IMG/VR virus record: IMGVR_UViG_3300011335_000575
Coordinates: 1-63,223 of that record
Direction: 5' to 3' (one strand)
DNA: 63,223 nt
Source of the DNA: a virus
Taxonomy: Duplodnaviria; Caudoviricetes
This document shows positions 1-63,223 of this stretch, in pieces (the stretch's first letter is position 1; each line of letters starts with the position of its first letter). The position numbers were made by a program, and so were the translations under genes. Below the pieces are notes generated by a model, which was given only the letters and a program-made list of their open reading frames with translations, was not told the origin of the DNA and searched no databases.

Positions 1-142
1 AAATCAACTGTACTTTCCCATTCGCCAATACCATTACATTCTTCACATCTGCTATCTTCGCCTAGACAATCTAAACAAAAATGTACGATATGTTTTTGAT
101 GAATAGTTTTGCCTTGATACTGTATTGTGTCATTTTCCATTT

Positions 143-334
143 TTACTCCTCGTTTTTTCTTATCCAACCACACTCAAGTAAATAATCTCTTGGTTCAGAT
201 AAATATTTTTCTGTTATTGTTTCAAGTGCCAATTCGTACAATTCACTTCTATTCATGTCTTGAACAAATTCTTCAGCACTTTTTATAACTTGTTCTTGTT
301 CTTCTAAAGTTAGTTCTTGTTCTTTAGTCGTCAT
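143..334 (-). CDS. small acidic hypothetical early protein
   Basis: 63 aa ORF with AAAGGAGG RBS, part of the minus-strand small-gene array. Confidence 0.7.
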   Translation of the reverse strand: MTTKEQELTLEEQEQVIKSAEEFVQDMNRSELYELALETITEKYLSEPRDYLLECGWIRKNEE

Positions 335-486
335 TTTTCCTCCTTTAGTTGTCCATTACTATCAAAATAATATTTATTTCGTAGTTCTTCTACAAAAGAG
401 TGCATAGTATCTAAATCAACATCAACACCATTTTTTAATTCTGATATTTGACTATGTACCCATTCCATTTTTTCGTAATCAGTCAT
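331..486 (-). CDS. small hypothetical early protein (MTDYEKMEWVHSQ..., 51 aa, not in ORF track)
   Basis: Read manually; AAAGGAGG RBS upstream; ATGA overlap with the next gene. Confidence 0.6.
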   Translation of the reverse strand: MTDYEKMEWVHSQISELKNGVDVDLDTMHSFVEELRNKYYFDSNGQLKEEK

Positions 487-612
487 TGTGCCTCCTTTAG
501 TTCACACTCACAATCATCATTATAAAAGTAATTAGGAAAGTTTTCTTTCATAAATATATCCTCACATTCAAAACAAATATATTTACTTTCAGTATCACAG
601 TTTTTACATTCG

Positions 613-822
613 TTATTCAAGTTGTGCCTCCTCTAGTTGATTTGCTCTTTCTTTCGTATCCACTAATACAATGTCATAACTTTCGCACCAATCTTGAAAG
701 TCATCTTCGGTATCTTTCCATTGTTCTGCGAAATGTTCGTCATCTTTTATTAGTTCAAGGTACTCGTCCCAAGCGTCTTGGGTAGTCATATAACTATAAA
801 ATGTTTTATTTATGTGTCCCAT
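613..822 (-). CDS. acidic hypothetical early protein (allele of 62572..62781)
   Basis: 69 aa; clearly homologous to the ORF at the other window end. Confidence 0.75.
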   Translation of the reverse strand: MGHINKTFYSYMTTQDAWDEYLELIKDDEHFAEQWKDTEDDFQDWCESYDIVLVDTKERANQLEEAQLE

Positions 823-829
823 AATTACC

Positions 830-1084
830 TCATATTACTGGTATAGTTGGTAAATCTTCATCACTTGTAAATAAAGCCCCTCCGTCATTACCCTCATCGT
901 CCATCGATGGTGTAAGCCAAGTTCCATTACTTAAAAGAATTTGAATTGGTCTCTTATACCAACCTTGTTTTTTTGCTAGTTTTTCTGGCATATAATCTAC
1001 TTTAATTATTTTTTTACCAACTAACACTTTACTTATTCTTTCTATCCATTGTAGTTCTAGTTTTTTTTCATCTATTTCAGTCAT
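830..1084 (-). CDS. hypothetical early protein, SxDxEGNxxG family (homologues at 62789 and 61619)
   Basis: Shared LVGKKI and PSxDxEGNxxGxLFT motifs; GGAGG RBS. Confidence 0.8.
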   Translation of the reverse strand: MTEIDEKKLELQWIERISKVLVGKKIIKVDYMPEKLAKKQGWYKRPIQILLSNGTWLTPSMDDEGNDGGALFTSDEDLPTIPVI

Positions 1085-1251
1085 TTTAGTTCCTCCATTG
1101 TTAAGTTATTCCACTCCTCGTCATCATAGTCTTTTCCTATGAATTCTATTTTATCGTTTAGCCAATTTTCATAGGCCTCTTTTTTATTTTTACCTATGAC
1201 TTTCCATTTTCTAATTAGCTTTGGATATTCTGTTATTACAAAAGTTTTCAT

Positions 1252-1479
1252 TTATCCCTCCTCACATTCACAGCGTTCGTCATTTAAAAAATAATCTTCA
1301 CAATTATCACAATAAGTATAATCGTCATCTATTGGATTATGGTAAAATACAATTCCACCTTCTATATCGTGGGGTTCTTTTAAATCTTGTTTATTACAAG
1401 TATCTAAATAAGCCCAATTTGTATGACCATAATTTTCTTCGCAATAGTCATCTATGTTTTCTGAAAAGTCTCTGCTCAT
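1252..1479 (-). CDS. acidic hypothetical protein with CxxC
   Basis: 75 aa, AAAGGAGG RBS. Confidence 0.65.
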   Translation of the reverse strand: MSRDFSENIDDYCEENYGHTNWAYLDTCNKQDLKEPHDIEGGIVFYHNPIDDDYTYCDNCEDYFLNDERCECEEG

Positions 1480-1792
1480 TTATCCTCCTTTATATTCTTT
1501 AACAAGTTTTTTAAAAAATTTAATTAAGTTTTTAAATTCTTCATTAGCACTTGTTTCATTAGTGAGCCAATTAATTTTAGAATTAATTGTTAATGCTTTA
1601 ACCATTTCTTTTTCTAGTTCATTAATAGTCATACCCCAATCCCCCTTGTATCTATTTCTTGTTTAATGAAATCTTTAAAATAGTTTTCAAGTATCGTTGG
1701 TTTTTCAAGTGAGGTATATAATTTATATTCCTCTCTTAACTTTCTGTCATTAAAAGTTTTAATGTACTGTTTAATAACTTTTATATCTTCTT

Positions 1793-2137
1793 TCATGCTA
1801 CTTTCCTTTCTAGTTTTTTAGCGTCCATCATAAATCTTTTAGGTTGAAGATTTACTAGCCAATCACTTACTGACGGGATAAATCCACAATCTTCCATAAT
1901 ATGTTGTTCGCCGATTGTTTTAACGGGTACTTTTTTATTATCTGAATTGATAATATAATCGCCAAACTTTTCAACACATTCTTCAACGCCAAGTGAGTGG
2001 TGTCGTAATGCTCTGTGTCTAAAATCTGGGTGGTAAGACTTTGTAAAATCAAACCATTTATGGATTGCGATATAATCTTCTATTCGCCCACCATAACGAT
2101 TTACTGTTGCTTGGGCATGGATTACTGGTGTTGCCAT
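1793..2137 (-). CDS. DUF6915-like His-rich protein
   Basis: Motifs HAQ..GG..EDY..IH.WFD, HRALRHH, GEQHIMED recognised from memory of the family. Confidence 0.7.
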   Translation of the reverse strand: MATPVIHAQATVNRYGGRIEDYIAIHKWFDFTKSYHPDFRHRALRHHSLGVEECVEKFGDYIINSDNKKVPVKTIGEQHIMEDCGFIPSVSDWLVNLQPKRFMMDAKKLERKVA

Positions 2138-2691
2138 TATAGTTCCCCCTCATCAGTATTTCTTTCGTAAGTTTCAACGCTCTCTTGTCCGTCTCTTTCC
2201 CACGAATAATTAAATACATCTAGTTTTACAGTTCCACTTACACTAAACTCCCCCGCAAAACTGCCATATTCTTCTAATGCACCCGTTGAGTAAAGTGTTT
2301 CTTCAAGTACATCTAAAAGGTTTTTCTCTACATTTGATATAGTATAAAAGACAGAAATCTTTTTTGCTTTCTCATTATCAAATTTGTAAATATTTTTTTT
2401 ATCTACAAAAAATCTAAAGTCCCGTCTAATTTCAAACTCATCTTTGAGTTTGATTTCTTCTGATTTATCGTTTGCAAGATATACATCATCAAAACCCCCG
2501 TCATCATTACCACCAGAAAATGTTCCGATAATATATTTCACATTGTATCTTATAAAAGTATCTTTTAATTCTTTTAAGATTTCTTTTACATATTCTTGCT
2601 CTGCTTTTTTTTCTAAAGTTTCTACTTTTTTTCTTGCGTCATAATCGTAGCTACCTTTAGTCTTTATTTCTTCTATGAGTGTTAGGCTCAT
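2137..2691 (-). CDS. DUF6878-like protein
   Basis: FSGGNDDGG motif and acidic C-terminus; coupled to the DUF6915-like gene. Confidence 0.5.
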   Translation of the reverse strand: MSLTLIEEIKTKGSYDYDARKKVETLEKKAEQEYVKEILKELKDTFIRYNVKYIIGTFSGGNDDGGFDDVYLANDKSEEIKLKDEFEIRRDFRFFVDKKNIYKFDNEKAKKISVFYTISNVEKNLLDVLEETLYSTGALEEYGSFAGEFSVSGTVKLDVFNYSWERDGQESVETYERNTDEGEL

Positions 2692-2904
2692 TTTTTTACT
2701 CCTTTGTTAGTTTGTTAGTGTGATTAAACTCTAGGGCTACTCCTATTTTGACGATATTTAATTATCGTATTAATCACTCCCATGTTATCCCATTATTCGT
2801 TTTTTCTGTCAAATGTTAAAAACCCTTATTTTTCACTATTTAGTTGTATAAAAATCTTGTTTAAATGAACGTATATGCTTAAGTTGGGCTTGGTACGGGG
2901 GTTA

Positions 2905-2928
2905 GTACCCCCTAAATTAAGGGGGTAC
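2905..2928. terminator. GC-rich hairpin, possible terminator
   Basis: GTACCCCCT/AGGGGGTAC stem just past the stop of 2939..3478; poor U-tract. Confidence 0.4.
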
Positions 2929-2938
2929 GAAAGTTTAA

Positions 2939-3478
2939 TTATTTTTGCCAATATCCATAAACACATCTTGTTGCATCTCTTGAGCAATCATAAGTATCAT
3001 TGATTACTCCATTTATTACTGCAACTAAATGTCTTGAAACACTAACTATTAATTTACCCATTGGCAATTCGCCCTGTCTTAAATGTACCTTGCAACCTTG
3101 CCCAATGAACATTGTCGGTGTCCATTTAAAACCCAAGTCTAAAAGATATTTTCGACAAACATCTTTTTTAACTCCAGTTCTAGCTGTGTCATCTTTTGGA
3201 CTTGCATTATAAGTCCATTTTTTATTTGAGGTTAATCTAATATGACGAGTTAAATTTGTTAAATCATCATATACTTTTTGATAAGGTAAATCTGCAACGA
3301 TTGAAATTGCTCTTGTCACACAATCCCCCGTATTGCCTTTATACCCCGCCTCTTTTCTACCACCATCATTGTACTTATATTCCAAAGTGTAATATTCTTT
3401 TCTAAAACTGATCCCGTCTTTTGTACCGAGTTCAATTTTTTTTACACTTGGTTTGCTGTGTAGTATTATCTCACTCAT
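2939..3478 (-). CDS. conserved phage hypothetical protein (GDCVxRA ... H ... D)
   Basis: 179 aa; Cys/His/Asp pattern compatible with a papain-like fold (inference). Confidence 0.7.
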   Translation of the reverse strand: MSEIILHSKPSVKKIELGTKDGISFRKEYYTLEYKYNDGGRKEAGYKGNTGDCVTRAISIVADLPYQKVYDDLTNLTRHIRLTSNKKWTYNASPKDDTARTGVKKDVCRKYLLDLGFKWTPTMFIGQGCKVHLRQGELPMGKLIVSVSRHLVAVINGVINDTYDCSRDATRCVYGYWQK

Positions 3479-3515
3479 TTTTTTCCTTTGTTTTGATAGT
3501 CATTGTTAACTATCT

Positions 3516-3539
3516 CAATGCCCTGACATCAGGGCATTG
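3516..3539. promoter_or_regulatory. perfect 11 bp inverted repeat (hairpin or operator)
   Basis: CAATGCCCTGA-ca-TCAGGGCATTG in the intergenic space. Confidence 0.55.
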
Positions 3540-3545
3540 GGTTAA

Positions 3546-3836
3546 TTAAAATTCAGACCAATTTATTAAAGATTTTTTATTACTGTTTTCTAGTTTATCA
3601 ATAATAAATTCTTTAATTTTATCTTTTAATGATTGAGTAAAATCCTCATCCATTGAAAAATCATCTAGGTTGTATTCGCCAAACTTTAATCTTTCTTGAA
3701 AAGTATGGTCGATATGCTCATCCATAAATATCTCTACATTTATTATTGGATAGTAGCTTTTTTCATATTCACTCATTTTTTCTCCTTTTTTAGTTTTTCT
3801 TATTTGTAATATTATATTATAAAAAATATCATACAA
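3546..3836 (-). CDS. acidic hypothetical early protein (true start probably MSEYEK)
   Basis: ORF track; AAAGGAG RBS precedes the internal Met. Confidence 0.6.
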   Translation of the reverse strand: MYDIFYNIILQIRKTKKGEKMSEYEKSYYPIINVEIFMDEHIDHTFQERLKFGEYNLDDFSMDEDFTQSLKDKIKEFIIDKLENSNKKSLINWSEF

Positions 3837-3933
3837 GAAAAAAATGAGGTCGATTTGTGGGTGTGGATAATTTTACATACTATTAGTAGGTTGCACTAAA
3901 AACACATTTTTGTTGTAAGTGTGCAACACGCCA

Positions 3934-4068
3934 TAAAGTTGTACTCGTTAAAGTTGTACTCGTTAAAGTTGTACTCGTTAAAGTTGTACTCGTTAAAGTT
4001 GTACTCGTTAAAGTTGCACTCGTTAAAGTTGCACTCGGTTAGGTTGTACTCGTTAAGGTTGCAAGAGC
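3934..4068. repeat. 15 bp tandem repeat TAAAGTTGTACTCGT, about 9 units (5 perfect, 4 degenerate)
   Basis: Read directly; no spacers between units. Confidence 0.95.
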
Positions 4069-4157
4069 CGTGACACGTGATAGTTGTATCGTGTGTTGGT
4101 TGTATCATGTGCTATAAGCGAACATTCAAGGAACACGGAACACGGGTCACGGAAATT

Positions 4158-4746
4158 GGGTTAAGTCATTGTTTTATATAGCTTTTTTGGTTTGTAAAGT
4201 TGTAATTTACAGATTTACATGGGATAAATTGTTTTTTGAGTGTGTTTTTTAAGGGTTAAGTCATTGTTTTATATAGTTTTTTTGGTAGATAGGACAGTTT
4301 TGCGAACTAAAAGTGAAATAAGCTAAAGAGTTGTGGGGGTTTCAGAGGCGGAAAAAAAATCACGAGCCAAAATAGCCAAAATTCAGCGATAGTTGGGATT
4401 ATCCCACGTGACGCTGAAAGAATAACCATTGGTATATATAGCGTTTCAGCGTTTCAGCGATATTTCATACCTTTTGCAAAATTTTTTTAAAATTTTTTTT
4501 CTATATAACTGCTTTAGCACGGAAAACGGAAAAATGGCGTAAATGCTACATAATTTTTTTAATTTTTCCGTGTCGGTTTTTGTCATCTGGTTAAACCATT
4601 GATTTTAAACACTTTTTAGCATTCCGTGTAAATGAGGGTTAGAACTATGCGGGTTATTTGCATATAGGGGTCAAAAATGGCGTAAAATGAATAGTTGGTT
4701 TTCAGCGTTGAGGGCAATTTTTCAGCGTAGCTATAAGTCATTGATT
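4158..4746 (-). promoter_or_regulatory. cluster of IHF-consensus-like sites
   Basis: Reverse complements of 4592-4604 and 4734-4746 match WATCAANNNNTTR; 4162-4174 and 4257-4269 have one mismatch and lie in a 24 bp direct repeat. Confidence 0.55.
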
Positions 4747-4839
4747 TTAAATACTTTTTTAAAAACACCTAGTAAATATGCGGTTTTTTACATAGGTATA
4801 TTAAATATCATATTTGTATTATTATGAGGTCAATAATTT

Positions 4840-5355
4840 ATGGGACGTAGAAAAAACGAAGTAAAACTAAGCACCGATTTAACTCCTAAGCAACGGGCGT
4901 TTGTAGATATATTAGTTGCTAACTGGGGAAACATATCTAAAGCTGACGCTTGTTTACAAGCGGGTTATACAACTAAAGACCCGAATAGAAAACCTTTTGA
5001 AATTGCCTCACGTCTTACAAATCCCGAAATTAATCCGCATATTTGTAGGTACTTAGAAAAAAGATTATCTCAAGAATTAAATAAATACGAAAAAGATAAA
5101 TTACGCTCATATAAAAATTTTGAGCGATTAAGAATTAAAGCTGAGGAAAAAAATCAATTAGCCTCAGCGATTAATGCTGAATTTAGAGCGGGTCAAATGG
5201 CGGGTTTTTATGTCGATAAAAAAGAGATTAATCATATCGGTTTAGAGGGAATGAATAGAGAGCAATTAGAAAAAAGACTGTCGGAATTAGAAAAAAATAT
5301 AAATGAAAATAAACAAATTATCGACATTACAGCTGAAACAATTATCGAAAAATAG
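4840..5355 (+). CDS. terS: terminase small subunit
   Basis: LTPKQRAFV...A...AGY...ASRL N-terminal HTH typical of TerS, followed by a helical region. Confidence 0.8.
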   Translation: MGRRKNEVKLSTDLTPKQRAFVDILVANWGNISKADACLQAGYTTKDPNRKPFEIASRLTNPEINPHICRYLEKRLSQELNKYEKDKLRSYKNFERLRIKAEEKNQLASAINAEFRAGQMAGFYVDKKEINHIGLEGMNREQLEKRLSELEKNINENKQIIDITAETIIEK

Positions 5356-5441
5356 TGACTGGAAAACTTTTATTAATCAATTTAATAAAGTTCATAACAA
5401 TCATATCAGTTCGAGTGTTGGCAACGTACAAATAAAAACAA

Positions 5442-5738
5442 ATGATAAAAAGAAAATTAATAAATAAAAAAGCAAAAAAAGAGATTGAAAAATATCCATT
5501 AGTAGTCATTAAATGGTATGACATCACTAGCGATAGTACTTGGCAATCAATAGAGGATTTAACCAATGCAAAATTGCCAATATGTACTACAAAGGGGCAT
5601 TTATTGAGCCATAATAAAGGCATTGCAAGGGTATTTAGTGACTACGCCCTTAAAGATGAAAAAACGGGCGTAATTGATGAAATAGCCAATACAACTTTAA
5701 TTCCGACCTCAGTAATAATTGATATTAAAAAAATTTAA
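5442..5738 (+). CDS. conserved phage hypothetical protein
   Basis: YPLVVIKWYDI...TKGHL...IP pattern. Confidence 0.7.
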   Translation: MIKRKLINKKAKKEIEKYPLVVIKWYDITSDSTWQSIEDLTNAKLPICTTKGHLLSHNKGIARVFSDYALKDEKTGVIDEIANTTLIPTSVIIDIKKI

Positions 5739-6073
5739 GCAACTATAAAAATATCAACTAATTTATTTTTATCTAAATGTATCTCTATGTTGCAATCACT
5801 AACTAAAAGATTGTCGCAATCATTAGTTAATGGTTTATCAATATCGCACTTATAACTAAAAACCTTGTTAACTTGTCTTAAAAATTCTGGTTTTTTGTCA
5901 TAGTCACAAGCGTATTGAATTGGCAATAATTCGAGATTGTCATTTATTTTTTTAAAATAATTACTGCTATTCTCAACCTCTTTATATTGCCACGCTATTG
6001 TCTTACACTTATCTATTAAATTAAACAGCCAATCTTCATTTAGATAGTGTTTAATTGACGTATGCCCCGCCAT
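5735..6073 (-). CDS. hypothetical protein
   Basis: 112 aa, follows 6075..6263. Confidence 0.6.
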   Translation of the reverse strand: MAGHTSIKHYLNEDWLFNLIDKCKTIAWQYKEVENSSNYFKKINDNLELLPIQYACDYDKKPEFLRQVNKVFSYKCDIDKPLTNDCDNLLVSDCNIEIHLDKNKLVDIFIVA

Positions 6074-6074
6074 A

Positions 6075-6263
6075 TTATTTTAACCTCTTAGTTTTATTCT
6101 CTTTATAATAGTTAATTAAATGCTCTATTGTTTTTGCATAACTTAATTTAACGTCATAAATATTATTGGATAAGTCGGTCAACTCATCATAAATTTTTTT
6201 ATGTACGCTTACAGGCTTATAGTTCGTAAACTCATAGGCCGTCTTTACTTGTCTATTACTCAT
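6075..6263 (-). CDS. small ribbon-helix-helix-like DNA-binding protein
   Basis: YKPVSVHKKIYDEL...SYAKTIEHLI beta-alpha-alpha pattern. Confidence 0.5.
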   Translation of the reverse strand: MSNRQVKTAYEFTNYKPVSVHKKIYDELTDLSNNIYDVKLSYAKTIEHLINYYKENKTKRLK

Positions 6264-6805
6264 ATTTTATTTTCCTTTTTTATTGTTTATTTAACCCACT
6301 TATCAACGCTGTACTTATTGGCATTAATGCGGGTTGCCTTGTAATTTTTATCAAAATTATTATTTTTAGTAAAATAAATAATCTTAATAAAATTCTTTAA
6401 TACAACTATTAATAAAATTATAAAAACAGTTGTTATACATATATTGTAAATCATTTTGTTTTATTTTTTGTTTTTGATTTTTTTAAAAATGAAATAAAGC
6501 CTTTATATTCGGTTTTTATATCCTCATTATAGGCATTACTCCACGCCTTTTTTATTTCTTTAAGTGTGTAGACTTTCATTTTAATTTACTCCTTTGTTGT
6601 TAATTACATTCAATTTTAAAATTCTTTTTTTAAAATTTTAAGTTCTTGAATTTCTTTTAAAGTTTTTTTTAATGTCAATTCAACTGTTGTTAATGAATTG
6701 GATATCCAACTGGGATATTTTTCATTAAAAGATTGAATAGTTAAAACTTCTATTTCTTTAATTATTTTTTCTATTTTTTGTACTTTCATTTGTTTACCTT
6801 TGTTT

Positions 6806-7513
6806 TTAGTTTACATTTATTACAAAGCCCGTTTTATCGGTTTTTGCAATGCCCTTAGTTGCTAAGCCTACTATTACGCCCTTAGGCTCTAAAAACCTAA
6901 GGTCACTAATATCCCCGTCTATTACGGGTCTATTTAAGTAAGTTTTTGGCAACTTACCATTAAAAACAACCGCTATATTAAAAGCCGTTGTTAATAATTC
7001 TTTAATTTCATTATCATTACTTTCCGACTTGCTAAAAGTTAAGTGATAATTTTTTGGCAACTTAACGCTTAATCTATTTTTAATTTTTGTATAATCATAA
7101 AATATAACATCTGGGTTTAATTCCATTATGTTTTTATTATCTTTTATAATGTACCTCTCCCACAATAAATCTGACGTACCATTCAATCGCACGGCGGGTT
7201 TTAAACCTTTTTTAATTGCTCTTTTTTTAAAGTTTTTAACCTCATTATCTAATTGCAATAAAAATTTTTGGCGGTCTTTTAAAAAGTAATAAGTTTTATT
7301 TAAACGGCTTTTTTGAGTAAATTCAAATCGACCTCGACCGCTTGTATTTAAACACGCTGTTGCACATCCTACTGAGGCCTTAGGGCATATATTAACCCCG
7401 CTTAATTTGTGCGGGGCTAAGTGTAAAATTGCGGTAAGATACCCTAATTCAATGCTCTTAAGCATTTTTGTATTATTAATGCCTAAGAGCCTTTTTTGTG
7501 GTTTATATTCCAT
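6806..7513 (-). CDS. Gp88-family protein
   Basis: CP.AS.GC..ACL..SGRG, VRLNGTSD, FYDYTK, YHLTFS, DGD..DLRFL motifs. Confidence 0.85.
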   Translation of the reverse strand: MEYKPQKRLLGINNTKMLKSIELGYLTAILHLAPHKLSGVNICPKASVGCATACLNTSGRGRFEFTQKSRLNKTYYFLKDRQKFLLQLDNEVKNFKKRAIKKGLKPAVRLNGTSDLLWERYIIKDNKNIMELNPDVIFYDYTKIKNRLSVKLPKNYHLTFSKSESNDNEIKELLTTAFNIAVVFNGKLPKTYLNRPVIDGDISDLRFLEPKGVIVGLATKGIAKTDKTGFVINVN

Positions 7514-8446
7514 TTATGCAACCGCCTTTAATTCAACTTGTTTTATTTTTTTTAATAAATAATCAGTTGCTTTATAAGCACGGGTTAGGGATGAGGTTAA
7601 AAACTTAACGTCATTTTTTAACGCTTGTATCCAACTTTTAATATATAAAGCGTGGTCAACTCTAATTGTTTTTTCTAAGTTGAATTTTTGGCATAACATT
7701 ATTGCCCCGCATTCCGCAATTAATTCCTCAAAGGCGTATGATTGCTGAGCATTATCTTTAAATTTTTTGTCATTATCTTTAAAGCGGTCGAGCCTTTGAG
7801 CGTGGCCAGTTGAGTGTATCAACTCATGAAATAAGACCGAATAATAGTTGCTTGTCTCATCCCCGTATGACGTTTTAATAAAATTCTCTTTATTTGTCAT
7901 ATGGATATAGTCGGTTGTTTTTGCATAATAACAACGGCCGTCATTACTATGTTTAATTTCAACCCCCGTGTCATTAACAAAATTATCAATTTCTTGAATT
8001 GATATAACTTTGTTAACATTATCTGAATTATCAAATTTAATTTTACATTCAGACAAATCAACTTGAGCAATATTAAAAACTGGCGTTGCTTTTAAAAATG
8101 GAATGACATCCTCTTTATTTGTTTTTTCATTCTCTTTTTTAAACGTGCCGTAGTATAAAACTTTGGCCTTGTGTGTCTCGCCTTTAATTATTTTTGCCCC
8201 TATTTTATGCCAGTCGAGATAAGACGCCCATAAATTTTGAGCAAAATTATTCGAATTAGCAACCCAGTTTAAATTAAAAAAATTCGTGCTGTTATAATGT
8301 TTACCAGTCACGGCATTAGTTGGCATATTTTTATTAATAAAAGAGTTATGCCATTTATTAGGGTTATTTTGTAATTGCTCAACTAAGTTGTCACGAATAG
8401 TTGTTAAATATTCCTTAGCTGATACTTTATTCAAGTTATTAGTCAT
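7514..8446 (-). CDS. ardC: ArdC-like ssDNA-binding/anti-restriction protein with zincin domain
   Basis: N..TGK.Y...N, VFNIAQ, HELIHSTGH, YAFEELIAE, YIKSW motifs. Confidence 0.85.
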   Translation of the reverse strand: MTNNLNKVSAKEYLTTIRDNLVEQLQNNPNKWHNSFINKNMPTNAVTGKHYNSTNFFNLNWVANSNNFAQNLWASYLDWHKIGAKIIKGETHKAKVLYYGTFKKENEKTNKEDVIPFLKATPVFNIAQVDLSECKIKFDNSDNVNKVISIQEIDNFVNDTGVEIKHSNDGRCYYAKTTDYIHMTNKENFIKTSYGDETSNYYSVLFHELIHSTGHAQRLDRFKDNDKKFKDNAQQSYAFEELIAECGAIMLCQKFNLEKTIRVDHALYIKSWIQALKNDVKFLTSSLTRAYKATDYLLKKIKQVELKAVA

Positions 8447-8586
8447 TTGTTTACCTTTGTTATTTGTTTAATACTCATCTAACTAATTTAATTTGATACA
8501 AAATAAAAGAAAAAAATGCAAAATATTACAAAATAAAAGATAATAAAAACAATAGGATATTGACCCCTTAGTTATTCAATTATAAG

Positions 8587-9012
8587 TTGCATTTAATGAA
8601 TAAAACAACTGAAAGTGACATCTTTAAACTAATTAAAAAAGCCGTAATTAATCTTAAATTAAATTGTTTTTTAACTAGAATTGAAAGCGGGTTGACTTTG
8701 AATGGCATACCAGATTTATACGTGGTTTATCATTCTAAATTGATTAATAAATCAATTAGTTTTTGGCTCGAATTAAAAGCCAATAACTCTAAAAATTGCA
8801 ACGTTTCAAAGTACCAATTCAACTGGATATTAAAACACAATAAAGCGGGGGGCGTTGCCTATATCCTCAATAAGCCCCTCAAGGAGCGGGGGCTTAAACT
8901 TTATAGCGTTGAGCCGTGCTCCGTGCTGACTGAGCAATTAAGCGTAGATTACAGCGTCACGGGCGTGGCTAACGTACTTGAGCACGTTGCCAAAAAACAT
9001 TGCAATCATTAA
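8587..9012 (+). CDS. PD-(D/E)XK / VRR-NUC-like nuclease, possible Holliday junction resolvase (start probably 8596)
   Basis: RIE...GIPDL...WLELK...Q..W motifs. Confidence 0.75.
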   Translation: MHLMNKTTESDIFKLIKKAVINLKLNCFLTRIESGLTLNGIPDLYVVYHSKLINKSISFWLELKANNSKNCNVSKYQFNWILKHNKAGGVAYILNKPLKERGLKLYSVEPCSVLTEQLSVDYSVTGVANVLEHVAKKHCNH

Positions 9013-9227
9013 TAAATTTCCGATAATCTTTACTTATCACTTATGATATATTGTTATATAATCTAATAAGATTGAGCCGTGAGCCGTGCAACCTACAGTT
9101 GAGGCTCAATAGACAAGCCACAATAAAAGATTTTAAATGCAACTTTTACGGGAATTTTTTAAAAAAAGAGTAGCTTTCGGATGGACTATTGTGCAGGACT
9201 TATACATACAGTACAGTTGATTTTATT

Positions 9228-10715
9228 ATGGAACCTAATTCTACTAATGTTGACCTGTTAACCACTGATCAGTTACGGGAAAAAGTTGAGCGTGCATGGA
9301 TCCAACATATCAAGCTGTGCCAGGATAATTTTTTATATTTTGTAAAAGAAGTGTGGCCTGACTTCATTTTTCGTAAAGAAACTAATAGGACCCGTTGGGG
9401 ACACCACCAGATCATCGCTAATGAATTTACTAAGATAGCAAATAACAAAAAAGGGAGGCTCATTATTAACATGCCCCCACGTCATACTAAATCTGAGTTT
9501 GCTTCTGTTTACTTTCCTGCATGGATCATAGGAAAGTATCCTAAGATGAAATTAATGCAGGTGTCACACAATGCTGAATTATCTGGAAGGTTTGGTAGTA
9601 AGGTTCGTAACTTAATTGATTCACCACAATATAAACAAATCTTTGGTGATGTAAGGCTCAGAGAAGATTCTAAAGCCAAAGGACGTTGGGAAACAAATCA
9701 CGGCGGTGAGTATTACGCTGCGGGTGTTGGTGGTTCCATTACAGGTCGTGGTGCAGATTTATTAATTATTGATGATCCTCATACAGAACAAGACTCATTG
9801 TCTAATACTGCTATGGAGCGAACATATGAATGGTATTTATCAGGACCCAGACAACGATTACAACCAGGTGGTTCCATTTTGTTAGTTATGACTAGGTGGG
9901 CTGAAGATGACCTTACTGGTAGATTAATCAAGGCTCAAGCAGAACCTAAAGCAGACAAGTGGAAGTTAATTTCATTTCCAGCAATTTTAGATTCAGGAGT
10001 CCCTGTTTGGCCTGAGTATTGGAATTTAGAAGAATTAGAAAAAGTTAAAGCATCATTAAGTATTAGAAACTGGTCTGCACAGTATATGCAGAATCCTACA
10101 TCTGAAGAGGGTGCCATTATAAAACGAGAATGGTGGAAGCCTTGGAAGTTTGATGACATACCAAATCTACATCACGTAATACAAAGTTATGATACGGCGT
10201 TTAGTAAAAAGGAAACTGCCGATTATTCTGCTATTACTACGTGGGGTATATTTCAACCTAAGGAAGATCAGCCATATGCAATGATATTGTTAGATGCCAT
10301 TAAAGGTAAATTTGATTTTCCAGAATTAAAGAACATAGCATTTGAACAATATAAATATTGGGAACCAGAAACAGTTCTTATTGAGGCTAAAGCCTCAGGC
10401 CAACCTTTACTACAGGAGTTTAGAAGAGCGGGTATCCCTGCCGTAGACTTTAGTCCTAATAAAGGAAATGACAAGTTTACTAGGATAAATTCATGTGCTC
10501 CTGTATTTGAAGCGGGGAATGTTTACTACCCAGATGGTGAGAAATTCGCTATGGATGTTATTGAGGAGTGTGCTGCGTTTCCTCATGGCCAGTATGACGA
10601 TTATGTGGACAGTACTACTCAAGCCGTGTTAAGATACCGACAAGGTAGCTTTGTTAGTACATATATGGATTATGTGGAAGAAGAGCGTCCGCCAAAAGAA
10701 TATAAATATTACTAG
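9228..10715 (+). CDS. terL: terminase large subunit
   Basis: PPRHTKS Walker A, IIDD Walker B, SYDTA and DDYVDS nuclease motifs; ATG at 9228 preferred over TTG at 9189. Confidence 0.95.
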   Translation: MEPNSTNVDLLTTDQLREKVERAWIQHIKLCQDNFLYFVKEVWPDFIFRKETNRTRWGHHQIIANEFTKIANNKKGRLIINMPPRHTKSEFASVYFPAWIIGKYPKMKLMQVSHNAELSGRFGSKVRNLIDSPQYKQIFGDVRLREDSKAKGRWETNHGGEYYAAGVGGSITGRGADLLIIDDPHTEQDSLSNTAMERTYEWYLSGPRQRLQPGGSILLVMTRWAEDDLTGRLIKAQAEPKADKWKLISFPAILDSGVPVWPEYWNLEELEKVKASLSIRNWSAQYMQNPTSEEGAIIKREWWKPWKFDDIPNLHHVIQSYDTAFSKKETADYSAITTWGIFQPKEDQPYAMILLDAIKGKFDFPELKNIAFEQYKYWEPETVLIEAKASGQPLLQEFRRAGIPAVDFSPNKGNDKFTRINSCAPVFEAGNVYYPDGEKFAMDVIEECAAFPHGQYDDYVDSTTQAVLRYRQGSFVSTYMDYVEEERPPKEYKYY

Positions 10716-10724
10716 GAGATAATT

Positions 10725-11000
10725 ATGCCAAAAGATAAATATAAACCCAAAGCTAAACCAATGCCTTACTTCGAACCAGAAGGAATGGAAAAAGATTACA
10801 AAGCTGAACGAATGCCATATATTGAACCAGAAGGAATGGAATATACACCTAAGGCTAAACCAATGCCTTACTTTGAGCCAGAAGGTTTAGAAGACGAGGT
10901 TTTAGAACCAGGAAAAGAATACTTAGAAAAAGCTAAAGGTGGAATGATAGTAGCCAGAGGAAGTAGATTAGTAAAAGTTAAACCAACTAAATTATACTAG
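10725..11000 (+). CDS. small protein with three internal MPYxEPEG repeats and GG...TKLY tag
   Basis: Repeats visible in the translation; AGGAG RBS. Confidence 0.8.
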   Translation: MPKDKYKPKAKPMPYFEPEGMEKDYKAERMPYIEPEGMEYTPKAKPMPYFEPEGLEDEVLEPGKEYLEKAKGGMIVARGSRLVKVKPTKLY

Positions 11001-11009
11001 GATATAATT

Positions 11010-11453
11010 ATGCCAAAAGAAAAATTAAATAAATTTATGAAAGACAGATCAGGTGCTGCAGTAACACAAAAAGAAGCAGATAGATTAAAAAAAGAATTAT
11101 CTGGAGCTGCAACTACTGGAGCAGAAGCAGAAGCAATGGCAGCAGATGCAATGAAAAATATTTCTGGAGCTTCAGTTACCGATGCTGAAAGAGAAAGATT
11201 AAAAGATATAATGCCAGAAATGAAAAAAGGTGGCATGACTAAGTCTCAAAAGAAAGTTGGCAAAGTCATGAGAGAATTTAAAGCAGGCAAATTACACTCA
11301 GGTAAAAAAGGACCCGTTGTAAAAAATCCTAAACAAGCAATTGCTATTGCATTATCAGAAGCTGGTATGTCTAAAAAGAAAATGCAAAGTGGCGGCATGG
11401 TCCGTGGTTCAGGAGCAGCGATTAAAGGAGTTAGAAAAGCTAAACTATTATAA
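11010..11453 (+). CDS. basic protein with DUF6496-like domain and GG tag
   Basis: KVMREFKAGKLHSG...KQAIAIALSEA motif. Confidence 0.8.
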   Translation: MPKEKLNKFMKDRSGAAVTQKEADRLKKELSGAATTGAEAEAMAADAMKNISGASVTDAERERLKDIMPEMKKGGMTKSQKKVGKVMREFKAGKLHSGKKGPVVKNPKQAIAIALSEAGMSKKKMQSGGMVRGSGAAIKGVRKAKLL

Positions 11454-11455
11454 TC

Positions 11456-11698
11456 ATGCCTGGCGAAAAATATTATAAAGCAGAAAGAGAAAGACAAAAA
11501 AAATTTCTGGAGTCTGAAAAAAAATTAGAAGAGAATTATAAAAAAGTAAGACAAGAAGAATCTGACTATGAATATTTAAATTCATTATTTAGAGAAGACT
11601 CAACTAGAGAATACAATCCAGTTGAACATTATAGTCATGGTGGATCTATTATGGCTAAAACTAAACTAGGTAAGAACAAAGCAACTAAGTTATACTAA
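11456..11698 (+). CDS. small protein with GG...TKLY tag
   Basis: Ends YSHGGSIMAKTKLGKNKATKLY. Confidence 0.75.
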   Translation: MPGEKYYKAERERQKKFLESEKKLEENYKKVRQEESDYEYLNSLFREDSTREYNPVEHYSHGGSIMAKTKLGKNKATKLY

Positions 11699-11699
11699 A

Positions 11700-12050
11700 A
11701 TGAGCAATAAATCTAAATTTAAAATTGAACCTAAAATAGACATTTCTAAAGGTTCATTTAATCCTGATCCTGAAGTTAAGGTGTCATCTCAAAATATATA
11801 TTATGGTGTTGGAGGGGAATATAATCTTATTGATGATGATGATACTAATTTAAAAATTTCTGGAAATGTTGGTAAAGGTTCAAATAGGTCTGTTGTTGAA
11901 AGTCCTTTTGGTGAAGATATTTTTAAAGGAGAAGGTCCAATTAATAAAAATTTTAAAATTACTTATACTAAAAAATTTTACAAAGGTGGTATTGCTAAAG
12001 GTTGTGGCAAGGTGATGAATGATAGACGTAAAGTAACTAAAATGTATTAG
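11700..12050 (+). CDS. beta-strand-rich small protein with GG...TKMY tag
   Basis: Ends FYKGGIAKGCGKVMNDRRKVTKMY. Confidence 0.75.
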   Translation: MSNKSKFKIEPKIDISKGSFNPDPEVKVSSQNIYYGVGGEYNLIDDDDTNLKISGNVGKGSNRSVVESPFGEDIFKGEGPINKNFKITYTKKFYKGGIAKGCGKVMNDRRKVTKMY

Positions 12051-12058
12051 GATGTATT

Positions 12059-12304
12059 ATGCGTGGAGTAAATTCTTTATTTAGAAGAATACTTGATGGA
12101 TTTAGAGGAAGAACAGCTAAAACACCCATAAGTACAGATTTAAATAAATCACCAAGACAAGTAAGTATTAGCGAACCTAGAACAACTAGAATGTCTGATG
12201 CTTCTGCAAAGGGATCTGCAAAATTTATTCCTTTGCAAAATGGTGGATCTGTGGTAGCTAGAGGTAATAAGTTAGCAAGAAGTAAGCCAACAAAATTATA
12301 TTAA
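12059..12304 (+). CDS. small basic protein with GG...TKLY tag
   Basis: Ends LQNGGSVVARGNKLARSKPTKLY. Confidence 0.75.
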   Translation: MRGVNSLFRRILDGFRGRTAKTPISTDLNKSPRQVSISEPRTTRMSDASAKGSAKFIPLQNGGSVVARGNKLARSKPTKLY

Positions 12305-12306
12305 AT

Positions 12307-14658
12307 ATGGCAATTGAAGATAACAATCCAATAGGAGAAATAGATCCTTCCGTTGTACAAACGGATATGTCTGTTCCAGCAGAACCTGTTGATATTCAAG
12401 TTGAAGGACAAGAAGTTCCTGTAATGGAGGAACCTAAAGAAGATTTCTATCGTAACCTTGCAGAAGACATGGATGATAGAATGTTAGGAAAAATTTCTTA
12501 CACACTATTAAATGATTACAAAAGAGATAAAGAATCTAGACAAGATTGGGAACAAGGATATGTAAGCGGTTTAGATCTATTAGGATTTAGATACAGAGAT
12601 CAAACAAGACCTTTTCAAGGAGCATCAGGCGTAACTCATCCACTACTTGCAGAAGCAGTTACACAATTTCAAGCACAAGCTTATAAAGAATTATTACCAG
12701 CATCAGGACCCGTAAGAACACAGGTTATTGGAGAAGACAATCAAGAAATTGATAATCAAGCAAAACGTGTAGAAGACTTTATGAATTACATGTTAATGGA
12801 GAAGATGGAAGAATATACTCCAGAGTTCGATCAGTTATTATTTTATTTACCACTTGCAGGATCTGCATTTAAAAAGATTTACTATGATGAAATCATGGGT
12901 CGTGCAGTATCTAAATTTGTACCTGCAGAGGATTTAGTGGTTCCATATTACGCAACAGATTTAAAAGATTGTGAAAGAATTACTCACATTGTTAAAATGT
13001 CTGAGAACGACATTCGTAAGAAACAAGAAGCTGGATTTTATAGAGATGTAGAATTACAAGAAACAAATCCACAAGAGAGTGATATTCAAAAGAAATATAA
13101 TCAATTAGAAGGAACTCAGTCTCCAGGCAATAATATAGATTTTCAATTTAATATATTGGAGATGCATGTAGATTTAGATCTAGAAGAATTTGAAAAAACT
13201 TCTAATGATAAAAGTAAAAATATTAAGATTCCATATATTGTAACTTTAGATGAAGGATCACAAAAGATTTTATCTATCTATAGAAACTATGATGAGAATG
13301 ATCCATTAAAGATTAGAAAAGATTACTTTGTACACTTTAAGTTTTTACCAGGTTTAGGATTTTATGGATTTGGTTTAATTCACATGATTGGTGGATTATC
13401 TAGATCAGCAACTCAAGCTCTAAGACAATTGTTAGATGCTGGAACATTAGCAAACTTACCAGCTGGATTTAAAGCTAGAGGTTTAAGAATTAGAGATGAT
13501 GACCAACCATTCCAACCAGGTGAGTTTAGAGATGTAGATGCACCAGGTGGAAACATTAAAGATCAATTTCAATTACTTCCATTTAAAGAACCAAGTGCAA
13601 CTTTATTTCAATTAATGGGTTTCTGTGTTGAAGCAGGACAACGTTTTGCAGCAATAGCAGATATTCAAGTTGGAGATGGTAATCAACAAGCTGCCGTTGG
13701 TACAACCATTGCATTATTAGAAAGAGGCTCAAGAGTAATGTCAGCTATTCATAAACGATGTTATTATTCTATGAGAACTGAATTTAGATTGTTACATAAA
13801 ATATTTGCAACGTACTTACCACCCGTATATCCGTATGCAGTTTATGGTGGAGATCGTTTTGTAAAACTTACAGACTTTGATGACAGAGTAGATGTTATTC
13901 CAGTTGCAGATCCAAATGTATTTTCTTTAGCACAAAGAGTAACTCTTGCTAATGAAACATTAAAGATTGCAATTTCAGCTCCAGAGATTCATGATATTAG
14001 AGAAGCATACAGAAGAGTCTATCAAGCATTAGGAACTCAAAACATTGAAGAGTTATTAAAACCAGAGGAACCAAAAATTCCAAAGGACCCAGCTATAGAA
14101 AATATGGAAGCATTACAAATGAAATTACCAAAAGCATTTCCTACACAAGACCATGATGCACATATAACAGCTCACTCATTATTTATTAAAACAAGAATGG
14201 TACAAATTAATCCTGCTGTATATGCATTACTACAAGGACATATCTCAGAGCATATTTCACAAAAAGCTTCACAAGAAGTTGTAGAAGCTATGGCAATGAA
14301 TCCACAAGATGTAATGCTTTCTAAAACAAATCCACAAATGTTTACAGTTAAAATGAATGGAGCTATTGCTCAACGTACTGTAGAACTTACTGCACAACTA
14401 CAACAAGCAGAAGCTGCGGGCGAACAACAAGTAGATCCACTTGTGGCATTGAAACAAAGAGAATTAGATTTGAAAGCTATGGATTTACAAATTAAACAAA
14501 ATAATACTTTGACAGATAATGCATTGAATGCTTCTCAATTTAAAGTAGATACATTAATGAAACAACAAGAGATTCAAATTAAAGATAGACAATCCAATGA
14601 TCGTTTAAATATTGCTAAAGAAAAAATTAACTTAGCCAGAGAAAAACAAAACAAATGA
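12307..14658 (+). CDS. portal protein
   Basis: 783 aa after TerL; HPLLAEA..FQA, GSAFKK, PGLGFYGFGL motifs; coiled-coil C-terminus like P22-type portals. Confidence 0.9.
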   Translation: MAIEDNNPIGEIDPSVVQTDMSVPAEPVDIQVEGQEVPVMEEPKEDFYRNLAEDMDDRMLGKISYTLLNDYKRDKESRQDWEQGYVSGLDLLGFRYRDQTRPFQGASGVTHPLLAEAVTQFQAQAYKELLPASGPVRTQVIGEDNQEIDNQAKRVEDFMNYMLMEKMEEYTPEFDQLLFYLPLAGSAFKKIYYDEIMGRAVSKFVPAEDLVVPYYATDLKDCERITHIVKMSENDIRKKQEAGFYRDVELQETNPQESDIQKKYNQLEGTQSPGNNIDFQFNILEMHVDLDLEEFEKTSNDKSKNIKIPYIVTLDEGSQKILSIYRNYDENDPLKIRKDYFVHFKFLPGLGFYGFGLIHMIGGLSRSATQALRQLLDAGTLANLPAGFKARGLRIRDDDQPFQPGEFRDVDAPGGNIKDQFQLLPFKEPSATLFQLMGFCVEAGQRFAAIADIQVGDGNQQAAVGTTIALLERGSRVMSAIHKRCYYSMRTEFRLLHKIFATYLPPVYPYAVYGGDRFVKLTDFDDRVDVIPVADPNVFSLAQRVTLANETLKIAISAPEIHDIREAYRRVYQALGTQNIEELLKPEEPKIPKDPAIENMEALQMKLPKAFPTQDHDAHITAHSLFIKTRMVQINPAVYALLQGHISEHISQKASQEVVEAMAMNPQDVMLSKTNPQMFTVKMNGAIAQRTVELTAQLQQAEAAGEQQVDPLVALKQRELDLKAMDLQIKQNNTLTDNALNASQFKVDTLMKQQEIQIKDRQSNDRLNIAKEKINLAREKQNK

Positions 14659-14765
14659 TTAAAAAAGAAAAAGAACCAAAACTAGGTAAACGATTTGGGC
14701 CACCGCCATTAAAAGGTCCTATGCCACAAATACCACCAGTAGATAAAAATTTAAAGAAGCTATAA
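14655..14765 (+). CDS. 36 aa proline-rich peptide (GPPPLKGPMPQ)
   Basis: Read manually; ATGA overlap with the portal stop; fills the gap. Confidence 0.6.
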   Translation: MIKKEKEPKLGKRFGPPPLKGPMPQIPPVDKNLKKL

Positions 14766-14766
14766 T

Positions 14767-15195
14767 ATGTTACCTATGTTAAATGCAATTGCACCACTAG
14801 CCAAAATATTATTTAGTACAATTGAAAAATCTGTACCTGATAAAGATTTACAAGCAAAGTTAAAAGCTGATTTACAAACTCAATTAATGCAGTCACATAC
14901 ACAAGAGTTAACTGCGGCAGCTAAAATTATAGAAGCAGAAGCTAAAGCTGGTTGGTTTGCATCTAGCTGGAGACCTTTATTAATGTATGTGCTTATATTT
15001 ATTCTTGTATGGAATTATGTATTAGGGCCCGTAATCTTATTCTTTTTTAAAGCTTCTATTACTATAACTTTACCAGGAGATGTTTGGACACTACTTCAAA
15101 TAGGTCTTGGTGGATATGTGGTAGGAAGATCCGCAGAATCCGTTGCTAGAACAATGGCTAATAAACCTCAGCCAAAAGACCAAGAAAACGGATAG
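14767..15195 (+). CDS. holin (3TM / GTA-type family)
   Basis: PD..., EA...WF.SSWRP, hydrophobic segments, GGYVVGRSAE. Confidence 0.8.
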   Translation: MLPMLNAIAPLAKILFSTIEKSVPDKDLQAKLKADLQTQLMQSHTQELTAAAKIIEAEAKAGWFASSWRPLLMYVLIFILVWNYVLGPVILFFFKASITITLPGDVWTLLQIGLGGYVVGRSAESVARTMANKPQPKDQENG

Positions 15196-15293
15196 TGAAA
15201 TACCTAGTTATTTTGTTATTGCTTTTTTCGTGCAATAATATAAATTCACCAAATATAGATAAACCAATTATAAAAATAGAAAAAGCATTCTAA
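15195..15293 (+). CDS. 32 aa putative lipoprotein (VKYLVILLLLFSC...)
   Basis: Read manually; GTG overlaps the holin stop; hydrophobic stretch ending in Cys. Confidence 0.5.
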   Translation: MKYLVILLLLFSCNNINSPNIDKPIIKIEKAF

Positions 15294-15490
15294 TGTTAGA
15301 ACGATTAAAAGACTTAATAGCTAAAAACTTTTCTAATAAAGAAATAGAAAAGAAAAATAATACTTTACTTAGAAGTAGAAAAGAAGTTGAAATTAATGGT
15401 AATGGAACTTCTGGCTATACTATCAAAGAAGGTGAGCACAAAGGAACTGTATTAGGTCATATCAAAAGAGAAAAGAAAGTCATTGAATAG
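15293..15490 (+). CDS. hypothetical protein
   Basis: 65 aa, overlaps neighbours. Confidence 0.65.
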   Translation: MLERLKDLIAKNFSNKEIEKKNNTLLRSRKEVEINGNGTSGYTIKEGEHKGTVLGHIKREKKVIE

Positions 15491-16497
15491 TGACCAAAAC
15501 AATTTTAGTTACAGGTGCCGCAGGGTTCTTAGGTTCGCATATTTGTAGAGAATTTCTTAATAGAAAATACGAAGTTAAAGGTGTTGATAATTTAATAGGT
15601 GGGGATAAAGATAATATTCCTTTTCTAAAAGATTTTTATAAAGCAGATTGTGCTGACTTTAAAACAATGCTTAAAGTTACAGAAGGCATTGATGTATTAT
15701 TTCATTGTGCAGCAACAGCTCATGAAGGATTATCGGTATTCTCTCCTTACACAATTACACAAAATAATATTATGGCAACAGTCGGTGTTGCAACAGCAGC
15801 TATTCAAAATAAAGTTAAAAGAATTATTTATTGTTCATCCATGGCAAGATATGGGGATCAACCAAGTCCATTTACAGAAGACATGCCAACTAAACCAGTA
15901 GATCCTTATGGTATATCTAAAGTTGCTGGAGAAGAAATATTAAAAACATTATGTAAGGTTCATGGCGTAGAATTAGTTATTGCAGTTCCTCATAACATTA
16001 TTGGACCTAATCAAAAATATGATGATCCATTTAGAAATGCAGTATCTATTTTTATTAATCGTATGCTTCAAGGTAAACCTCCAATTATTTATGGAGACGG
16101 ATTACAAACAAGATGTTTTTCGTATGTAGATGATTGTTTAAGTTCTTTACTTAAAATGGTCGATGATCCGTCAGTCGTGGGCCAAGTCATTAACATCGGG
16201 CCTGATGAAGAGTTTGTCACAATCAAAGAGGTCGCTGAGACGTGTGCCAATCTTACTGGTTTCAACGGCGAATTTATTTATGTACCTGATCGTCCGCAAG
16301 AAGTTAAACATGCAACCTGTTCATCTGACAAAGCCAGAAAACTTTTAGGATATAAGACGATGACTAATACAAAGGATGGTATTAGGAAAACATATGAGTA
16401 TATCAAGGACCACGGACCACGGGCCTTTGAGTATCACCTAGACATAGAAATTATAAATGATAAAACTCCAAAGACTTGGACTAAAAAATTAATATGA
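15490..16497 (+). CDS. NAD-dependent nucleotide-sugar epimerase/dehydratase
   Basis: TGAAGFLG Rossmann motif, SS, YGISK (YxxxK), GDG.QTR.F.YVDD. Confidence 0.92.
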   Translation: MTKTILVTGAAGFLGSHICREFLNRKYEVKGVDNLIGGDKDNIPFLKDFYKADCADFKTMLKVTEGIDVLFHCAATAHEGLSVFSPYTITQNNIMATVGVATAAIQNKVKRIIYCSSMARYGDQPSPFTEDMPTKPVDPYGISKVAGEEILKTLCKVHGVELVIAVPHNIIGPNQKYDDPFRNAVSIFINRMLQGKPPIIYGDGLQTRCFSYVDDCLSSLLKMVDDPSVVGQVINIGPDEEFVTIKEVAETCANLTGFNGEFIYVPDRPQEVKHATCSSDKARKLLGYKTMTNTKDGIRKTYEYIKDHGPRAFEYHLDIEIINDKTPKTWTKKLI

Positions 16498-17042
16498 CCT
16501 ATACAATAACTTTAAAAGTAGATGACATCACAGAGTTTTCTTTTAATTATTCTAAATATACTAAATCAGATATTAATGAACATCTTCCAGTTATGCATAA
16601 ATATGCAAATGAATGTAATCATATTACTGAATTTGGTGTTAGAACTGGGGTTAGTACTTGGGCATGGTTAGCTTCTAGAGCAAAAATAATTAGATGTTTT
16701 GATATAGAAAATATAAATGAAAATTTAAAGTTTCATTATGCATCTGCAAAAGAAACTCAAAAAGATTTTACATTTACTTGTGTAAGTACAATCGCAGAAA
16801 AATTAGAAATAGAACAAACAGATTTGTTATTTATTGATACAGCTCATACATATGAACAATGTTCTAAAGAATTAAAAATGCACGGCCATAAAGTAAACAA
16901 ATATTTAATGTTTCATGATACAACTTTGTGTCCACAATTAAATCAAGCTATAGATGAATTTTTAAAAGATAATTCCAATTGGAAAACAAAAGAAGTATTT
17001 ACTAATAATAATGGTTTAACTATTTTAGAAAGAATAGCATGA
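16494..17042 (+). CDS. class I SAM-dependent methyltransferase (Methyltransf_24-like)
   Basis: EFGVRTGVST, DLLFIDTAHTY, FHDT motifs. Confidence 0.85.
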   Translation: MTYTITLKVDDITEFSFNYSKYTKSDINEHLPVMHKYANECNHITEFGVRTGVSTWAWLASRAKIIRCFDIENINENLKFHYASAKETQKDFTFTCVSTIAEKLEIEQTDLLFIDTAHTYEQCSKELKMHGHKVNKYLMFHDTTLCPQLNQAIDEFLKDNSNWKTKEVFTNNNGLTILERIA

Positions 17043-17908
17043 ACCACGTATTTTGTTTTGTTAGTTCTAAAGTTACAGAAAAATATTCTAGACTTGCATT
17101 ATATTCTTTTTTTAAAGAAACTAAAATTGAAAAAGGAGATATATTTGTTTTTGTTAATAATGATGGAACCAATGCATTTAGAGAAGAATATCCTATAGAT
17201 ATTTATATCAATAATAAAACCCCAAAATCTTGGGCAGAAAACTTTAATAAAGGTTTAAGAATAGCTAAAAAATTTAAACGTCATTTTGTTGTTATTACAA
17301 ACGATGTTGTATTTACTAAAGGTTGGTTAGATGTATTAAAACAAAAAGATGATATGATTTTAATACCAGTTTGTAATGTAAACTTTATGTATAAAAGTCC
17401 AAACTTTACAACAGCACCAACTATGTATTTAGAAGAATATATTGGTAAAGAAAGTTATTTAGATGCTATCGTAGATTTTCATCAAAATCAATTTAAATTC
17501 AATGACTTATGTGAACGTATATTTATGCAAATGTATTTAGCTAGAATACCTTATCAAATACATAATGATGTTGGTTATTTTGATCACACCTTTTCTAATT
17601 GTGGTGGAGAAGATATGGATTATAGAATTAGAGCTGCTATCAAAGGTTATAAAACAATGTTAGCAGTATATCCATTTATATTACATTTTCATGGTAAGTC
17701 TTCTTGGGACGGAGCTGAATCTACAGAACAAGAAAAAGTAAGACGAGAGCAATATCTTAAAAAAGGACTAGAAAAATGGGGAGAAGATTTAACAGAGATA
17801 TTTATTAAAGGCACATATGCAAAAGAATGGTCACATAAAATAGGTCTTGGAAAAGAATTTGACAATAACGAACAGTATAATATTATACGTACATTAACAA
17901 AATGCTAA
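17039..17908 (+). CDS. glycosyltransferase, family 2-like
   Basis: N.G, NDV, GYFD..F...GEDMDY..R motifs. Confidence 0.75.
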   Translation: MNHVFCFVSSKVTEKYSRLALYSFFKETKIEKGDIFVFVNNDGTNAFREEYPIDIYINNKTPKSWAENFNKGLRIAKKFKRHFVVITNDVVFTKGWLDVLKQKDDMILIPVCNVNFMYKSPNFTTAPTMYLEEYIGKESYLDAIVDFHQNQFKFNDLCERIFMQMYLARIPYQIHNDVGYFDHTFSNCGGEDMDYRIRAAIKGYKTMLAVYPFILHFHGKSSWDGAESTEQEKVRREQYLKKGLEKWGEDLTEIFIKGTYAKEWSHKIGLGKEFDNNEQYNIIRTLTKC

Positions 17909-18111
17909 GTATTGATACAGTTCAAGATATAAAAAAACTAATAAACAAGCGTTTAACCTTAATAAAGGATGACCTTTGCTATGGTATAGACACGCTTGAT
18001 AAACTTCACTATGCTAGAGGTCAACTCAGAGCTTTAGAAACTCTGCTTCAGGATCTTAATGACCTGCTGAAACGGGAGAATAGTGAAGATGACGACGACA
18101 GTAACAACTGA
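17902..18111 (+). CDS. conserved head-module hypothetical protein
   Basis: Y..G...AL pattern, precedes GroES. Confidence 0.7.
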   Translation: MLSIDTVQDIKKLINKRLTLIKDDLCYGIDTLDKLHYARGQLRALETLLQDLNDLLKRENSEDDDDSNN

Positions 18112-18541
18112 TATTCCTTCTATACATGAAGGTTTAAAAGACGTTTACCAAGACAAAGAAGTGGTTGAGAAAGTTCTCAACCCAAATTCAATAGATAAAT
18201 CTACTTTAGATAGAATGCCTCAGCCTACGGGTTGGAGACTTTTGGTTTTACCATATGCTGGGCCAGCTCAAACTAAAGGTGGAATTATTCTATCTGATAC
18301 TTCTAAAGATACAATTCAAATGACAACAGTTTGTGCTTACGTTCTTAAAATGGGAAATCTTTGTTATAGAGACAAAGAAAAGTTTCCACTAGGACCGTGG
18401 TGCAAAGAGGGTGATTGGGTAATCTTTGGTAGGTATGCAGGTAGCAGATTCAAAATAGAAGGTGGTGAAGTTAGAATTCTTAATGATGATGAAATCATTG
18501 CTAAGATTGATAACCCTGCTGATATTTTGCACATGTACTAA
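18083..18541 (+). CDS. groES: co-chaperonin GroES-like protein
   Basis: P.GWRLLV, TKGGIIL, GDWV.F.RYAG, RILNDDEIIA. Confidence 0.9.
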   Translation: MKMTTTVTTDIPSIHEGLKDVYQDKEVVEKVLNPNSIDKSTLDRMPQPTGWRLLVLPYAGPAQTKGGIILSDTSKDTIQMTTVCAYVLKMGNLCYRDKEKFPLGPWCKEGDWVIFGRYAGSRFKIEGGEVRILNDDEIIAKIDNPADILHMY

Positions 18542-18553
18542 TAGGAGGACAAC

Positions 18554-19588
18554 ATGGATAAAGAAACAAAAAAACAACCAGAGGTTGAATTAGATTTAGA
18601 TGACGCTAATGAAACATCTGTTGAAATAAAAGAAAAGGAAGCACCTAAAAAAGCTCCTAACTTAAATGTTGGTGAAGTTGATTTAGGATATACAACTCAC
18701 GATGGCAAAGCAGAAAAAGAAAAAGAAAAAATTGCCGTTGAAGAAATAGAAGATCAACCTAAAGTTGAAGCTAAAGTTGAAGCTAAAGTTGAGACTAAAA
18801 CAGAAGCTAAACCAGAAGGTGAGAATCTAGAACAGTATACTGAAAGCGTAAAAAAACGTATTGATAAGTTAACTTATAAAATACGTGAAGCAGAAAGAAG
18901 AGAAAAAGCTGCTTTAGAATATGCTAAAGGTTTACAAAAAAAATACTCAGATGCTGAATCTAAGTATTTAGATGTAGATACAAACTATATCAAAGAATTT
19001 GACGCAAGGGTTGATGCTCAACGTGCACAAGCGAAAGCTAAATTAAAAGCTGCAATTGAGTCTCAAGATGCGGAACAAATAACACAAGCACAAGATGAAC
19101 TGACAAGGTTGTCTGTTGAGAAGGAAAAGGCACGAATCGTTATGAGCGAGCGTGAGGCAGCTAAAAAAACCTTTGAGGAACAACAAAAAGCTCAGCCTGT
19201 GCAACAAGTACCTCAACAACCAATCACTCCAAGTACAAAAGCTAAGTCATGGGCTGAAAAAAATGAGTGGTTTGGTAATGATAAATACATGACAAATTCA
19301 GCATTTATGCTTCATGAAGACTTGGTAAGTCAGGGGTTTGACGCAGAGAGTGATGAGTATTATAATGAGGTAGATAAACGTATGAGAGATTTATATCCTC
19401 ATAAGTTTGCAAAATCTCAAGAAGTTGAGATTACAGAGGAGAACAGGAAACCCGTCCAAACTGTTGCTTCTGCTGGTAGAAAACAATCAGGACGCAGAAC
19501 CGTGAGACTCACCAAATCACAGGTGGCTATTGCTAAAAAATTAGGGGTGCCACTAGAAGAGTACGCTAAATACGTGAAGGAGGTATAA
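18554..19588 (+). CDS. capsid scaffolding protein (putative)
   Basis: Acidic coiled coil upstream of the capsid gene; C-terminal LTKSQVAIAKKLGVPLEEYAK helix-turn-helix; KVEA repeats. Confidence 0.7.
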   Translation: MDKETKKQPEVELDLDDANETSVEIKEKEAPKKAPNLNVGEVDLGYTTHDGKAEKEKEKIAVEEIEDQPKVEAKVEAKVETKTEAKPEGENLEQYTESVKKRIDKLTYKIREAERREKAALEYAKGLQKKYSDAESKYLDVDTNYIKEFDARVDAQRAQAKAKLKAAIESQDAEQITQAQDELTRLSVEKEKARIVMSEREAAKKTFEEQQKAQPVQQVPQQPITPSTKAKSWAEKNEWFGNDKYMTNSAFMLHEDLVSQGFDAESDEYYNEVDKRMRDLYPHKFAKSQEVEITEENRKPVQTVASAGRKQSGRRTVRLTKSQVAIAKKLGVPLEEYAKYVKEV

Positions 19589-20064
19589 TGAGCGATAAAA
19601 TAAATAAAAGAACTTCACGCGAGTCAGAAGTAAGAAATAAGGATCTTCGTAAGAAGCCTTGGACTCCACCGTCAAGTCTGGATGCACCTAAAGCACCAGC
19701 GGGTTTTGTTCACAGATGGATTAGAACAGAATCGCAGGGTTTTCAAGATACGGCAAACGTATCTAAAAAACTCAGAGAAGGTTGGGAATTTGTGAGAGCC
19801 GAAGAAATTCAAAATTCTATGGGTGATCATGATTATCCAGTGATCTCTGAGGGAAAATATGCTGGGTTAGTAGGGGTTGGCGGCCTTGTGTTGGCAAGGA
19901 TACCTGAAGAGATTGTCAAAAGTCGTTCCGAGTATTTTAAAAGAATTACTCAGGATAGAATTAAGTCGATTGATGCCGATCTAATGAAGGAACAACGACC
20001 AGGAATGCCTATCAATATTGAAAGGCAATCCCGTGTAACTTTTGGTGGTGGACGTAAGTCATAA
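19588..20064 (+). CDS. conserved head-module protein
   Basis: WTPPSSLDAP, RWIR, REGWE, GGLVLARIP motifs. Confidence 0.75.
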   Translation: MSDKINKRTSRESEVRNKDLRKKPWTPPSSLDAPKAPAGFVHRWIRTESQGFQDTANVSKKLREGWEFVRAEEIQNSMGDHDYPVISEGKYAGLVGVGGLVLARIPEEIVKSRSEYFKRITQDRIKSIDADLMKEQRPGMPINIERQSRVTFGGGRKS

Positions 20065-20120
20065 TTTTTTGGCAAAAGTCAACTACTGTAAATTAAATTA
20101 AAATAAACGGAGTATAATAA

Positions 20121-20699
20121 ATGGCAAACGTAACAGAAAAATTTGGTCTAAGACCAAGTAGACAACTTAACGGTAGTCCATTCATTAACGCCCAAAACAG
20201 ATATAGAGTAGCAAACAATAACTCTACTTCAATTTACCAAGGTGATGTGGTGATCCCATTCGCTTCTGGTAATGTTGGAAGAGCTATTGCAAATACATCT
20301 ACACCTGCAGTGGGAGTATTTAATGGATGTTTTTATACAGATCCGACAACTCAAAAACCAACATGGAAGAATTATCTTCCAGGTTCAACAGTTGCGAGCG
20401 ATATTATCGCTTTCGTAATTGATGGCCCAGACACAGTATTTGAAATAAATGCTGATGATGTTTTTGCAGTTGCCGACATCTTTAAAAACTTTTCAATCTC
20501 TAATGAGACTGGAAATACTAAAACAGGTATATCTAATGTACAATTAGACGTGTCAGAGTCAGGAACGGCTTCTACATTCCTAGTTCAAGCAATTGATATA
20601 TCAGGCGACGTACTTAACAGCGATGTGGCTGTATCTAATATGAATGTACTTGTTAGAATTAACAATCATTTCTATAGATCTGCTACCTCAGGACTATAA
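20121..20699 (+). CDS. capsid decoration/minor capsid protein (putative)
   Basis: Beta-rich, directly before the major capsid gene, strong RBS. Confidence 0.6.
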   Translation: MANVTEKFGLRPSRQLNGSPFINAQNRYRVANNNSTSIYQGDVVIPFASGNVGRAIANTSTPAVGVFNGCFYTDPTTQKPTWKNYLPGSTVASDIIAFVIDGPDTVFEINADDVFAVADIFKNFSISNETGNTKTGISNVQLDVSESGTASTFLVQAIDISGDVLNSDVAVSNMNVLVRINNHFYRSATSGL

Positions 20700-20713
20700 T
20701 AGGAGAATAAAAC

Positions 20714-21637
20714 ATGGCTATATCACGTTCACAGCTAGTTAAAGAACTAGAGCCAGGATTGAATGCCCTATTCGGCCTGGAATATAACAGATACGACAAC
20801 GAGCACACAGAAATCTTTACATCTGAAACTTCAGACAGAGCGTTTGAAGAAGAAGTAATGTTAACGGGTTTCGCAGGTGCTGCTATCAAACAAGAAGGTG
20901 CAGGAGTGCAGTTCGATCAAGCTTCTGAAGCCTACACTTCAAGATACACTCATCAAACAATTGCATTAGCATTTGCTATAACTGAGGAAGCGATTGAAGA
21001 TAACTTGTACGATAGATTAGCTTCTAGATATACTAGAGCTTTAGCTCGTTCAATGTCACAAACTAAACAAACAATAGCAGCTAACATTTTGAATAATGGT
21101 TTTGATTCTGCATACACAGGAGGTGATGGCGTTCAGCTTTTAGCTAATAATCATCCTCTTGCTAATGGATCAACATTTTCAAACATTCTAGCGACTGCAG
21201 CCGATCTTAACGAAACTTCATTAGAACAATCGTTAATTGACATTGCAGGATTCGTAGATGAAAGAGGATTGAAAATCGCTCTACAAGGTAGAAAATTGAT
21301 TATTCCAAAAGAATTACAATTTACTGCTGAGAGAGTTTTAAAATCTCCTTTATCAACAAATCAGACTAATAACTTCGCTAAGAATGATATTAATGCTATG
21401 TTGAATATGGGAATGATCCCTGAAGGTTACAGAGTTAATCACTTCTTAACTGACACGGATGCGTTCTTCATTATTACTGACGCTCCTAACGGATTAAAAG
21501 AATTCGTTAGAAGTCCAATCAAAACAGCTATCGAAGGCGATTTTGACACTGGTAACGTTAGATTTAAAGCTAGAGAAAGATACAGCTTCGGCTGGTCTGA
21601 CCCTAGAGGAATCTTCGGAACTCCAGGAGCGGCTTAA
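20714..21637 (+). CDS. major capsid protein
   Basis: 307 aa HK97-fold-like pattern (ITEEAIEDNLY, FKARERYSFGWSDPRG), strong RBS, followed by a terminator. Confidence 0.9.
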   Translation: MAISRSQLVKELEPGLNALFGLEYNRYDNEHTEIFTSETSDRAFEEEVMLTGFAGAAIKQEGAGVQFDQASEAYTSRYTHQTIALAFAITEEAIEDNLYDRLASRYTRALARSMSQTKQTIAANILNNGFDSAYTGGDGVQLLANNHPLANGSTFSNILATAADLNETSLEQSLIDIAGFVDERGLKIALQGRKLIIPKELQFTAERVLKSPLSTNQTNNFAKNDINAMLNMGMIPEGYRVNHFLTDTDAFFIITDAPNGLKEFVRSPIKTAIEGDFDTGNVRFKARERYSFGWSDPRGIFGTPGAA

Positions 21638-21658
21638 TAATTTAAGTCTTTCTACGAT

Positions 21659-21694
21659 AAGGGGCCAAGGTTTACTTTGGCCCCTTTTTCTTTT
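21659..21694 (+). terminator. rho-independent terminator after the capsid gene
   Basis: AAGGGGCCAA/TTGGCCCCTT stem plus T-tract. Confidence 0.9.
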
Positions 21695-21721
21695 ATAATT
21701 AAAAAATACTAAGGAGTTAAA

Positions 21722-22057
21722 ATGAAATCAGACGTAAAACCAGTCATATGTGCTAGCACAGAATCTAATAAAGTTTTATTTACAGGACCTACAAGATTAA
21801 GAGGATTTATGATTCAATCCACTGGTGTAGCTGGAACAGCTATTATTAATGGTTTAGCGAACGCAACAACTGTTAGTTCTTCAGTTAATACAGAAGTTTA
21901 CATTGCAGTGTCTGTTGGAGCGAATGCAACAGAAACTTTAAATCTTCCAGAAGATGGTGTTTTATATGCAGCCAGAGGTGGTAAATTTATTGTTGATGGT
22001 ATTGGTGTAACATCTAATACCAGTGCATTAAATATAACATTATTTATAGACAAATAA
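21722..22057 (+). CDS. hypothetical virion-associated protein
   Basis: 111 aa, AAGGAG RBS. Confidence 0.65.
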   Translation: MKSDVKPVICASTESNKVLFTGPTRLRGFMIQSTGVAGTAIINGLANATTVSSSVNTEVYIAVSVGANATETLNLPEDGVLYAARGGKFIVDGIGVTSNTSALNITLFIDK

Positions 22058-22059
22058 AA

Positions 22060-22569
22060 ATGTCTGGCTTAGGCATCCAAAAAAAAGGAACAGGTAAAGC
22101 TGTTAAAAAAATGTCATTAGGTGGAGCTTTAGCTATTAAATCTGGAGCTTACCAAGGCAAACCAGGTGATTACGAACAAAGATATTATACACAATCATTA
22201 TTTCCACAAGCTTCTCAAGCTACAGGTTATGTAGCTCCCATACAAACAGAAAGTAAAAAAGAAAAAGAAGAAAAAAAAGAAGGTATGGCTAGAGGAGGAG
22301 ATGTACAACCCCCTAAAAATAAAAAATATTTTAGACCAACAAAAGCTGGTGCTGGAATGACAAAAGCTGGAGTTGAAAGATATAGAAGAGAAAACCCAGG
22401 TTCAAAGTTATCCACAGCAGTAACTGGTAAAGTTAAACCAGGAAGTAAAGCAGCCAAAAGAAGAAAATCATTTTGTGCAAGAAGTGCTGGACAAATGAAG
22501 ATGTTTCCAGGTGCTGCAAAAGACCCAAATTCAAGATTAAGACAGGCTAGAAGACGATGGAAATGTTAA
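22060..22569 (+). CDS. basic protein with DUF6321-like domain
   Basis: YRRENPGSKL, RRKSFCARS, SRL..ARRRWKC; contains MSLGG and MARGG. Confidence 0.75.
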   Translation: MSGLGIQKKGTGKAVKKMSLGGALAIKSGAYQGKPGDYEQRYYTQSLFPQASQATGYVAPIQTESKKEKEEKKEGMARGGDVQPPKNKKYFRPTKAGAGMTKAGVERYRRENPGSKLSTAVTGKVKPGSKAAKRRKSFCARSAGQMKMFPGAAKDPNSRLRQARRRWKC

Positions 22570-22575
22570 CTTGCA

Positions 22576-23235
22576 ATGTCTTATTTAAATGCTAACATAC
22601 CACCCATATACTGTAAAATAAGAAGGGAATATTTATATGACTTACGAGAACATCACGGCGAAACTGAAGATTGTGTGGTCTTTGCTATTGCAAGTATTCC
22701 AGGGCGTGCAATCTTATTTCATGCTTTACTTACGAATGGTGCAATATACTGGAGGCTTCCTATCTCTGCTTTTCTTCAAAGAAGAATCGGCACTGATGTG
22801 CATAGCCCACAAATGGAACATCAAGATCTCGAAGATCTTCAGCTATGGAATTCATTTAGTTATTATCCTGCTATTACTACTTTTGATTTTTTAATAGGGC
22901 AACGTTGTAAATATTTAGGAAAGGATAAAAAATTTATTCATGGAGAATATTTATTCACTTTGGATTGGGCACATCCAGAACCTAATATCATCGATACTGA
23001 ACATTCTGAAATTCCCGATCAGCATAAGTGTGCTCACATTTTGGCTCTTGATAACGGTAATTTTGCAGCTCAGCCTAATAATCGTATTTTGTGGAGTATT
23101 CCTAGTTTTACAACTTCAACACATTGGCCAGATTATAAAGTACAAACTACAGAATGGAATGTTGAAAATAAAAAATTTGTAACTGATGACACAGACAAAT
23201 TTTTTTATGATATAATGGATAAAAAATATGAGTAG
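22576..23235 (+). CDS. conserved phage hypothetical protein
   Basis: YLNANIP, RLPISAF, HKCAH, AQPNNR motifs. Confidence 0.75.
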   Translation: MSYLNANIPPIYCKIRREYLYDLREHHGETEDCVVFAIASIPGRAILFHALLTNGAIYWRLPISAFLQRRIGTDVHSPQMEHQDLEDLQLWNSFSYYPAITTFDFLIGQRCKYLGKDKKFIHGEYLFTLDWAHPEPNIIDTEHSEIPDQHKCAHILALDNGNFAAQPNNRILWSIPSFTTSTHWPDYKVQTTEWNVENKKFVTDDTDKFFYDIMDKKYE

Positions 23236-23578
23236 TGAATTTAAAATTAGTGATCAAACAAGTGTAGCTTTACCTATAAAAAATATAGTAGCTATTGTAT
23301 CTGCTATTGTTGTAGCAGTGTGGACTTATTTTGGCATAGTTGAAAGATTAAATAGATTAGAGACCAATGAAAAATTAATGGCTCAAGATTTATTAAAGAA
23401 AGCAGAACAGACTCCAAAAAATCAAGAATTATTTATGCTTATTGAATATCAAGCTAAAACAATAGAGAAGCATACTAAACAATTAGAAGAAAATGTTCAT
23501 ACAAAAGTATTAATAGCTCAATTAGAAAAAAAAGTAGATAAATTAGAAAAAGAAATAGATTCTTTACGAGGTAAATAA
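23228..23578 (+). CDS. membrane-anchored coiled-coil protein
   Basis: One N-terminal TM segment and heptad repeats. Confidence 0.65.
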   Translation: MSSEFKISDQTSVALPIKNIVAIVSAIVVAVWTYFGIVERLNRLETNEKLMAQDLLKKAEQTPKNQELFMLIEYQAKTIEKHTKQLEENVHTKVLIAQLEKKVDKLEKEIDSLRGK

Positions 23579-23793
23579 TGATTGAAATAGTATTTGCATT
23601 ATTAATGTATATGAATGGTAAACTAGAAGGATATTCACCTAAAGCTACTATAGCAGATTGTTTAGAACAAAAAAGAAAAGTAGAACGTGATGGTAACCCA
23701 AGTGTTACTTCATGGAGCTGTAAAGAAGTAAAAGCCATTATAGAAATTGATAAACATGGCATCAAACGAATCAAAGAAGTTAAACAAGACTAA
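23578..23793 (+). CDS. small hypothetical protein
   Basis: TAATG coupling; hydrophobic N-terminus; two Cys. Confidence 0.6.
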   Translation: MIEIVFALLMYMNGKLEGYSPKATIADCLEQKRKVERDGNPSVTSWSCKEVKAIIEIDKHGIKRIKEVKQD

Positions 23794-23855
23794 TTGTATT
23801 AACAACCTAGCAATTGGAGATTGCTGTCTTTTAAATCAATGTAAATGTAAAAAAT

Positions 23856-24431
23856 ATGACAGAAGCACAAAATCTAAAAAGACTAACGATTCTTAGTTTT
23901 ATATTAACATTTTTATTTTTAGTTTTAATTGGATATATAGCTAGACTAAAAGAACCCGCCTTTCGGGCTGTTACAGGTAAAGAATTTATAAACAATGTAA
24001 ATAGGTGCATAGATTATTTAGAAAGGAGCACCATCTCTTCAGATCAAAGAATCAATAGACAATTAATAGTAACTAAAGCTTCACTAGAATCTAATTATGG
24101 TAGATCTAGATTTGCAAACGAAGGTAATAATTTATTTGGAATAAGACAATTTACAAATTTAGAAAAAGGAATGTTGCCAGATGGGCAACCAGATACTATT
24201 AATTGGAGAGTAGCTAAATTTAAAACTAAATGTGATTCTATACGATACTATATTAATTTGTTAAATAATAATCATCACTATGAAGATTTTAGAAAAGAAA
24301 GAGAATATCAAAGATTAAATAATATAAATATACCCACTAGGTACTTTGTTAAACTTGAAAAGTATGCTACTAATCCAAATTATCCTAATTTATTATTAAG
24401 AACATATTTGGAAATATATGAACCTAAGTAA
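23856..24431 (+). CDS. glucosaminidase (GH73/Bax-like) peptidoglycan hydrolase with N-terminal TM
   Basis: A.LES.YG.SRFA.EGNNLFGI and YATNPNY motifs. Confidence 0.85.
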   Translation: MTEAQNLKRLTILSFILTFLFLVLIGYIARLKEPAFRAVTGKEFINNVNRCIDYLERSTISSDQRINRQLIVTKASLESNYGRSRFANEGNNLFGIRQFTNLEKGMLPDGQPDTINWRVAKFKTKCDSIRYYINLLNNNHHYEDFRKEREYQRLNNINIPTRYFVKLEKYATNPNYPNLLLRTYLEIYEPK

Positions 24432-24876
24432 AAGTTTTACATTAAACGAATTAACAAAGTCTCAAGAAGCAACTAGACTTGGAATAGATAATACTCCAAA
24501 CGAAGAACAAATACAAAATCTTAAAATACTTTGTGAAAAAATATTACAACCTTTAAGAGATTTTTATGGCATGCCTGTTTCTATATCCTCTGGTTATAGA
24601 TCCGTTGCACTTTGTGAAGCCATAGGATCATCAGCCAAAAGTCAGCATACAAAAGGAGAAGCAGCAGACTTTGAAATATTTGGAGTACCTAATAAAGAGG
24701 TCGCAGAGTTTATTGTAAAAAACCTAACTTATGATCAATGTATACTTGAGTTTTGGAATGAAAATGAGCCTAACAGTGGATGGGTGCATTGTAGTTATTC
24801 AGTAAACAGCAACAGAAAGCAGTACTTGAAGGCAGAAAAATTGAATGGTAGAATTGTATATACTGTACTAGATTAA
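24418..24876 (+). CDS. peptidase M15A endolysin
   Basis: SSGYR, SQH..GEAAD, WVH zinc-binding motifs. Confidence 0.9.
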   Translation: MNLSKSFTLNELTKSQEATRLGIDNTPNEEQIQNLKILCEKILQPLRDFYGMPVSISSGYRSVALCEAIGSSAKSQHTKGEAADFEIFGVPNKEVAEFIVKNLTYDQCILEFWNENEPNSGWVHCSYSVNSNRKQYLKAEKLNGRIVYTVLD

Positions 24877-24880
24877 TCAT

Positions 24881-24985
24881 ATGCCAATTGGAAGATCTCA
24901 AATACCACAACAAATAGAAGGTAAACTTCGTGGAGCAAAACCATCTAAAGCTATGCTTAAATATAAAAAAAGAAAGAAAAAATAA
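24881..24985 (+). CDS. 34 aa basic peptide (MPIGRSQIPQQ...)
   Basis: Read manually; TAATG coupling to the next gene. Confidence 0.6.
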   Translation: MPIGRSQIPQQIEGKLRGAKPSKAMLKYKKRKKK

Positions 24986-25230
24986 TGACTAAATTATGTT
25001 CTAGAGGAAAAGCAGCAGCAAAAAGAAAATTTGCAGTTTATCCAAGTGCCTATGCAAATGCTTATGCTTCAAAAATCTGTGCAGGTAAAATAAAAGACCC
25101 ATCAGGCGTGAAAAGAAAAGATTGGAAACCAAAAGGTGCATATATGGGCAAGTTTATAGAAGTAAAAATGAATGATAAACGTTATTCTAATTCTTCTTTA
25201 AAAAATTATTACAACGATTTATTAAAATAA
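24985..25230 (+). CDS. basic hypothetical protein (YPSAYAN motif)
   Basis: 81 aa, translationally coupled. Confidence 0.7.
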   Translation: MTKLCSRGKAAAKRKFAVYPSAYANAYASKICAGKIKDPSGVKRKDWKPKGAYMGKFIEVKMNDKRYSNSSLKNYYNDLLK

Positions 25231-25691
25231 TGCCTGATGATAAAGATAAAGAAGAATCAGTTATAGAACTTGCTAAAAGAGTTGGTTCAAAAGAAGCTGC
25301 AAGAATTATTACAGAACAAAAAGCAAAATTAAAACAAGAAAAAGGTTTTGAAAAAACAGGACAATACTATTTTGATCTTGGTCTACAACAAGGTGGTCTT
25401 GCAAAATGGTTTAATGAGAAATGGGTAGACATTTCTGCACCAAAAAAAGGGGGAGGATATAAAGAATGTGGAAGAAAATCAGCGAATGGGTCAAAAAGAG
25501 GTTACCCAAAATGTGTTCCTGCAGCAAAAGCAGCAAGAATGACTGAAAGTCAGAAAAGATCAGCGATAATTAGAAAAAGAGCAGCTGGTAATGTGGGGCC
25601 AAAACCTACAAATGTTAAGACAATATTGAAAAAACCTAAAAAAATGCAAAGTGGTGGTATATATAATATGACAAAAATGAGGTATATTTAG
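25230..25691 (+). CDS. basic hypothetical protein (GL.KWF.EKWVD, YPKCVP) with GG motifs
   Basis: LQQGG and MQSGG motifs flank the conserved domain. Confidence 0.7.
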   Translation: MPDDKDKEESVIELAKRVGSKEAARIITEQKAKLKQEKGFEKTGQYYFDLGLQQGGLAKWFNEKWVDISAPKKGGGYKECGRKSANGSKRGYPKCVPAAKAARMTESQKRSAIIRKRAAGNVGPKPTNVKTILKKPKKMQSGGIYNMTKMRYI

Positions 25692-25694
25692 CAT

Positions 25695-26033
25695 ATGATG
25701 AAAAAATCTAAAAAATATAAAGACATGTCCATGAAACATGAAGGTATGGAATCAAAAGCTATGGAAGCTAGAGAAACTATGCTCGAAAAAAAAGGATATG
25801 AAGAAACAAAAAGTGGTAAAATGAGACCTATGAAAGCAAAAGAAGGTGTAATGGCAAAACTATCACCAAAAGCAGATTTAAACAAAGATGGAATGTTATC
25901 CTCTTATGAGAAAAAAAGAGGAATGGCTATTCAAGAAGCTATGGGTGAACCTATTAAAGCAAAAAAAGGTAAAATGATAGTTAAAGGTCAAAAAGCAATT
26001 CAAGTTAACAAACAATACTTCGGAGAATACTAA
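25695..26033 (+). CDS. basic Met/Lys-rich protein with EF-hand-like loop
   Basis: DLNKDGMLSSYE loop. Confidence 0.65.
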   Translation: MMKKSKKYKDMSMKHEGMESKAMEARETMLEKKGYEETKSGKMRPMKAKEGVMAKLSPKADLNKDGMLSSYEKKRGMAIQEAMGEPIKAKKGKMIVKGQKAIQVNKQYFGEY

Positions 26034-26034
26034 A

Positions 26035-26163
26035 ATGGGAATGAAAGAATACCAAAAATCTAAAATTACTCCTAAATTTGCAACTAAAGAGCAAATGAAA
26101 ATCATGGCCAAAGGTCAGGAGAATGTAAAAACTAGTCAGTTAAAAAGTCCTAAAAAGAAGTAG
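26035..26163 (+). CDS. 42 aa basic peptide
   Basis: Read manually; fills the gap; IMAKGQ echoes neighbouring tags. Confidence 0.45.
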   Translation: MGMKEYQKSKITPKFATKEQMKIMAKGQENVKTSQLKSPKKK

Positions 26164-26173
26164 GTTATGACAT

Positions 26174-26863
26174 ATGGCTACTTCAGGAACTACATCATTT
26201 GATTTAGATATAGACGATATTATTGAAGAAGCTTATGAACGTTGTGGTGTTAGAACTAACAGCGGATATAATATAAAGTCAGCAAGAAGAAGTTTAAACA
26301 TTTTATTTTCTGAATGGGGAAATAGAGGTGTTCATCTTTGGAAAGTAGAATTAAAAAATCAATTATTAACTGCAGGAACTGCAACTTATGCAACTCCATC
26401 TGACTGCAGTGATGTATTAGAAGCTTATGTTTCTACAGCTGAAACTATTACTCAAACAACAAACGATATTTCTTTAGATAAGATTGATAGATCTGCTTAT
26501 GCAGCCCTTCCTAATAAGGGACAACAAGGACAGCCTTCACAATATTATGTAAATCGTCAAATTAATCCAACAATTACTTTATATTTGTCACCTGATTGTG
26601 CTCAATATACTTATTTAAAATATTATTACATTAGTAGAATTCAAGATGCGGGTGATTATAATGATCAAGCCAATGTTCCTTATAGATTTTTACCCTGTAT
26701 GATATCTGGACTTGCTTATTATCTTGGACAAAAAGTTGCTCCTGATAGGGTACAAGGATTAAAATTAATATATGAAGATGAAATACAAAGAGCTTTAGAA
26801 GAAGATTCGCAAAGAACAAGTTCTTATATTTCACCTTATACTTACTTTGGGGATGGTGTATAA
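26174..26863 (+). CDS. head-tail adaptor / tail tubular protein
   Basis: IIEEAYERCG, ARRSLN, G.P..YY, F.PC...GLAYY; position in the operon. Confidence 0.7.
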   Translation: MATSGTTSFDLDIDDIIEEAYERCGVRTNSGYNIKSARRSLNILFSEWGNRGVHLWKVELKNQLLTAGTATYATPSDCSDVLEAYVSTAETITQTTNDISLDKIDRSAYAALPNKGQQGQPSQYYVNRQINPTITLYLSPDCAQYTYLKYYYISRIQDAGDYNDQANVPYRFLPCMISGLAYYLGQKVAPDRVQGLKLIYEDEIQRALEEDSQRTSSYISPYTYFGDGV

Positions 26864-27213
26864 TGGCATTTGCAAGAGGTAAAAGATCACTAGCAATTTC
26901 TGATAGATCAGGAATGCAATTTCCATATGTTGAAATGAAAACAGAATGGAATGGTTCTTTCGTCCATTATACTGAGTATGAACCAAAACAACCTCAATTA
27001 GATCCAAGACATCATAAAGCAGATCCACAGGGACTTAAAAACGCAAGATCAGATACTGTTCCAGGTGGAGGATGTTTAGTACAGTTAGATTTATTATATT
27101 GGCCAGGACAATACACATCTATTGGAATGCAGCCAGGTATAAGTGGAGATATTATTAATTCTAGAAGACAAGCTTATTCAAATGTAGGGGATGTAACTAT
27201 TAATATAACATAA
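26863..27213 (+). CDS. virion structural protein (hypothetical)
   Basis: ISDRSG, E.KQPQL motifs; coupled. Confidence 0.6.
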   Translation: MAFARGKRSLAISDRSGMQFPYVEMKTEWNGSFVHYTEYEPKQPQLDPRHHKADPQGLKNARSDTVPGGGCLVQLDLLYWPGQYTSIGMQPGISGDIINSRRQAYSNVGDVTINIT

Positions 27214-27214
27214 A

Positions 27215-27898
27215 ATGACATACGCAGAATTAGTACAAAAAATTAGAGATTATACAGAAGTAGGATCTGAAGTTTTAACTTCTACTATTGTTAATGGATT
27301 TATTAGAGATTCTGAATTTAGAATATTTAGAGAAACAGATGCAGATTATTCTAGAGAATATGCTACTTCTACATTTACAGCAAATAATAAATATTTAGTT
27401 TTACCAAATTCATCAGGATCTTCTGGAAGTAATACATCTAGAAGAGCTTTAATTGTAAGATCCGTGGTTGCAACAAATAGTTCAAATATTCAAGTCGCTT
27501 TAGAACCTAGAGATGACACATTTATTACTGAATATAATGCTTCAGGCACTACAGGATTTCCAAAATATTATGCAACTTTTAGAGAAGATGCTATTGAAGT
27601 AGCTCCTACTCCAAATGCAGCTTATGCTGTAACTTTAGACTATGTTTATACACCAGATGGTTTAAGTGCTTCAAATACAACAACTTATGTAAGTGTAAAT
27701 GCACCAGAACTATTATTATATGCATGTTTAGTAGAGGCTTTTGCATATCTAAAAGGTCCGATGGATATGTACAAACTGTATCAGGACAAGTATAATACAG
27801 CATTACAAGGATTTGCGTTAGAACAAACAGGTAGAAGACGCAGAGACGAATTTCAGGATGGAGTGTTACGTATCAAAATTAACTCACCATCCCCATAA
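27215..27898 (+). CDS. head-tail adaptor protein
   Basis: MTY.EL...I, G.PKYY, .PTP, LLYACL.EA pattern. Confidence 0.7.
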   Translation: MTYAELVQKIRDYTEVGSEVLTSTIVNGFIRDSEFRIFRETDADYSREYATSTFTANNKYLVLPNSSGSSGSNTSRRALIVRSVVATNSSNIQVALEPRDDTFITEYNASGTTGFPKYYATFREDAIEVAPTPNAAYAVTLDYVYTPDGLSASNTTTYVSVNAPELLLYACLVEAFAYLKGPMDMYKLYQDKYNTALQGFALEQTGRRRRDEFQDGVLRIKINSPSP

Positions 27899-27919
27899 CA
27901 ACTATAAGGAGTACAACAT

Positions 27920-28351
27920 ATGGCAATAACACAAGCAGTGTGCAACACTTTCAAATCAGAAATTTTAGGTGCTGTGCATGATTTTGATTCAGGTTCAGGA
28001 CAAGTTTTTAAATTAGCACTTTATTCATCAGCAGCTACATTAGATGCTAATACAACAGTATATTCATCAAGTAATGAAGTTTCTAATACAGGACAATATA
28101 CTGCTGGAGGAGGTGTATTAACTTCTCAACAAGTATCATTAGATGGTTCAGTAGCAATCATTGATTTCGCAGATTTATCTTTTACAGGAGTAACACTTAC
28201 TGCAAGAGGAGCTTTAATTTATAATACATCAGCTTCTAATAAATCAGTTTGTGTACTAGATTTTGGTGCTGATAAAACTGCAACGTCTGGAACATTTACA
28301 ATTCAATTCCCAGCATTTACATCTGCAGCAGCTATATTAAGAATAGCTTAA
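27920..28351 (+). CDS. tail-associated structural protein
   Basis: FKLALY, ARGALIYN, VLDFG.DK motifs. Confidence 0.65.
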   Translation: MAITQAVCNTFKSEILGAVHDFDSGSGQVFKLALYSSAATLDANTTVYSSSNEVSNTGQYTAGGGVLTSQQVSLDGSVAIIDFADLSFTGVTLTARGALIYNTSASNKSVCVLDFGADKTATSGTFTIQFPAFTSAAAILRIA

Positions 28352-28364
28352 TAGGAGAAATCCT

Positions 28365-29144
28365 ATGACAATTATTACTGGATGGGGCAGAGGTACTTGG
28401 GGTGAAAGCACTTGGGGATCTGACCTTCCAGTAGTAGTTACTGGTTCACAATTACAAACAACAACTGGAATAATTTCAATTGCAGTTGGTCAAGAAATTT
28501 TAACTACAGGACAACAATTAAATTCTACAGTTAGTACAGTTTCTATTACTGCAGATTCTAATTTAACTTTATCTACTAATTTAGTAAATATAACAATTAA
28601 TAATGTTTCAATTGCAGTTGGTCAAATAGTTGATGTAACAACAAATTTATTACAAATAAGTTTAGGAGATGAAAGCGGATTAGGTAATGCTGAGGTTGTA
28701 CTATCTACAAATATTTTAAATACAACAATTGGTGCTTACTCAATTACTGCAGATGGTAATACATCTGAAATAGTAGTTGGTGATTCCATGAATTCTACAG
28801 TTAATTCTTTATTTATAGATATAGCTGTTCTTGCAGAACTTAGCACAAATTTATTAACTATAACTTTAGGAAACGAAGATATTGTAGGAAATGCTATTGT
28901 AGATGTTAGTACAAATTTATTAAATGTAACAACAGGCACAGCTAGTGGAGATGTAGCTACTATTATTTTAACAGGTTCTAGTGTTTTAACTACTACAGGA
29001 ACTGTAACATTTACTATTGATGGATCTGTCACATTGACTGGCGTAAATATGACAGCTTCTACAGGTCGCTTATTTGTTACAGCTTGGGCAGTGGTAGATA
29101 TAGGAGTAAGTAATAGCTGGGCTGTGGTTGACATAGCAGCTTAA
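28365..29144 (+). CDS. Thr/Val-rich repetitive tail protein
   Basis: GWGRGTWGESTWG start; repeated beta-strand units. Confidence 0.6.
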   Translation: MTIITGWGRGTWGESTWGSDLPVVVTGSQLQTTTGIISIAVGQEILTTGQQLNSTVSTVSITADSNLTLSTNLVNITINNVSIAVGQIVDVTTNLLQISLGDESGLGNAEVVLSTNILNTTIGAYSITADGNTSEIVVGDSMNSTVNSLFIDIAVLAELSTNLLTITLGNEDIVGNAIVDVSTNLLNVTTGTASGDVATIILTGSSVLTTTGTVTFTIDGSVTLTGVNMTASTGRLFVTAWAVVDIGVSNSWAVVDIAA

Positions 29145-29188
29145 TGAAACTAAAATTGATAAATATTATAATATTATAAGTAATTTTT

Positions 29189-30328
29189 ATGCCATCATCG
29201 TATTCTACAGACCTTAAACTTGAGTTAATGGTAACGGGTGAAAACTCGGGTACATGGGGAGATAAAACAAATACAAATTTAAATTTATTACAACAAGCAG
29301 TCGCTGGATATCAAGCAGTTTCTATCGCAGGCGGAGCTCAAACTACAGCTCTTGCAATGACAGATGCAACTATTTCTAATGCAAGAAATGCTGTCATAGA
29401 ATTAACAGGAACAATTACAGGAAATCAAATAGTTACAATTCCAGATGGAATTGAAAAAACATATATCATTTATAATAACACTTCTGGTGCCTTTACTGTA
29501 CAATTTAAAACAGTTAGTGGCACAGGTCCTACTTTTGGAACAACAGATAAATCTACAAAAGTTTTATATTCAAATGGAACTAATGTTATTGATACTTTAA
29601 TAGATACAACAAATGGTGTTAACACTTTAACAAATAAAACTTTAACATCAGCAGTTCTTGGTGCTCCAACAGTAACAGGAGCAACAATATCATTAGGTGC
29701 AAATTTAAGCACTAATGCTAATAATATTTTATTTTCTGACACTAAATTTATAGCAGATGCTAATTCAAATGAATTAGTTGTATTTAGTCAAACAGCTTCA
29801 GCAGTTAACGAAGTAACTCTTGCTAATGCTGCAACTGGAAATAATCCAAATTTTACAGCGTCTGGTGGCGATACGAATATTGGTATTAATTTTACACCAA
29901 AAGGAACAGGAGCCATAACGTTCAACGGAATGGGTAGAATTGATGAGTTAAAAGAAAAAGTTAATATATACACAACAGCAACTACAGGCACCATGAATTT
30001 TAATTTTTTAGATGGTGCTGTTGAATATCATACAGGAACAGCTACTGGTCAATTTACATTAAATTTAAGAGGTAGTTCTGCAACTACTCTTAATACTTTA
30101 ATGTCAGTTGGTGAATCTATGACAGGTGCTTATTTAAATACTAACTCAACTTTTTATGTTTCAACAATAACAATTGATGGATCATCTACAAACGTGACTT
30201 TAGAATATCAAGGTGGTTCTGCACCAACTTCAGGTAATGCAGGTATTGATGTTTATTCATTCACTGTAATTAAAACAGCAACAACACCAGCATATACAAT
30301 TCTAGCAGCACAAACTCAATTTAATTAA
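29189..30328 (+). CDS. tail fibre protein
   Basis: GENSGTWG.KTN.N N-terminus, TLTNKTL repeat, beta-rich C-terminus. Confidence 0.7.
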   Translation: MPSSYSTDLKLELMVTGENSGTWGDKTNTNLNLLQQAVAGYQAVSIAGGAQTTALAMTDATISNARNAVIELTGTITGNQIVTIPDGIEKTYIIYNNTSGAFTVQFKTVSGTGPTFGTTDKSTKVLYSNGTNVIDTLIDTTNGVNTLTNKTLTSAVLGAPTVTGATISLGANLSTNANNILFSDTKFIADANSNELVVFSQTASAVNEVTLANAATGNNPNFTASGGDTNIGINFTPKGTGAITFNGMGRIDELKEKVNIYTTATTGTMNFNFLDGAVEYHTGTATGQFTLNLRGSSATTLNTLMSVGESMTGAYLNTNSTFYVSTITIDGSSTNVTLEYQGGSAPTSGNAGIDVYSFTVIKTATTPAYTILAAQTQFN

Positions 30329-30340
30329 GGAGATTTTGTA

Positions 30341-31234
30341 ATGCCTATAAACTCAACACGCGGAGGAGCCTCAGCAAAAGCATTTGGATTAGCTTCAAGA
30401 AAAGCAAGTCCCGTTAGTTTTTCTTATTTAGTTGTTGCTGGAGGAGGTGGCGGTGGAAGTAATTATGGTGGAGGAGGTGGAGCAGGTGGAAGAAATATTG
30501 CATTTCCAGCAACCTCGTTAACCTTATCAACACCAGCATCAATAACTGTAGGAGCAGGTGGAGCAGGTGGAACAACTGGAACTGGTAATGGATCTAATGG
30601 AAATCCATCCTCTATTGCTCCAGGAACTCCTCTTGCAATTACTGAAACAGCTGGCGGATATGGTGGAGGAGGTTCTGATGTTGGAACTTTTCCTGGAAGT
30701 CCTGGAGGATCTGGGGGTGGTGGAGGAGGAAGTTCAGGAGCTAATAAACCAGGTGGAACTGGAACAGCCATTGTTGGAAGAGGACAACCTGGAGGATTTG
30801 GTAGATCTAATCCTGCTGAAGGATTTGCAGGTGGAGGAGGCGGAGGATCTAATGCCGCTGGATCTCCTTACACAGAACCTGGTGGTTCGTTTCGAGGTGG
30901 AGCTGGAGGAGCTGGAACAGCTTCTTCTATTACGGATTCTTCAGTAACAGTTGCTGGAGGAGGTGGTGGTGCAGGATCTGCATCTAATGGTGGTGCTGGA
31001 GCTGGTGGTGGTGGAGCTGGCGATGGAACAAATGGCACAGCAAATACTGGAGGAGGTGGTGGAGGACGTAGTCCAGCTGGAACTGCTGGTCAAGGAGGTT
31101 CAGGAATTGTAATTTTAAGATGTCCAGGAGCTAGAACTGTGTCTGCGTCTCCTGCTACAAATACAAGAACAGTTTTAGGATCAGGAGATCAACTTTTACA
31201 ATTTACTGTTCCTGGAACAGTAACTTTATTATAA
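30341..31234 (+). CDS. glycine-rich domain protein (tail/receptor-binding associated)
   Basis: YLVVAGGGGGG, ANTGGGGGG, GGSGIVIL hallmark motifs. Confidence 0.8.
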   Translation: MPINSTRGGASAKAFGLASRKASPVSFSYLVVAGGGGGGSNYGGGGGAGGRNIAFPATSLTLSTPASITVGAGGAGGTTGTGNGSNGNPSSIAPGTPLAITETAGGYGGGGSDVGTFPGSPGGSGGGGGGSSGANKPGGTGTAIVGRGQPGGFGRSNPAEGFAGGGGGGSNAAGSPYTEPGGSFRGGAGGAGTASSITDSSVTVAGGGGGAGSASNGGAGAGGGGAGDGTNGTANTGGGGGGRSPAGTAGQGGSGIVILRCPGARTVSASPATNTRTVLGSGDQLLQFTVPGTVTLL

Positions 31235-31242
31235 AAAATATA

Positions 31243-32043
31243 ATGGGACATTTTGCTGAAATAGATAAGGATAATAAAGTTTTAATAGTATACACTGCTT
31301 GCAACGAAGATATTAAAAATCATGGAGGTGAGCAATCCGAAGAAGCTGCTACTTATTTTGCAAGTTATACTCCGCTATCTAAAGACGGAGTAAAATATAT
31401 TCAAACATCTTATAATAATAACTTTAGAAAACAATATGCAGGAGTTGGTTACACCTATGATCCTGTAAATAATGTTTTTATTCGTCCAAAACCATTTGAA
31501 TCTTGGATTTTAGATGAAAATTTTGATTGGCAACCTCCTACAGGTTATCCAAACATAAATACAGTTTATGATTCTAATTATTTTAAATTAAAGTTAATTT
31601 GGAATGAAGAAGATAAAAAATTTACAGTATATGATATTAAAAATAATATTTTTCCTTATGATAATTGGAATTTAAATAATGTAAACAAATATGAGGGTCC
31701 TATTTTAATAAATAATTATCCTATTAATTCCATAGAAAATGAATACAAAATATATTGGGATTCTAATATCAATACTTTTAAAGCCATTGGATATTATAAT
31801 AGGATTTTAAAATATAATTCAAATACAAATGAATGGGAAAATGAATTTTTATCATGGGTTAAAAATCAAGAAGGTATTTGGAATGCTCCTGTTGAATGGC
31901 CCTCTATTGAGACTTACGGAGACGGATCAAATTGGTACAAAATTTCATGGGACGAAGTAAATTTATGTTGGAAAGGATTAGATAATAAAAACAATACTTT
32001 TTATTGGAACCCTACAGTTAATTCTTGGATATCTAATATTTAA
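31243..32043 (+). CDS. Trp-rich hypothetical protein following the glycine-rich gene
   Basis: HFAEID, QTSYN.NFRK.YAG.G.TYD, WDE...W repeats. Confidence 0.7.
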   Translation: MGHFAEIDKDNKVLIVYTACNEDIKNHGGEQSEEAATYFASYTPLSKDGVKYIQTSYNNNFRKQYAGVGYTYDPVNNVFIRPKPFESWILDENFDWQPPTGYPNINTVYDSNYFKLKLIWNEEDKKFTVYDIKNNIFPYDNWNLNNVNKYEGPILINNYPINSIENEYKIYWDSNINTFKAIGYYNRILKYNSNTNEWENEFLSWVKNQEGIWNAPVEWPSIETYGDGSNWYKISWDEVNLCWKGLDNKNNTFYWNPTVNSWISNI

Positions 32044-32098
32044 TTTTTTTATATAATAAGATATTGCTTATATAATTAAAAAATGATATTTAAAAAAC

Positions 32099-32722
32099 AT
32101 GAATTTAAATAATCAATATTATTATTTTCAATCCGTATTACCCCATAAATTATGTGATGATATTATTAAATTTGGAGAATCCCAAAATAATAAAGGAATG
32201 GGTATTACAGGAATTTTAGAAAATATAGAAAAGCCCTCAAAAAAGTTAATTAAAAAAAATTTAAAAACTAGAAATTCAACTGTCGCTTTTTTAAGCGAAC
32301 CTTGGATATATAAAGAAATTCATCCATACATTCATGAAGCAAATATAAAAGCTGGATGGAATTTTGATTGGGATTGGTCAGAACCTGCACAATTTACAAA
32401 GTATTCTTTAAATCAATATTATCACTGGCATCAAGATTCTTGGAGTTTACCTTATAATGATAAAAATGATTTAAACAAACATGGAAAAATAAGAAAATTA
32501 TCTGTAACATGTTCTTTATCCGATTCTTCTGAGTATGAAGGAGGAGATTTAGAATTTTGTTCTACTGAATTTATAAAAAAGAAAGTATTAAAATGTGATC
32601 AAATAAAAACTAAAGGATCTATTGTAGTATTTCCATCTTTTGTTTGGCATGCAGTTAAACCAGTCACAAAAGGAACAAGGTATTCTTTAGTGTTATGGAA
32701 TTTAGGATATCCTTATAGATAA
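32099..32722 (+). CDS. 2OG-Fe(II) oxygenase (prolyl hydroxylase-like)
   Basis: Y.WHQD, RKLS, EGG, FPS..WH.V.PVT.G.RYSLV. Confidence 0.9.
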   Translation: MNLNNQYYYFQSVLPHKLCDDIIKFGESQNNKGMGITGILENIEKPSKKLIKKNLKTRNSTVAFLSEPWIYKEIHPYIHEANIKAGWNFDWDWSEPAQFTKYSLNQYYHWHQDSWSLPYNDKNDLNKHGKIRKLSVTCSLSDSSEYEGGDLEFCSTEFIKKKVLKCDQIKTKGSIVVFPSFVWHAVKPVTKGTRYSLVLWNLGYPYR

Positions 32723-33381
32723 TGAAAAAAGAATTTAATAAAAAAAGTTTTGTAGTAATTAAAAAAGCAGTGGATAAAAAAATAATAAAATTTGTATATG
32801 ATTATTTTTTTTTAAAAAGACAAGTCGCTAAAACTTTATTTGAAGCAAGATATATATCTCCCTTTACAACTTATTTTGGTGTATGGAATGATTCACAAGT
32901 TCCCGAAACATATTCACATTATTCTGATATTGCAATGGAAATTTTATTACAAATGGTTAAGCCAAAAATGGAAGAAGAAACAGGATTAAAATTAATTCCT
33001 ACATATTCTTATGCTAGATTATATAAAAAAGGAGACAAATTAGAAAGGCACAAAGATAGATTTAGTTGCGAAATTTCTACAACATTAAATATTGGAGGAG
33101 ATTCTTGGCCAATATTTATAGAACCAGATTCAAAAAAAGGTAAAATTACTGAAAATGGTTATATTTCAGAATACACAAAAGGAATTAAAATAAATTTAAA
33201 ACCAGGTGATATGTTAGTTTATAAAGGTAACCTTCTAGAACATTGGAGAGAACCATTTGTAGGTGAAAATTGTGCACAAGTTTTTTTACATTATAATAAT
33301 TTAAAAACCAAAGGTGCAGAAGAAAATAAATTTGATCGTAGACTTCATTTAGGTTTACCCGCCGATTTAAAAAGATTTTAA
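32722..33381 (+). CDS. second 2OG-Fe(II) oxygenase-like protein
   Basis: YSYAR.Y, HKDR..CEIS, HWRE, QVFLHY. Confidence 0.75.
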   Translation: MKKEFNKKSFVVIKKAVDKKIIKFVYDYFFLKRQVAKTLFEARYISPFTTYFGVWNDSQVPETYSHYSDIAMEILLQMVKPKMEEETGLKLIPTYSYARLYKKGDKLERHKDRFSCEISTTLNIGGDSWPIFIEPDSKKGKITENGYISEYTKGIKINLKPGDMLVYKGNLLEHWREPFVGENCAQVFLHYNNLKTKGAEENKFDRRLHLGLPADLKRF

Positions 33382-33410
33382 ATAAATAATTAAAATAAAA
33401 TTTTAATTAA

Positions 33411-33740
33411 ATGAATATAGAATTCGTTAATCAATATCTTTCAAATATTAAATGGAATTTAGATAATCAACAATGGCAAGTTTCAGGAATCATAGATCGT
33501 ATTTCCAATGAGTATTTAAAATTTGATATAAGATTTTTAAATGATTTTAATGATAAAAAAGGAAAACTTATTAATTATAAAAGTAATGCAGATAAAGTCT
33601 TATTTGAAGATGATATAAATTGGATACTAGTAGATACTCAAGAGTTGATTAAATACATGAAAGAATTTAATTTAAAAGAAGTAAAATTAGAACAATTGAT
33701 TAAAATAATAGACTGGAATATAATACTTCCTAAGAAATAG
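33411..33740 (+). CDS. hypothetical protein
   Basis: 109 aa ORF. Confidence 0.55.
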   Translation: MNIEFVNQYLSNIKWNLDNQQWQVSGIIDRISNEYLKFDIRFLNDFNDKKGKLINYKSNADKVLFEDDINWILVDTQELIKYMKEFNLKEVKLEQLIKIIDWNIILPKK

Positions 33741-33786
33741 CTTAATCTTTTAGCTATACTTAATTAGTGTTATAATAGGCACAAAT

Positions 33787-35733
33787 ATGCCACTAAAAAA
33801 GATACCATTACCTCCAGGTTTTGATAAGAACGATACAGCATCTCAAGCAGAGGGACGTTGGATTGATGGAGACAACGTACGTTTTCAATACGGATCACCT
33901 GAAAAGATAGGTGGTTGGCAACAAATTAATTCATCTATATTAGTAGGTGCAGCTAGAGATATTCATTCTTGGTTTGATTTAACTGGTAGACGTTATGTTG
34001 CTATTGGTACAAACAAGATTTTATATGTTCTTTTTGATGAAATATTTTATGATATTACACCTTTAGCAACTGCTTTAACTTCTTGTACTTATACATCAAC
34101 AACAGGATCTACAACTGTAACAATTAATAAAACTGCACACGATCTTGATGTTGGTGATCTAATTACATTTTCATCTGTAACAACACCAGGAGCTCCAACA
34201 ACTAGTTTTACTTCAGCAGATTTTACCACTAATACTTTTGAAGTTATAACAGTTCCAAATGCAAATACATTTACAATTACTATGCCTGTAACAGAAACTG
34301 GAACAGGAGTTACAGCAGGAGGAACAATTACTACAAATCCTTATGAAACAGTTGGTCCATTAATTGCAACACCTGGTTATGGTTGGGGAGCAGGTACGTG
34401 GAGCTTGTCTACTTGGGGTACTGCAAGAACAGTTTCTAATACAACTATTGATTCGGCATCATGGTCATTAGATAATTTTGGAGAACTTTTAATAGCAACA
34501 ATTAAAAATGGTAAAACTTTTTCATGGAATCCAAATGCAGGAGCTGGCGTAACTTCAAGAGCAACAGTTATATCAGGTAATCCTACAGCAACAGTATTAA
34601 CAAGAGTATCAGATAGAGATAGACATTTAATTCATTTTGGAACAGAAACATCTATAGGAAATATTGCAACTCAAGATCCAATGTTTATTAGATTTTCAGA
34701 TCAAGAAGATATTGAAGTATATGAACCAACTTCAACTAATACAGCAGGTACATTTAGATTAGATAATGGAAGCAGAATTGTAGCAGCGGTTAAAGGTAAA
34801 GATTACATGTTAGTGCTTACAGATGAGGCAGCATACACAATGCAGTTTGTAGGACCTCCTTTTACATTTAGTATTAGACAGGTTGGGTCAAATTGTGGTT
34901 GTATTGGTCAACATGCAGCAGTCTTTGTAGACGGAGCTGTGTATTGGATGGGTGATTCTGGTAACTTTTTTGTATTTGATGGAACAGTTAAAGCATTATC
35001 ATCTTCAGTAGATGATTTTGTATTTACAACTCAGGGAGATAATTTAGGACTTAATTTTACAAATGGTGAATTAGTATTTGCAGGGCATAATAGTTTATTT
35101 ACAGAAATTAATTGGTTTTATCCAAAAGCATCATCTTCTCAAATAGATAGAGTAGTTTCTTATAATTATGAAGATAAAACATGGACAACAGGTACACTTG
35201 CAAGAACAACTTATGAAGATTCTCATGTATTAGAATATCCAACTGCAACCAAATATTTAGATACACTGACCCCAAATAAACCAACAGTAAATGGTGTAAG
35301 TAATGGAGGTAGTTATGTATTTGCACATGAGGTAGGTGTAAATGAAGTATTAAATTTAACAAGTAACAATACAACAAGTATTGCTATATCTGCTTTTATT
35401 AAATCAGGAGACTTTGATTTAGATATAGATGGAGATGGAGAATATTTTATTAAGATAAGGAGATTTATACCTGACTTTAAATATTTAGATGGTAATGCAA
35501 AAGTAACATTAATATTTAGAGCTTATCCAGCAGATACTACAGCTGCGTTAGGGCAAACAACTGTGGGTCCATTTACAATAACTTCAACAACAGATAAGAT
35601 AGATACACGTGCAAGAGGAAGACTTGCAGCAATAAAAATTGAAAACGATGCACTTAATGATAACTGGCGTTATGGAGTATTTAGAGTAGATATTCAACCA
35701 GACGGCAGAGCTGGAAGTGCTCCACAAACATAA
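33787..35733 (+). CDS. tail nozzle / head-stabilisation protein (P22 gp10-like beta-propeller)
   Basis: 648 aa; NVRF..G.PEKIGGW, IRFSDQE, GCIG motifs; position. Confidence 0.7.
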   Translation: MPLKKIPLPPGFDKNDTASQAEGRWIDGDNVRFQYGSPEKIGGWQQINSSILVGAARDIHSWFDLTGRRYVAIGTNKILYVLFDEIFYDITPLATALTSCTYTSTTGSTTVTINKTAHDLDVGDLITFSSVTTPGAPTTSFTSADFTTNTFEVITVPNANTFTITMPVTETGTGVTAGGTITTNPYETVGPLIATPGYGWGAGTWSLSTWGTARTVSNTTIDSASWSLDNFGELLIATIKNGKTFSWNPNAGAGVTSRATVISGNPTATVLTRVSDRDRHLIHFGTETSIGNIATQDPMFIRFSDQEDIEVYEPTSTNTAGTFRLDNGSRIVAAVKGKDYMLVLTDEAAYTMQFVGPPFTFSIRQVGSNCGCIGQHAAVFVDGAVYWMGDSGNFFVFDGTVKALSSSVDDFVFTTQGDNLGLNFTNGELVFAGHNSLFTEINWFYPKASSSQIDRVVSYNYEDKTWTTGTLARTTYEDSHVLEYPTATKYLDTLTPNKPTVNGVSNGGSYVFAHEVGVNEVLNLTSNNTTSIAISAFIKSGDFDLDIDGDGEYFIKIRRFIPDFKYLDGNAKVTLIFRAYPADTTAALGQTTVGPFTITSTTDKIDTRARGRLAAIKIENDALNDNWRYGVFRVDIQPDGRAGSAPQT

Positions 35734-35909
35734 TGGCTAAAATAAATTTATATATACCAGAACCTCCTCAGGATTATACTGTAGAAAGTTTGAGGCAGAT
35801 TAATCAAGCCTTAGAAACATTAAAAGATCAATTAAACTTTTCTTTTCAAGAAGAATTAAAACAAGAAATTGAAAGAAATATTTGGTTTAGCATGAGGTTT
35901 GGCTGTTAA
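35733..35909 (+). CDS. 58 aa structural-module protein (MAKINLYIPEPP...)
   Basis: Read manually; TAATG coupling at both ends. Confidence 0.7.
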   Translation: MAKINLYIPEPPQDYTVESLRQINQALETLKDQLNFSFQEELKQEIERNIWFSMRFGC

Positions 35910-37141
35910 TGTCTATTTGTAATAATGTAAATCAAGGTAGTGGTCAATTAGTTACTTTTGGTGGAACTAATTTAGATGCATTTGGAAGGTTACGTGTTTC
36001 TAATCCTGAAACTATTTTTGATAGTGATAACGTTTTATCAAAAAATAATTTATTCTCTGAATCTACTGCAAATGGTGGAACTGTTACTTATACACAAAAC
36101 AAATCAACAGTTAATTTAAATGTAACAGAAGCGTCTGGTTCAAAAACAATAAGACAATCTAAAAGAGTCATGCATTATGAACCAGGTAAATCATTATTAT
36201 TATTTAATACATTTGTAATGAATACTCCTACTGCAAATTTAAAACAAAAGGTTGGTTTATTTGATGCCAACAATGGTGTTTTTTTTATGGTGGATGGAAC
36301 TACTTATAAAATAGTTAGACGTACTTACACATCAGGTGCAGCAGTTGATACAGAAATATCACAATCAAATTGGAATGGAGATAAATTAGATGGAACAGGA
36401 CCAAGTGGTTTTACATTATATCCTGATAAATCTAATATCTTATATCAAGATTTTGAATGGTTAGGTGTTGGAGCTGCTAGAGTTGGATTTATTATTAATG
36501 GTCAATTTATAGTGTGTCATACATTCTATAATGCAAATAATTTGACTACAGTTTACATGCAAACTGCAAATTTACCAATTCGTTATGAAATTGAAAGAGC
36601 TGAAACATTAACTGCAGGTACTTATACATTACAACAAATTTGTTCTACATGTATTGCAGAAGGAGGTTATCCACCAGAAGGCACTGAAAATATTATAGGA
36701 ACATCACAAATAAATTCAGGAGTAAATTTAACAACTGCTAATACATATTATAATATTGCAACTATTAGAATAAAAGCAAATAGACCATATGCTGTGATAA
36801 TTCCATCGGGAGCTGATATTTTAAATATATCTAATAGTGATTTTGAATGGGGTTTGTTTGTAAATGCAACACCTTCTTCTGCATTTAGTTACACAAGTTT
36901 TGATGATAATATAGAATATGATTTAACAACGGTTGATTTAACTGCAACAGGCACAAGAATATCTGGTGGATATCTTGGAGGAAAAACTGCACCTATTGCA
37001 ATAGGAGATGGTGGATTTGCTTTTCCATACCAAATAGGACAAAGTATTAGTGGAACTTCTGATACACTAACACTAGGAGTAAGATGTGGTTCTGCAAATG
37101 GAGATGTATCTGGTTTAATTAAATGGTTTGATTTAACATAA
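35909..37141 (+). CDS. virion protein with DAFGRLRVS motif
   Basis: 410 aa, beta-rich; PGKS, WLGVG..R.GF motifs. Confidence 0.6.
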   Translation: MSICNNVNQGSGQLVTFGGTNLDAFGRLRVSNPETIFDSDNVLSKNNLFSESTANGGTVTYTQNKSTVNLNVTEASGSKTIRQSKRVMHYEPGKSLLLFNTFVMNTPTANLKQKVGLFDANNGVFFMVDGTTYKIVRRTYTSGAAVDTEISQSNWNGDKLDGTGPSGFTLYPDKSNILYQDFEWLGVGAARVGFIINGQFIVCHTFYNANNLTTVYMQTANLPIRYEIERAETLTAGTYTLQQICSTCIAEGGYPPEGTENIIGTSQINSGVNLTTANTYYNIATIRIKANRPYAVIIPSGADILNISNSDFEWGLFVNATPSSAFSYTSFDDNIEYDLTTVDLTATGTRISGGYLGGKTAPIAIGDGGFAFPYQIGQSISGTSDTLTLGVRCGSANGDVSGLIKWFDLT

Positions 37142-37479
37142 TGGCAAATTATTATAAAAACGCATTTTACGATCCGACAACAACAGCAGTAATTTCTGTG
37201 TATGCTTGTCCATCTAACTCAAGAGCAATTATACAAAATATTCAAGTTACAAATGAATCTGGATCTAAAATATTAAAAGCTTCAATTATAGACTCATCAG
37301 TAAGTACGACCTATCAAATAGCTTACGCTAGTATAACAGGTCCTACAATTTGTAATATTGCAAATGGTCCAATTATATTAGAAGAGAGTGATTCCATACT
37401 ATTGCAAACTAGTGATACCACTGCTATATCTGCCGTATTATCTATATTAGAAATGAATAGAAACGACCAGAATGGCTAG
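37141..37479 (+). CDS. small structural-module protein
   Basis: 112 aa, coupled. Confidence 0.6.
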   Translation: MANYYKNAFYDPTTTAVISVYACPSNSRAIIQNIQVTNESGSKILKASIIDSSVSTTYQIAYASITGPTICNIANGPIILEESDSILLQTSDTTAISAVLSILEMNRNDQNG

Positions 37480-37603
37480 AAAAATAAGTAATGGCTCGGG
37501 AGCTTTTATAAAACAAACAAATAAAAAAAGACCTGGAAGACATAGTAAAAGACCAAATAAAAGAAAAGATAAAAAAGAATATCGTGGACAAGGAAGACGT
37601 TAA
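37472..37603 (+). CDS. 43 aa highly basic peptide ending YRGQGRR
   Basis: Read manually; RPGRH.K.PNK...YRGQG motif. Confidence 0.65.
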   Translation: MARKISNGSGAFIKQTNKKRPGRHSKRPNKRKDKKEYRGQGRR

Positions 37604-37622
37604 TAATATATAATAGTCGTTT

Positions 37623-37838
37623 ATGAAAACTACAATAATTGATGGAGTAGAAGTTCCAATCTTACCAGCTAAAGCTGAAGAAATTATTAAAAATAAAGTA
37701 ACTGGACAAGTTTACTCTAGTATTGAAGAATTTAATGCAGATGTAGCAAATCCTAATACACCTACAAAAGCAGAAGATTTACAACAAGATTTAAAAATAA
37801 CAGTTGCATCTTTGTCAGTATTTGGTAAAACCAAATAA
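37623..37838 (+). CDS. hypothetical protein
   Basis: 71 aa, coupled to the glycosyltransferase. Confidence 0.65.
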   Translation: MKTTIIDGVEVPILPAKAEEIIKNKVTGQVYSSIEEFNADVANPNTPTKAEDLQQDLKITVASLSVFGKTK

Positions 37839-38752
37839 TGAATCCATACGGCGGAACCGAAATCCAAGTAGAATACTTACATAAGTACGTATCAAAAGAA
37901 TTATTAGATAAAGTTCAAATCACAACATCTATTCCAGAAAAGACACCTTTAGTTATTGATAAACCTAATGTTCTTTGGGTACACAATAGTTATGATCAAC
38001 CTAATGTTATGCCTTGGTTTAAGAATAAATTAAATCACGGTAAATATGATTATTATATATTTAATTCTCATTGGACTTATGAAAAGTTTAGATATTTTTT
38101 TAGTTTACCAACAGAGTTATGTTTAGTTATTAAAAATGGATTTGATGATGATTTAATTATAAAAACAGATTTTAAACCTAAAGATAAAATAAAATTAGTT
38201 TATACTTCTACCCCTTGGCGTGGACTAGAGGTTTTACTTAATGCCATGGAACAAATTAAAACTGACAAAGTAGAATTAGATATTTATTCAAGTACCCAAA
38301 TCTATGGAGATGCTTTTAAAAAGATAACAGATGATAAATTTACAGCTTTATATGAAAAAGCAAAAACAACAAAAAATGTTAATTATAAAGGCTATTTAAA
38401 TCATAAAGAATTAATGAAAGTATTACATACCTATGATGCTTATGTTCATCCTTCTATATTTGAAGAAACCTTTTGTTTAGCGGCTATGGAATCGTTAGCC
38501 TGTGGACTCGTAGCAGTAACCACGGACCTCGGTGCTTTATACGAAACCTGTGCTGAGTTTCCAGTATATGTTCCTCATCAAAATAATAGAACTTTATTAG
38601 CTACACAATTTGCTGCTGTTATTGATCAGATACCTGATATGGTAAATAACTTAAATGAAAATAAAATTAAATTTCAACAACAATACTATAGACAATTTTA
38701 TCATTGGAATGTAATAAAGACTTATTGGGAGAATTTTTTAAATGGGATATAA
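37838..38752 (+). CDS. glycosyltransferase, GT-B (family 4-like)
   Basis: GGTE, YTSTPWRGL, PS.FEETFCLAAMES..CG (EX7E). Confidence 0.88.
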   Translation: MNPYGGTEIQVEYLHKYVSKELLDKVQITTSIPEKTPLVIDKPNVLWVHNSYDQPNVMPWFKNKLNHGKYDYYIFNSHWTYEKFRYFFSLPTELCLVIKNGFDDDLIIKTDFKPKDKIKLVYTSTPWRGLEVLLNAMEQIKTDKVELDIYSSTQIYGDAFKKITDDKFTALYEKAKTTKNVNYKGYLNHKELMKVLHTYDAYVHPSIFEETFCLAAMESLACGLVAVTTDLGALYETCAEFPVYVPHQNNRTLLATQFAAVIDQIPDMVNNLNENKIKFQQQYYRQFYHWNVIKTYWENFLNGI

Positions 38753-39569
38753 ACAACCATACCGTATCTTTGTAGCAACACCTGTTCATTCAGATGTATC
38801 AATTCATTATTTTAAAGCTTGTTTAGAGTTTCAAAAAGAATGTTTTGTAAGAAAGATTGCTGTAATGTTTCAAGTTATGAAAAGTAGTTTAGTTACACAA
38901 GGAAGACAACTTTGCGTATCTGGATTTATGGAATCAAATTGTACTCACTTATTATTTATAGATTCTGATATTTCTTTTAATTTTAGAATGGTTGAAAGAA
39001 TGATTAATTATGACAAAGATATTTGTTTAGTTCCTTATCCAATTAAAGGATTAGATTTTGATAAAATAAAAACTAGAATCAAAGAAGGCTCAACTTTAGA
39101 TCCAAAAGTATTAGGTAATCAATATACAATGTCTGTTCCAGATCCTTCTAATGTAAGAGTAGATAATGGATTTATAGAAGTTGAAAGAGGCCCAGCAGGT
39201 TGTATGTTAATAAAAAGAGAAGTTATAGATGCTTTAATAAAAGAATATCCAGAATTTACAATAAACCAACATACTTTAATTGATGGTAAGTTAGTTACCA
39301 GAAAGCATATGTATAACTTTTTTGACACTTATTGGAACAAAGACGATAAAACTTATACAGGAGAAGACTTTTATTTCTGTAAATTATGTAAGCATGCAGG
39401 TATTAAAATGTATGCTTTAATAGATGAATACATCTCCCATCATGGAGAATTTAGTTATACAGGTAGACTTTTAGATGAATTTAAAAAAACAGAAACTTCT
39501 ACAAAAATAGAAGGAAAAACAATCAATAGTGATATAGATCCTAATAGCTCTGATATTGCTAAGAGCTAA
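38742..39569 (+). CDS. GT-A fold glycosyltransferase-like protein
   Basis: ATP, THLLFIDSDI (DxD), GCMLIKR, GEDFYFC. Confidence 0.75.
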   Translation: MGYKQPYRIFVATPVHSDVSIHYFKACLEFQKECFVRKIAVMFQVMKSSLVTQGRQLCVSGFMESNCTHLLFIDSDISFNFRMVERMINYDKDICLVPYPIKGLDFDKIKTRIKEGSTLDPKVLGNQYTMSVPDPSNVRVDNGFIEVERGPAGCMLIKREVIDALIKEYPEFTINQHTLIDGKLVTRKHMYNFFDTYWNKDDKTYTGEDFYFCKLCKHAGIKMYALIDEYISHHGEFSYTGRLLDEFKKTETSTKIEGKTINSDIDPNSSDIAKS

Positions 39570-39612
39570 TAAATTCGTTAAAATGGTTAATTAGTTAACT
39601 ATTTTATTATAT

Positions 39613-40854
39613 ATGGATCCATTAACAATTGCCCTCGCCATATATGGGGGATATCAAGGATATAAAAGTGCTAAGAAATCTGGTGCTGGTACAGGTGGCA
39701 GAATATTAGGAACAGCTCTAGGAGCATATGGTGGATACAATTTAGGATCAGGAATTACAGGCTCAGCATTAGGCCAACAATATTTACCTTCATTTTTAAC
39801 ACAGCCTGTTACACCAGGAGTAAGTGAAATGTTATCTTCTGGCATAGGATCACTTTCTAGTATTGTTCCAAGTTTTGGAACAGAAGCTGCAACACAAGCA
39901 GTAACAGATGCTGCAACACAAGCAGCAATAGAAGGTGGAACTCAAGCAGCAGGCATAGGAGCATTTAATCCATACGCTGGAATGACAGATAAATTTGCAG
40001 GAACAAGTTTAGGATTTACACCTTTAGAAACTTTAAGTGCTGCACCATCCTTATCAGTGCAAGATCTTTCAGGAACAAGTTTAGGAATGGATATGAGTAG
40101 ATATCCTTATGAACAGGTTGTTAAAGCTCCAGTAGAAAAACCTTTTTTAGATCAAGTAACAGAAACAGGAAAAAAAGCATACAGTTATTTACTTGAAAAA
40201 CCAGTTAAAGGTGGAATGCCTGGTGAAAGAGAATTAGATGTTGGTAAGGCAGCTTTAATAGGATTGCCTGCAATAAGTTATTTATCAGGAGCATTTGAAA
40301 GAAAACCTTATGAAAGAAGTCTATTTACATATAACGTAAATTATCCAGATTTATATAGAAGTAGAAAATTTTATAAACAAGATCCAAGAACTGGAGAAGT
40401 CATAGAAGTTCCTCAACAAGATTATATTCCAGAAGAAAGAGCCGATGTTCAAGAAGGATCTAAATTTGGTCCATACAAAAGAGAAACAATTACTTTACAA
40501 CAAGGTGGACTAGCTAGCTTAAATCATTTTAAAGATGGAGGTGTTAATTATTTACCATCTAAAACTGTTCATGATGAAGATGATGAAGATAATTATATAA
40601 GAGTGAATGGTTATGTAGAAGATGGTGCTGGTAATGGAGATAAAGAAGAAGATACAATGTTAGCTCAATTAGCGGATGGAGAATTTGTTACAAGAACAGA
40701 TGGTGTTTTAGGAGCAGGTATATTAGCAGGGGCTAATCCTAAAGACCCAAAAGATATGAGAAAAAAAGGAGCAGAATTCTTTTATGAACAACAAAGACGT
40801 TTTAAAAGAATTTATGATTTATTAGATGCAAGCAGAAAAGCAACAGCACATTGA
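39613..40854 (+). CDS. internal virion / DNA ejection protein (putative)
   Basis: Gly/Ala-rich N-terminus, LADGEFV motif, LQQGG and FKDGG. Confidence 0.6.
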   Translation: MDPLTIALAIYGGYQGYKSAKKSGAGTGGRILGTALGAYGGYNLGSGITGSALGQQYLPSFLTQPVTPGVSEMLSSGIGSLSSIVPSFGTEAATQAVTDAATQAAIEGGTQAAGIGAFNPYAGMTDKFAGTSLGFTPLETLSAAPSLSVQDLSGTSLGMDMSRYPYEQVVKAPVEKPFLDQVTETGKKAYSYLLEKPVKGGMPGERELDVGKAALIGLPAISYLSGAFERKPYERSLFTYNVNYPDLYRSRKFYKQDPRTGEVIEVPQQDYIPEERADVQEGSKFGPYKRETITLQQGGLASLNHFKDGGVNYLPSKTVHDEDDEDNYIRVNGYVEDGAGNGDKEEDTMLAQLADGEFVTRTDGVLGAGILAGANPKDPKDMRKKGAEFFYEQQRRFKRIYDLLDASRKATAH

Positions 40855-41314
40855 TAATGTGTCGGTATTACCTATTAATACTAAAAATGCTAAAAGTAAG
40901 TTAGACTTAATAGTATTTAAACCGAATGAAGTTGCTGGTATATGGATTTTAGTTAAAGATCTAATACAAAAAGCTTGTGATAGAGCTGGATCTTTTGCAG
41001 ATGCTGAAGATGTAAAAGCATGGTTAGAAAAAGGAACTATGCAATTATGGGTAGCATTTGATGGTAAAGATAAAAAGATTAAATGTGTTTGTGTTACTGA
41101 AATAAGACAGTATCCTAAATACAAAGTTTGTGACTGTAAAATAACAACAGGAACAGACTATAAAAGTTGGGTAGATTTTATGGATAATGTAGTTAACTGG
41201 GCAAGATCATTAGGATGTAAAAAAATGGAAATATTTACAAGACCAGGTTGGGAAAGAATTCTTAAACATAAAGGTTTTGTAAAAACACATGTACAATTAG
41301 AGAAAGTATTATGA
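40826..41314 (+). CDS. GNAT-fold protein in the ejection module
   Basis: QLW, A..LGC, R.GW.R.L...GF pattern. Confidence 0.6.
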   Translation: MQAEKQQHIDNVSVLPINTKNAKSKLDLIVFKPNEVAGIWILVKDLIQKACDRAGSFADAEDVKAWLEKGTMQLWVAFDGKDKKIKCVCVTEIRQYPKYKVCDCKITTGTDYKSWVDFMDNVVNWARSLGCKKMEIFTRPGWERILKHKGFVKTHVQLEKVL

Positions 41315-42366
41315 TTGATTTAAAGACACTTACATTAAAAGAAAAGATAGCTTTATTTAAAACTCTTTACAAAGAAATTGCTGGTAAAGGTATTGAAGGA
41401 GATACTGAACTTGCTCACATAAATCCATTTGAAGCTAAACTTCTTAAACAACATGGTGGAGCTGGAACTATTAATGAAGAAACTGGATTAAGACAATATC
41501 TTGGTGGTGGAGGTGGAGGTGGACAAGCGGCTCCCGATACAACTACACAATTTGTAAGAGAAGCTCCAGGTATTGAAGAACGTAAAATTGAATTAATGGA
41601 TATAGCACGTAGTGCTGCTGAAAAACCATTATATGCAAACGTTCCTGATGTTAGAGTTGCAGGACTTGGAACATTAGAACAACAAGGAGTTCAACAAGCT
41701 GGAGTTACAGGTGTAGGTCAACCTACAACTCAAGCAGGAATTGGTTCTGTATTACAAGGACAACAAGCAGCTTTTGCTGGTCCAAACATTTCTCAATTTT
41801 ATAATCCATATCAATCTTATGTGTTAGATGAAATTAATAGACAAGCTCAAATTGCACAAAACCAATTATCAGCACAAGCAGTACAAGCTGGTGCATTTGG
41901 TGGTGGTAGAGAAGGTGTTCAAAGAGCAGAACAAGAAAGAGCAAGACTCGGTGCAATTGGACAAGCTCAACAACAAGGTTTTCAAACTGCATTAGGTGCT
42001 GCACAAAATCAACAACAACTACAAGCTCAAACAGGTTTACAAGCTGGACAACAATTAGGACAACTTGGTGTGCAACAACAAGCTATGTCACAAGCTGACA
42101 TTAATCAATTAATGGCTGCAGGGGGATTACAAAGACAACTTACACAACAAGCATTAGACGCTGAAAGACAAACAGCATTACAAAGAGCAACAGAACCTTT
42201 ACAACGAGTAGAGTTTTTGTCAAACGTATATGCTGCTGGACCTAAATCAACTTCAGGAATCACGGCTGCTACTGCTCCGACAACAAGTCCTTTAGCACAA
42301 TCATTAGGCACTGGATTAGGAGCGTATGCTACATATCAAGCATTACAACCTAAGGCTACTGCATAA
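41311..42366 (+). CDS. internal virion / ejection protein
   Basis: Gln/Gly-rich; GDTELAHI.P.EA, NPY, AGAFGG.R. Confidence 0.65.
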   Translation: MIDLKTLTLKEKIALFKTLYKEIAGKGIEGDTELAHINPFEAKLLKQHGGAGTINEETGLRQYLGGGGGGGQAAPDTTTQFVREAPGIEERKIELMDIARSAAEKPLYANVPDVRVAGLGTLEQQGVQQAGVTGVGQPTTQAGIGSVLQGQQAAFAGPNISQFYNPYQSYVLDEINRQAQIAQNQLSAQAVQAGAFGGGREGVQRAEQERARLGAIGQAQQQGFQTALGAAQNQQQLQAQTGLQAGQQLGQLGVQQQAMSQADINQLMAAGGLQRQLTQQALDAERQTALQRATEPLQRVEFLSNVYAAGPKSTSGITAATAPTTSPLAQSLGTGLGAYATYQALQPKATA

Positions 42367-43361
42367 TGGATAAGATATTAACTAGAAAATTATTTAAAGA
42401 CAGATACTTACAAACAATAAGTAAAAAAGTATCTAATTTTAAAGAAGGAGGACTTGCTTCTTTAAAAGCTAAACACTATCAATTAGGCGGATTAAGTGAA
42501 GGTGAAAGAACAGCTATGTTACTTCAACCTATTGCAACACAATTATTAACTGGAACTAGACAACCAGGACAATCTGAACTTTCAGCAGTAGCTACAGCTT
42601 TTGGACAAGCTTTACCACAAGTAACTAAAACAAGATTAGCTATAGATGAGGCTGAAACAAAAAGATTAGAGCAATTAGCAAAATTAACAAAAGAAGGTAA
42701 AGATAGAACAATAGTTCAACCTTTAAGTCCACAACAAATAAAAGATAGAGGGTTTGCTCCAGGCACTAAAGCAGAACAAGAATTTATATATACCTCTGCA
42801 GGAGAAATAATTCCAGGTAAAACTAATATTATAGAAAAGCCTAGTGCTGAAGCATTAAAAACAAGAAACGAATTAATAAATACTGTAAATACTTTAAATA
42901 GAATTAATGATCAATATATAGAATTAGGTAGACCAGTTGGAATGGTAGATCTACAACAGATTAAAGCAAAACTAGGAGAAGCTGGTGGTTCCGATTATTC
43001 AGTAAGATATCAACGTTTTAAAAATGATATTGAACTAACAAGTGCATTTTTAAATAAAGCTATATCTGGAGCAGCTATTTCTGAAAAAGAAAGAGCTATA
43101 TTAAAAGCTCTTATTCCAAGTGTAAATGATAGTGAAGCTCAGTTTGAAGCTAAATATCAAACAGCAAAAAGATTTTTAGGAGATTTAGCTAGAACAATAG
43201 AAACTAATCCAGAGTTAAGTCCAGAAGAAGCCGTAGGTCAAATTAAAACAACTTACGTAAAAGATAAAATAACTAAACCTGATAATGCAGTTACAAGAAG
43301 AGCTGAAGGTGGAAAAACATTAACTATATCAGATCTTAAAAAAATAGCTGGAGAAAAATAA
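42366..43361 (+). CDS. internal virion / ejection protein
   Basis: Position; SGAAISEKE; FKEGG and YQLGG. Confidence 0.6.
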   Translation: MDKILTRKLFKDRYLQTISKKVSNFKEGGLASLKAKHYQLGGLSEGERTAMLLQPIATQLLTGTRQPGQSELSAVATAFGQALPQVTKTRLAIDEAETKRLEQLAKLTKEGKDRTIVQPLSPQQIKDRGFAPGTKAEQEFIYTSAGEIIPGKTNIIEKPSAEALKTRNELINTVNTLNRINDQYIELGRPVGMVDLQQIKAKLGEAGGSDYSVRYQRFKNDIELTSAFLNKAISGAAISEKERAILKALIPSVNDSEAQFEAKYQTAKRFLGDLARTIETNPELSPEEAVGQIKTTYVKDKITKPDNAVTRRAEGGKTLTISDLKKIAGEK

Positions 43362-45661
43362 TGGGAATTATTAAAGTTGAAGGTTTAGGAGAAGTTCAAA
43401 TTCAAGGAGATACACCTACCCCAGAAGAATCTAGACTTATATTAAAAGCTGCTGAAGTTAAAAAACAAGAAAAAATAGCAGAAGAACTTCCATCTACACA
43501 AGAAACATTCGTTACAGAAAGAGAATTATCAAGTGGTTTAACAAAAGAAGAAATAGCTGCTCAAGATAAAGCTTTATCTGATTTTATATTATCACCTGAA
43601 TTTGGAAGATTAGTTCTTGAAGTAGGAGGAGCAATAGGTGGAGCAGCTTTGACAGGTGGATTAAGTGCACCTGCAAGTATAGCTAGAATAGGAATGATTT
43701 CAAAACCATTCTTAAAACAATTATTAAAAAGTTCAGCTGGAGCTGGAGTAGGATCTGGAACAGGTGGAGGAGTAGCACAAATCATCGATCCTAAAGATGA
43801 TATGGTTAAAGAAATAGTAAGAGCTTCTATTGAAGGTGCAGCGGGAGAAGCTATTGGATTACCTATAGCAAAAGTTGTTGAAAAAGCTATAGCACCAGCA
43901 GTTAAAACATTAAAAGGTGCTGATGATGCTGCTAGAATAATTGAAGAACAAAGAGAAATTATTAATAAAGGATTAGCTACCGCTAAAACACCAGCAGATA
44001 GAGAAGCATTATTAACGGCTGCTAAAAATGGAATATTAACACCAGGTCTTATTGCGGATAATCAATTTATAGATATATTACAAAACATTGCTGAAGTATC
44101 TTTACTTGGATCTGGAGGTATAAGAGCAGCAAAAGAAGGAGCAGAAACAATTGCAAAATCTGGAATTGATGATTTTGTAGAACAATTTATAAAAACACAA
44201 GATAGATCTGCAACAGGACAATTATTTCAAACAGCCATCACAAAAAATCAAGATGCTTGGAATTCTCTTGTTAGTTCTAAATATAAAAATGTTGATAAAT
44301 TATTAGGCTCTACAAAACAAGTTGATCCAGTAACAGGTATAGAAAAAGTAATAGACCCTACTATTATAGATACAACTCCTTATAAAACAGCAATAAAACA
44401 ACAGATAGCTAAATTAGAAAGAGTTGCAAAAGGTAAGTCAGATCCAGAGGCAATAGCTTTACTGAAAGAACAATTACAAATTCCAGACAATGCTAGTTTT
44501 TCTCTTGTTAATGATTATAGATCAAAATTATTAGAAAGAGGAAGATACTTTAGCCCAGATGCTAAAAATTTAAGATCTTTTAAAGATACTTACATGACAC
44601 TACAACCAAGAATAACAGATTTATTAGAAAATGCACCATTAGGTTCAGGAGTGTCTACAGAAGCTAAACTAGCTTGGAGACAAGCTAATCAATTCTATAA
44701 AGAAGGTATACAAGATTATAGTGATGAAGTTATTGTTAAACTTTTAGAAAAAGATCCAGAATTAGTATTTAAAGAAATTATAAAAGCAGGAGATAGACCA
44801 ACTGTAGTTAAAGAAACATTTGATATTATTAACAGACGTTTTACTACACCAGCAGAAAAAGTTGTTGCAGAAAATTTAAAAACTTCTTTAAAAGGAGAAT
44901 TTTTAAGAAAAGTTATAAATGATTCTACAGACTCTGTAGGACAATATACTGTGTTAAGTTCTAAAAAAATTAATGATTTAATTGGCCAAGGTGGTAAATT
45001 TGAAGATACTGCAAAAGCATTATTTACTAATCAAGAATATAATAGAATTAATCAATTAAAAGACGCTTTAGAGTTTGCACAAGGTAGACTAAAACAAGCT
45101 GGAACACCTCCAGGTGCAATATTCTTTCAATTAAAACAAGCAGGAGCTGCTGGAACAATATTAGCAATAGGTGGAATGCAAGCAATTGAAGGTGATTATG
45201 GAACTGCTGCTGGAATAGTTTTATCTCCTGTAGCTTTAGGTTATGCTTTATCTAGTCCTAAAGTAATAAATTATATGATAAAAGGTGCTAAAGCAAAAAA
45301 TCCAACAGTGGCTGGTACGGCATTTAGACAAACAATATCTCAATTAATATCTGAAGGAACTATTGATAGAAAAGAAGGTGAAAGAGTTATTCAGGAATCT
45401 TACAATATAGAAAAAGAATCTAAACCACAAAAACAAGAACCTAGATCTCAAGTTCCTACAGCTAAACCTGTAGTACAACCTGTAGCTCAAGCTACACCAA
45501 CTTTAACAGCACCACCTGTAAATATATTTGCAGCAGGAACACCAGGAACGCCAATGACAACGGGTACTACACCTATGGCACAGCCTATGGATAAAGCACA
45601 ACAATATGCAGGACTATTTCCATTTGATGTAACAGGACAACAAATTGCGAGACAAGGATGA
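43361..45661 (+). CDS. large internal virion / ejection protein
   Basis: 766 aa helical protein with Gly/Ala hydrophobic segments; C-terminal LFP.D. Confidence 0.65.
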   Translation: MGIIKVEGLGEVQIQGDTPTPEESRLILKAAEVKKQEKIAEELPSTQETFVTERELSSGLTKEEIAAQDKALSDFILSPEFGRLVLEVGGAIGGAALTGGLSAPASIARIGMISKPFLKQLLKSSAGAGVGSGTGGGVAQIIDPKDDMVKEIVRASIEGAAGEAIGLPIAKVVEKAIAPAVKTLKGADDAARIIEEQREIINKGLATAKTPADREALLTAAKNGILTPGLIADNQFIDILQNIAEVSLLGSGGIRAAKEGAETIAKSGIDDFVEQFIKTQDRSATGQLFQTAITKNQDAWNSLVSSKYKNVDKLLGSTKQVDPVTGIEKVIDPTIIDTTPYKTAIKQQIAKLERVAKGKSDPEAIALLKEQLQIPDNASFSLVNDYRSKLLERGRYFSPDAKNLRSFKDTYMTLQPRITDLLENAPLGSGVSTEAKLAWRQANQFYKEGIQDYSDEVIVKLLEKDPELVFKEIIKAGDRPTVVKETFDIINRRFTTPAEKVVAENLKTSLKGEFLRKVINDSTDSVGQYTVLSSKKINDLIGQGGKFEDTAKALFTNQEYNRINQLKDALEFAQGRLKQAGTPPGAIFFQLKQAGAAGTILAIGGMQAIEGDYGTAAGIVLSPVALGYALSSPKVINYMIKGAKAKNPTVAGTAFRQTISQLISEGTIDRKEGERVIQESYNIEKESKPQKQEPRSQVPTAKPVVQPVAQATPTLTAPPVNIFAAGTPGTPMTTGTTPMAQPMDKAQQYAGLFPFDVTGQQIARQG

Positions 45662-45888
45662 GAAGAATTGTAAAATCAAGATTAGAAGAACATATGGTAG
45701 ATTTATATCACAGAGTAGATAACTTAAAAAAAGACATCTCTATAATTAAAAACAATCATTTAAAGCATATGAGCTGTTCTATTTATAAGATTGAAAAGAA
45801 AGTAGACAAGATCCTTTGGTCCATGATTGGTGGTATGGGTGCCTTGATTCTTACACTTATAGTTATAGCATTTAAGTTCACTAAATAA
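45658..45888 (+). CDS. small membrane protein (coiled coil plus C-terminal TM)
   Basis: NHL.H motif and hydrophobic tail. Confidence 0.55.
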   Translation: MRRIVKSRLEEHMVDLYHRVDNLKKDISIIKNNHLKHMSCSIYKIEKKVDKILWSMIGGMGALILTLIVIAFKFTK

Positions 45889-45925
45889 TAATTGATTATT
45901 CCAAATAATTAATCTAATAAGAGAT

Positions 45926-46645
45926 ATGAAGCTTATTAGACAAGATTCCAGTTTTATAGTTACAGATTTTAAAAGAGTGGATAAGTACCCTTATGTTCGT
46001 TATACACGTGACGATGACCACGGCCCACGGACCTATTTAGTTGAAGATAAGAAAGTTCCATCCGTTACAACCATATTAGCCAAGACAGCTTCTAAAGAGA
46101 AGCAACAAGCCTTAGATGCTTGGAGAGAACGTGTTGGGTACCAAGAAGCACAGGCTATTACCTCTCAGGCTGCTATTAGAGGCACGGAGATGCATTATGT
46201 GCTAGAGAACTACATAAATGGCATAGGATACCTTAATTTAAGCTCTAAAGGGGCACAATCACGGCTCATGGCACATAAGATCATAGATAACCTAGAACCA
46301 TTAAAAGAAGTCTATGGTAACGAAATAAACCTACAGTATGAAGGTAAATGGGCAGGTTCAACTGATCTTGTGGGTAAGTATGATGGTAAAGATACTATTA
46401 TCGACTTCAAACAAGCTAATAAGTTAAAAAGAGAAGACTGGATTGAGGACTACTTCTACCAAGTTGCTGCCTACTCTATTGCTCATAAAAAAAATTATGG
46501 TCCTATAGAACAAGGTATCATCGCCATCTGTACCAAGGATGGTAAGTACCAAGAGTTCAAAATGGATAAAATAAAATTATCAGAATATGAGTCTAGGTGG
46601 TTTGACAGAGTCGAAAAGTTTTATACAATGTCAGTTAATGAATAA
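45926..46645 (+). CDS. PD-(D/E)XK exonuclease (MGME1-like)
   Basis: PSVTTIL, RGT.MH, AG.TD, IIDFK, Q..AY. Confidence 0.9.
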   Translation: MKLIRQDSSFIVTDFKRVDKYPYVRYTRDDDHGPRTYLVEDKKVPSVTTILAKTASKEKQQALDAWRERVGYQEAQAITSQAAIRGTEMHYVLENYINGIGYLNLSSKGAQSRLMAHKIIDNLEPLKEVYGNEINLQYEGKWAGSTDLVGKYDGKDTIIDFKQANKLKREDWIEDYFYQVAAYSIAHKKNYGPIEQGIIAICTKDGKYQEFKMDKIKLSEYESRWFDRVEKFYTMSVNE

Positions 46646-47045
46646 TAAATTATTAGTTCATAAACATTTAATAGTGAGAGCGGAAGCAAAAAATCCTCCA
46701 ATGGATGAAGCTGTGCTGCGGCAATGGTTTCAAAAGTTTATTCATGAAATAGGAATGAAAGTTATGATGGGCCCATATGTTAAGTATTCTCATATGGTAG
46801 GTAATCGTGGAATTACTGGTGCAGCAATAATAGAAACATCACACATTGTGATGCACGTCTGGGATGAGCCTGACCCCGCCTTATTACAATTTGATGTTTA
46901 CTCCTGCGGCGAATTTGATCCTGAAACAATATGCGATAAAATAAAAAAAGACTTTAACACAACAAAAATAGAATATAAATTTTTAGATAGAGAACACGAT
47001 TTAAAAGAACTACATACTATTGGATTTATTAAATCCAATTCTTAA
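46638..47045 (+). CDS. pyruvoyl-dependent SpeD-like (AdoMet decarboxylase family) protein
   Basis: HKHLI, IIETSHI.MH.W, DVYSC motifs; ATG at 46638 preferred. Confidence 0.85.
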   Translation: MNNKLLVHKHLIVRAEAKNPPMDEAVLRQWFQKFIHEIGMKVMMGPYVKYSHMVGNRGITGAAIIETSHIVMHVWDEPDPALLQFDVYSCGEFDPETICDKIKKDFNTTKIEYKFLDREHDLKELHTIGFIKSNS

Positions 47046-48447
47046 TTTCTTCACCCATAGTCTCAGCAGATATTTTAATCTTACGTTTTAATGCAGATAT
47101 AATGTGACTATCAATTGTTTTATCTACAATTAAATCTATATAAGTTACATTTTTATTTTGACCAATACGATGTGCCCTATCTTCAGATTGTTCTCTAACT
47201 TCTAGATTATAATTATTAGAATAATAAACTACATAACTTGCTGCAGTTAAAGTTAATCCATAACCACCCGTGCTTGGATTACCAACAAAGAATCTTACTT
47301 TATCATTAGCTTGAAATTCTTCTACAGCTTTTTTTCTATTCTCTGTAGTTATCTCTCCATAAATAGATACAACACTTTCATCTCCATATTCTTTTCTTAA
47401 AGTTTTAACTATCGTTTTTATATTATGAATATAGTTAGCCCAAATAATAAACTTGCCATCTGACTCTTCTATAATACTTAATAGTTCATCTAATTTTGGA
47501 TCGTTCTCAAATGGCACTACTTCTCCATCATCTGTTTTTAGATAACCATTACAAACTTGATGTAGTTTTAATATCTCTGTAAGTTTGTTTGCAAAGCTAA
47601 CTTCTTTATCTTCAATAATTGATCTTGCATATTTTCTAAGTTCTTCATAAACTTTAATTTGATCTTTATTTAAATTTACATATCTTTGTTGATAAATCTT
47701 TTCTGGTAAATCTAAACAATCTACTTTTCTAACACGAAAAGAAAACTTTTTAATCTTTGCTTCTAATTCATCTAAGTTTGTATAATATTGTGGAATAAGA
47801 ACTACTCTATTTGGCCCCATATTAATTTGTTTCATTACTGCATATCTAGCTCTAAAGGCTACAAAAGAAGGATAACCAAGTAAGTCCTTAGACAAGAAAG
47901 CACATTGTTGATATAAGTCTAATGGTGATTTGGTCACTGGTGAGCCCGTTAGTATTCTTTTGTATTTAATATGTGGTGATAATTTACAAATGTTCTTAGA
48001 CCTTTTTGCCTTATCATTTTTAATTGTAGTACTTTCATCTATAATCATTATAGCTTTTTGACCTGTATCTATTACAAGTTTTAATAGAAAATCAAAACCA
48101 CCTTTATGTGATAAAGCTTCTACATTCATTAATACATAATTTAATTTATCAGCTTGGTAATTAATTTTATTATCATCTTTCCAAACAAACATTGTATAAT
48201 CGGATATAGGAGAATGGGTTTCTATTTCTTTAATCCAGTTTTTATAAACAGAGTTTGGTGCAATAACGATTGCAGTATTAATTAATTTTTCTTGATATAA
48301 ATAAGCTACATTATCTATGGCAACTTTTGTTTTGCCTGTACCCATTTCTAAGAAATATGCGAAATTTAATTCTTTAGCACCTTTAATTAAAGCTTTACGT
48401 TGATGCTCGTAAGGTATTGTTTTATATGTATATTTTTTCTTGTCCAT
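47029..48447 (-). CDS. SNF2-family DNA helicase
   Basis: EMGTGKT, IIDES, LTGSP, GG.GLTL, QSEDRAHRIGQ. Confidence 0.92.
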   Translation of the reverse strand: MDKKKYTYKTIPYEHQRKALIKGAKELNFAYFLEMGTGKTKVAIDNVAYLYQEKLINTAIVIAPNSVYKNWIKEIETHSPISDYTMFVWKDDNKINYQADKLNYVLMNVEALSHKGGFDFLLKLVIDTGQKAIMIIDESTTIKNDKAKRSKNICKLSPHIKYKRILTGSPVTKSPLDLYQQCAFLSKDLLGYPSFVAFRARYAVMKQINMGPNRVVLIPQYYTNLDELEAKIKKFSFRVRKVDCLDLPEKIYQQRYVNLNKDQIKVYEELRKYARSIIEDKEVSFANKLTEILKLHQVCNGYLKTDDGEVVPFENDPKLDELLSIIEESDGKFIIWANYIHNIKTIVKTLRKEYGDESVVSIYGEITTENRKKAVEEFQANDKVRFFVGNPSTGGYGLTLTAASYVVYYSNNYNLEVREQSEDRAHRIGQNKNVTYIDLIVDKTIDSHIISALKRKIKISAETMGEEIKNWI

Positions 48448-48546
48448 GTTTCGTCATTCTATACTTTAAAAGTATTTAATATTTTTTACATTTTTTACTT
48501 TACATTGTCAAATAAATAAAATAAGTAGCTTGTCCAAGGAGGTCTT

Positions 48547-49089
48547 ATGGACTTAGAAGCAGAATCAACCATACGAGTTGATACTGCAATGTCTTCGGAC
48601 ATTGCTAAATCTTGCAATAAGTTATTGGACGTTCAGAAACAAATAACAGCGGCTGAAGAACAACTAAAGAAGTTACAAGAAGCTGAGGCTTTGCTTTCTG
48701 AGCAGACAATTCCAAACTTAATGCAACAGGCAGGTATATCATTGCTTAAACTTGCTGACGGATCGTCAGTTGAAGTTAAGCCATTTTATTCTGCAAGAAT
48801 TCCCTCTACTAAAACTGAAGAAGCATTTGAATGGCTTCGTCAAAATGGTTTTGGGGATTTAATTAAGAACAACGTAACATTAACTTTTGGTCGTAATGAA
48901 GATGATGTAGCTAAAAATGTAGTTGCAGATTTACGAAAAAAAGGGCATAATGTGAATCAGACCGAAAAGGTAGAACCAATGACCTTGAAGGCATTTGTTA
49001 AAGAACAAATCCAACAAGGAAAGAATGTTCCATCCGATATATTCGGCGTTTACGTTGCAAACAAAACAAAAATAACCACGAAGGAGTAA
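48547..49089 (+). CDS. conserved replication-module protein
   Basis: AFEWLR..G.GDLIK, V.P.TLKAFVKE; AAGGAGG RBS. Confidence 0.7.
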   Translation: MDLEAESTIRVDTAMSSDIAKSCNKLLDVQKQITAAEEQLKKLQEAEALLSEQTIPNLMQQAGISLLKLADGSSVEVKPFYSARIPSTKTEEAFEWLRQNGFGDLIKNNVTLTFGRNEDDVAKNVVADLRKKGHNVNQTEKVEPMTLKAFVKEQIQQGKNVPSDIFGVYVANKTKITTKE

Positions 49090-49091
49090 TC

Positions 49092-49925
49092 ATGGTACAA
49101 GCACAAACGAAAAATGCTTCAGCAAAAGCTGAAGTCGCAGTAAAGAAAGAAGCTCCACTGCCAGCGATGCTAGATTTAGAAGCAGCATCAGGTCAGGGTT
49201 CGGAGTACGTCACTGCTCGTGACACTAAACTTCCAATACTTAAAATCTTATACGCTAATTCAAAAGTATTAGATGAGAGTGATGGAAAATATATTGAGAC
49301 AGCAAAACAAGGAGACATTTATAATGAGACAACAGGAAGCCTTTACAAAGGTAAAGAAGGTGTAATTGTTGTTCCTTGCCTGTACATCAATACATTTAAT
49401 GAATGGAAAGATAGAGGAGATAGCCCAGGTCGTCCTGTTGGAATACATACAGATCCGTCTGTAATGGCACAAACTTCCAGAGGAGATGACTTCAAGGATA
49501 GATTACCAAATGGTAATTATATAGAAGACACTGGTAATCACTTTGTTTACATATTGGATAAAGATTATAATCCGATTGAGACAGCGTTGATTGCTATGAA
49601 GTCTACTCAAAAGAAAAAATCTAAAACTTGGAATTCTATGATTCAAAGTAGAAGACTACAAGGAAAGAAAGGTTTCTTTTGTCCGCCGTCATGGGCAACT
49701 AGCTATAAATTAACAACAACCAAAGAATCTAATTCTGGCAATAGTTGGTATGGTTGGATTGTAGAGTTTGATAAATACTTAAACGATCCTAAGTACGCTA
49801 AAGTGTTAGAGATAACAAAAGCATTTTATGAAAGTGCTATGAAGTCAGACATCTTTGGTAAAGTTGATTTTGGCAAAGAAGAATCTCAACAAATTAAACA
49901 AGACTCAGAATCAGTTCCGTTCTAA
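49092..49925 (+). CDS. single-stranded DNA-binding protein (putative)
   Basis: MKSTQ.KKS..WN motif; acidic tail ending VPF. Confidence 0.65.
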   Translation: MVQAQTKNASAKAEVAVKKEAPLPAMLDLEAASGQGSEYVTARDTKLPILKILYANSKVLDESDGKYIETAKQGDIYNETTGSLYKGKEGVIVVPCLYINTFNEWKDRGDSPGRPVGIHTDPSVMAQTSRGDDFKDRLPNGNYIEDTGNHFVYILDKDYNPIETALIAMKSTQKKKSKTWNSMIQSRRLQGKKGFFCPPSWATSYKLTTTKESNSGNSWYGWIVEFDKYLNDPKYAKVLEITKAFYESAMKSDIFGKVDFGKEESQQIKQDSESVPF

Positions 49926-51502
49926 TGGAAACAAAGCTATTAGAATTGTTTGAAGGCGATTCTACTCAGCATCTAGAGGTCACCCTAACGGGTGGCCTCG
50001 ATGAGAGGGGTAAGAAACAAGCCAAGTATACTACTGTGCGTGAGCCAGTAACGGCGGAGCTTTGGAAAAAACATTTAGATGGAGAAGTTATTATTGGGAT
50101 TAAACCCGAGATAGATGGAAAAACAAAATGGGGTTGTATTGATATGGACCCTAGTAATTATAAAGATTTTAACGAAAAGAAATTTGTAGATATTATTAAA
50201 CAATATAGTTTACCTTTAGTACCACTTAAATCTAAATCTGGTGGTTTACATTTAATTTTATTTTTAACAGATTGGGCTGATCAGAAAAAAGTAAGAGAAG
50301 AATTAGATAAGTGGAATGAAAAGTATTTTTTAGCAAAAGAAGTATTTCCTCGTAATAAACATTTAGGAATGCCTTATCATAAGGCAACTAGAACAGTTGA
50401 ATACGCTTATGATGATAGAGGAGAGGGATTGGATTTAGAACAATTTATAGAATTAGCTTTCAAGAGAAGAATATCATTTGATGATTTAATAAATTTTAAA
50501 ACTAAAAAATACGAACCAGAACCAGATTGGAATGAATATCCTCCTTGTGTTCAAAGTTTACTTACAGATAAATGGAATGGAGAGCATAGAAATGACATTA
50601 TGTTTAATATGGCTGTCCTTGAAATGAAAAGATCAGATGGCAATGTAGATAAAAAAACTTTAGTAAAAACATTATTTGAAAGAAACCAAGCTATATTTTC
50701 TAATCCATTAACTGAAAAAGAAATTATGGGAAGCGTTGCACAGTCAACTGCAAAGAAAAGTTATAACTATAAGTGCCCACCAAGATATCCTCATATGACT
50801 CCTATTTGTAATAAACAATTATGTCAGATGAGAAAACTTGGAATAGGTTGCCAAGTACCAGATATTATAGATGAATTTACAAATGTAATAGTCACAAGAA
50901 ATGTAAAAGAAACTTTTATGGAATTTAAATATAAAGATAAACTTATTGTAATTAAAACGGATGATGACTTGATTGATGAGAAATCTTTTAGAAAAAAACT
51001 ATTAACTTATTCTATAAATTGGATGACACTACCAAAACCTAAAAGAGGACCCAATCCTTTTGAAATGTTAGTACAAGGATTGTTTGATAAAGCAGACGAA
51101 AATAAAGACGCTAAGTTTGAAGATACATTAGCAGATACTGCATTTACATTTAAAAAGAAATTCTTTGAAACTCATATGATTGTTAAAGACTTTGAAGAAC
51201 TTAAACATGGCTATCTTGCTGAAGAAGTAGAAAATGAAAAAGTATTTATATTTTTTAAGAAAAGCACATTGGATGAATTTATTAAGAAGTCTTCACTTAA
51301 GTTATTTGCAAACTCTCAAGAAGCACTACAAGCAATAAACGCTATAAAAGTAGATTATCACAAACTACAAAAGAATCTTTGGAAAATGGAATTACCTGAT
51401 TTTAAAAATAAAAAGCAACCAACTAAACAAGAGACACAACAAGGCAAACTAACAGAACTGGATGACGCATATCATGCACAACAATTTAGAGCACCTAAAT
51501 AA
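49925..51502 (+). CDS. AEP-superfamily primase
   Basis: GCIDMD (DxD), SKSGGLH, PPC and RN PriCT-like motifs. Confidence 0.75.
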   Translation: METKLLELFEGDSTQHLEVTLTGGLDERGKKQAKYTTVREPVTAELWKKHLDGEVIIGIKPEIDGKTKWGCIDMDPSNYKDFNEKKFVDIIKQYSLPLVPLKSKSGGLHLILFLTDWADQKKVREELDKWNEKYFLAKEVFPRNKHLGMPYHKATRTVEYAYDDRGEGLDLEQFIELAFKRRISFDDLINFKTKKYEPEPDWNEYPPCVQSLLTDKWNGEHRNDIMFNMAVLEMKRSDGNVDKKTLVKTLFERNQAIFSNPLTEKEIMGSVAQSTAKKSYNYKCPPRYPHMTPICNKQLCQMRKLGIGCQVPDIIDEFTNVIVTRNVKETFMEFKYKDKLIVIKTDDDLIDEKSFRKKLLTYSINWMTLPKPKRGPNPFEMLVQGLFDKADENKDAKFEDTLADTAFTFKKKFFETHMIVKDFEELKHGYLAEEVENEKVFIFFKKSTLDEFIKKSSLKLFANSQEALQAINAIKVDYHKLQKNLWKMELPDFKNKKQPTKQETQQGKLTELDDAYHAQQFRAPK

Positions 51503-53102
51503 TATTAGGAATAAAACTGTTAAGTATTATGGCCCGCCAGGAACGGGAAAGACTAATACGTTAGTTCAAGAAATACTTACAAAGCATTTAGCTGAAGGTA
51601 TACTTCCACAAGATATAGCCTTTATATCATTTACAAACAAAGCAGTAGATACAGCTATAGACAGAGTACTAAAAGCTTTTCCTCAATATACTATAAAAGA
51701 CTTTCAAAGATTTAAAACATTACATAAGTATTGTAAAAAATATTTTACACAAGAAGTATTTGATCCACAAAAATGTATGATTGATTTTGCCTTAGATTGT
51801 AAAATTATAAAATATTGTGACTCTAGGTTAGATGATGATTCGTTTATTTATAAAGATTGGTCATTACAAATGTATGATAAAGCAAGAAACATGATGCAAC
51901 CTGTTGAAGAAATCTATCGTAATGAAACATACAAAAGAGAATCATTAAGTTTATTATTAAGAAAGATTGATGCTTACAATAGTTACAAAAAAGACGGCGA
52001 CACAAAGTATATGGATTTTACAGATATGGTTGAAAGAACAATAGATGAAGTTAATTTTCCACCATTAGAAGTTTTAATATTAGATGAAGCACAAGACTTT
52101 ACACCATTACAATGGTCTGTTGTTTATAAAATGGCACACAATGCTAATAAAATATATTTAGCTGGAGATGATGACCAAGCTATCTATAGATGGAATGGTT
52201 CTGATTATAGATATTTTACTAAATATTTTCCTGGCGAAAAGAAAGTTCTTTCTCAAACAAGAAGATTTGGAAAAGAAATACATAGATTTTCTCAAATTAT
52301 TAGAAGAGAAATTATAGACAGTGAAGAAAAAGAATATTTATACAATCCAAATATTAAAGATACAGTTCAAGCTTACAGATCATTTTATGATATTAATTTT
52401 GAAGATTATAAAGGTACTTGGTATTTATTAGGTAGGATTAGTACAACAGTTAATGAGCTTAGAATGATGGCAAAAAATAAAGGTTTTTACTTTATGGATA
52501 ATAAAGGTAATAAATCTTTTACAAATAATAAATGGAAAGCAATAAGAACTTGGAAGAAATTATGTGATGGAGAAAAGATAAATAGAGAAGAAGCACAAAA
52601 CTTTTATAAATATACAAGATACATATCTAAAGATTTATATAGAACAAAAGAGTTTTGGGATGAACAAGATAAATTTAATCAATACACATTTGAAGATTTA
52701 AAAGCATGGTGTGGTTTAACTATTAAAGATGAACTTAGAGGACAAGAATGGTTTTATGTTTTAAAACGAAATATTAAACCAACAGAAGTTACTTATATAA
52801 ATATTTTACTAGAAAGATACGGAGAAGATCAATTAGATAAAGAACCTAATATGATTATAGATACTGTTCATTCTGTAAAAGGAGGAGAAGCGGATAACGT
52901 TTTAGTCTATTTCAAAGCTGATTATGCTTCTCAATATCAAAACAAAACAGTTCAAGAGAAAATGGACGAAAAGAGAGTAGTTTATGTTGCAGTAACCAGA
53001 GCTAAATATTCATTACATTTATTAAGTTCTGATCACAGATACAACTATCCAATAGGGGAAGATTACTTTAAATACTTACAGGAGAAAAGAAATGAGCAAT
53101 AA
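51462..53102 (+). CDS. UvrD/SF1 DNA helicase
   Basis: GPPGTGKT, DEAQD, GDDDQAIY, T.H.VKGGEADNV, YVAVTRA. Confidence 0.92.
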   Translation: MTHIMHNNLEHLNNIRNKTVKYYGPPGTGKTNTLVQEILTKHLAEGILPQDIAFISFTNKAVDTAIDRVLKAFPQYTIKDFQRFKTLHKYCKKYFTQEVFDPQKCMIDFALDCKIIKYCDSRLDDDSFIYKDWSLQMYDKARNMMQPVEEIYRNETYKRESLSLLLRKIDAYNSYKKDGDTKYMDFTDMVERTIDEVNFPPLEVLILDEAQDFTPLQWSVVYKMAHNANKIYLAGDDDQAIYRWNGSDYRYFTKYFPGEKKVLSQTRRFGKEIHRFSQIIRREIIDSEEKEYLYNPNIKDTVQAYRSFYDINFEDYKGTWYLLGRISTTVNELRMMAKNKGFYFMDNKGNKSFTNNKWKAIRTWKKLCDGEKINREEAQNFYKYTRYISKDLYRTKEFWDEQDKFNQYTFEDLKAWCGLTIKDELRGQEWFYVLKRNIKPTEVTYINILLERYGEDQLDKEPNMIIDTVHSVKGGEADNVLVYFKADYASQYQNKTVQEKMDEKRVVYVAVTRAKYSLHLLSSDHRYNYPIGEDYFKYLQEKRNEQ

Positions 53103-53307
53103 AGCGTTTTTTAAACAAGTGGGAGGAAAGCATTATCAAGCTATGAAGATACAACCCTCTCAGTTTATTAATGAAAATAATTTACCTTTCGCAGAGGGTA
53201 ATGCGATTAAATATATATGCAGACATAAATTAAAAGGAAAGAAAGAAGATATATTAAAAGCTATTCACTATTTAGAAATGGTTTTAGAAAGGGATTACAA
53301 TGACTAG
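53092..53307 (+). CDS. DUF3310 protein
   Basis: QVGG.HY, F.EGNAIKY..R...K...EDI.KA.HYL. Confidence 0.88.
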   Translation: MSNKAFFKQVGGKHYQAMKIQPSQFINENNLPFAEGNAIKYICRHKLKGKKEDILKAIHYLEMVLERDYND

Positions 53308-55171
53308 TCTACAATATTCATTAACATTTAAGAAAAGTATGTGGCTATGTCCATCAGAATATAAAGATTTATCTCAAGCAACTGAAATTGCGATAGATTT
53401 AGAAACTAGAGATGATGGAATTAATGAAGGACTTGGAGCTGGTTGGGCTATTAATAAAGGTTATGTAATTGGTTTTGCTGTAGCTGTTGAAGGTTGGCAA
53501 GGTTATTACCCCTTTAAACATTATGGTGGGGGCAATATGATTCCAAACCAAGTTATCAGTTATATGAAAGAAATTTGTGCATTACCTTGCAGAAAAATAT
53601 TTCATAATGCTCAATATGATTTAGGTTGGTTGCAATCTATGGGTATCCAAGTAAATGGAGAAATAGTTGATACAATGGTTGCAGCAGCAATCGTTGATGA
53701 AAATAGATGGGCATATAATCTAAATGCATTAGCTAAAGATTATTTAGGAGAGATTAAAGCTGAAACAGATTTAAAAGAAGCAGCCAAAGATCATGGTATA
53801 GATCCCAAAGCTGAGATGTGGAAATTACCCGCAGAGCACGTTGGTTTCTACGCTGAACAAGATGCACGGCTCACGTTAAAGCTATGGGGATTTCTAAAAA
53901 ACGAAATCATTAAACAAAACTTAACTACCATTTGGGAAATGGAATCTAAACTATTACCTATCTTAATTAAGATGAGACAAAGAGGAATTAGAGTAGATGT
54001 AGATAAAGCCCAAAGACTAATTAAAGAGTTTGAAGCACAAGAAAAACAAACTTTAATTAAAATAAAACAAATAACAGGTAAGGATTTAGATATCTGGGCG
54101 GCAAGACAAATAGGAGAGGCTTTTGATAAATTAAAGATAGCTTATCCTAGAACTCCTAAAAGTAATGAACCTAGCTTTACAGCTAACTGGCTTACAAATT
54201 GTCCTCATGAAATAGCTAAACTTATTGTTCAAGCAAGAGAGATAAATAAATTTCATGCTACTTTCTTACAAAGTGTTATGCGATACCAAGTAAATGGTAG
54301 AGTTCATGCTGAAATAAATCAATTAAGATCAGATAATGGTGGTACAGTTTCAGGACGTATATCAATGTCTAATCCTAACTTACAGCAAATACCAGCTCGT
54401 AATAAAGATTTTGGCCCTAAGATTAGATCATTGTTCTTACCTGATGAAGATCATCAGTGGGGTTCATTTGACTATTCACAGCAAGAGCCAAGAATGGTTG
54501 TGCACTATGCTTCGTCTGTTGGTTATGAGGGAACTGAAGAATTAATTAAAGCATATGAGAATGCTTCAGCAGACTTTCATCAAACAATTGCAGACATGAT
54601 AGGTATTGATCGTTCCCAAGCTAAAACAATTGGATTAGGTTTAATGTACGGTATGGGAAATACTAAACTAGCTAATCAACTTGGTTTAACTAAAGAAGAA
54701 GCAGAAGAAATTATTATTAAATATAATAGAAAAGTTCCGTTTCTTAAAAAACTTATTAAACTTTGTATGGACAAAGCATCTAAAGAAGGTGCTATCCGAA
54801 CTAAAAAAGGTCGTAAATGTAGATTTGATAAGTGGGAACCTAAAGATTGGACTATGACTACACCAGAAGTATTTGAAACCGCTATTGTAAAGTTTGGTGG
54901 ACAAGAAAACATTAAAAGAGCTGGAACATATAAGGCTTTAAATAGACTTATACAAGGTTCTGCAGCTGATCAAACTAAACAAGCAATCATTTCTTGTCAT
55001 GAAGCTGGACATACTCCACTACTACAGATTCATGATGAATTATGTTTTAACATTAAAGACAAAGATAAAGATGTTAAAGTAATTAAAAAGACTATGGAAA
55101 ACTGTATAGAGTTTAAAGTTCCAAGTCTTGTAGATGTAGCAGTTGGAAAGAGTTGGGGGGAAGTTGAATAA
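53300..55171 (+). CDS. polA: DNA polymerase, family A, with 3'-5' exonuclease
   Basis: AIDLET, HNAQYD, DYSQQEPR, AKTIGLGLMYG, QIHDEL. Confidence 0.95.
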   Translation: MTSLQYSLTFKKSMWLCPSEYKDLSQATEIAIDLETRDDGINEGLGAGWAINKGYVIGFAVAVEGWQGYYPFKHYGGGNMIPNQVISYMKEICALPCRKIFHNAQYDLGWLQSMGIQVNGEIVDTMVAAAIVDENRWAYNLNALAKDYLGEIKAETDLKEAAKDHGIDPKAEMWKLPAEHVGFYAEQDARLTLKLWGFLKNEIIKQNLTTIWEMESKLLPILIKMRQRGIRVDVDKAQRLIKEFEAQEKQTLIKIKQITGKDLDIWAARQIGEAFDKLKIAYPRTPKSNEPSFTANWLTNCPHEIAKLIVQAREINKFHATFLQSVMRYQVNGRVHAEINQLRSDNGGTVSGRISMSNPNLQQIPARNKDFGPKIRSLFLPDEDHQWGSFDYSQQEPRMVVHYASSVGYEGTEELIKAYENASADFHQTIADMIGIDRSQAKTIGLGLMYGMGNTKLANQLGLTKEEAEEIIIKYNRKVPFLKKLIKLCMDKASKEGAIRTKKGRKCRFDKWEPKDWTMTTPEVFETAIVKFGGQENIKRAGTYKALNRLIQGSAADQTKQAIISCHEAGHTPLLQIHDELCFNIKDKDKDVKVIKKTMENCIEFKVPSLVDVAVGKSWGEVE

Positions 55172-55176
55172 TAGCT

Positions 55177-55671
55177 ATGCCTTATAAATGTAAAGAAAAG
55201 AAAAAGGCTTACCATAAAGAATATCTTAAAAAATGGTCTTTAAAAAATACTAAAAAACTTTCTGAAATTAAATATAAGTATATGAATAGTGAAAAAGGTT
55301 TTGTTAGAAAATGTGTTTCATCAATGTTTTCTCCAAGTAGAATAAAAGAAAGAGGACTTGTTCCTGAGTCTACTAAAGAAGAAATATTAAACTATTTTAA
55401 TGAATATATTAATAAATGGGGAAAAGTTTGTTTCTATTGTTTTGAACCTTGGACTTATAAAAGGAAAAAATATAAGGTAGGTGGAGGTAGATCTTTTGAA
55501 AAATTTAAACAAAACATGAAAAATTTTTCTATAGATCGTCTTGATAATAGTAAAACTTATAGTCTTAATAATATTATATTTTGTTGTACCGATTGTAATT
55601 CAAGTAAAAATAGAATATCTATTAAATTAATAAAACGTTTAAATGAGATTATAAAAGAAAGAGGATTATAA
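55177..55671 (+). CDS. HNH-family endonuclease
   Basis: CFYC, SIDRLDN...Y...N...CC..CN..K. Confidence 0.75.
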   Translation: MPYKCKEKKKAYHKEYLKKWSLKNTKKLSEIKYKYMNSEKGFVRKCVSSMFSPSRIKERGLVPESTKEEILNYFNEYINKWGKVCFYCFEPWTYKRKKYKVGGGRSFEKFKQNMKNFSIDRLDNSKTYSLNNIIFCCTDCNSSKNRISIKLIKRLNEIIKERGL

Positions 55672-55672
55672 C

Positions 55673-56131
55673 ATGACACAAATTACAGGGATCACGGATC
55701 ACGGGCCTTTAAAGACAATACACCCGTTGTATCAAATCTTTGGTGTAAGATTAGAAGTTATTAATTTTGATAATATAATTAACTGTGACCATAAAGAACA
55801 CGCAACAGATATTAATGATTCAATAAAAGATATTGGATTAATTTGTCCAATGGTTTTAGTAAAAAAAGATGATAAGTATATCATATCTGATGGGTGTAGC
55901 AGATATAACTTTATAAAAAATCATGCAAATTCTTCAATTTGTTATGTAGCAAAAAATATAGATGAAGAAAAATTCTTACAACAAATGAATAAAAAAGTAT
56001 TTAAACTTCACACAGAAGAAAAAGTAATAAGAAGTTTTGAATTTTTATTTCAAGACGATATCGTAGAGCACACAGCAAAGTGTACTTACCTATTCTCTGA
56101 GGGAGTTCCCAAAGAAAAAATGTTAAGATAA
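55673..56131 (+). CDS. ParB/Srx-like N-terminal domain protein
   Basis: SI...GLICP.V......Y.ISDG..R. Confidence 0.55.
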   Translation: MTQITGITDHGPLKTIHPLYQIFGVRLEVINFDNIINCDHKEHATDINDSIKDIGLICPMVLVKKDDKYIISDGCSRYNFIKNHANSSICYVAKNIDEEKFLQQMNKKVFKLHTEEKVIRSFEFLFQDDIVEHTAKCTYLFSEGVPKEKMLR

Positions 56132-56136
56132 AAAAT

Positions 56137-56340
56137 TTAAGAAGCGATATCTAAATCTTCTTCTAATTCTTCTCTTACTTTGAATACAGCTTGTTCTCTT
56201 AACTGTCTTTTAATTTCTTTCAGTTCGAGTTCAATCTGCATCATATCTATTGTCTCTATTCCTTTTTCTAAAAACATATGATTCCATTTAGTTTCTAGAA
56301 TCATTTTTCTAGTAATAAGAGACTGTTCATTATGAAACAT
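56137..56340 (-). CDS. hypothetical protein
   Basis: 67 aa, GAGG RBS, overlaps the upstream gene. Confidence 0.6.
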   Translation of the reverse strand: MFHNEQSLITRKMILETKWNHMFLEKGIETIDMMQIELELKEIKRQLREQAVFKVREELEEDLDIAS

Positions 56341-56521
56341 TCAGTTCCTCATATGTTAGGAAGACTTTAGATGGGGAGTATGTAATCTCTTTACTCCAAG
56401 TTCCTCGGCCTTCACTAAGCTCTTTTATGAAGTTATTTTTCGCTTCATCATCATCTACTGCCTTTACGTCAAGTACTATACGTTGACCAGCATATCTAGC
56501 GGTAAAGCGATATGACTTCAT
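56330..56521 (-). CDS. hypothetical protein, probably leaderless
   Basis: ATG lies 6 nt after a -10 element. Confidence 0.6.
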   Translation of the reverse strand: MKSYRFTARYAGQRIVLDVKAVDDDEAKNNFIKELSEGRGTWSKEITYSPSKVFLTYEELNVS

Positions 56522-56527
56522 GAGATT

Positions 56528-56556
56528 ATCTTATATATCTTGGGAGGCATTGTCAA
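56528..56556 (-). promoter_or_regulatory. sigma70-like promoter TTGACA-N17-TAAGAT
   Basis: Direct read; a second TTGACA faces the other way at 56563. Confidence 0.7.
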
Positions 56557-56599
56557 TATTCCTTGACATTAGTATAAAACGTTATTAAAAACAACTATT

Positions 56600-56791
56600 A
56601 TGATAAAAACAATGATAAAAAGATATGTGTATAACTTCAAAAAATATGCCTTTAAACAATATTATATGGATGAACACCCAGATAATAGGTCTTATCCGCC
56701 TCTATTAAAAAGATTATACATATTTTGGAAACTAAAATCTGAGCCTACATTTGAAGAAAGAATGGATTATTGGCGAAGACTACACCCATAG
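56600..56791 (+). CDS. hypothetical protein
   Basis: 63 aa ORF. Confidence 0.45.
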   Translation: MIKTMIKRYVYNFKKYAFKQYYMDEHPDNRSYPPLLKRLYIFWKLKSEPTFEERMDYWRRLHP

Positions 56792-56799
56792 GAAATAAA

Positions 56800-56997
56800 A
56801 TGGATATAAGTAAATGGAAAAGTGTTGCTATAAGAATTGATGACTACAAAATATTAAAAAGTCTTTGTGGTAAAAAATTTAGAGCTCCTGCAAGTATGAT
56901 TTCTAAGTTAGTTCATGACTATTGCAAGTATCAAGCATCAAAAGAGAAAGTAAAATACGAAGTTTTTATTAAGAATTTACTTAATGGAAAACATTAA
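56800..56997 (+). CDS. ribbon-helix-helix-like regulator
   Basis: MDISKWKSVAIR..DY..L...R.PA.MI pattern. Confidence 0.6.
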   Translation: MDISKWKSVAIRIDDYKILKSLCGKKFRAPASMISKLVHDYCKYQASKEKVKYEVFIKNLLNGKH

Positions 56998-57033
56998 GGT
57001 TGTATAATTCGTTATTTATGCTAATAATTTAGC

Positions 57034-57321
57034 ATGAATAACGAAAACGACCCCATCCAAACAGAATTTCTACACTGTTTAAGTTTTTTATCTAAAAAAT
57101 TAACAAAATTTCAATATGAGTTGATTTGTCACGTAATGTTTAATCTATATATGGGTAAAACTTATGGTTTTGATCCCGCATTTGACGAAAGATTTCTACC
57201 ATTATGCAAGATGTACTGGTATAGCAAAGGAAAAAATGACTTTGATCCTAAAAAAATTCCTCAAAATGAGGGAAAAGCTATAATTTTTAAAGTGTATGAT
57301 GGTGGTAAAAAGGAAAAATAA
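57034..57321 (+). CDS. hypothetical protein
   Basis: 95 aa ORF. Confidence 0.55.
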   Translation: MNNENDPIQTEFLHCLSFLSKKLTKFQYELICHVMFNLYMGKTYGFDPAFDERFLPLCKMYWYSKGKNDFDPKKIPQNEGKAIIFKVYDGGKKEK

Positions 57322-57544
57322 GATTTACAATGTACGTATGAAACGTACAAACATCTTCAGACCCCACAAGCTAGAAAACGTGTTAGATATAGACTATTCA
57401 ACGTGGTCTGGACACGAAATCACAGAATTGTTATTAGCTGTACATGATAACTATAATTACTTTGTTAAGACTAAACATAGTCCTGAGATGATCCTTTATT
57501 ACCATGACATACTCAGTAGACTTATTAAAACTTATGGGCATTGA
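57296..57544 (+). CDS. hypothetical protein
   Basis: 82 aa ORF. Confidence 0.5.
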   Translation: MMVVKRKNKIYNVRMKRTNIFRPHKLENVLDIDYSTWSGHEITELLLAVHDNYNYFVKTKHSPEMILYYHDILSRLIKTYGH

Positions 57545-57965
57545 ATTCGCTCAAACCATCTTAGAAACTAAAGAAATAGTTTCTGAACAGAAACTATGGC
57601 GTGGTGTTTTATGTAATGCTATTGAAGATACCATGCAAGGTCTATCTGATCGTAAGACAAGTATTTATAAGATGGAGGCTCATGAATGGATAATAAACAA
57701 TGATGATGATTTTCAAAAGGTATGTTATTGGTCAGGTTTTGATCCTGATTTAGTTAAAGAAAAATATTTACAAGCAGTTAAACGAGGAGATATTAAATTT
57801 ACAGAAAAACAAATTAATTGGATTAAGTATTATAGACATTACGAGGCTTATAAAAAAGAAACAGATAAAGAAAAAAGAAGAGAGTACAAAAAGATAGCAG
57901 ATAAATGGCGAAATATTGTCTTTAATAGTACAACAGCTTTAGTCACATCATTTTTAATTACTTAG
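57504..57965 (+). CDS. conserved phage protein (EQ.LW..V..NA.ED, DF..VC...G.DP)
   Basis: Motif pattern; start possibly at MGIEF. Confidence 0.65.
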   Translation: MTYSVDLLKLMGIEFAQTILETKEIVSEQKLWRGVLCNAIEDTMQGLSDRKTSIYKMEAHEWIINNDDDFQKVCYWSGFDPDLVKEKYLQAVKRGDIKFTEKQINWIKYYRHYEAYKKETDKEKRREYKKIADKWRNIVFNSTTALVTSFLIT

Positions 57966-58021
57966 ACAAGGTTGATCCCATAAATTTTATTTGAGATCAT
58001 TACGGCCGAAAGGAGCATCTC

Positions 58022-58165
58022 ATGGCTAAGAAAAAAGAAACATTACAAGACATCTTAGATAGAATTAATGAGGACATTGAAACTATCAGAGAAAAAGTCG
58101 AAGAATTAGAAAATCATGAATGTGATTCTGATAATGACTTCGATGATGAAGACGAAGACGAGTAA
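58022..58165 (+). CDS. 47 aa coiled-coil protein with acidic tail
   Basis: Read manually; AAAGGAG RBS. Confidence 0.7.
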   Translation: MAKKKETLQDILDRINEDIETIREKVEELENHECDSDNDFDDEDEDE

Positions 58166-58266
58166 ATATAAGCAAAAATAGCATAATTGACTTATGCTAA
58201 ATTTAGTAATAAAATCAATGACATAGAGTATCATACTCTATTTTTTCCTTTCATTGTTTAAAGTTT

Positions 58267-58294
58267 CCTCCCCCTTGAAAAAGGGGGAGGTTTT
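58267..58294. terminator. terminator hairpin between convergent genes
   Basis: CCTCCCCCTT-GAAA-AAGGGGGAGG-TTTT. Confidence 0.8.
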
Positions 58295-58300
58295 ACTATT

Positions 58301-58570
58301 TTATCTTATATCTAATGTAGATGGATCAAACTCTGGTTCACAAAAATCTTTTAATTGTAAACCATATTGCTTTAAGGCATATAACAATTTATTCACCTCA
58401 CTTGGTGTAAATGAATTATCTAATAATTCAGATGGTGATATTGTTTTTAAAGCACCAATTGTTGCGGGAACTGGTAAAATTCCATGTTCCTCCAATTTAT
58501 CAATTGTTTTCTTATAAAGCATAAAGTATTTAGCATTTTTAAGTAAATACTCATCATATTTATTTGTCAT
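58301..58570 (-). CDS. RNA polymerase alpha-CTD-like small protein
   Basis: Manual alignment to the alpha-CTD pattern L..R..N.L....I..IGDL....E.ELL......L...GL.L. Confidence 0.5.
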   Translation of the reverse strand: MTNKYDEYLLKNAKYFMLYKKTIDKLEEHGILPVPATIGALKTISPSELLDNSFTPSEVNKLLYALKQYGLQLKDFCEPEFDPSTLDIR

Positions 58571-58656
58571 GTTTTTCCTTTTGTTGTTTTATATTGTATT
58601 TAGTCTATGGAGATAGACTGTCAATATAATTTAAAAAATATAACGCATGAGTTGAA

Positions 58657-58998
58657 TTAAATATTATATTGATAAGTGTTAAATTTATAATCAGTATTAC
58701 CTTTTTTTAAGAACCCTAGCCTAACAAGTTTATTTAAGTCTCTTTGAACAGTTGGTACTGAACATACATAATCAAATAATTTCCACATTTGAAATTGCAA
58801 ACATTTAATACTTACATAATAATTATTATGCTCATGAGGTGGTATCATTTGAGCCATTGCGATCATAATGGCTAAATGTCCTGTGTGTAGCCCATTACTA
58901 CGAGGGGACATCGTTTTAACAATATTATTATATTGAAAGAAGTATTTAATAATAATGTCTAGGTTTTGTAATTGTACGTTTTGAGGTATGTTTATCAT
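58657..58998 (-). CDS. winged-helix DNA-binding protein
   Basis: SVPTVQRDLNKLVRLGFLKK. Confidence 0.7.
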   Translation of the reverse strand: MINIPQNVQLQNLDIIIKYFFQYNNIVKTMSPRSNGLHTGHLAIMIAMAQMIPPHEHNNYYVSIKCLQFQMWKLFDYVCSVPTVQRDLNKLVRLGFLKKGNTDYKFNTYQYNI

Positions 58999-59049
58999 AT
59001 TATCCTATATTGTTTGTTGGTTGTATCTATAAGTGCAACCTATCAAGTA

Positions 59050-59077
59050 CTTGAAAAGTGATATTGATTTACTATAT
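59050..59077 (+). promoter_or_regulatory. RpoH (sigma32)-like promoter
   Basis: CTTG-N17-ACTATAT versus the alphaproteobacterial consensus CTTG-N17-CYTATNT. Confidence 0.6.
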
Positions 59078-59080
59078 ACT

Positions 59081-59140
59081 GTCATAGGTTGTGCCATAGG
59101 GGCAGACCTAATTAACTTGCTTAAAAAGGAGTAAATTATG
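59081..59140 (+). ncRNA. ROSE-like RNA thermometer in the hsp20 5' UTR
   Basis: 5' hairpin, then ACUUGCU pairing with AGGAGU (SD) with a bulged G. Confidence 0.6.
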
Positions 59141-59560
59141 ACAAACTTAGAAGTTTTCAATAATTTAAATAAACAATTATTCAACGGATCAACAAAGTTT
59201 TTTGATGATGCGTTCGAAACAATTTTTGACAGTTGGTCAAAAGTTCAATCATTCCCATTTTACAATGTAGTAAAATACTCAAAAGGTAAATATGGTTTAG
59301 AAATCGGTTTAGCGGGATACAATAAAGAAAATGTACTTGTAGAAGTTAAAGATGGTATCTTAACTATTGAGGGTAAAGTAGAAGATAAGAACGTAGATTA
59401 CGTTCAAAAGGGTTTAGCCTTTAGAAAATTCTTCAAACAATTTGAATTAGCTAAAGATGTAATAGTTAATGAGGCAGAAATGAAAGACGGCCTATTAAAG
59501 ATTAAACTTGGCTATAATGAGCCTAAAGAAATTGAAGGCGTTAAAATAGATATTAAATAA
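59138..59560 (+). CDS. hsp20: small heat shock protein Hsp20 (IbpA-like)
   Basis: FP.YN, LAG, G.LTI.G, GLA.R.F...F.LA, A.MKDGLL.I. Confidence 0.93.
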   Translation: MTNLEVFNNLNKQLFNGSTKFFDDAFETIFDSWSKVQSFPFYNVVKYSKGKYGLEIGLAGYNKENVLVEVKDGILTIEGKVEDKNVDYVQKGLAFRKFFKQFELAKDVIVNEAEMKDGLLKIKLGYNEPKEIEGVKIDIK

Positions 59561-59656
59561 TGACTACAATAACAATATTTTTTATTGTTTCTTTTATAAT
59601 TGTATCTTATTTAATTTATAAAAATTATAGATAATGTTTCCTTATAATGAGGATGA

Positions 59657-59697
59657 GGCTAATTGGCTTGGTTAATCACGACCGAGCCAAGTTAGCC
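59657..59697. terminator. long hairpin between convergent transcription units
   Basis: GGCTAATTGGCTTGGTT...GACCGAGCCAAGTTAGCC. Confidence 0.55.
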
Positions 59698-59748
59698 ATG
59701 CTAGAAAAGCACCCCATCCAATAATTAACCAAAATTCTGTTGTAAATA

Positions 59749-59940
59749 TTATTTCCATTCGCCAATATAAATTTTAAATTTATCTGTCATATTTTTTTCT
59801 TCTAACATTTTCCAAAATTTTTCTTTTAATAATTCACTATCAAATTCTGGGTATTGTTCTAAATCTATTTCTAGTGCATCTGCTAACCATTCAAAGTCTT
59901 CAATGCGATCTAATAAATCTTTAATGTTATATAGTTTCAT
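59749..59940 (-). CDS. acidic hypothetical protein
   Basis: 63 aa ORF. Confidence 0.55.
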   Translation of the reverse strand: MKLYNIKDLLDRIEDFEWLADALEIDLEQYPEFDSELLKEKFWKMLEEKNMTDKFKIYIGEWK

Positions 59941-60239
59941 AGTTTTAAAGAGGGATTAGATGACTAAAACTAACCCCTCCATTGTCTAACAAAGGTTTAA
60001 GATATGTTTATACTCTTATCTAAAAGAGACCTAATAGCTATGACCCTATTAGTAGTGGTAATATAATTATTTAAACACAAGTGTCAAATATTATTTTTTA
60101 TATAATGAAAAAATTAAAATAGTTATTACAATAACTAGTATTGTATATCCAACACCCAACTCTGCTATTAATTCCCACATATTAAAATATTAGAAATAAT
60201 AATAAAAACGCTAATAGTCCCTCTATGATTTGTTCCATA

Positions 60240-60497
60240 TTAGTTTATAGTTTCTTCTTTGGCATCAAAGAATGGTTTAATTTTTGTAGCATCATCAACA
60301 ATAAGTTTTAAAACATCATTAAACTCTTGTTCTGATAATATACTTTTATAGACCCGTAAACCTTGAGCCACGAGTGTTGAGGCAACAAGTTGGTCATCTT
60401 TATATTTTTCTAGCATCTCTAAAGTTTTTTTAGCTAGTTCATCATATATGTTAAGCAACATTGTTGTTCGCAAAACATCCATTTTCTTTTTTGTCAT
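60240..60497 (-). CDS. hypothetical protein
   Basis: 85 aa, TAATG coupling. Confidence 0.65.
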   Translation of the reverse strand: MTKKKMDVLRTTMLLNIYDELAKKTLEMLEKYKDDQLVASTLVAQGLRVYKSILSEQEFNDVLKLIVDDATKIKPFFDAKEETIN

Positions 60498-60856
60498 TAG
60501 TGTAGTCTCTTTTTATCGTACTCTGACACAATGCTTTTAATCCTATCTTTGATATCTACATTGTTAAATAAATCCCAATCTTTCATACTGGGATTAGGGT
60601 CATTCATACTTTTAAATATTGTATCTTCAATCAAGTAATAGATTTCTCTACCTAAATCAGTATTTTCGGTATAGTCATCCGTCTCTACAATACATCTTTC
60701 TCTTATTTCAAATTTATCTATGAAATAAAAATAAATGTCACTTGATAGGCGATATATTTCTTCTTCTAGTAGGTCTTTTATTACCCCTAGTTTTTTTCTT
60801 CGTGTATGCTTTTCCATATTCATCCTTATATAATGTATAGCTATTTTTACCATCAT
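60497..60856 (-). CDS. hypothetical protein
   Basis: 119 aa ORF. Confidence 0.55.
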   Translation of the reverse strand: MMVKIAIHYIRMNMEKHTRRKKLGVIKDLLEEEIYRLSSDIYFYFIDKFEIRERCIVETDDYTENTDLGREIYYLIEDTIFKSMNDPNPSMKDWDLFNNVDIKDRIKSIVSEYDKKRLH

Positions 60857-60886
60857 AATAATAGCCGTCTATTGTTTTTTTATTTC

Positions 60887-61120
60887 TCATATTTTTACTC
60901 TAGCTAATGTTAACCCGTTTATTCCTACACATTTACCATAATGTTTAATGTAAATAAAAGGAAATCTTTTTCTATTTTTAAGTTGTTTATGTCTTACCAA
61001 TGGATATTTAAACTTTTTAGTTTTAATATCAAACCTTAACCATACATATTTACAATGTCTTGGTGGTTTAGGTAGGCTTAAATAATCTGTTGGTGGTGTC
61101 CATGCTTTCATTTCTTCCAC
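60887..61120 (-). CDS. truncated divergent paralogue of head-module gene 19588..20064
   Basis: Shared WTPP..L..PK.P....W.R and G.VG..GL.LAR motifs. Confidence 0.65.
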   Translation of the reverse strand: MEEMKAWTPPTDYLSLPKPPRHCKYVWLRFDIKTKKFKYPLVRHKQLKNRKRFPFIYIKHYGKCVGINGLTLARVKI

Positions 61121-61344
61121 CCATTTTTTGTAGCTAAATCATCAATAAAATCTTTAGCTTTTTGTTTAGTTTTAAACAATTCATTAGCCCAAGTGATTGG
61201 CATCAGTCCCATAGGTGTTCCGTCACTAACATAAGCGAAAGTCCGCCAACCATCCCAAGATTTTTTTACTCCATACTCTTTTACTTCCATATCACTATGC
61301 TCACAATTAATAATAACCAAGTACAGATAATAAATAACAACCAA
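61108..61344 (-). CDS. hypothetical protein
   Basis: 78 aa; start uncertain. Confidence 0.5.
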   Translation of the reverse strand: MVVIYYLYLVIINCEHSDMEVKEYGVKKSWDGWRTFAYVSDGTPMGLMPITWANELFKTKQKAKDFIDDLATKNGWKK

Positions 61345-61372
61345 TAATTTGGCTCTGGTAGTTTATTTAAGT

Positions 61373-61606
61373 TCATGTTCTACTCCCAAAGGCCTTTGTA
61401 TCTTGTTCCATGTCACTCGGAACACGGCTCACGGGGCTTGAATATCTAGGATCAAATTTATATTCCAATATCCAAGCTAACAGTTCTTGTGCCATTTGAT
61501 ATCTTATTTCATCTACCTTGTTAACGTAGTTGTGTTGTTCAGCACTCATTTCAAAGTGTGCTATTTCTTCTTCTAACCAGTCTATTACGTATCGTACGTC
61601 TTTCAT
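61373..61606 (-). CDS. hypothetical protein
   Basis: AAGGAGG RBS. Confidence 0.65.
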   Translation of the reverse strand: MKDVRYVIDWLEEEIAHFEMSAEQHNYVNKVDEIRYQMAQELLAWILEYKFDPRYSSPVSRVPSDMEQDTKAFGSRT

Positions 61607-61618
61607 TTTTCCTCCTTG

Positions 61619-61846
61619 TTAAATAAACATTCCGTGACCATGATTGGTAAATAGAACACCCGTTCCGTTACCCTCCTCATCAGCTGATGGTATAAGTATC
61701 TGCCCGTCATCTAAATGAATTGCAAAAACTTCGGGATATTCTTCCTCATCAAAATAATTAGGTTGTTTATCATAAGTCACTTTAACTATTTTTCTGCCAA
61801 CCAACATTGTCTTTGCAAACTTTTGCCAATTAAACTGCCCTTTCAT
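61619..61846 (-). CDS. SxDxEGNxxG family paralogue
   Basis: LVGRKI, PSADEEGNGTGVLFT. Confidence 0.7.
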   Translation of the reverse strand: MKGQFNWQKFAKTMLVGRKIVKVTYDKQPNYFDEEEYPEVFAIHLDDGQILIPSADEEGNGTGVLFTNHGHGMFI

Positions 61847-62121
61847 TTTTCCTCCTTTACATAATGTTCACTTAATACTTCCCAATTACAACCTCTCATA
61901 TTGGTCATTTCTAATAAATCTTGCATAGTATCATGCGTAAGATTATCTTTAACTTTTTCATAATGTTCCTCTATTTTTTTTGCTTTTTCTATATCATCTT
62001 CATCCCCACATTCTTCTAGTCCCTCCATAGCCCAACAATAGCAATAATCAAAATTACCAATGTCATCTATGTCCTCATCCCCAAATTTAACTAAAATATC
62101 GGGTTTGTATGTTTCTGTCAT
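61843..62121 (-). CDS. acidic hypothetical protein
   Basis: 92 aa, AAAGGAG RBS. Confidence 0.65.
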   Translation of the reverse strand: MTETYKPDILVKFGDEDIDDIGNFDYCYCWAMEGLEECGDEDDIEKAKKIEEHYEKVKDNLTHDTMQDLLEMTNMRGCNWEVLSEHYVKEEK

Positions 62122-62139
62122 AATTTTTTTTCTCCTTTG

Positions 62140-62445
62140 TTAAGTGTTTAGTCTGTCGTATTTGATTGAAATAGTGCCACGCTCTTGGTCAAATGGCTTT
62201 TCACACACGAAATAACAAAGCCTATTCACGAGCCACGCACCATTCTGTATCCACGTATATTTGTCGCCCTCAACCAATGTCCAAATTTTATTATGGTCTT
62301 GGTTTGCAACAAATTCTTTTTCCTTACCATAAGTTTCAAAACTATAATTAATACTATCTATTCCACAGTAAGTTCCATTTTTATCAATAGGATTTGGAAT
62401 AGGTTTATATGTTTCAAACCATTTTACAAAGTTTATTTTTTTCAT
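62140..62445 (-). CDS. conserved phage protein (FETYG.E, IWT, G...VNR..Y)
   Basis: Start reassigned to MKKINF, after the AAAGGAGG RBS. Confidence 0.7.
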   Translation of the reverse strand: MKKINFVKWFETYKPIPNPIDKNGTYCGIDSINYSFETYGKEKEFVANQDHNKIWTLVEGDKYTWIQNGAWLVNRLCYFVCEKPFDQERGTISIKYDRLNT

Positions 62446-62571
62446 TTTTCCTCCTTTAGTTCCCACTCACAATCATCATTATAAAAGTAATTAGGAAAGT
62501 TTTCTTTCATAAATATATCCTCACATTCAAAACAAATATATTTACTTTCTGTATCACAGTTTTTACATTCG

Positions 62572-62781
62572 TTATTCAAGTTGTGCCTCCTCTAGTTGTT
62601 TTACTCTTTCTTGTGTATCCACTAATACAATTTCATGCACTTTGCACCATTCTTCAAAGTCTTGCTCGGTGTCATTCCATTGTTCAGCGAATACATCATC
62701 ATCTCTTAAAAGACCAAGATACTCATCCCAAGCGTCTTGGGTAGTCATATAACTATAAAATATTTTATTTACGTGTCCCAT
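62572..62781 (-). CDS. acidic hypothetical early protein (allele of 613..822)
   Basis: Same length, many substitutions. Confidence 0.75.
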   Translation of the reverse strand: MGHVNKIFYSYMTTQDAWDEYLGLLRDDDVFAEQWNDTEQDFEEWCKVHEIVLVDTQERVKQLEEAQLE

Positions 62782-62788
62782 AATTACC

Positions 62789-63070
62789 TCATATTACTGG
62801 TATAGTTGGTAAATCTTCATCACTTGTAAATAAAGCCCCTCCGTCATTACCCTCATCGTCCATTGACGGTGTAAGCCAAGTTCCATTACTTAAAAGAATT
62901 TGAATTGGTCTCTTATACCAACCTTGTTTTTTTGCTAGTTCCTCTGGCATATAATCTACTTTAATTATTTTTTTACCAACTAACACTTTACTTATTCTTG
63001 CTATCCATTGTAGTTCTAGTTTTTTTTCATCTATTTCATTAAATTTAGTATAGCCCTCTAGTTCAGTCAT
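62789..63070 (-). CDS. SxDxEGNxxG family protein (allele of 830..1084, 9 aa longer)
   Basis: Near-identical apart from an N-terminal insertion. Confidence 0.8.
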   Translation of the reverse strand: MTELEGYTKFNEIDEKKLELQWIARISKVLVGKKIIKVDYMPEELAKKQGWYKRPIQILLSNGTWLTPSMDDEGNDGGALFTSDEDLPTIPVI

Positions 63071-63223
63071 TTTAGTTCCTCCATTGTTAAATTATCCCAC
63101 TCCTCGTCATCATAGTCTTTTCCTATGAATTCTATTTTATCGTTTAGCCAATTTTCATAGGCCTCTTTTTTATTTTTACCTATGACTTTCCATTTTCTAA
63201 TTAGCTTTGGATATTCTGTTATT

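Follow-up and report, generated by a model that had tools for sequence, protein, structure and literature searches.

A block of 13-14 kb, about 22% of the genome of an uncultured phage, has been purged of GANTC and GATC, and the purge is confined to this block, which contains ardC. The purge has recognizable edges, recurs in relatives and is maintained by continuing selection. Restriction-site avoidance confined to a leading, early anti-defence block is in our view the best explanation, with a probability of roughly 55%; we infer that nucleases drive the purge, that the block comes first in expression or in entry, and that a virion end lies beside terL.

The window, that is, the whole stretch of 63,223 nt analysed here (IMGVR_UViG_3300011335_000575), contains about 106 ORFs; the backbone comprises packaging, structural and replication genes, while the purged block has 36 ORFs, most of them tiny. 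The earlier note had described a gap of about 14 kb on a circle. The gap does span both ends of the record, but the classification of the record is linear and the unique length of the gap is about 13.5 kb because the last 782 bases (62442-63223) repeat 483-1237 as a 91% variant copy. In the relative G001 both halves of the gap are joined in one contiguous stretch. The features referred to below are as follows.

1..9188: proximal purged part; GANTC 0, GATC 1 (3410)
1793..2137, minus strand: DUF6915 protein (Pfam match)
3837..4839: 1-kb non-coding, repeat-rich region between divergent gene sets
4840..5355, plus strand: small-terminase-like protein (PF03592, 4.3e-5, 24.6 bits, under the Pfam cut-off of 26.1)
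6806..7513, minus strand: GP88-family protein (PF17338; Pfam/PHROGs match)
7514..8446, minus strand: predicted ArdC-type anti-restriction protein, 310 aa, with ArdcN and zincin-like metallopeptidase domains (HELIH)
8587..9012, plus strand: conserved 141-aa protein (phrog_2165, weak match)
9013..9227, plus strand: spacer before terL with a conserved GATAA-N7-TTATC palindrome (9022-9038)
9189..10715, plus strand: large terminase subunit (terL), the first non-purged backbone gene
58129..63223: distal purged part, with small ORFs mainly on the minus strand; GANTC 0, GATC 5
58267..58290, plus strand: hairpin resembling a terminator (stem of 10 bp with 7 G-C pairs; T run), at a convergent junction
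59138..59560, plus strand: Hsp20-family small heat-shock protein, inside the block

The predicted product of 7514..8446 has the architecture of ArdC, with an N-terminal ArdcN ssDNA-binding domain (PF08401, 1.3e-18, residues 12-124) and a C-terminal zincin-like metallopeptidase domain carrying HExxH (PF18818, 1.6e-33, residues 152-282), and it matches phrog_7245 at 2.9e-57. Alignment indicates that the true start of terL is likely the ATG at 9228, and the palindrome in the spacer overlaps a promoter-like site (9034-9062). The repeat-rich region, which sits within the block and not at its border, contains a 15-bp unit repeated 8.5 times (3934-4061) together with further direct repeats, and is a candidate for an origin, for a packaging site or for a regulatory role. 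Comparison of 20 block proteins with Pfam and PHROGs returned ArdC, the weak small-terminase match and Hsp20, the others matching unknown or doubtful families or nothing; PADLOC gave no match among the 10 block proteins scanned, and neither tRNAs nor Rfam matches were found in the window. A phage-encoded methyltransferase was considered as the cause of the purge and rejected: window ORFs of at least 80 aa have no DPPY/NPPY-type motif, the exception being one DPPF in an 87-residue stop-to-stop frame, and no methyltransferase was found among the proteins scanned. Thymidine hypermodification genes, described in some HTVC023P-type clades (PMC9599517), were not seen among 10 proteins scanned, including those beside the polymerase gene.

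Computed site positions place 108 GANTC sites in the window, none of them in 1-9617 or past 58124, and 161 GATC sites, of which only that at 3410 lies within 1-9266 and five lie past 58124 (58324, 58861, 59187, 59907 and 61450). The GANTC-free left and distal ends and the lone GATC site at the left end reported in the earlier note are thus borne out. The GANTC sites that it listed to the right of the gap are present at 9618, 9666, 9792, 9990 and 9997, but there is none at 10071, the next lying at 10091. Across the 14,712-nt gap (58125-63223 plus 1-9617) the zero count compares with expectations of 32.8 from the density of the rest of the window, 27.6 from dinucleotide composition and 22.0 from a maximal-order Markov model. 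Synonymous-codon shuffles (500 each), which leave all proteins and the codon usage of the block itself unchanged, gave expectations of 13.7 and 17.6, and the lowest single counts were 4 and 8. When the block was taken as 58129-62441 plus 1-9188, 12.8 and 15.8 GANTC sites were expected and none of 400 shuffles reached zero; GATC was found 6 times against 16.4-17.7 expected, a count as low as which occurred in none of 400 shuffles. Over the whole 14,712-nt gap the figures for GATC are 10 and 18.7-19.4. The depletion goes beyond composition and coding under the codon-preserving check that the earlier note had called for. The backbone is near its shuffled expectation (GANTC 108 vs 102-104; GATC 151 vs 157-162), so that GANTC is not depleted genome-wide, and, depending on how the block is defined, 151-155 GATC sites lie elsewhere and 6-10 in the block.

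GANTC is one of at least ten words avoided in the block, several of them asymmetric. Against codon-preserving shuffles, counts in the block are 1 vs about 10 for GTWAC, 0 vs 6.3-6.6 for GAAGC, 0 vs 5.4-6.0 for CCAGC, 0 vs 7.4-8.3 for AGCTC, 2 vs about 12 for CCTTC, 5 vs 19-22 for CAGG and 17 vs 27-28 for CATG, the motifs beyond GANTC and GATC having been chosen after inspection of the data. AGCT, which had been considered not depleted, is in fact low (23, compared with 82.8 from the density of the rest and 32-37 in shuffles). Ten control words agree with the shuffle null. In a wider count, 23 of 374 testable 5-mers occur in the block at no more than 15% of their backbone rate, compared with 0-4 in fifteen backbone control windows. 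GCWGC, CCWGG and GGNCC were discounted as avoided words, since shuffles expect just 1-4 of them in the block; their raw contrast is partly not avoidance, because the backbone excess stems from Ala/Gly codon pairs. TCGA and GTAC show the opposite pattern in shuffles, being depleted in the backbone and not in the block of the window, which staged entry does not explain.

The two edges of the block differ in form: at the right there is a step in motif density at the terL start codon, at the right end of the spacer, while the left edge is graded. None of 13 tracked motifs occurs within 3411-9230 and the first lies at 9231. In 13 purged sequences (the window and 12 loci), the 3 kb upstream of terL contain 0-10 tracked motifs and the 3 kb downstream contain 38-89; in the four loci that played no part in choosing the motifs, the counts are 3, 1, 4 and 10 upstream and 75, 87, 38 and 78 downstream. 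Residual sites lie preferentially far from terL (window, z 4.3; G001, z 3.4), and in the distal part they rise toward 58.1 kb, where the GANTC-free zone has its left limit at the hairpin at 58267..58290 (last GANTC 58124). This polar purge, with its step at terL and its residual sites at the far end, fits a leading segment that survives restriction until counter-defence is in place. Contig ends were tried as a proxy for the genome terminus and set aside as not decisive: those upstream of terL are scattered over 8464-9186, with no single coordinate, and the 21 of 71 contigs ending within 1 kb upstream of terL represent a mild enrichment over the 13.8 expected.

The purge recurs in relatives belonging to two TerL clades (95-99% and 75-77% identity) and was not seen in the other TerL clades, in HTVC023P and HTVC027P, or in DSL-LC04 (52% GC). 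The two clades are not fully independent replicates, because block segments move between backbones: segments 92-96% identical are found on backbones whose terL genes are 76% identical. The DUF6915 protein is 99-100% identical in relatives with TerL only 76-96% identical. Where homologous block sequence has diverged by 16-22%, the relatives hold 0-1 GANTC and GATC sites combined, whereas codon-position-aware random placement of the identical substitutions predicts 14.2, 6.2, 6.8 and 6.8. The same test applied to the backbone gives 39 sites vs 35.5 expected and 63 vs 49.7. New GANTC and GATC sites are still being removed from the block and not from the backbone, which is continuing selection. 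The purged words differ between lineages, with L074 having 1 GANTC site vs 20 expected yet 29 GATC vs 19, and clade C an excess of GCGC; these differences fit changing host restriction repertoires. The distance from the 141-aa gene to terL, which is downstream of it, is 560-600 nt in the 12 listed purged loci and 521-3463 nt in non-purged ones. In non-purged relatives the GP88 homologue is encoded on the plus strand, beside terL and within sequence dense in motifs. TerL is 79.5% identical to that of HTVC023P and 63.2% to that of HTVC027P, both cultured marine SAR11 phages, and 36 of the 106 window ORFs match HTVC027P at 27-78% identity; among the 36 block ORFs there are three such matches, the weakest with E = 2.9e-6. 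On these matches the phage shares backbone genes and synteny with HTVC023P-type pelagiphages. A scan of viral contigs for ArdC recovered just 14 close relatives, all of the same phage group.

The composition of the block would allow another origin for the missing words, namely a fast-turnover pool of cassettes whose words reflect where the cassettes evolved and not their present position. Such a history would accommodate the distinct k-mers of the block (CAG at 0.41x and CG at 1.76x the backbone), its different codon usage and Ala/Gly content, the exchange of block segments between backbones, the scarcity of HTVC027P matches and the purging of TCGA and GTAC in the backbone only. However, 12.8-17.6 GANTC sites are still expected from shuffles in which the proteins and codons of the block itself are retained, and across 16-22% divergence hardly any new sites build up in the syntenic block whereas the backbone gains them. 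Residual sites are polar and not patchy by cassette; the gene at 8587-9012 is free of tracked motifs although it is co-oriented with terL, which begins 215 nt onward and is not; and non-purged homologues are rich in motifs, with two GANTC sites within the terS match of L044 and 51 tracked motifs in the kilobase that contains most of the GP88 homologue of G004. We consider module history unlikely as the main cause. The selection and polarity evidence would be identical if the whole genome entered at once and cuts were fatal in the block alone, which is needed intact for transcription, breaks elsewhere being religated or repaired by recombination after restriction had been blocked. Polarity could then reflect transcription that proceeds in order from the side nearest terL, and no polymerase or injection-control genes were recognised among the scanned block proteins. 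This scheme is nevertheless improbable for a 62-kb genome with 108 GANTC and 155 GATC sites in its backbone, which would take many cuts before repair, and the 40 proteins scanned (out of about 106 ORFs) included no recognisable ligase or recombinase.

A block that shuns the targets of host orphan methyltransferases (GANTC or GAWTC for CcrM, and Dam- or Dcm-like sites) would remain unmarked, leaving early transcription undisturbed and evading methylation-dependent defence in the next host. SAR11 CcrM homologues methylate GANTC or GAWTC, a motif that SAR11 genomes contain less often than expected (PMC8919816); of 33 pelagiphage genomes about half are GANTC-poor, clustered by phylogeny, and the same source reports no restriction enzymes in SAR11 genomes (PMC9516812). 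We find this explanation very unlikely, as at least seven asymmetric or unrelated words are missing too, GASTC is as fully purged as GAWTC (0 vs 4.5-4.9 expected), the backbone shows no GANTC depletion, and HTVC023P and HTVC027P, which were grown on a SAR11 strain, are unpurged. The earlier note had drawn an alphaproteobacterial host from GANTC and CcrM. That argument is weak because at least ten words are avoided, backbone GANTC is at expectation and the two cultured phages lack the purge; an alphaproteobacterial, SAR11-type host is nonetheless plausible from the TerL homology to HTVC023P. A TerL scan of 185,579 species genomes found no relative and therefore gave no prophage or host clue. 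The stretch is contained in 20 sequencing-run rows (19 with at least half its words) from 11 studies of lake, freshwater, aquatic and estuary metagenomes, and these run labels are only a lead to a freshwater or estuary habitat.

The earlier proposal of a leading segment that avoids restriction stands in so far as the purge is real, confined to the ardC block, under continuing selection and polar. Under restriction-site avoidance, the leading module would begin at the 58.27-kb convergent terminator, run over the record ends and stop at the terL start codon, and selection would strip host restriction recognition sites from it because a cut there would be fatal before counter-defence is made. Staged exposure is the likeliest mechanism: the DNA end beside terL would enter first, with the block following leftwards; ArdC, and possibly very acidic small proteins, would neutralise restriction before or while the remainder enters, and the backbone, shielded afterwards, could keep the same words at chance density. 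The cultured relative HTVC027P lacks an RNA polymerase of its own and is not reported to enter in stages (PMC12753301), which speaks against staged entry. The reported lack of restriction enzymes in SAR11 genomes (PMC9516812) runs against the restriction reading.

The block would belong to a known kind of region, of which the T5 first-step-transfer (FST) region and the leading regions of T7-like phages are examples, and its signal is unusually clean. The FST of T5 and BF23 likewise consists of small pre-early genes, mostly of unknown function, in inverse units beside a repeat-rich non-coding region, and these phages resist restriction unless recognition sites lie within it (PMC10644984). The T5 block differs in being a 10.2-kb terminal repeat with two-step injection demonstrated experimentally. 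T5 also proved a poor positive control for the word test, its first-step region giving a weak short-word signal (4 of 447 5-mers low; GANTC 30 vs 30.1), compared with 0 GANTC vs 33 expected and 23 of 374 5-mers low here. T7-like leading regions (Murciavirus against the Type I system Mme2I; T7 gene 0.3, Ocr) are variable early regions with anti-defence genes, which the present block may resemble, and whether Murciavirus is restricted depends on a motif in its first-injected region and not on copies elsewhere (PMC12455610). T7-like phages differ in having their own RNA polymerase and transcription-coupled entry, and a single Type I motif was studied there, while many 4-5-nt words are missing here. 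Conjugative plasmids also carry ardC, along with further anti-defence genes, in DNA thought to enter first (PMC7213743, PMC11541004), but their DNA enters as a single strand and a survey of 1751 plasmids reports that 4-8-bp palindromes are not consistently depleted in leading regions (PMC13478746). The GANTC-poor pelagiphage clades share GANTC avoidance in phages of SAR11-type hosts, but depletion is described per genome there (PMC9516812), in contrast to the step-edged 22% of the genome seen here.

A bolder extension, which we regard as doubtful when taken jointly with the reading of the word list given below, is a two-tier, T5-like delivery recorded by the purge map, in a podovirus family with no known case. 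The first tier would be the clean 5.8 kb with ardC, which makes up about 9% of the genome and lies between the end on the terL side and the iteron-rich non-coding region, and the second the graded zone up to the convergent terminator, entering next. The list of missing words would then represent at least ten restriction specificities of a SAR11-type host that is uncultured and probably lives in freshwater, although this group is regarded as almost devoid of restriction systems.

A 2025 study argues that restriction selects hardest on the first-injected segment and that surveys of site avoidance had ignored location (PMC12455610). The window and its relatives represent a very clean natural case of such sub-genomic selection in an abundant uncultured phage group, with an edge that steps at the start of a single gene, many motifs, lineage differences and selection that continues and can be measured. 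Provided that the link to entry order is true, scanning metagenomic phage genomes in this way would reveal leading regions and fixed-end packaging and hint at host restriction specificities; if the two-tier reading is also true, purge maps of uncultured phages could indicate from sequence alone which end enters, how the genome is packaged and what restriction repertoire the host has.

In its IMG/VR record the 63,223-nt window is given as linear and 100% complete; its G+C content is 31.8%. The final 782 bases (62442-63223) repeat 483-1237 at 91% identity, with no match for the 480 nt before them; this duplication has the appearance of two strain variants that the assembler joined at a hypervariable gene set. 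Matches to 61277-61620 and 1-155 adjoin in a relative of 61.9 kb (contig G001), which, together with the terminal copy, indicates that the record is one turn of a map of about 62 kb overlapping itself through a strain variant. The plus-strand genes are ordered as follows:

9189-10715, plus strand: terL, first of the ordered plus-strand genes
12307, plus strand: portal gene, downstream of terL and followed by the structural genes
49925 (primase), 51462 (helicase) and 53300 (DNA polymerase), to about 58.1 kb, plus strand: replication module

From 58.3 kb across the record ends to 9.2 kb lies a block of 36 ORFs, for the most part tiny and read from the minus strand, with a median length of 81 aa vs 163 aa elsewhere. 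Its unique part is about 13.5 kb (58129-62441 plus 1-9188); 9189-58128 is called the backbone. The window's TerL shares 79.5% identity with its counterpart in Pelagibacter phage HTVC023P and 63.2% with the one in HTVC027P; the latter phage has matches for 36 of the 106 window ORFs, but for only three of the 36 in the block (weakest E = 2.9e-6). Judged by these comparisons, the window is an HTVC023P-type phage with an additional inverted block. Sequencing runs containing the window sequence, by index match alone, come with the labels freshwater, lake, aquatic or estuary.

An earlier note had claimed that GANTC and GATC are purged from this region, and site counts and codon-preserving shuffles both bear the claim out and extend it. 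All 108 GANTC sites of the window lie outside 1-9617 and none occurs after 58124, while GATC (161 sites) has a single site, 3410, in 1-9266 and five beyond 58124. One GANTC site listed in the note, at 10071, does not exist; the actual site is at 10091. The 14.7-kb GANTC-free gap would be expected to hold 32.8 sites at the density of the rest, 27.6 under a dinucleotide model and 22.0 under a maximal-order Markov model. Synonymous-codon shuffles, which preserve every protein and the block's own codon usage, lower these figures to 13.7 and 17.6 (lowest values 4 and 8 in 500 shuffles each). In the unique 13.5 kb, GANTC is expected 12.8 and 15.8 times and GATC, observed six times, 16.4-17.7 times; for each motif, none of 400 shuffles was as low as observed. 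The backbone is at its shuffle expectation (GANTC 108 vs 102-104; GATC 151 vs 157-162). The note's argument from the GANTC purge to CcrM and an alphaproteobacterial host is, as stated, weak.

The purge is not limited to these two motifs. Of 374 5-mers that could be tested, 23 occur in the block at no more than 15% of their backbone rate, 10 of them being absent, whereas 15 control windows of the backbone have 0-4 low and 0-2 absent 5-mers. Part of this contrast is an ordinary coding effect: the Ala/Gly-rich proteins of the backbone, with their NCA/NCT codons ahead of codons starting with G, make words like GCAGC, GCTGG and CAGG common there, and by shuffles the block should hold just 1-4 sites of GCNGC, CCWGG or GGNCC. 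At 42001-44000 AGCT is locally in excess (31 in 2 kb), which adds to the high backbone counts of AGC/GCT words; a 24-nt tandem repeat lies within a structural gene at 39879-39951. AGCT, described earlier as not depleted, is in fact low in the block (23 sites, where the backbone rate predicts 82.8 and shuffles predict 32-37). The words below were assessed against the block's own codon-preserving null, with which ten control words were consistent; having been picked post hoc, each of them on its own counts for less than GANTC and GATC, which had been named beforehand.

Words in the block, observed and expected under its own codon-preserving null
GTWAC: 1 observed, ~10 expected
GAAGC: 0 observed, 6.3-6.6 expected
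CCAGC: 0 observed, 5.4-6.0 expected
AGCTC: 0 observed, 7.4-8.3 expected
CCTTC: 2 observed, ~12 expected
CAGG: 5 observed, 19-22 expected
GGAGA: 4 observed, 10-13 expected
CATG: 17 observed, 27-28 expected
CASTG: 0 observed, 5-7 expected

GTSAC is in excess in the block (17 vs 9.7, every shuffle being at or below the observed count), beside the near-absence of GTWAC, as if one had been swapped for the other. CCGG and GCGC are missing from the entire 63 kb, where codon shuffles expect about 5 + 19-23 and about 4-7 + 18 sites, respectively; this avoidance extends over the whole genome and is distinct from the purge of the block. Two further words are depleted in the backbone (9189-58128) and not in the window's block, namely TCGA (16 vs ~50, z about -6) and GTAC (90 vs ~124, z -4), a pattern that is not explained by staged entry. 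TCGA is also rare in the backbones of relatives (1 vs 21 and 17 vs 52 simulated) and is lower in their blocks too, so that the window's block may contain recently acquired cassettes.

The two edges of the purge differ in form. Thirteen depleted words counted jointly (the tracked motifs) occur 0 times in 3411-9230, 8 times in 9231-9500 and 21 times in 9501-10000, which places the step at the probable true start of terL, an ATG at 9228. A co-oriented gene 215 nt upstream of this ATG (8587-9012) is free of tracked motifs. The spacer between them carries a conserved GATAA-N7-TTATC palindrome (9022-9038), invariant in all seven aligned sequences within an otherwise diverged spacer, over a promoter-like site that is putatively that of the terL operon. 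The left edge is graded, with about 11 tracked motifs per 500 nt at 54 kb, 2-5 between 56.5 and 58.5 kb and 0-2 farther on, and carries the following feature:

58267-58290: strong terminator-like hairpin

The 15 residual sites in the block lie on average 11.0 kb from terL, compared with 6.75 kb if uniform (z 4.3), and the 13 in the G001 block have the same skew away from terL (z 3.4).

Repeating the analysis in relatives, a check proposed in the earlier note, across 80 contigs encoding TerL relatives revealed that the purge recurs upstream of terL, in some clades only. The window and 12 loci, 13 sequences in all, have 0-10 tracked motifs in the 3 kb ahead of terL and 38-89 in the 3 kb downstream; they are drawn from the clade of 95-99% TerL identity, L024 (91%) and the 75-77% clade. 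Other clades have 45-88 tracked motifs upstream (18 loci). Four purged loci outside the motif selection have 3, 1, 4 and 10 upstream vs 75, 87, 38 and 78 downstream.

GANTC and GATC upstream of terL in purged loci
L016, 10 kb: 0 GANTC, 3 GATC
L051, 8.6 kb: 0 GANTC, 1 GATC
L055, 5.9 kb: 0 GANTC, 0 GATC
L056, 8.1 kb: 0 GANTC, 0 GATC
L060, 8.8 kb: 1 GANTC, 4 GATC

However long the inverted block is, the GANTC-free zone extends over all of it; the length is about 8 kb in L024, 11.3 kb for G001 and 13.5 kb for the window. Minus-strand coding upstream of terL spans 0.75-4.2 kb in purged loci (at least 1.5 kb except in L045), in which the 141-aa gene (8587-9012 in the window) lies 560-600 nt from terL; such coding spans at most 0.95 kb in most non-purged loci and 2.5-3.0 kb in the partly purged L073 and L074. 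L073 is depleted in GCWGC alone. In the 6.5 kb upstream of terL in L074, GANTC is purged (1 vs 20 expected) yet GATC is above expectation (29 vs 19), indicating that the two motifs are selected independently. The 75-77% clade is depleted in GANTC, GATC and CCGG, with GCGC in excess (25-34 vs 14-16 expected); this excess is seen in the purged block of L045, L051, L055 and L056, whereas the window has no GCGC. Among the cultured marine phages, purge and inverted block are absent from HTVC027P (entire genome) and from the first 30 kb of HTVC023P. Non-purged relatives (G004/L044, L052, L041, L050 and L063) have a GANTC-free stretch of 3.2-4.2 kb between terS and the 141-aa gene, possibly the block purge on a smaller scale; in G004, 33-35 kb (L103 13000-15200) has a low tracked-motif density over about 2 kb of plus-strand genes.

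Block segments have been exchanged among backbones (92-96% identical where terL is 76%), so that shared ancestry could mimic replication across clades. We therefore simulated divergence within homologous sequence, re-placing the substitutions between the window and a single relative at random with the same base and codon position.

GANTC plus GATC, observed and simulated
L016 block, 5,394 nt, 16% diverged: 1 vs 14.2 ± 3.6 (0/300 as low)
L056 block, 1,793 nt, 22% diverged: 0 vs 6.2
L060 block, 2,511 nt, 16% diverged: 0 vs 6.8
L051 block, 2,566 nt, 17% diverged: 0 vs 6.8
L016 backbone, 6,411 nt, 12% diverged: 39 vs 35.5
L051 backbone, 7,683 nt, 22% diverged: 63 vs 49.7

Most control words in these comparisons were within the simulated range, three of 24 block controls having a fraction below 0.03. 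Pooled, GANTC was observed 0 times vs 10.6 and 13.7 simulated, in rows that overlap and are not independent. The deficit in the block, with the backbone at or above expectation, indicates that new sites are removed from the block alone.

As to its contents, the block encodes ArdC (ArdcN domain, metallopeptidase domain and HELIH motif), an Hsp20 and several very acidic small proteins, the rest being unknowns. Three of the acidic proteins, and a repeat-rich region, are:

613-822, 1252-1479 and 61843-62121, minus strand: very acidic small proteins of 69-92 aa, net charge -15 to -18
3837-4839: non-coding, repeat-rich 1-kb region upstream of a terS-like gene

None of the three proteins reaches Pfam's cut-off for any family (one has a sub-threshold match to T4_Y13H, E 0.0054); speculatively, they are candidate DNA-mimic inhibitors. 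The repeat-rich region contains 8.5 copies of a 15-bp unit (3934-4061) alongside several further direct repeats; its possible roles are an origin, a packaging site or a site controlling injection.

Since block and backbone share the same virion and target cells, unequal selection requires that the two differ in timing or role. By analogy with published phages, the terL-adjacent end would be packaged last and injected first; the block would enter leftwards from the terL side, and its products would then protect the rest of the genome. Phages T5 and BF23 are described as withstanding Type I, II and III systems provided that no site falls within the first-step-transfer region (PMC10644984). For the T7-like Murciavirus, a Type I motif is reported to matter only in the first-injected region, the authors predicting that such selection requires non-headful packaging (PMC12455610). 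These cases agree with a leading block in the window, where the order of entry is one that we infer. A cassette-by-cassette history of the region is less favoured, given the step at terL, the polarity of the residual sites and the terL-anchored zones, which vary in length by motif and lineage. Virion ends at the 3837-4839 region, or the whole block as a long terminal repeat, are equally possible. Taken together, a restriction-shadowed leading block, its entry order drawn from analogy, is the best supported interpretation, at a probability somewhat above one half (about 0.55). Our literature search found no report of a comparable region-limited, multi-motif purge. The principle itself is already published for T5 and T7-like phages, of which the window is a further, unusually clear case.
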